Virus record (IMG/VR): IMGVR_UViG_3300042482_001246
Origin: a virus
Lineage: Duplodnaviria; Heunggongvirae; Uroviricota; Caudoviricetes
Reading direction: 5' to 3' (one strand)
Length of the DNA: 19,899 bases
Part shown: positions 1-19,899 of the stretch, one piece after another
Layout: every line of letters begins with the position of its first letter
Position numbering within the stretch: the stretch's first letter is position 1
Notes under the pieces: generated by a model
Told to the model about the DNA's origin: nothing
The model's input: the letters and a program-made list of their open reading frames with translations, nothing else
Databases searched by the model: none
Program-made: the position numbers and the translations under genes

Positions 1-1
1 C

Positions 2-829
2 TCCAACAACAAATTTAACACCGTCACTCGCAACGCTCCAAGTTGTACTTGATGCCAAAGCATTTCCGTTTGTAGAATTAGTCCAATTTAATCCATCCGT
101 ACTATACCCAAGTTTATTAATTGTTCCCGCAGCAACTATCAAAGGAGGTAGTGGTGCGGTTCCACTTGGTGTTTGTGTTGGGGTATAACTTGGTGTTGGT
201 GTATTAGTGTTAGTTGGTGTATTAGTTGGTGTATTTGTAGGTGTTTGAGTATTCGTAGGAGTATTTGTTGGTGTTTGAGTATTCGTAGGTGTATGTGAAG
301 GAGTATTGGTTGGGGTATTTGAATTTGTAGGAGTATTAGTATTTGTCGCAGTGTTAGTAGGAGTGTTTGTAGGCGTACTTGAATTTGTTGGGGTATTTGT
401 TGTAGTATTTGTTGGTGTAGTAGTTGTTGTAGGCGTTTGAGTATTTGTCGGTGTATTTGTCGGAGTATTTGTCGGAGTAGATGTCGGAGTATTTGTTGTA
501 GTATTAGTTGGTGTTACAGTTTGTGTATTTGTATTAGTCGGAGTGTTGGTATTTGTTGGGGTGTTTGTTGGTGTAGTAGTAGGTGTCGGTGTTGGAGTAG
601 GTGTAAAATATATTAAAGACGTTCCTGTAAGAACACAATTTGACGCATCCACAACTTTCAAAACATATTCATCTGAATTATCGTATGGTGATGGTATGTT
701 AAATGTATATGGTATCTCAGAAGTCGTAATTCTATCAATATAAAAACAGCCTGTCCCATCAAATTGACAGATGTAAACGTCATAAGGACTTGTTCCTGTT
801 AACCCATTTATTGTTACTTGAATTGCCAT
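2..829 (-). CDS. Thr/Pro-rich (mucin-like) putative virion protein with a C-terminal Asp-box/BNR-like repeat region; 3' end runs off the window
   Basis: Not in the ORF track. ATG at 829 overlaps the stop of the upstream gene (TAATG). Read by hand: [30 protein letters not shown]...LIYF, then about 146 aa of TPTN repeats, then [13 protein letters not shown]...[13 protein letters not shown]. The frame is open to the window edge (276 codons). Confidence 0.9.
167..604 (-). repeat. Low-complexity coding repeat (T-P-T-N/T)n, about 146 aa
   Basis: Imperfect 12-nt units such as ACTCCGACAAAT / ACACCAACTAAT / ACACCTACAAAT on the minus strand. Confidence 0.95.
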
Positions 830-3800
830 TAGTTACACTCAGTTATTGTTGATGGGGTTATGGAAATAATTCCGTCTACGATTGAAGTTACAGTATCGTT
901 TAGGTTTGTTGAAGGACATATGTCACAAGTTGTAACAGTATATGTTTTACTAGCAGATGTCTGACCTTGTGGTATACTAATAACCAAATTGGTGGTACCA
1001 TTTCCTAAACAGTCACTAGTTGATAACTCAATTGTTACCGTAACATTTGTAGGTGCCGGATATGGTGTTCCACCATTTCTTAGTGTAACCGTTACCTGAT
1101 TATCTTGTCTTGTATATCCACCACATTGGTCAGGTAAACCTGTTCTAAATATAGATTCGGATAATGTAACACATAACGCCAATGGTGACGGTGTTGGTGT
1201 TAAACCAGGTGTTTTAGTAACACCAGGTGTTTGAGTTATCAATACCACAGGGTTCGCTAAACAATCAACACAATTAGCATAAATGGTTGGTTTATTTAAA
1301 TTGAAATAATTTCCTGTGAAGTAAGTTAAAATTGTTTGACCTGCAGGGTAGTAATTCAAGAATTGTCCAACATAAGTCCAACATTCACCATTTACAGTTT
1401 GGAATGTTTGTCCTGTCATAATAGCAAAATTCGTAGGTTGAGTTTGCATTATTGTGGACTGAGGATAGTTAGACTGATTCAATGCACAAGTTTGGAATAC
1501 ATAAACAAAGTCTGCCGGTGATGCGGTAGGTGTCATAGTTGGGCTTGGAGTTATAGTTGGTGTCGGTGTGTTTGATGCTGTAACACTTGGTGTAGGTGTC
1601 AATGTGAATCTACAATCAGTGCAGTTAGCATAAAGTTGAACAATAGAATTAAGAACCGAGTTTGGTTGTGTATTACTATCGTTTCTATCATATGTTAAAC
1701 AGAATAGGTCACCATTCACGTATCCGCCAAAAGTTGTTCCAATTGAAATAGGTATTCCGTTAAATGTTAATGTGTCGGATACATAGAACTCAAGATTACT
1801 ATCACAATCTTTAAGAACTTTAGATGTTGGGCAAGTAAACGCCTCTTCAAAGAATGTATAAACTAATTGTCCACCAACTTCAACTGTTCTCGTAGGACTA
1901 ATCGTAGGAGTCAATGTTGGCGATGGTGTTGTTGGTGTATAAGCTGAGAATGAGAATGACATATCACCAGCACAAGTAGATGTTGACGGTGTTGGGGTTG
2001 GAGTTGATGGAATAGATGTAACACTAAATGTTACATTATCACAAGTAATCGATGGTGTTGGTGTTGGGAATGGTACAAAATCACAATCAAAATATGCCGT
2101 AAAATCTAAAGTGTTACAATTTACCGAAGAAGGTGTTGGTGTAGGACAAGGTCCTGTTGAGAAGTAATTAGACGATATGTCGGGACATATTGAATAACAA
2201 GGGTATGTCCCCTCTAATAAACAAGTTCCACCTAAAGAATTACTTAAACACCAAACATCACCAGTATGATAGATGTAACCTGTGGTGATACCGTCTCCTG
2301 TATAGTAGAGTCTTGAATTGTATGTTCCAGCAACTTCAAAATTACCACTATAACCTGAAAGGGTTGGATAGTTTGTTCTAAAACAAAATTCTGTGTATGG
2401 ACAAGAACTTGGTGTTGATGAAACTGTTGGTGTATTTGTTGGTGTTGGGTTTGGTGTTGGGGTTGGTGTAGGTGTTAAAACACAACTACTACAATCGCTA
2501 TATGATGGAACACCTAATGAAGGTCCACCTGGTCCTGAGAATTCAACAAATGAATAACAACTACCATTGTAAAGATATGTTGCACCCACAAAAGCAGTGT
2601 CAGTGTCAACTAAGGCGTAAAATATGGTACCATCACTACACTTAGTTAACAATGCAGAATCTTGAGGTCCTGTTCCTGTCGCAGTTGGCGTAGGTGTTGG
2701 TGTTCCTGTTGAAGTACTTGTTGGTGTTTGAGTTGGTGTCGGGGTGTTAGTCGCTGTTTGGCTATTGGTTGGTGTTACTGTAGGTGTTTGGCTATTGGTT
2801 GGTGTTACTGTAGGTGTTGGTGTCACACAAGGAACCGATATCAAACAAGTTGCACAATCGACTTGTAATGTGAACACAACTCCAACTGAGGAATAAAGAT
2901 TACCAACAGCTGAATATGGAACCACAGTTCCACAACCATTATATCCTGAACCACCAATTATACTATAAACCTGCCCAACTGTTAAAGTTCCTGGAACGTT
3001 TTCATATCGGTAATAATTACCGTAACAACAATCTTGAAATAAATAAATGTCATACGGTTCAGTTGACGTTGGTGTCGGTGTAGGGGTAGTTGTTGTGGTA
3101 TTTGTGGGTGTTTGAGTCGGAGTAGTTGTTGTGGTATTTGTAGGTGTTTGAGTTGGAGTATTAGTTGCCGTATTTGTAGGTGTTTGAGTCGGAGTATTAG
3201 TTGCCGTATTTGTAGGTGTTTGAGTCGGAGTAGTTGTTGTGGTATTTGTAGGTGTTTGAGTTGGAGTATTAGTTGCCGTATTTGTAGGTGTTTGAGTCGG
3301 AGTAGTTGTTGTGGTATTTGTAGGTGTTTGAGTTGGAGTATTAGTTGCCGTATTAGTTGGTGTTGGCGTTTGGCTTGCTGTTTGTGTAGGAGTTTGTGTC
3401 AATAATGACATACTACAACTTTCACAGTCACCATAAAGTATTTTACTAGCAGGTGTGTCGTCAGGTGTATTATAACTTAAACCATTATATGTATAACACC
3501 CATTTGGGACAATCGAGTTTTGAAAAACTATGTAGAAAACATCAAAAGGTGTTGGTAAACTTGGTCCCCAATCAATAGTATATGTTACAAACGTATCACA
3601 ATTAGTGATTGATACTATCGTATAACCTTCTGTTGGTGTTGGTGTCGGAGTGGGTGTATTAGTTGATGTCGGAGTTGGTGTTGCAGTTGGACATACAATT
3701 TCTTCTGTAGATAAACAAGACGCACAATTCGTACCCACACCATAAGAAGTAAACCCATCTAAAGGATAACTCCAATTGTATGTTGAGTATGTGTCAGGTT

Positions 3801-4209
3801 GTACAATTACTGTATAACAAGTATTTTCGGGATTAGACCCACCAGGACTATTAAGTGATAAATAAACAACCTCACCTAAAGTCCAAGATATAACACTGCC
3901 AGTATTAATCCTCCAATTAGCCCCACCACAACAAGGTTCCAAGTAATATTCAACATCAGAACAATATTCTACAGATGTTATTTGTCCTCCACCGCCAGTT
4001 ATAACATAAATAATTGTCCCATCATTTGGGTCTTGGTAAAACCCATCACTTGCAACTAAAGGACCACAAGTTAATCCATCGTATAAGATAGTCCCAACTT
4101 GTAACACGGGAGTTATACCATCATCAAATGAAAATGAATCTATAAGTGGTGCAGTGCACGCAGTTACTTTAGAAGTTAAACTGTAATTTAAGGTAAGACC
4201 ACTACACAT
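829..4209 (-). CDS. 1126-aa modular Cys-rich / Thr-Pro-rich putative virion surface protein
   Basis: Long ORF. Six ~60-80 aa modules ending in CxxC are separated by (TP)n linkers. No catalytic motif recognised. Coupled to the downstream gene via TAATG. Confidence 0.85.
3088..3339 (-). repeat. 7 x 36-nt coding tandem repeat ([12 protein letters not shown] / [12 protein letters not shown])
   Basis: Two unit types in the order A-B-A-B-B-A-A; near-identical at DNA level. Confidence 0.95.
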
Positions 4210-4303
4210 TATTTTTTAAATACATTTGATATTATATCCATTAAGATATTCTTTGTCATTACACAATAAATAACAGGATGAATCATTTTTTTAAAAAAAA
4301 GAT

Positions 4304-4543
4304 ATGGTAGTTTATTCTATAATAAAGGTGTTGTTTGTAATATTTATAATTGTGAGACTAATAAAAACAATTAAGAAGGTTATTGAAGAGGCGGAGGACA
4401 GATATCTCTCAGCTTGTGATAATGGTGTGTCTTTAGAAGAATTGGATAAGTTAGAGGAAAATTATAAAAAATCCTTAAAGCTTATGAATATGTTAGAGTC
4501 AAAAAAACTCAACGAGGACACTCAGAAAAATAAGAAATTATAA
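4304..4543 (+). CDS. Small hypothetical protein (charged helical C-terminal part); true start may be GTG at 4352
   Basis: 79-aa ORF filling the gap between two minus-strand units. Its stop overlaps the kinase stop by 6 nt (convergent). TATTTATA at 4341-4348 lies just before the GTG at 4352. Confidence 0.6.
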   Translation: MVVYSIIKVLFVIFIIVRLIKTIKKVIEEAEDRYLSACDNGVSLEELDKLEENYKKSLKLMNMLESKKLNEDTQKNKKL

Positions 4544-5323
4544 CCCTCTCAAATATTCTGTATATTTCTTATCAGGTAAGGAAACACCCTTTTTATTTAC
4601 CACGTCAGAACAGACTTCATTCGCAAATAATATTGAACTTTTAATGTCATTTGTTTTAATAAAATGTGACACAAATGAAGCGACAAATGTATCACCAGCC
4701 CCACTAACATCAATAGTTTCTTGAGGTTTGGGTGAACCGAAAACCTGTCCCATATACATCGCACCTTTGGACCCTAAAGTCACAATAAATTTTTCATCGT
4801 GGTTATCAACAATTTCTTTATTATATGAATATTCAACCTCGTTTTGTTTAGTAAATGTAATATTACCGATAACATTTTCATTTAATTTTTTCTTGGTGTC
4901 CAAAATAGATATTTTTGATAAAACCCCAATTTGATTAATTAAATTTTCACTTACATAACCTTTATTATAGTCACTTATTATTACAATGTCAGATTCGGTA
5001 ATAGTTTTTCTTTGGTCAGGCGATAAAAATAATATTGTATCACAAGGTTCAAGTTCACCATCATCAACTCTTGTAATCATTTGATTACTTTTCTTTTCAA
5101 CATAACGAGTCTTTTCGATTTTGTTTAATTGATGCCAATGTAATACTTCACTATCAGGTAATAATGTTCTTAAATTTTCTACAACATTTCCCGCCATACC
5201 ATTGTTGGTTGTTGAATATAACGGATTTAAAACAGGGACTGGTGCCTCAGGACACAATCTCTTAATATCACAATACACAAATCGGTCAACACACAGTTCA
5301 CCTATCACTAAAATCTTTGCCAT
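4538..5323 (-). CDS. hldA: D-glycero-D-manno-heptose-7-phosphate kinase (stand-alone RfaE/HldE domain I, PfkB family)
   Basis: ILVIGELCVDRFVY..KRLCPEAPVPV matches the RfaE-I N-terminus; also KTRY, IISDYNKG, and the PfkB signature DVSGAGDTF. Confidence 0.88.
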   Translation of the reverse strand: MAKILVIGELCVDRFVYCDIKRLCPEAPVPVLNPLYSTTNNGMAGNVVENLRTLLPDSEVLHWHQLNKIEKTRYVEKKSNQMITRVDDGELEPCDTILFLSPDQRKTITESDIVIISDYNKGYVSENLINQIGVLSKISILDTKKKLNENVIGNITFTKQNEVEYSYNKEIVDNHDEKFIVTLGSKGAMYMGQVFGSPKPQETIDVSGAGDTFVASFVSHFIKTNDIKSSILFANEVCSDVVNKKGVSLPDKKYTEYLRGL

Positions 5324-5723
5324 AATTAATTATTTTTGTTGACGAATAACCGTCTAATTTATCGAAGTAAATTATATTTTTTGCGTTGTCCCCACCAATC
5401 ACTTTTTTATCTTTGTAATCAGAACCCACAACTAATATGTCGGTTTCCCAATTTAAAATGTGTTGTGATAAGTCAAAGTCACAATCAAAACTAACAACAC
5501 TTTCAACCCCATTTATTCTTGATAACTGATACATTCTATCAAGACAAGAATTGACAGGTCTTTGATTTCCTTTGAGTTCTTTAACTCTTCTATCGGTGTC
5601 AACACCAACCCTAAGTACACCTAAAGATGATGCGTATTCCAACATCTCTAAGTGACCTCTGTGTAAGACATCAAAGGTCCCATTAACCCAAACTTTTAAT
5701 GGTTCAGACTGTCTCCTCTCCAT
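5298..5723 (-). CDS. hldC: Heptose-1-phosphate nucleotidyltransferase (stand-alone RfaE/HldE domain II, cytidylyltransferase superfamily)
   Basis: NGTFDVLHRGH (HxGH), VGVDTD..VKELKG..RPVN, LVVGSDY, C-terminal GYSST; adjacent to the kinase. Confidence 0.85.
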   Translation of the reverse strand: MERRQSEPLKVWVNGTFDVLHRGHLEMLEYASSLGVLRVGVDTDRRVKELKGNQRPVNSCLDRMYQLSRINGVESVVSFDCDFDLSQHILNWETDILVVGSDYKDKKVIGGDNAKNIIYFDKLDGYSSTKIINYGKDFSDR

Positions 5724-6088
5724 ACTCGGTATGAATCTGAATCGTAGTGAGTGGTAGATACTTCATAGATTCTACCTTCGGTTAATGCAAACAATTGGTG
5801 TGGTTGACCAGGGTATTGTCTAACAGTGTCGCCCACCTTTAAAGTTTGTTGATGTAGTTCAGCAGTTTCAGTATCAATCCATTTGTATAGGAACTCCCCA
5901 CTTTCAACATACCAAGTTTCATCTTTAATCATATGATAATGCATTGAGAACTGAGCCCCCTCTTTGAAGACTAGTACTTTACCGCAATATTTTTCATTAT
6001 TCTCAAATATAATTTCGTGTCCCCATCCTTTAGGAACTTTACATTCAGAACATTCTTCTACATTATACACGAGTGGTTTTTCCATCAT
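5696..6088 (-). CDS. Cupin protein, mannose-6-phosphate-isomerase-like sugar isomerase
   Basis: KGWGHE..YCGKVL..FSMHYHMIKDETWYV (HxHx4E) and PGQPHQL: both cupin metal motifs intact. Confidence 0.8.
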   Translation of the reverse strand: MMEKPLVYNVEECSECKVPKGWGHEIIFENNEKYCGKVLVFKEGAQFSMHYHMIKDETWYVESGEFLYKWIDTETAELHQQTLKVGDTVRQYPGQPHQLFALTEGRIYEVSTTHYDSDSYRVWRGDSLNH

Positions 6089-6841
6089 TTAAAAATTTAA
6101 TACATCATAATTTAATTCTGAAATAAGATGGGTTAAATCTTTATCCGACTTAATCAAATCTTTCATTTCATCACTCAAATTTAATTCTTTATGTCTATGT
6201 TGTAAATTGTTATGTGTTGAGAATGAACTTCGTGAACCTCTAATTCCATTCAAACCATATCTATCCTTAACACCAAAAGTTTCAAAAATAAACCTTTCTC
6301 TAACCTCTTTATTATCAATCCAATCTTCAAATTTTAAATACGAAACTTTATTTTCAACACAAGCCATTGCGTGACTTTTCCATCTTTTAATAAATTCACC
6401 GTCTACTTTGAATAGGTGAGGTTCATTAGTATCCCATTTAGTAAAAATTGTTTCATTGTTTGACTTTATCCTTGATGATAGTAAATCATAAAAATTTCTT
6501 ATGAAACATATTCTACCCATATGCTCTATGTCATACTCTCCGTTCATTTCTAATGATAGTGGTCCTTTAAAAATTCTATCTTCATTAAATAAAGTATAAT
6601 CCCAAGGAGCATCCTCGTAGTTAACCATTATAGTATGAATATCATTCTTAAATTCTTTTAAGAATTTAAAACTCAACGGTATGTCGTGATTGGCCTCACC
6701 CAAGTGATAAAACTTAGTCCCTGTGGCATTAATCATTTTGTAGACCCATTCAACTTGAAATCCAACCAAATTTCTTATTACCCAATTTTTCATAGAATGG
6801 TGTCCCGACCTACTTAAACTCATTGTTTCATAAACTTTCAT
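6089..6841 (-). CDS. Sulfotransferase-like protein
   Basis: N-terminal SLSRSGHHSM resembles the 5'-PSB loop; IRNFYDLLSSR resembles the 3'-PB motif (RxPxDxxxS); LKFEDW resembles YEDL. Confidence 0.6.
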   Translation of the reverse strand: MKVYETMSLSRSGHHSMKNWVIRNLVGFQVEWVYKMINATGTKFYHLGEANHDIPLSFKFLKEFKNDIHTIMVNYEDAPWDYTLFNEDRIFKGPLSLEMNGEYDIEHMGRICFIRNFYDLLSSRIKSNNETIFTKWDTNEPHLFKVDGEFIKRWKSHAMACVENKVSYLKFEDWIDNKEVRERFIFETFGVKDRYGLNGIRGSRSSFSTHNNLQHRHKELNLSDEMKDLIKSDKDLTHLISELNYDVLNF

Positions 6842-6842
6842 A

Positions 6843-7664
6843 CTATTGTTCTAAATAATTTTTATAATCTTTAATACCCATCTCAAGGTTCCAAGTAGGT
6901 TTCCACCCACCCATCCATTTATTTGAGTCGCTACAAGTATAAAACTGATATCCAACAGGTATTTTATCCTCGTCAGTGTATTCGTATTTAATCCCCATAT
7001 TGTCCAAGACATCTTCAAAACCTCTCGCCTCTCCAAAACCAACTTCGTAATATTTTCCTTTCAATCTTTGGTAATTTCCGAGGGCAAATAAATTTGCAGA
7101 AACAACGTCCTTCACATATACAAAATCTCTTTGTGGTTTTTTAGGGAACAATAAAATTTCTTTACCTGTCCAAGCCCTCAAATGCATTTGATATGCAACT
7201 GAAGCCATTTTACCTTTTTGGTCTTCACCAGGTCCGTAAACATTAAAATATCTTAACGCAACCCCTCCATTTGAAATAACATATCCTTCGCCAGCGTATT
7301 TACTCCATCCGTATAGATTTGAAGGGTATTCATTATTAATACCATAATTTGCTGCTGATGATGAATAAATCATCGGACAATCATTTTCTTTACACCAATC
7401 CATAATGATTTTTGTTGACTCGTAATTTCTTGTCATCATATAATCAACATCTTGTTCTAAAGTATCCGAACAGGCACCTACGTGAAAAACAACATCAGGA
7501 TTAATTTCATTTAACTGTATTAACAATACTTTTGTCCAATTTTCTTGTGAAAAATAACTTTCATCTAAACCGTAGACATCATACCCATTCTTTTTTAATT
7601 CATTTAATAGTGAGCGACCAATGAATCCTTTGTGTCCTGTAACAATAACTTTTTTCATATACAT
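6843..7664 (-). CDS. hldD: ADP-L-glycero-D-manno-heptose-6-epimerase (extended SDR)
   Basis: IVTGHKGFIG, FHVGACSDT, NYESTK, YSSSAANYG, YGWSK (YxxxK), LRYFNVYGPGE..KGKMASV, RDFVYVKDV: HldD/RfaD-specific segments. Start is ATG 7664 or 7658. Confidence 0.88.
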   Translation of the reverse strand: MYMKKVIVTGHKGFIGRSLLNELKKNGYDVYGLDESYFSQENWTKVLLIQLNEINPDVVFHVGACSDTLEQDVDYMMTRNYESTKIIMDWCKENDCPMIYSSSAANYGINNEYPSNLYGWSKYAGEGYVISNGGVALRYFNVYGPGEDQKGKMASVAYQMHLRAWTGKEILLFPKKPQRDFVYVKDVVSANLFALGNYQRLKGKYYEVGFGEARGFEDVLDNMGIKYEYTDEDKIPVGYQFYTCSDSNKWMGGWKPTWNLEMGIKDYKNYLEQ

Positions 7665-7692
7665 TTGAATTATTACAATAATAAATTACCTT
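7665..7692 (+). promoter_or_regulatory. Possible sigma70-like promoter for the SET gene
   Basis: TTGAAT-N16-TACCTT, the same geometry as the pair at 14850-14882. AT-rich DNA makes a chance match plausible. Confidence 0.25.
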
Positions 7693-7710
7693 TGAATAAA
7701 AGAATATAGT

Positions 7711-8112
7711 ATGTCATTCAGAATTAATACGCCAACAAAAATTTATGTAGATAAATCTCCTATTCACGGATGGGGAGTCTTCGCGAGTGAGGACATTAAC
7801 GAAGGAGAGTTAATTGAAGAGGTCCCTGTTTTGACATTACCAATTAACAAAGGTGAAGTTTCAGGACTGTTATTAGATTATCGGTTTAATTGGCCTCAAG
7901 GGGTTGAGTGGGAAGAACAAGTTGTTGGTTTAGGTTTTTCTAGTTTGTATAATCATAGTGAAACCGCAAACGCTTATTGGATATCTGACTCAGATAAAAA
8001 AACCTTCAAATTCATATCACACCGAAATATATCTGCAGGTGAAGAAATATTCATTTGGTATGGTGATGTGAGTTATTGGAACGACGGTAGAAGTGAAATT
8101 AAAATAAAATAA
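7711..8112 (+). CDS. Minimal SET-domain protein-lysine methyltransferase
   Basis: SPIHGWGVFA (motif I), SLYNHS..ANA (NHS motif), ISAGEEIFIWYG (ELxxxY motif); 133 aa with no pre- or post-SET region. Confidence 0.92.
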   Translation: MSFRINTPTKIYVDKSPIHGWGVFASEDINEGELIEEVPVLTLPINKGEVSGLLLDYRFNWPQGVEWEEQVVGLGFSSLYNHSETANAYWISDSDKKTFKFISHRNISAGEEIFIWYGDVSYWNDGRSEIKIK

Positions 8113-8128
8113 TTTTTTATTTGGGTTA

Positions 8129-9109
8129 TTAATAACCCAAATAAATTAAATTTCTATCAATATCTTTAAATAAATTTGATAAATCATACTCACCATTATT
8201 ATCTACCATCGATATACTTTTAACAGATAAAGAGTCTAAACCAATATCAATAATTTTATTTTTATTCAATTGATATTCTTTAACCACACCGTCAACATTA
8301 ATTTTAATATTTTGTGATTCAAGAAAATCATAAAAATAAAATCTAAGATTAGATGAGACATCTTTTTCAACTTTTTCGTCACCTTCAGATACCCAACAAG
8401 TTGTTGGTTGGTTTTTACTAATATACATTTTATAATTAGGATTCATAGAATAATTGAAAAATCCTCTGTCACCCCAATAATATATTTTATCTCTCACGGG
8501 TGTTTTAGATATATTAATTGGGAATAATTGTGTCCACAACAACGCCTGTCCTTCAGCAACTCCATCCCATTTTAAATAATCATCTAATTTTATGACATCA
8601 ACAATCTTACTCATTATTTCTCTATCAAATATCATAAAATGTAATGTACAATCCCACCAATCATCTTCTTTGTTTGGGTTTATTCTTGGGTGAACTAAAT
8701 TAGTTACGTCAGATTTTATTGTATCAATAACATATTGGTCTATCTCCAAATCATATATTATATGATAAAAATAATCGTAATCATAACTGAGAGCAATTTG
8801 ACTCATTTTCTTTATTTGATATAACCCAGCCCAACCATAATCCGCAACATTTCTATGCATAGTTATCCAACCCTCACTTGAATAATGTGTCTGCCAAAAT
8901 GTAAAACCTCGTAAAGGCCAATTTAATAATGGATTTTCTTTAGTGAAAAACACAAAATCAGAAATTTCTATAATTTCATTAGGTAATGTTATTGGACTAA
9001 TCACTAAAGTATCTAATCCTAAACTTTTCAACACTTTAATGTTTTCACTTAAAATGTTAATTTTTTCTTGTGTATCGCAATAAGAACTTATTAAAACTAT
9101 TTTTTTCAT
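8129..9109 (-). CDS. Uncharacterised putative glycosyltransferase-like protein (paralog of 12641-13627)
   Basis: Shares the N-terminal LI[ST][SA]YC, F[FY][TD]K[EK]N.LL.W and HI[IE]YD segments with 12641-13627. The GT call rests on the hhxYD (DxD-like) position and on context. Confidence 0.5.
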   Translation of the reverse strand: MKKIVLISSYCDTQEKINILSENIKVLKSLGLDTLVISPITLPNEIIEISDFVFFTKENPLLNWPLRGFTFWQTHYSSEGWITMHRNVADYGWAGLYQIKKMSQIALSYDYDYFYHIIYDLEIDQYVIDTIKSDVTNLVHPRINPNKEDDWWDCTLHFMIFDREIMSKIVDVIKLDDYLKWDGVAEGQALLWTQLFPINISKTPVRDKIYYWGDRGFFNYSMNPNYKMYISKNQPTTCWVSEGDEKVEKDVSSNLRFYFYDFLESQNIKINVDGVVKEYQLNKNKIIDIGLDSLSVKSISMVDNNGEYDLSNLFKDIDRNLIYLGY

Positions 9110-11250
9110 AACATTTCTTTGAATCTATACTCTCTATCTTTTTCTTTAATTTCTTCAACATCCATTTTAGTTAAAATTATACAATTTTTAAAATAAGTTA
9201 TTGAAGATATTAGGTTATTATTTCTCATTCCACTAAACTCGGAATTAATTTTATGGGGTACCGTTGAAAAGTAATCAACAACATTGTGATTTCCAACCTC
9301 ATATCCATATATGGTATTTTTCGGATTCCAATAATTACATTCAATATCTTCAATAATATAGATACCACCATTTTTTAACATTTTATCAAATAAAAAATTA
9401 AAGGTGTTGATTTGGTGTTCAGGTACATGGCTACCATCATCAATTATTATATCACATTCTCCAATAAGATTTATCATTTTTTGTAAATCATCTTCATTAT
9501 TTTGGTCGCCTTTGAATACAGTTCCATTATCGGTAACTTTTTCTTCATTAATATCCATTGAGAAGATTTGTCCGTTGTGAAAATATTCTTTCCACAAGTT
9601 GAAAGATGCATAATCTGACCCACATCCTATTTCAAATAGTTTAACTTTGGTTTCTCTTAAACCACTTAAAAATTTATCATAAATCTTGTCAAACCTATGA
9701 TGAATAACTTTATCAGTATTATGTTTCAAACCAAGTGAAAAAATATTGTTATTTCTTACCAAGACAAGATTATTATCGTTGTGTGTCCAAGCCAAACTTA
9801 TAAGTTCAAACGAAAAATTTTTATACTTATTTCTTAGTTTGGGTATCTCTTTTTCCCAACTACCTAAATCAGATTCACAAATATCCTCAATAATATAATA
9901 ACCACCTGAACTTAATCTATCTAATGAATTTTCTAAAAAAAATAAATTATATTTGAATTCGTGTAAACCGTCGTCAATAATAATATCCATTTTTTCACCA
10001 ATTTCTAACCATAAATTTTTTATATCAGAAATTGACGTTTCATCACAATAAAACGTTTTAATTCTTTCCTCTTCAAATAAAGTATTTTTATCTATATCGG
10101 CACCATATATCTTAGCTCGAGTAAAATATTCTTTCCAACCTCTAAGAGAAGCCCCAGGAGTACCCATATTACCCATATTGTAAGGTATCAAAACATTATT
10201 GGTTCCAATACCTAATTCAAAAATTTTTATTTCTTTATCTCTAATACTTTCAAAAAGTTGTGAATATAATCTAGTATAATTGTGACCACCAAAATCAACC
10301 CAATCAGGTTTACTAGCTTTATCACTCTTGTGTTTATCCATGATAGAACACAACTCTGTTCTTTCATCAATTACGACTTGTTTGATTTCTTTGGGTGAAA
10401 TAACTAAATCAACTAAATGGTCAATAACATCTTTAAATTTACTATAAGGTCTACAACAATTTACATCTATGTAATAACCATTTTTTAATTTTTCTTCATC
10501 ATAAATTCCAAATTTTTTTTGATTTTCTTTCTCACCTTCAAATTCTAATTCAACAGGAAAATTATGTCTTTCGATTCTTCTATTCGCAATCCATGGACTA
10601 GTGTAACCTCTTTTTAATTTATGAACTTCAATACCATGATTTTTATTATTCACACAATCAGAAAAATAAAATTCATCAATCATCCACATATATCTATAAC
10701 CTGGTTTATAATTTCCATGTCTATTTACAAAATCTTCAAAACTACAATCAGTATCCAATATTTTATTAAATACCTTTCCTTTAGCGGCGTTATATGGATA
10801 ATTATACATTTCTTGAGTAAATGGAAAAGGTTCAGTTTCAAAAAGTTTTTTTGCTTCTAACCTATTTAAATCATAAGCATCACTTGAGTAAATTACTAAA
10901 CTATTATCACTGAAGTTTTTAATTTGATTTATAAAATATTCTTTATTAATCATTAACATGTCTAAATCACATGTTAAACAAACCTCGTCAGGAAAATACT
11001 TTGTCCCATACATTCTAGCAATACATGCTAATAAACCTGTATGAACAACATTACCTGTAATGTGGTCGTTAACTTTTTTAATTTTTTTTACTAAACCATT
11101 ACCATCATAATAAAAGTCACTTTCTTCATCACATATAAAAAAAAGTACAGGTTCTATTTCTAAAATCTCTTTACAAATTTTAGCTTGGATAGGCCAAAAC
11201 TCCAAAAAATATGAGTCGTCGACCCCAAATATTGCTTTATCTATTTTCAT
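9106..11250 (-). CDS. Fusion: GT-like domain (aa ~1-285) plus two tandem class I SAM O-methyltransferase domains (MycE/OleY-like)
   Basis: The N-domain has TCDLDML (DxD) and is paralogous to 11262-12098. MT1: HNY..Y, IFELGIG, GASLRGWKEYF, DIIIDDGLH, GGYYIIED. MT2: IFEIGCG-like LFEIGCG, ASFNLWKEYF, GDQ, DIIIDDGSH, GGIYIIED. Confidence 0.8.
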   Translation of the reverse strand: MKIDKAIFGVDDSYFLEFWPIQAKICKEILEIEPVLFFICDEESDFYYDGNGLVKKIKKVNDHITGNVVHTGLLACIARMYGTKYFPDEVCLTCDLDMLMINKEYFINQIKNFSDNSLVIYSSDAYDLNRLEAKKLFETEPFPFTQEMYNYPYNAAKGKVFNKILDTDCSFEDFVNRHGNYKPGYRYMWMIDEFYFSDCVNNKNHGIEVHKLKRGYTSPWIANRRIERHNFPVELEFEGEKENQKKFGIYDEEKLKNGYYIDVNCCRPYSKFKDVIDHLVDLVISPKEIKQVVIDERTELCSIMDKHKSDKASKPDWVDFGGHNYTRLYSQLFESIRDKEIKIFELGIGTNNVLIPYNMGNMGTPGASLRGWKEYFTRAKIYGADIDKNTLFEEERIKTFYCDETSISDIKNLWLEIGEKMDIIIDDGLHEFKYNLFFLENSLDRLSSGGYYIIEDICESDLGSWEKEIPKLRNKYKNFSFELISLAWTHNDNNLVLVRNNNIFSLGLKHNTDKVIHHRFDKIYDKFLSGLRETKVKLFEIGCGSDYASFNLWKEYFHNGQIFSMDINEEKVTDNGTVFKGDQNNEDDLQKMINLIGECDIIIDDGSHVPEHQINTFNFLFDKMLKNGGIYIIEDIECNYWNPKNTIYGYEVGNHNVVDYFSTVPHKINSEFSGMRNNNLISSITYFKNCIILTKMDVEEIKEKDREYRFKEML

Positions 11251-11261
11251 AATTATTTTTT

Positions 11262-12098
11262 TTATTTAGGGTTTGTTATGGACAATGCGATTTCAACTAA
11301 ATTGTCAATAACTTTTTTATATTCAATATATGGTCTTGGACAATGAGCATCAATATAATATCCATTTTTAAGTTTTTCCCAATCAAACACGCCATCGTTT
11401 AATTGAGCCGTAATCTCTAAATTATTATTTAATATTACGGGAAAATTATGTCTGTTAATTCTTTTTTCCGCTTTCCATGGAGAAGAATACCCTCTCTTAA
11501 ATTTATGAACTTCAACACCATGAATATTTTCATTAACATTTTGACCAAAATAAATTTCATCAGTTCCCCACCCTAATTTCAACACTCCCAATTCATGAGC
11601 GTATTGACTGAATGGTCTATCAGTATCTAAAATTTTATTAAAAGTTGAACCTTTTCCAATATTGTAACAAATTGGGTATCTATTTTCACAAGGTTCATTA
11701 TGATTTTGGCACTCTGGTCTTTCTAATGAGTATGCATCTTCATCTAAAATCACCAAAGAATTATCATCAATATCTTTAATTTTATCAATAAACCAATCTC
11801 TGTTTATAATAATCATATCAATGTCATTGGTCATGCAAACATCATTTGGAAAATATTTTGTTCCATACATTCTAACAATTTGACTTAAAAACGAAGTGAT
11901 AATACCTGGACAATTATTTCTATTTATTTTTTTTACAATTCCATTACCATCATCATAAAAATCACTATCTTCATTTGTAATATGAAATAATACGGGTTGA
12001 GCATTAAATAATTTTTTAATTATTTTTGATTGGATTGGCCAAAAATTTTGGTATAATGGATTGTCATCCACACCAAAAATTACTTTATCTATCTTCAT
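11262..12098 (-). CDS. Putative glycosyltransferase-like protein, paralog of the N-domain of 9106-11250
   Basis: [32 protein letters not shown] (DxD), [17 protein letters not shown] are shared with the downstream gene. Confidence 0.6.
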
Positions 12099-12639
12099 AA
12101 AATTTTTCTATAAATTCATCAATGTTGTTTGACCACATAGTCATCGCATTATCTTTAATTTTTTGTTCATCCCAATTCCACCAAGCAATAGATAATAATT
12201 TTTTAATTTGCTCGTCACTAAACCTATACTTAACAACTTTGGCTGGATTACCAGCAACAATCGCATATGGTGGTACGTCTTTACTTACAACAGAACCAGC
12301 CGCAACTATCGCTCCGTTACCAATTCTAACTCCTGACATTATAGTTGCTGTTGCCCCAATCCAAACATCATTTTCAATTATAATATCTCCTTTACAAGAT
12401 GGATGTCCCATATCCATATGCATCTGAGCAATCTCATTAGTTACAGGACCCCACAGTTGGGATGATGTTGTAACCCAATCGGGTCTATGATTTGCGTGTA
12501 GAAAAAAATTACAGTCTCTACCTATTGAATTGTACTTACCAATCCTTACGTGGTATTGGTCACTCCAAGAAATTATGTTTACGTGTCTGTCAAAATAGGT
12601 TCCCCTGTCTGCGTGCCAAAGATGTATGTTTTCTATCAT
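12085..12639 (-). CDS. CatB/Vat-related hexapeptide-repeat O-acetyltransferase
   Basis: [61 protein letters not shown], and the Xat-type tail AWWNW. Confidence 0.9.
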
Positions 12640-12640
12640 A

Positions 12641-13627
12641 TTATTCGTTTACTCTAAAACTCATTAGTTTAAAAATTTCCCTGTCTTCATCGGATTTTAA
12701 ATAAAATGTATCCCTTATCACATCATTCTCTAACACAATAATGGAATTAATTTCTTCAAGTTTACCTAAGAAAACAATATTCCAATGATAATGATGGACT
12801 AATGGTATGTGAACTAATTTTGAACCATTAATAATAATTTTATATTCCAAACCATTTTTATTAGTTGTATTCCATGATATGAAATCAACATTACCTGTTA
12901 AATGGTCGTAATACGGTAAAGACCATGGGTTTTTATTTATTGATTGACTATTAATAACACCAAAAAAATTACCTTTTTCTTCTAAAACATTTCTGTTTTT
13001 AACAACAACACTACCTGAGTCTTCAATTAACTTAAGTAATAAACCTTCAGGTGATTTTGATATTGCACCTCTAATTAAATCTTTAATTTTATCTTCATCC
13101 AATTCAATTAACATTGAATGTATTTTTGGGATATAGTATGATTGAAAACTACCGAACATTACTTCCGCAACTTTATCTTGGATGTCCATATAAACCACTG
13201 CACTATTTGTTTCTAATAAATCACTGTTTTCAACAAACTCGGATATTTCATTGATTTGACAATCATACTCTATATGGTGAACTTTAGTAAACCCTAAGTT
13301 TTTAGCATTACTAAAACCTAAAATCATTAATCTCCATATAGCTAAGTGAGTGTTTTTTTTACTTAGAAAAGATGATTGGATTCTTCTGTTTCCTTCAGGT
13401 ACAAACCAAGGTTGGTTTAATAAATCCCAATCAGTTAATATTTCATTTTTCTTATCATAGAATGAAAATTCTACTTTATTTTGAATATCAATCGGTACTG
13501 GTGTATGACTAACAATCATTACCTCAAAATAATCTTTATATTTTTCTAATGAAGAAACTAAATTCCTTAAAATATTTTCTCTATTATCATCAGGACAATA
13601 CGCGGTAATTAAAATCAAATCTTTCAT
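12641..13627 (-). CDS. Uncharacterised putative glycosyltransferase-like protein (paralog of 8129-9109)
   Basis: [21 protein letters not shown] and HHIEYD are shared with 8129-9109; lies inside the operon. Confidence 0.5.
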
Positions 13628-14205
13628 TATTTAATATTTTTTGTGGGAACACCTCCATATACACCAGGTGATTCAATATGTTTGACAACCGCACTATTCA
13701 TACCAATTGTTACCAAACTATGTATTGATAATTTTTCTCGGATTGAGGAATTATTACCCATATAAACAAGGTCGTATATTTTTACATTACCAGACACAAT
13801 TGCACCTGGCATTGCACTAAAGTAATCACCAATTTCACAATCGTGACCAATATGGTTACCTCTATTTAAAATTGCGTGTTTACCTATTTTTATATTTGTA
13901 GTTAGTATTGAATATGCACCAACAAAACTACCTTCTCCGATTTCAATGTTGTTATCCATAATTAACACTGTTGGATGAACCCAAGTAAAATATTTAGTCT
14001 CCTTGGGTAGTCTTTGGATAATATCAAATCTATCTCTTGAATCTGCAACCGCAACCATTATCGCATATTCTTTGGGGTTAAACTCAGATAGTGGTCTTGT
14101 TCCTTCTACAACATATTTGTCATCAACAAAACAAGTCAATTCCACCCCCATTTGAGCCATCACCTCTTTAGCGTGACCACCATATCCAACTAATGCTTTT
14201 TTCAT
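13627..14205 (-). CDS. PglD/NeuD-like sugar acetyltransferase
   Basis: GYGGHAKEV, VAVAD..R, VHP, hexapeptide repeats, NHIGHDC (catalytic His region), GVPTK. Confidence 0.9.
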   Translation of the reverse strand: MKKALVGYGGHAKEVMAQMGVELTCFVDDKYVVEGTRPLSEFNPKEYAIMVAVADSRDRFDIIQRLPKETKYFTWVHPTVLIMDNNIEIGEGSFVGAYSILTTNIKIGKHAILNRGNHIGHDCEIGDYFSAMPGAIVSGNVKIYDLVYMGNNSSIREKLSIHSLVTIGMNSAVVKHIESPGVYGGVPTKNIK

Positions 14206-14846
14206 TGTTTATAAACGTCAAATTTAGATAAGTCAGGATATGGTAATTCTAAATCCTGATTATGTTTTTTCGAACCGTCAATATTATAAAACTGATTCAT
14301 CAACAGCATCCCTCTTGCCGCCAACTCAGGCATCATATAAAAGTTCCAACCAATCATATCCAAGTAATCATCGTGATATGAACATTCTCTTCTTCCACTA
14401 TAACGAGCTCTCTTAAACCAATGATAAGCATCCAAACTATCCGTCAAAATTGCACCACCCTTACTAAGTTTAAAATGTTTATAAGGTCCAGTAAAAGAAA
14501 CACAAATGTGTTGGTCAGGTTTATACATATCGGCAGTAAAACTTAGTGCTGAGTCCCAAACATTACTTCCTTTTAGTTGGTACATACCTTTAATTGTTTT
14601 ACCCTCAACAGGTTCAAAATCAACCTTTAGCCCTGCGTGAATAATCTCACAAGGAACCGATGGGTATGTTCTACAAGGAATTGTTATCTTATCTGAAGTA
14701 ATACTTTTCTTAACATTTTTTTCATAATATAACGCCAAGAACAAAGCGTTACTCATATTATCGAGAGTCACCACATACGGAGCTCCCGTATAATCTGCAA
14801 GTGCCTTCTCGAAATCTTCTGTAATTTTATAAATACCGTTTGCCAT
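14202..14846 (-). CDS. Short DegT/DnrJ/EryC1/StrS-family PLP sugar aminotransferase
   Basis: FEKALADYTGAPY, SNALFLAL, TYPSV, WDSA (PLP Asp), SF..YKH....GGAILTD (PLP Lys), GWNFYM; only 214 aa. Confidence 0.85.
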   Translation of the reverse strand: MANGIYKITEDFEKALADYTGAPYVVTLDNMSNALFLALYYEKNVKKSITSDKITIPCRTYPSVPCEIIHAGLKVDFEPVEGKTIKGMYQLKGSNVWDSALSFTADMYKPDQHICVSFTGPYKHFKLSKGGAILTDSLDAYHWFKRARYSGRRECSYHDDYLDMIGWNFYMMPELAARGMLLMNQFYNIDGSKKHNQDLELPYPDLSKFDVYKQ

Positions 14847-14847
14847 A

Positions 14848-14884
14848 TATTGAAAAAATAAGATAAATCAGTATCTTTTCAATA
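14848..14884. promoter_or_regulatory. Quasi-palindromic divergent promoter pair
   Basis: Inverted repeat TATTGAAAA (14848-56) / TTTTCAATA (14876-84) with inner AGATA/TATCT. Gives TTGAAA-N16-TATCTT on + and TTGAAA-N16-TATTTT on -, between the two divergent operons. Confidence 0.45.
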
Positions 14885-14902
14885 ATCATATTCAATTATT
14901 AT

Positions 14903-17194
14903 ATGGAAAAACCAAAAATTTATCTTCACGGTTCTTATATTGGAACAACAGGTTACAATAACCACACTCGTGATTTTTTAAGAGAATTAGTTAAACACAC
15001 ACCTGTTAAGGTTAGAAACTTTACTGTTGGTAGCACTTGGGATGGTTATAATCCAACCCCCCACGATAACGAACCATACATTAATGATGTTGATAAATCA
15101 ATGTTGTATAAACAAATTTTATACAACTCTGAAGGTAAGTTATCAGATTACGATATCTACCCTGACAAATCAAAAGAGTTTTTTCCTGATGTGAATATTG
15201 TATTGAGTGAGACTAATCACCATATATTCTATCACGATTATATTGGTCCAAAGATTGCTTATAACGTATGGGAATCTACTCTTCAACCTAAAGAGTTTTT
15301 CAATGAACTTTTGAAATACGATGAGATTTGGGTTCCGAGTAAATGGCAAATGGAATGTACCATCAACCAAGGTGCAACCCCTGATAAAGTTAAGGTGGTC
15401 CCTGAGGGTGTCGATATCCATACATTCTTCCCTGAAGATGTTGAGAAATTGGAACAATACAATGATGGTAGATTTAAATTCTTATTATTTGGTCGATGGG
15501 ATTATAGAAAATCAACCAAGGAGATTATTGAAACTTTCTTGAAAACATTTTCTTCGGATGAACCTGTGGATTTGGTTGTATCGATTGACAATATGTGGGG
15601 TGAAGAGATGGATGGTTATAAAACCACCGAAGAAAGATTGGTAGGTTATGGTTTAACAGACCCAAGAATCAAAATGATTCACTTCCCAACTCGTGAGGAT
15701 TATATCAAATACCTTAAAACAGGACACGTATTTGTTTCTTGCGCACGTTCTGAAGGATGGAATCTACCTCTTATTGAAGCGATGGCTTGTGGTACCCCAT
15801 CTATTTATTCAGAGTGTTCTGCTCAAATGGAGTTTGCTGAAGGTAGAGGTATTCCTGTTAAGATTATAGGTGAAAAACTTGCAAGCGCAAATGACTACGG
15901 TAGATATACAATGAGTGATTTACCAGGAAACTATTACGAACCTGATTTTGTGGACTTGTCAAGACAGATGAGATATACGTATGAGAACTATAAAGAATGT
16001 AAATTAAAAGCCGTTCAAGACTCAATAGAAATTCATAAAGAATTCTCTTGGGAACGAATTGGTGAGATTGGTTACAAAACAGTTGTTGATTTTATGAAAA
16101 ATTATAAATCCACTGATGCGGATACCAATAAAATTATGGTTTCATATCTTGATGGTCCAAAAGTTGAAATTGTGGGTGCTGAAGACAGAACTTATTTAAT
16201 TGAGTTTTTGGATGAAAATGATGCTGTAATTCATTCACATACAATGAAAAATAATCATTGGGTTCAATGTGGTAGAAAATATTACACCAAATGGAAAATC
16301 CGTGTTAATGGTAAAATTGTTGAGGAGTTAGATTTAACAGGAAAAAGAGTTTTAATCTCTTTTGAATCAAAATCAATTGGTGATACAATTGCTTGGGCAC
16401 CTTACGCTGTTGAGTTTCAAAAGAAACATAACTGCCAAGTTATTCTAAGCACATTTCATAACAAATGGTTTAAACAAAACCCTAACTATCAGGATATTGA
16501 ATTTATCGAACCTGGTATGGTCACAAATTGTCACGCACTTTATAGGATTGGTTGGATTAAATCTGACGAAGGTAAGTGGAACAAATATGATTCTTACCCT
16601 AACCCGATTCAAACTTTACCATTACAACAAACTGCAACAGACATCCTTGGTTTAAATTATGTTGAAAGAAACTACGGTTTATACTTTGATGTTAAACCGA
16701 GAACAATCAAAAACAAATATGTTGTTTTAGCCCCCGAGTCGACTGCAGGTTGTAAAGAATGGACTTATGAAGGGTGGTGTTATTTGACAGACCAATTAAT
16801 TAAAAAAGGTTATGAAGTCGTCATTTTAACAACAAAACCATATCAAGTAAAAGGTGCAAAATGTATTCACGGTAAACCATTAAACGACGCTCTTAATATC
16901 CTTTATCATTCAGAATTCTTGGTTTCGCCAAGTTCAGGTATGGCTTGGATGAATTGGGGTGTTGGTAAACACACTGTAATGATTAGTGGATTTACACCTA
17001 AACATCACGAGTTCCAAACTAATATTACAAGAATTATTAATGAACATTCTTGTAACTCTTGTTGGGCAAATATCAACTTTAAGTTTGACCCAGGAGATTG
17101 GGATTGGTGTCCAATTTGGAAAGGTACCGAAAAACAACACATTTGTGAAAAATCAATTTCGCCACTAACAGTTCTTAATAGTTTACCAATATGA
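14903..17194 (+). CDS. GT4 glycosyltransferase fused to a TibC/AAH (BAHT)-family protein O-heptosyltransferase
   Basis: N-half: GRWDYRKS and SEGWNLPLIEAMACG (GT4 Ex7E, E284/E292). C-half from ~16128: LDGPKVEI, YYTKWKI, GKRVLISFESKSIGDTIAW, KEW, SSGMAW, VMISGFT...EF, and CNSC-x15-C-x11-C (C717/720/736/748). Confidence 0.85.
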   Translation: MEKPKIYLHGSYIGTTGYNNHTRDFLRELVKHTPVKVRNFTVGSTWDGYNPTPHDNEPYINDVDKSMLYKQILYNSEGKLSDYDIYPDKSKEFFPDVNIVLSETNHHIFYHDYIGPKIAYNVWESTLQPKEFFNELLKYDEIWVPSKWQMECTINQGATPDKVKVVPEGVDIHTFFPEDVEKLEQYNDGRFKFLLFGRWDYRKSTKEIIETFLKTFSSDEPVDLVVSIDNMWGEEMDGYKTTEERLVGYGLTDPRIKMIHFPTREDYIKYLKTGHVFVSCARSEGWNLPLIEAMACGTPSIYSECSAQMEFAEGRGIPVKIIGEKLASANDYGRYTMSDLPGNYYEPDFVDLSRQMRYTYENYKECKLKAVQDSIEIHKEFSWERIGEIGYKTVVDFMKNYKSTDADTNKIMVSYLDGPKVEIVGAEDRTYLIEFLDENDAVIHSHTMKNNHWVQCGRKYYTKWKIRVNGKIVEELDLTGKRVLISFESKSIGDTIAWAPYAVEFQKKHNCQVILSTFHNKWFKQNPNYQDIEFIEPGMVTNCHALYRIGWIKSDEGKWNKYDSYPNPIQTLPLQQTATDILGLNYVERNYGLYFDVKPRTIKNKYVVLAPESTAGCKEWTYEGWCYLTDQLIKKGYEVVILTTKPYQVKGAKCIHGKPLNDALNILYHSEFLVSPSSGMAWMNWGVGKHTVMISGFTPKHHEFQTNITRIINEHSCNSCWANINFKFDPGDWDWCPIWKGTEKQHICEKSISPLTVLNSLPI

Positions 17195-17937
17195 TAGATT
17201 TATCAAACTTTGATTGGGGATGGATGAATCGTCCTGTTGAATACGATGTTGATGGTCAAGTAGAATATCTTTGGCACATAAATCCTAATGGGTCTAAAAC
17301 TCATATGAGTGAATATCACAAAAACTCAATAATCAAAGAAATTTTTGAAGATAAATGTTACGAACAATTTTTTGAGGTTGAGGAGGGTGATACTGTTTTA
17401 GATGTTGGTGCGAGTGTTGGTCCATTTACATATTCAATATTACACAAAAAACCAAAACAAGTTTATTGTTTTGAACCAAGCGAAAGAGAGTTTAAAACTT
17501 TGGTTAAAAACCTAAAGGGTCATCAAGTAATACCAATCCCAAAAGGTATATCAAATGTAAGCTCAATCGTTAAAAGTGATATGTTGTTTGGTGGCGAGGA
17601 TGAAATGGAAACACTAACATTTAATCGTTTTATAAATCTGTACAACGTAGATAAAATAGATTTTATTAAGACTGATTGTGAGGGTGGTGAATATGATATT
17701 TTCACTCAAGATAATTTAGACTTTCTTCAAAATAATGTTAAAAAAATTGTTGGTGAGTGGCATTTAAGAAGTCCCCAACTTAAAGATAAGTTTAGAAATT
17801 TCAGGGATAATATATTACCATACTTTAAACGATATAAAATATTTTCTGTTGATGGTATTGATATTGCTTGGGATTTGTGGAACGACCATTTCATTGAGTA
17901 TTATAATGAGGTCATAATACACATTGATAATCGTTAA
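17191..17937 (+). CDS. FkbM-family SAM-dependent methyltransferase
   Basis: GDTVLDVGASVGPF, VYCFEP, IDFIKTDCEGGEY; ATGA overlap with the upstream gene. Confidence 0.92.
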   Translation: MIDLSNFDWGWMNRPVEYDVDGQVEYLWHINPNGSKTHMSEYHKNSIIKEIFEDKCYEQFFEVEEGDTVLDVGASVGPFTYSILHKKPKQVYCFEPSEREFKTLVKNLKGHQVIPIPKGISNVSSIVKSDMLFGGEDEMETLTFNRFINLYNVDKIDFIKTDCEGGEYDIFTQDNLDFLQNNVKKIVGEWHLRSPQLKDKFRNFRDNILPYFKRYKIFSVDGIDIAWDLWNDHFIEYYNEVIIHIDNR

Positions 17938-17939
17938 AT

Positions 17940-17972
17940 AAAAAAGGGAGTCGTTTGACTCCCTTTTCTTTT
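17940..17972. terminator. Bidirectional intrinsic terminator
   Basis: Stem AAAAGGGAGTC (17942-52) / GACTCCCTTTT (17957-67), loop GTTT, with a T-tract on each strand; lies between convergent stops at 17937 and 17978. Confidence 0.85.
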
Positions 17973-17977
17973 ATATC

Positions 17978-19897
17978 TTATTCCTGTATCGGTTTGTATT
18001 CTAACAGAACCTTTGGAACATCCTTACGTTCTGCGAAGACTGTGTAGAAACAATTTGGAGTTCCATCTTGACAGTTGATGTAAACCTTATTGTTTTCAAT
18101 CTTCTCAACCCAATGAACACAAGGTCCTCCGATTGGTGTGAGTTGGACTGACCAATCTGTGTCGTGAACAAGTCCTACCCAATAATCAGGGAGTTCAATC
18201 ACTTTACTTGTTGCGTGTCCTCTGAAATAAACTCCATGTTCTGGACCTTCCAAGTTTCCATATCTTAATCTCCACCCTTCTTTAGTTGGGTGAGGGATGT
18301 CGAACGATTTACTGTTTGCAGATATATTATTAAAGTTATTGATGTTTGCAACACCACCACCTTGGATGTTACCAACCGCAGCACTCATGTCAATATCACC
18401 ACCAACAAGGACAATATTACCACCCGCAACTTCAACATTTCCACCATTGGTATCAATGGTTCCACCGCCAGTGTCAATTCCACCTCCCGTAGTACTCAAG
18501 GTCGTACCGTCCCACGTTAAGTTGGTTTCTGCATTTAATTCACCCGCGGTGTTACTACCTGTAATAACTCTATTATCAGCGTTATTGTTGATAGTTGCTG
18601 CTCCTGAAGTACCCGATGAACCACTTGAGCCAGATGTTCCTGATGAACCTGAAGTACCACTTGAGCCAGATGTTCCTGATGAACCTGAAGTTCCACTTGA
18701 ACCTGATTTACCTGAAGAACCTGAGCTTCCGCTAGTTCCTGAAGAACCACTTGAGCCAGATGTTCCTGAAGAACCACTTGAACCTGATGTTCCTGAACTT
18801 CCTGAAGTACCAGATGAACCTGATGTTCCCGAACTTCCTGAAGTACCGCTTGAACCACTTGAGCCAGATGTTCCTGAACTTCCTGAAGTACCGCTTGAAC
18901 CTGATGTTCCCGAACTTCCGCTAGTTCCTGATGAACCACTTGAGCCAGATGTTCCTGAACTTCCTGAAGTACCAGATGAACCTGATTTACCTGAAGAACC
19001 TGAGCTACCACTAGTTCCTGAAGAACCACTTGAGCCAGATGTTCCCGATGAACCACTTGTTCCACTTGAACCTGAACTTCCGCTTGTTCCTGAAGAACCA
19101 CTTGAACCTGAAGTACCAGATGAACCTGATGTACCTGATGAACCACTTGAACCGCTAGTTCCTGAAGAACCTGATGTACCTGATGAACCTGAGCTTCCGC
19201 TAGTTCCTGATGAACCTGAGCTACCTGATGTACCAGAACTTCCTGAAGTACCAGATGAACCTGAAGAACCACTTGTTCCACTTGAACCTGATGTACCACT
19301 TGAACCTGAGCTTCCGCTAGTTCCTGATGAACCACTTGAGCCAGATGTTCCCGAACTTCCTGAAGTACCAGATGAACCTGAAGTACCACTTGAACCTGAA
19401 GAACCGCTAGTTCCTGATGAACCTGAAGTACCACTTGAACCTGAAGTACCACTTGAACCTGAGCTTCCGCTAGTTCCTGATGAACCACTTGAGCCAGATG
19501 TTCCTGAAGAACCTGAAGTACCACTTGAGCCAGATGTTCCTGATGAACCTGATTTACCACTTGAACCAGAACTTCCTGAAGTACCACTTGAACCTGAAGA
19601 ACCGCTAGTTCCTGATGAACCTGAAGTACCACTTGAACCAGATGTTCCTGAAGAACCTGAAGTACCGCTTGAACCAGAACTTCCTGAAGTACCAGATGAA
19701 CCTGAGCTTCCGCTAGTTCCTGAAGAACCTGAAGTACCACTTGAGCCAGATGTTCCTGACGAACCTGAACTTCCGCTAGTTCCTGATGAACCACTTGAGC
19801 CAGATGTTCCCGAACTTCCTGAAGTACCGCTTGAACCAGATGTTCCTGAAGAACCTGAAGAACCTGAAGTACCGCTTGAACCAGAACTTCCTGAAGT
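17978..19897 (-). CDS. Putative tail/surface fibre protein: (G-S/T-S)n shaft plus phage fibre C-terminal domain; 5' end is outside the window
   Basis: The track ORF 17978-18499 (TTG start) is only the tail. The frame stays open upstream: ...SGTSGAATINNNADNRVITGSNTAGELNAETNLTWDGTTLSTTGGG... At least 639 aa. The C-terminus SKSFDIPHPTKEGWRLRYGNLEGPE..YFRG..IELPDYW..SVQLTPIG..FAERKDV is a type I recall from phage fibre proteins. Confidence 0.85.
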   Translation of the reverse strand, partial: TSGSSGSSGTSGSSGSSGTSGSSGTSGSSGTSGSSGSSGTSGSSGSSGTSGSSGTSGSSGTSGSSGSSGTSGSSGSSGTSGSSGTSGSSGTSGSSGTSGSSGSSGTSGSSGSSGKSGSSGTSGSSGTSGSSGTSGSSGSSGTSGSSGSSGTSGSSGTSGSSGTSGSSGSSGTSGSSGTSGSSGTSGSSGSSGTSGSSGSSGTSGSSGTSGSSGSSGTSGSSGTSGSSGSSGTSGSSGSSGTSGSSGTSGSSGSSGTSGSSGTSGSSGSSGTSGSSGSSGTSGSSGTSGSSGSSGTSGSSGSSGKSGSSGTSGSSGTSGSSGSSGTSGSSGTSGSSGTSGSSGTSGSSGSSGTSGSSGTSGSSGTSGSSGTSGSSGSSGTSGSSGSSGTSGSSGSSGKSGSSGTSGSSGTSGSSGTSGSSGTSGSSGSSGTSGAATINNNADNRVITGSNTAGELNAETNLTWDGTTLSTTGGGIDTGGGTIDTNGGNVEVAGGNIVLVGGDIDMSAAVGNIQGGGVANINNFNNISANSKSFDIPHPTKEGWRLRYGNLEGPEHGVYFRGHATSKVIELPDYWVGLVHDTDWSVQLTPIGGPCVHWVEKIENNKVYINCQDGTPNCFYTVFAERKDVPKVLLEYKPIQE

Positions 19898-19899
19898 AC
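18602..19899 (-). repeat. Gly-Xaa-Ser coding repeat, at least 144 triplets (GSS, GTS, 3x GKS)
   Basis: Unbroken 9-nt periodicity with mixed synonymous codons; only G, S, T and three K. Confidence 0.97.

What the first reader, a model, noticed from the sequence alone, without database searches (positions are those of the whole stretch)
14903..17194. GT4-BAHT fusion with an intact tetra-cysteine iron motif
The C-half has the S-x-G-D motif (D494, the position of the catalytic base in GT9/BAHT enzymes) and C717-x2-C720-x15-C736-x11-C748. From memory this matches the spacing of the ferric-iron Cys ligands of TibC. Characterised BAHTs are stand-alone ring-forming dodecamers. Fusion to a retaining GT4 suggests a two-step enzyme (heptose onto Ser/Thr, then a second sugar onto the heptose), or a ring carrying additional GT4 sites.
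Basis: partly seen in the sequence, partly recalled or inferred. Interest (0 to 1): 0.8.

Follow-up and report, generated by a model that had tools for sequence, protein, structure and literature searches.

The report
Phage GT4–TibC-like protein heptosyltransferase fusion
A large uncultured phage encodes a two-part sugar-adding enzyme whose second half is a true relative of the E. coli adhesin-glycosylating enzymes TibC/Aah; it most likely coats the phage's own proline-free, serine/threonine-packed collagen-like fibre with heptose-based sugars, but no experiment has tested this.

Summary
ORF 14903-17194 (+), 763 aa, is a GT4 domain (EX7E E284/E292 intact) fused to a full TibC/Aah-type unit. 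That unit scores 221.7 bits on TIGR04414 (cut-off 200), E 5.5e-38 to TibC and fold TM 0.80. D494 sits at the TibC Asp110 position. C717/C720/C736/C748 have exactly the spacing of the TibC iron ligands.

- The window is phage DNA.
- The fusion is common: 2528 hits, and the GT4 is always N-terminal of the TibC-like unit.
- The beta-hairpin thumb that builds the TibC dodecamer is deleted, so a TibC-type ring is unlikely.
- TibC's adenine-contacting Arg286 is not conserved.
- Kinase-, adenylyltransferase- and epimerase-like genes of the ADP-heptose pathway lie 7-10 kb away.
- Proline-free Gly-Ser/Thr-Ser collagen-like genes accompany the enzyme in every record I could read far enough.
- In the reverse test, 8 of 10 large phage contigs chosen only for such repeats carry a TIGR04414-level domain.

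Best reading: virion O-heptosylation of the collagen-like fibre, then extension by GT4 and O-methylation.

This scan has already noted the same architecture on other DNA (about 100 notes, at least 80 genomes) with the same reading. I found no paper on it.

The parts
14903..17194 (+). GT4-BAHT fusion gene, 763 aa. Its stop overlaps the start of the next gene (ATGA).
14903..16087 (+). N-terminal GT4 (retaining GT-B) domain, aa 1-395
   Evidence: Pfam PF00534/PF13692. phrog_2170 glycosyltransferase, E 8.6e-28 over aa 14-388. Foldseek finds GT4 enzymes: 3OY2, MshA, HepE, PimA, SdgB.
15752..15778 (+). EX7E motif, E284...E292
   Evidence: Seen in the sequence. Invariant in alignment A1.
16124..16342 (+). 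TibC-type N-terminal beta-barrel, aa 408-480
   Evidence: The alignment starts at TibC residue 17. The model has strands 410-475.
16382..16384 (+). Asp494, equivalent to the TibC catalytic base Asp110
   Evidence: Kept in 152 of 152 related domains.
16742..16756 (+). Thr614 and Lys618, equivalent to the TibC beta-phosphate ligands Thr226 and Lys230
16832..16864 (+). Site of the missing beta-hairpin thumb. TibC residues 264-272, including Phe265/Val266, have no counterpart here.
16889..16891 (+). Ala663, at the position of the TibC adenine-contacting Arg286. Not conserved.
16931..16948 (+). Ser677 at the position of TibC Pro300 / AAH residue 294, and Trp682, equivalent to TibC Trp305
17051..17146 (+). 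Cys4 'iron finger': C717-x2-C720-x15-C736-x11-C748
17191..17937 (+). FkbM-family methyltransferase, translationally coupled to the fusion gene. In other phages it is fused into the same polypeptide.
17978..19897 (-). Candidate acceptor: a collagen-like protein whose 5' end runs off the window. It has 144 uninterrupted Gly-Ser/Thr-Ser triplets, no Pro, and a conserved C-terminal domain.
4538..5323 (-). HldE-kinase-like gene (heptose-7-phosphate kinase domain)
   Evidence: TIGR02198, E 2.7e-32, best hit but below cut-off
5298..5723 (-). HldE-adenylyltransferase-like gene
   Evidence: TIGR02199, E 1.1e-24, best hit but below cut-off
6843..7664 (-). HldD-like ADP-heptose 6-epimerase
   Evidence: TIGR02197, E 5.4e-57, 193 bits against a cut-off of 274.6
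8129..14846 (-). Rest of the glycan island: orphan GT-like paralogues, methyltransferases, two hexapeptide acetyltransferases (one NeuD/PglB/VioB type) and a short DegT-like protein
   Evidence: Conserved with the fusion gene in L002-L013, L067, L074 and L081.
2..4209 (-). Two Cys-module proteins with long (Thr-Pro)n linkers, alternative O-glycosylation acceptors

Best explanation
The gene is phage-borne and encodes a bifunctional protein O-glycosyltransferase.

Shown:
- The C-terminal unit is a member of the Aah/TibC (BAHT) sequence family. It has the N-terminal beta-barrel, the GT-B core, the Asp base, three of the four sugar-nucleotide ligands and the Cys4 metal site.
- It lacks the ring-forming thumb.
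- The N-terminal unit is an intact GT4.

Inferred:
- The BAHT unit transfers heptose from ADP-heptose to Ser/Thr hydroxyls of the phage's own proline-free Gly-Ser/Thr-Ser collagen-like fibre. Other Ser/Thr-rich virion proteins may also be acceptors.
- In this phage the donor is boosted by its own HldE-kinase-like, HldE-adenylyltransferase-like and HldD-like genes. Ser677 at the TibC Pro300 position would allow L,D-heptose.
- The GT4 unit then adds a second sugar, probably onto the heptose. The coupled FkbM enzyme O-methylates the glycan. The rest of the island supplies and attaches further modified sugars.
- Without the thumb the enzyme probably works as a monomer or small oligomer along an extended fibre, not as a TibC-type dodecameric ring. 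The Cys4 site then serves fold or acceptor binding rather than ring assembly.
For: Family and residues:
- Searches support the domain calls and conserved residues. TibC residue roles come from PMC4358343.

Phage origin:
- 79 IMG/VR loci hold relatives.
- A relative's gene sits among UvsX, DnaB, gp46/47-like and terminase genes.
- The nearest UvsX sequences are from uncultured huge phages.

Donor supply:
- The three neighbouring genes each have their best NCBIfam hit in the ADP-heptose pathway.
- The same trio occurs in 89%-identical relatives, and unlinked in a record whose fusion protein is 59% identical to this one.

Acceptor, forward test:
- An S/T-type collagen-like ORF ends about 70 nt upstream of the gene on the same strand in 10 loci from 3 clusters.
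- It lies convergent 0.8 kb downstream in the window's cluster.
- It was found in all five further records read beyond the 10-kb flanks (G002, G003, G006, G007, G008). These include four ORFs in G003 and a 3469-aa ORF with 1045 triplets in complete G002.

Acceptor, reverse test:
- Of 10 large contigs chosen only by a (GGN WSN WSN)x12 scan, 8 carry a TIGR04414-level domain. That includes 4 of the 4 that are at least 90% complete. The same search found it in 0 of 14 control genomes.
- Those domains are only 30-53% identical to each other and to this one, so the link is not confined to a single close lineage.

Two-step logic:
- A GT4 domain sits N-terminal of the BAHT unit in 38 of 150 representatives and in 6 of the 8 reverse-test proteins. 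FkbM is fused in 28 of 150.

Cultured example:
- Microcystis phage Mel-JY01 has a GT4-FkbM-BAHT CDS scoring 317 bits on TIGR04414.
- That CDS lies 1.7 kb downstream of an unannotated open frame with 202 Gly-Thr/Ser-Ser triplets.
Against: - No glycan, iron content or enzyme activity has been measured for any phage member.
- TibC Arg286, which contacts the adenine and whose Ala mutant abolished or greatly reduced activity, is Ala663 here and variable across the family. The nucleotide part of the donor is therefore not secured.
- The Hld-like genes score below their equivalog cut-offs. GmhA was not found in five related records; GmhB was not searched for.
- The Hld trio is absent from the complete 176-kb relative G002.
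- Co-occurrence with collagen-like genes is guilt by association. Two of the 10 reverse-test contigs (77% and 84% complete) had no hit.
- Whether Gly-Ser/Thr-Ser repeats form a collagen triple helix is unknown.
- The order of the two transferase steps is pure inference.
- The relative orientation of the two domains in the model is uncertain (pTM 0.59).
Confidence: 0.6

Rival explanations
1. The enzyme glycosylates other phage proteins rather than the collagen-like fibre. Candidates are the (Thr-Pro)n mucin-like linkers of the Cys-module proteins at 2-4209, or capsid and tail proteins as in mycobacteriophages.
For: Two proteins with long Thr-Pro tracts lie in the same window. Such linkers are classic O-glycosylation sites (general knowledge). 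Virion glycosylation of capsid and tail-tube C-termini is reported for mycobacteriophages (cited in PMC12619734).
Against: (Thr-Pro)n proteins were not seen in the other loci. S/T-type collagen-like ORFs recur with the enzyme across BAHT domains only 30-53% identical, in both the forward and reverse tests.
Confidence: 0.15
2. The enzyme is host-directed. It remodels host LPS core or host surface proteins during infection (receptor masking or superinfection exclusion), like LPS genes carried by some cyanophages.
For: The fold is GT9-like, with a weak PF01075 match at 20.3 bits. The island makes nucleotide sugars that could equally feed envelope glycans.
Against: The protein scores 221.7 bits on the Aah/TibC model against 19 bits on LPS heptosyltransferase I. 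It keeps the TibC-specific beta-barrel and Cys4 insertion. The gene sits in the fibre and structural block, and it co-occurs tightly with one class of fibre gene.
Confidence: 0.1
3. One reading: the protein forms a TibC-like dodecameric ring with twelve GT4 domains on its rim.
For: The Cys4 motif, which in TibC supports back-to-back dimers and ring integrity, is fully conserved.
Against: TibC F265D and V266D mutants are dimers and inactive. The G636-S678 segment is 41 aa here against 51 aa in autotransporter-linked enzymes, and 79 of 156 domains aligned share the short form. The model has no hairpin at that site.
Confidence: 0.1
4. The C-half has kept the BAHT fold but uses a different donor (another nucleotide or another sugar), or the enzymes glycosylate phage DNA.
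For: Arg286 of TibC, which reads the adenine, is Ala here and variable in the family. Phage glycosyltransferases that hypermodify DNA are known (cited in PMC12619734).
Against: Thr614, Lys618 and Trp682, the TibC ligands of the beta-phosphate and heptose O4, are conserved in 146-152 of 152 domains. The phage carries ADP-heptose pathway genes. No base-hypermodification genes were seen in the window.
Confidence: 0.08

Closest known systems
TibC (ETEC H10407; PDB 4RAP/4RB4) and Aah/AAH, the bacterial autotransporter heptosyltransferases (BAHT family, TIGR04414)
   Same: Same sequence family: above the curated cut-off, E 5.5e-38, TM 0.80. It shares the N-terminal beta-barrel, the GT-B core and the catalytic Asp. 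It also shares the Thr/Lys/Trp donor ligands and a Cys4 iron finger with identical spacing. Like TibC/Aah, the gene lies beside a repeat-rich Ser/Thr protein.
   Different: It is phage-borne and fused behind a GT4 domain. The beta-hairpin thumb needed for the dodecamer is deleted, and Arg286 is not conserved. Ser occupies the Pro300 position. There is no autotransporter; the candidate acceptor is a Gly-Ser/Thr-Ser collagen-like fibre rather than a beta-helix of 19-residue repeats.
LPS core heptosyltransferases WaaC/WaaF/WaaQ (GT9)
   Same: GT-B fold, ADP-heptose donor chemistry and a catalytic Asp at the equivalent position (structural comparison in PMC4358343).
   Different: Only marginal sequence scores: PF01075 at 20.3 bits (cut-off 22) and TIGR02193 at 19 bits (cut-off 185). 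They have no beta-barrel and no Cys4 insertion, and their acceptor is a lipid-linked glycan.
Mycobacteriophage virion glycosylation (Freeman et al. 2023, as cited in PMC12619734)
   Same: Phage-encoded glycosyltransferases that decorate the phage's own structural proteins.
   Different: The enzymes and acceptors are unrelated (capsid and tail-tube C-termini). No heptose, BAHT domain or collagen-like acceptor is involved.
Glycosylated collagen-like proteins: Bacillus anthracis BclA (Thr-rich GXT repeats) and Mimivirus collagen-modifying enzymes (from my own knowledge, not checked here)
   Same: Collagen-like Gly-X-Y repeats whose hydroxy-amino acids carry O-glycans. The modifying enzymes are encoded by the same genome.
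   Different: Different transferase families and sugars. Those repeats contain Pro or Lys/Hyl, whereas here both the X and Y positions are Ser/Thr.

Membership tests
BAHT (Aah/TibC, TIGR04414) | Score above the curated equivalog cut-off | tested here: met
   221.7 bits against a cut-off of 200, residues 408-759
BAHT (Aah/TibC, TIGR04414) | Catalytic base Asp (TibC Asp110) | tested here: met
   Asp494 aligns with it. Kept in 152 of 152 relatives.
BAHT (Aah/TibC, TIGR04414) | Donor ligands Thr226, Lys230 and Trp305 | tested here: met
   Thr614, Lys618 and Trp682
BAHT (Aah/TibC, TIGR04414) | Adenine-contacting Arg286 | tested here: not met
   Ala663 here. The column is T/R/V/A/I/L across 152 relatives.
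BAHT (Aah/TibC, TIGR04414) | Four-Cys iron finger, C-x2-C-x15-C-x11-C | tested here: met
   C717/720/736/748 match TibC C339/342/358/370. Metal binding itself cannot be tested with these tools.
BAHT (Aah/TibC, TIGR04414) | N-terminal flattened beta-barrel | tested here: met
   The alignment starts at TibC residue 17. The model has strands 410-475. TMt is 0.80.
BAHT (Aah/TibC, TIGR04414) | Beta-hairpin thumb with a hydrophobic tip (Phe265/Val266) | tested here: not met
   9-residue gap in the pairwise alignment. 15-column gap against three autotransporter-linked enzymes. Loop class of 41 aa against 51 aa.
BAHT (Aah/TibC, TIGR04414) | Dodecameric ring | not testable with these tools
   It can only be inferred to be unlikely from the missing thumb.
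BAHT (Aah/TibC, TIGR04414) | Adjacent AIDA/TibA-type autotransporter substrate | tested here: not met
   No autotransporter in the window. The bacterial members fetched for comparison have one immediately downstream.
BAHT (Aah/TibC, TIGR04414) | ADP-heptose:protein Ser/Thr O-heptosyltransferase activity | not testable with these tools
   Context only: Hld-like genes and Ser/Thr fibres.
GT4 (retaining GT-B glycosyltransferases) | Pfam Glycos_transf_1 above the gathering score, EX7E motif and GT-B fold | tested here: met
   38.5 bits against 26.4. E284/E292 are invariant. Foldseek finds GT4 enzymes.
GT9 LPS heptosyltransferases (WaaC/WaaF) | Score above the family cut-offs | tested here: not met
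   PF01075 at 20.3 bits against 22. TIGR02193 at 19.1 bits against 185.3.

The most novel reading that the evidence does not exclude
Thousands of aquatic phages may build fibres from proline-free Gly-Ser/Thr-Ser 'collagen'. The shaft would be made foldable and protease- or receptor-proof by near-stoichiometric O-heptosylation, with the sugar taking the role of hydroxyproline. The enzyme would be a thumb-less, non-ring branch of the TibC/Aah family working as an assembly line with fused GT4 and methyltransferase modules. Some phages would carry their own ADP-heptose pathway to pay for it.
Probability: 0.35. Interest if true: 0.8.

Novelty: new variant of a known kind. Interest (0 to 1): 0.65.

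Why it matters
BAHT enzymes are known only as stand-alone, ring-forming virulence-associated enzymes that heptosylate autotransporter adhesins in a few Proteobacteria. This work shows three things:
- Most of the family's sequence diversity sits in multi-domain proteins, many of them demonstrably in phage contigs. Only 17 of the 150 nearest cluster representatives are of stand-alone size.
- A large branch has lost the ring-forming element.
- The constant genomic partner is an odd, proline-free collagen-like fibre.

If confirmed, this would be:
- a new and widespread kind of virion glycosylation;
- a new acceptor class for protein heptosylation;
- a natural test of how sugars stabilise collagen-like helices;
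- a source of compact two-step protein glyco-engineering enzymes.

A cultured system, Microcystis phage Mel-JY01, appears to carry both the enzyme and the repeat gene, so the idea can be tested directly.

Tried and rejected
- Complex prediction on two copies of the C-half (alignment A3) returned 'no answer' (score 0.00). It says nothing either way about dimer formation.
- No whole genome is held for the window, so GmhA could only be sought in related viral records. It was not found in five of them. GmhB was not searched for.
- Literature searches for phage BAHTs, Mel-JY01 and glycosylated collagen-like phage fibres found no relevant study. The 'moraphage' paper (PMC12619734) mentions only four core glycosyltransferase groups. 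I could not tell whether the window belongs to that lineage.
- First pass on context: in about 9 of 29 clusters the nearest collagen-like ORF was Pro-rich, which looked like evidence against an S/T-collagen acceptor. Reading further upstream in four such records (three clusters) showed S/T-type ORFs just beyond the 10-kb flank, so I dropped that objection.
- Mel-JY01's first 16 kb showed no Hld-like genes at E 1e-5.
- The weak Pfam 'GT4-conflict' match (19 bits, below cut-off) was not pursued.
Full report
**What is there**

The window is low-GC, about 26-44% in 1-kb windows, and densely packed with genes. ORF 14903-17194 (+) encodes 763 aa.

The N-half is a GT4 glycosyltransferase.
- Pfam PF00534 matches at 38.5 bits against a cut-off of 26.4.
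- phrog_2170 matches over residues 14-388.
- The EX7E motif (E284/E292) and the G197/R198/K203 phosphate-binding motif are intact. They are invariant in 33 homologues of 55-93% identity.

The C-half is a member of the Aah/TibC family by sequence and fold.
- TIGR04414 scores 221.7 bits, above its curated cut-off of 200.
- TibC (4RAP) matches at E 5.5e-38 over TibC residues 17-376.
- An AlphaFold2 model (mean pLDDT 84.8, pTM 0.59) matches TibC at TMt 0.80, E 1.7e-26.
- LPS heptosyltransferase models reach only about 19-20 bits.

**Residue-level check against the TibC paper (PMC4358343)**

| TibC residue(s) | Role in TibC | Here | Conservation |
|---|---|---|---|
| Cys339/342/358/370 | Ferric-iron ligands, spacing x2, x15, x11 | C717/720/736/748, same spacing, same columns | Each Cys kept in 144-145 of 152 related domains |
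| Asp110 | Catalytic base | Asp494 | 152 of 152 |
| Thr226, Lys230 | Beta-phosphate ligands | Thr614, Lys618 | 146 and 150 of 152 |
| Trp305 | Heptose O4 ligand | Trp682 | 152 of 152 |

Two differences matter.

First, Arg286, which contacts the adenine, is Ala663 here and variable across the family.

Second, the beta-hairpin thumb is missing.
Mutating it gives inactive dimers.
- There is a 9-residue gap in the pairwise alignment.
- There is a 15-column gap against three autotransporter-linked enzymes, which all carry G-F/M-V-W-N-H-I-P.
- The G636-S678 segment is 41 aa here against 51 aa in those enzymes. Among the 156 domains aligned, 79 share the short form, 52 have 46-48 aa and 25 have 50-55 aa.
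- The model has no hairpin between strands 638-643 and 653-656.

Ser677 occupies the position of TibC Pro300 (AAH residue 294). According to the paper, a Ser there allows use of L,D-heptose as well as D,D-heptose.

**Where it lives**

No genome is held for the window, but it is phage DNA.
- 79 IMG/VR loci encode 54-89% identical proteins.
- In a relative, the gene sits between UvsX/DnaB/gp46-47-like genes and the terminase.
- The nearest UvsX sequences are from uncultured huge phages.

The fusion is common.
- There are 2528 hits, with more than 120 clusters of 758-779 aa.
- JGI already auto-names them 'autotransporter strand-loop-strand O-heptosyltransferase'.
- UniProt holds phage entries named 'Glycosyltransferase Aah/TibC'.

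An exhaustive phmmer search with the C-half found 1323 cluster representatives. Of the best 150:
- only 17 are of stand-alone size;
- 38 carry the homologous GT4, always N-terminal of the TibC-like unit;
- 28 carry FkbM methyltransferase domains;
- 13 carry two or three TibC-like domains;
- others carry GT2, GT25, GT34-like or PIG-L domains.

**Neighbourhood**

The gene is translationally coupled to an FkbM methyltransferase (17191-17937). It sits in an island conserved in relatives. The island holds:
- a short DegT-like protein;
- a NeuD/PglB/VioB-type acetyltransferase and a second hexapeptide acetyltransferase;
- orphan GT-like paralogues;
- methyltransferases;
- a SET-domain protein.

Three genes 7-10 kb away each have their best NCBIfam hit in the ADP-heptose pathway, all below the equivalog cut-offs:
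- heptose-7-phosphate kinase, E 2.7e-32;
- heptose-1-phosphate adenylyltransferase, E 1.1e-24;
- ADP-heptose 6-epimerase, E 5.4e-57.

The trio recurs in 89%-identical relatives. It also recurs, unlinked, in a record whose fusion protein is 59% identical to this one. It is absent from a complete 176-kb relative. GmhA was not found in any of the five records searched. The pathway genes are therefore an accessory booster, not an obligate partner.

**Likely acceptor**

Convergent with the operon lies a collagen-like gene (17978-19897, −) with 144 unbroken Gly-Ser/Thr-Ser triplets and no proline.

Forward test:
- An S/T-type collagen-like ORF ends about 70 nt upstream of the fusion gene, on the same strand, in 10 loci from 3 clusters.
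- Where only Pro-rich collagen-like ORFs were visible, reading further upstream uncovered S/T-type ORFs in each of the four such records checked: G003, G006, G007 and G008.
- Complete G002, whose held flank already showed part of an S/T-type ORF, carries a 3469-aa ORF with 1045 triplets.

Reverse test:
- A pattern scan for (GGN WSN WSN)x12 returned 114 loci with S/T-type Gly-X-Y ORFs.
- Of the 10 large contigs (97-548 kb) that could be searched whole, 8 carry a domain above the TIGR04414 cut-off. This includes all 4 that are at least 90% complete. The same search found none in 14 control genomes.
- These domains are only 30-53% identical to each other and to the window's. Six of the 8 again have a GT4 domain in front.

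This is association, not proof, but it spans deep divergence.

**Mechanism proposed**

- Shown: an intact GT4 and an intact BAHT unit without the thumb.
- Inferred: the BAHT unit puts heptose on Ser/Thr of the fibre.
- Inferred: GT4 extends the glycan and FkbM methylates it.
- Inferred: the enzyme works as a monomer or small oligomer along an extended substrate rather than as a ring around a beta-helix.

Rivals considered are other virion acceptors (Thr-Pro linkers), host-directed glycosylation, a retained ring, and a changed donor.

**Cultured handle**

- Microcystis phage Mel-JY01 encodes a 1226-aa GT4-FkbM-BAHT protein scoring 317 bits on TIGR04414. It is annotated only as 'methyltransferase FkbM'.
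- An open frame at positions 2-3049 of the record holds 202 Gly-Thr/Ser-Ser triplets. The record annotates that stretch as three small hypothetical CDSs, two of them on the opposite strand.

**Status**

The scan has flagged the same architecture many times on other DNA, with the same reading by other follow-ups. These are not independent evidence. I had reached my reading before the first look-up of those notes, and the further tests were my own. I found no paper on phage BAHTs.

Noticed in passing
window 14202-14846 (-): A 214-aa DegT/PseC-like protein matches only the first ~80 residues of the ~360-aa aminotransferase profile. It is nevertheless among the most conserved island genes (77-94% identity across relatives, highest in most loci). 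It may be a truncated fold with a new role.
   Followed up: partly
window 5696-6088 (-): A cupin (phrog_7851, with a weak mannose-6-P-isomerase-like match) sits directly upstream of the two HldE-like genes, and GmhA was not found in five related records. It could replace the sedoheptulose-7-P isomerase step.
   Followed up: partly
window 7711-8112 (+): A SET-domain protein (E 2.6e-15) lies inside the glycan island and is conserved there in relatives (L002-L004, L067, L074, L081). It is a possible protein lysine methyltransferase of virion proteins.
   Followed up: no
window 8129-9109, 12641-13627, 11262-12098, 9106-11250 (-): Two pairs of family-less proteins that cross-match in tblastn: 326 aa with 328 aa, and 278 aa with the N-terminal third of the 714-aa double methyltransferase. 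They are conserved with the island and are probably unrecognised glycosyltransferases.
   Followed up: partly
L001 (PP395634.1) 2-3049 (+) and 4750-8430 (+): In cultured Microcystis phage Mel-JY01, a 1016-aa open frame with 202 Gly-Thr/Ser-Ser triplets is annotated as three small CDSs, two on the opposite strand. The GT4-FkbM-BAHT triple fusion is annotated only as 'methyltransferase FkbM'.
   Followed up: partly
G002:C1:108098-118504 (-); L102 335-8269 (+): There are giant proline-free collagen-like ORFs. One is 3469 aa with 1045 Gly-Ser/Thr-Ser triplets; another is 2645 aa with 716 triplets.
   Followed up: no
G003:C1:26443-33852 (+); L102 8292-9500: A second, unusual collagen-like class (X mostly Pro, Y mostly Ile) is encoded directly after the S/T-type genes in several phages.
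   Followed up: no
P0168 (924 aa), P0175, P0176: Some metagenomic proteins carry two to five TibC-like or GT9 domains in tandem. Each TibC-like copy in P0168 and P0175 has a thumb-length loop (50-51 aa).
   Followed up: partly
window 6089-6841 (-): A 250-aa protein with no family match lies next to the HldD-like gene in relatives (L002-L006).
   Followed up: no
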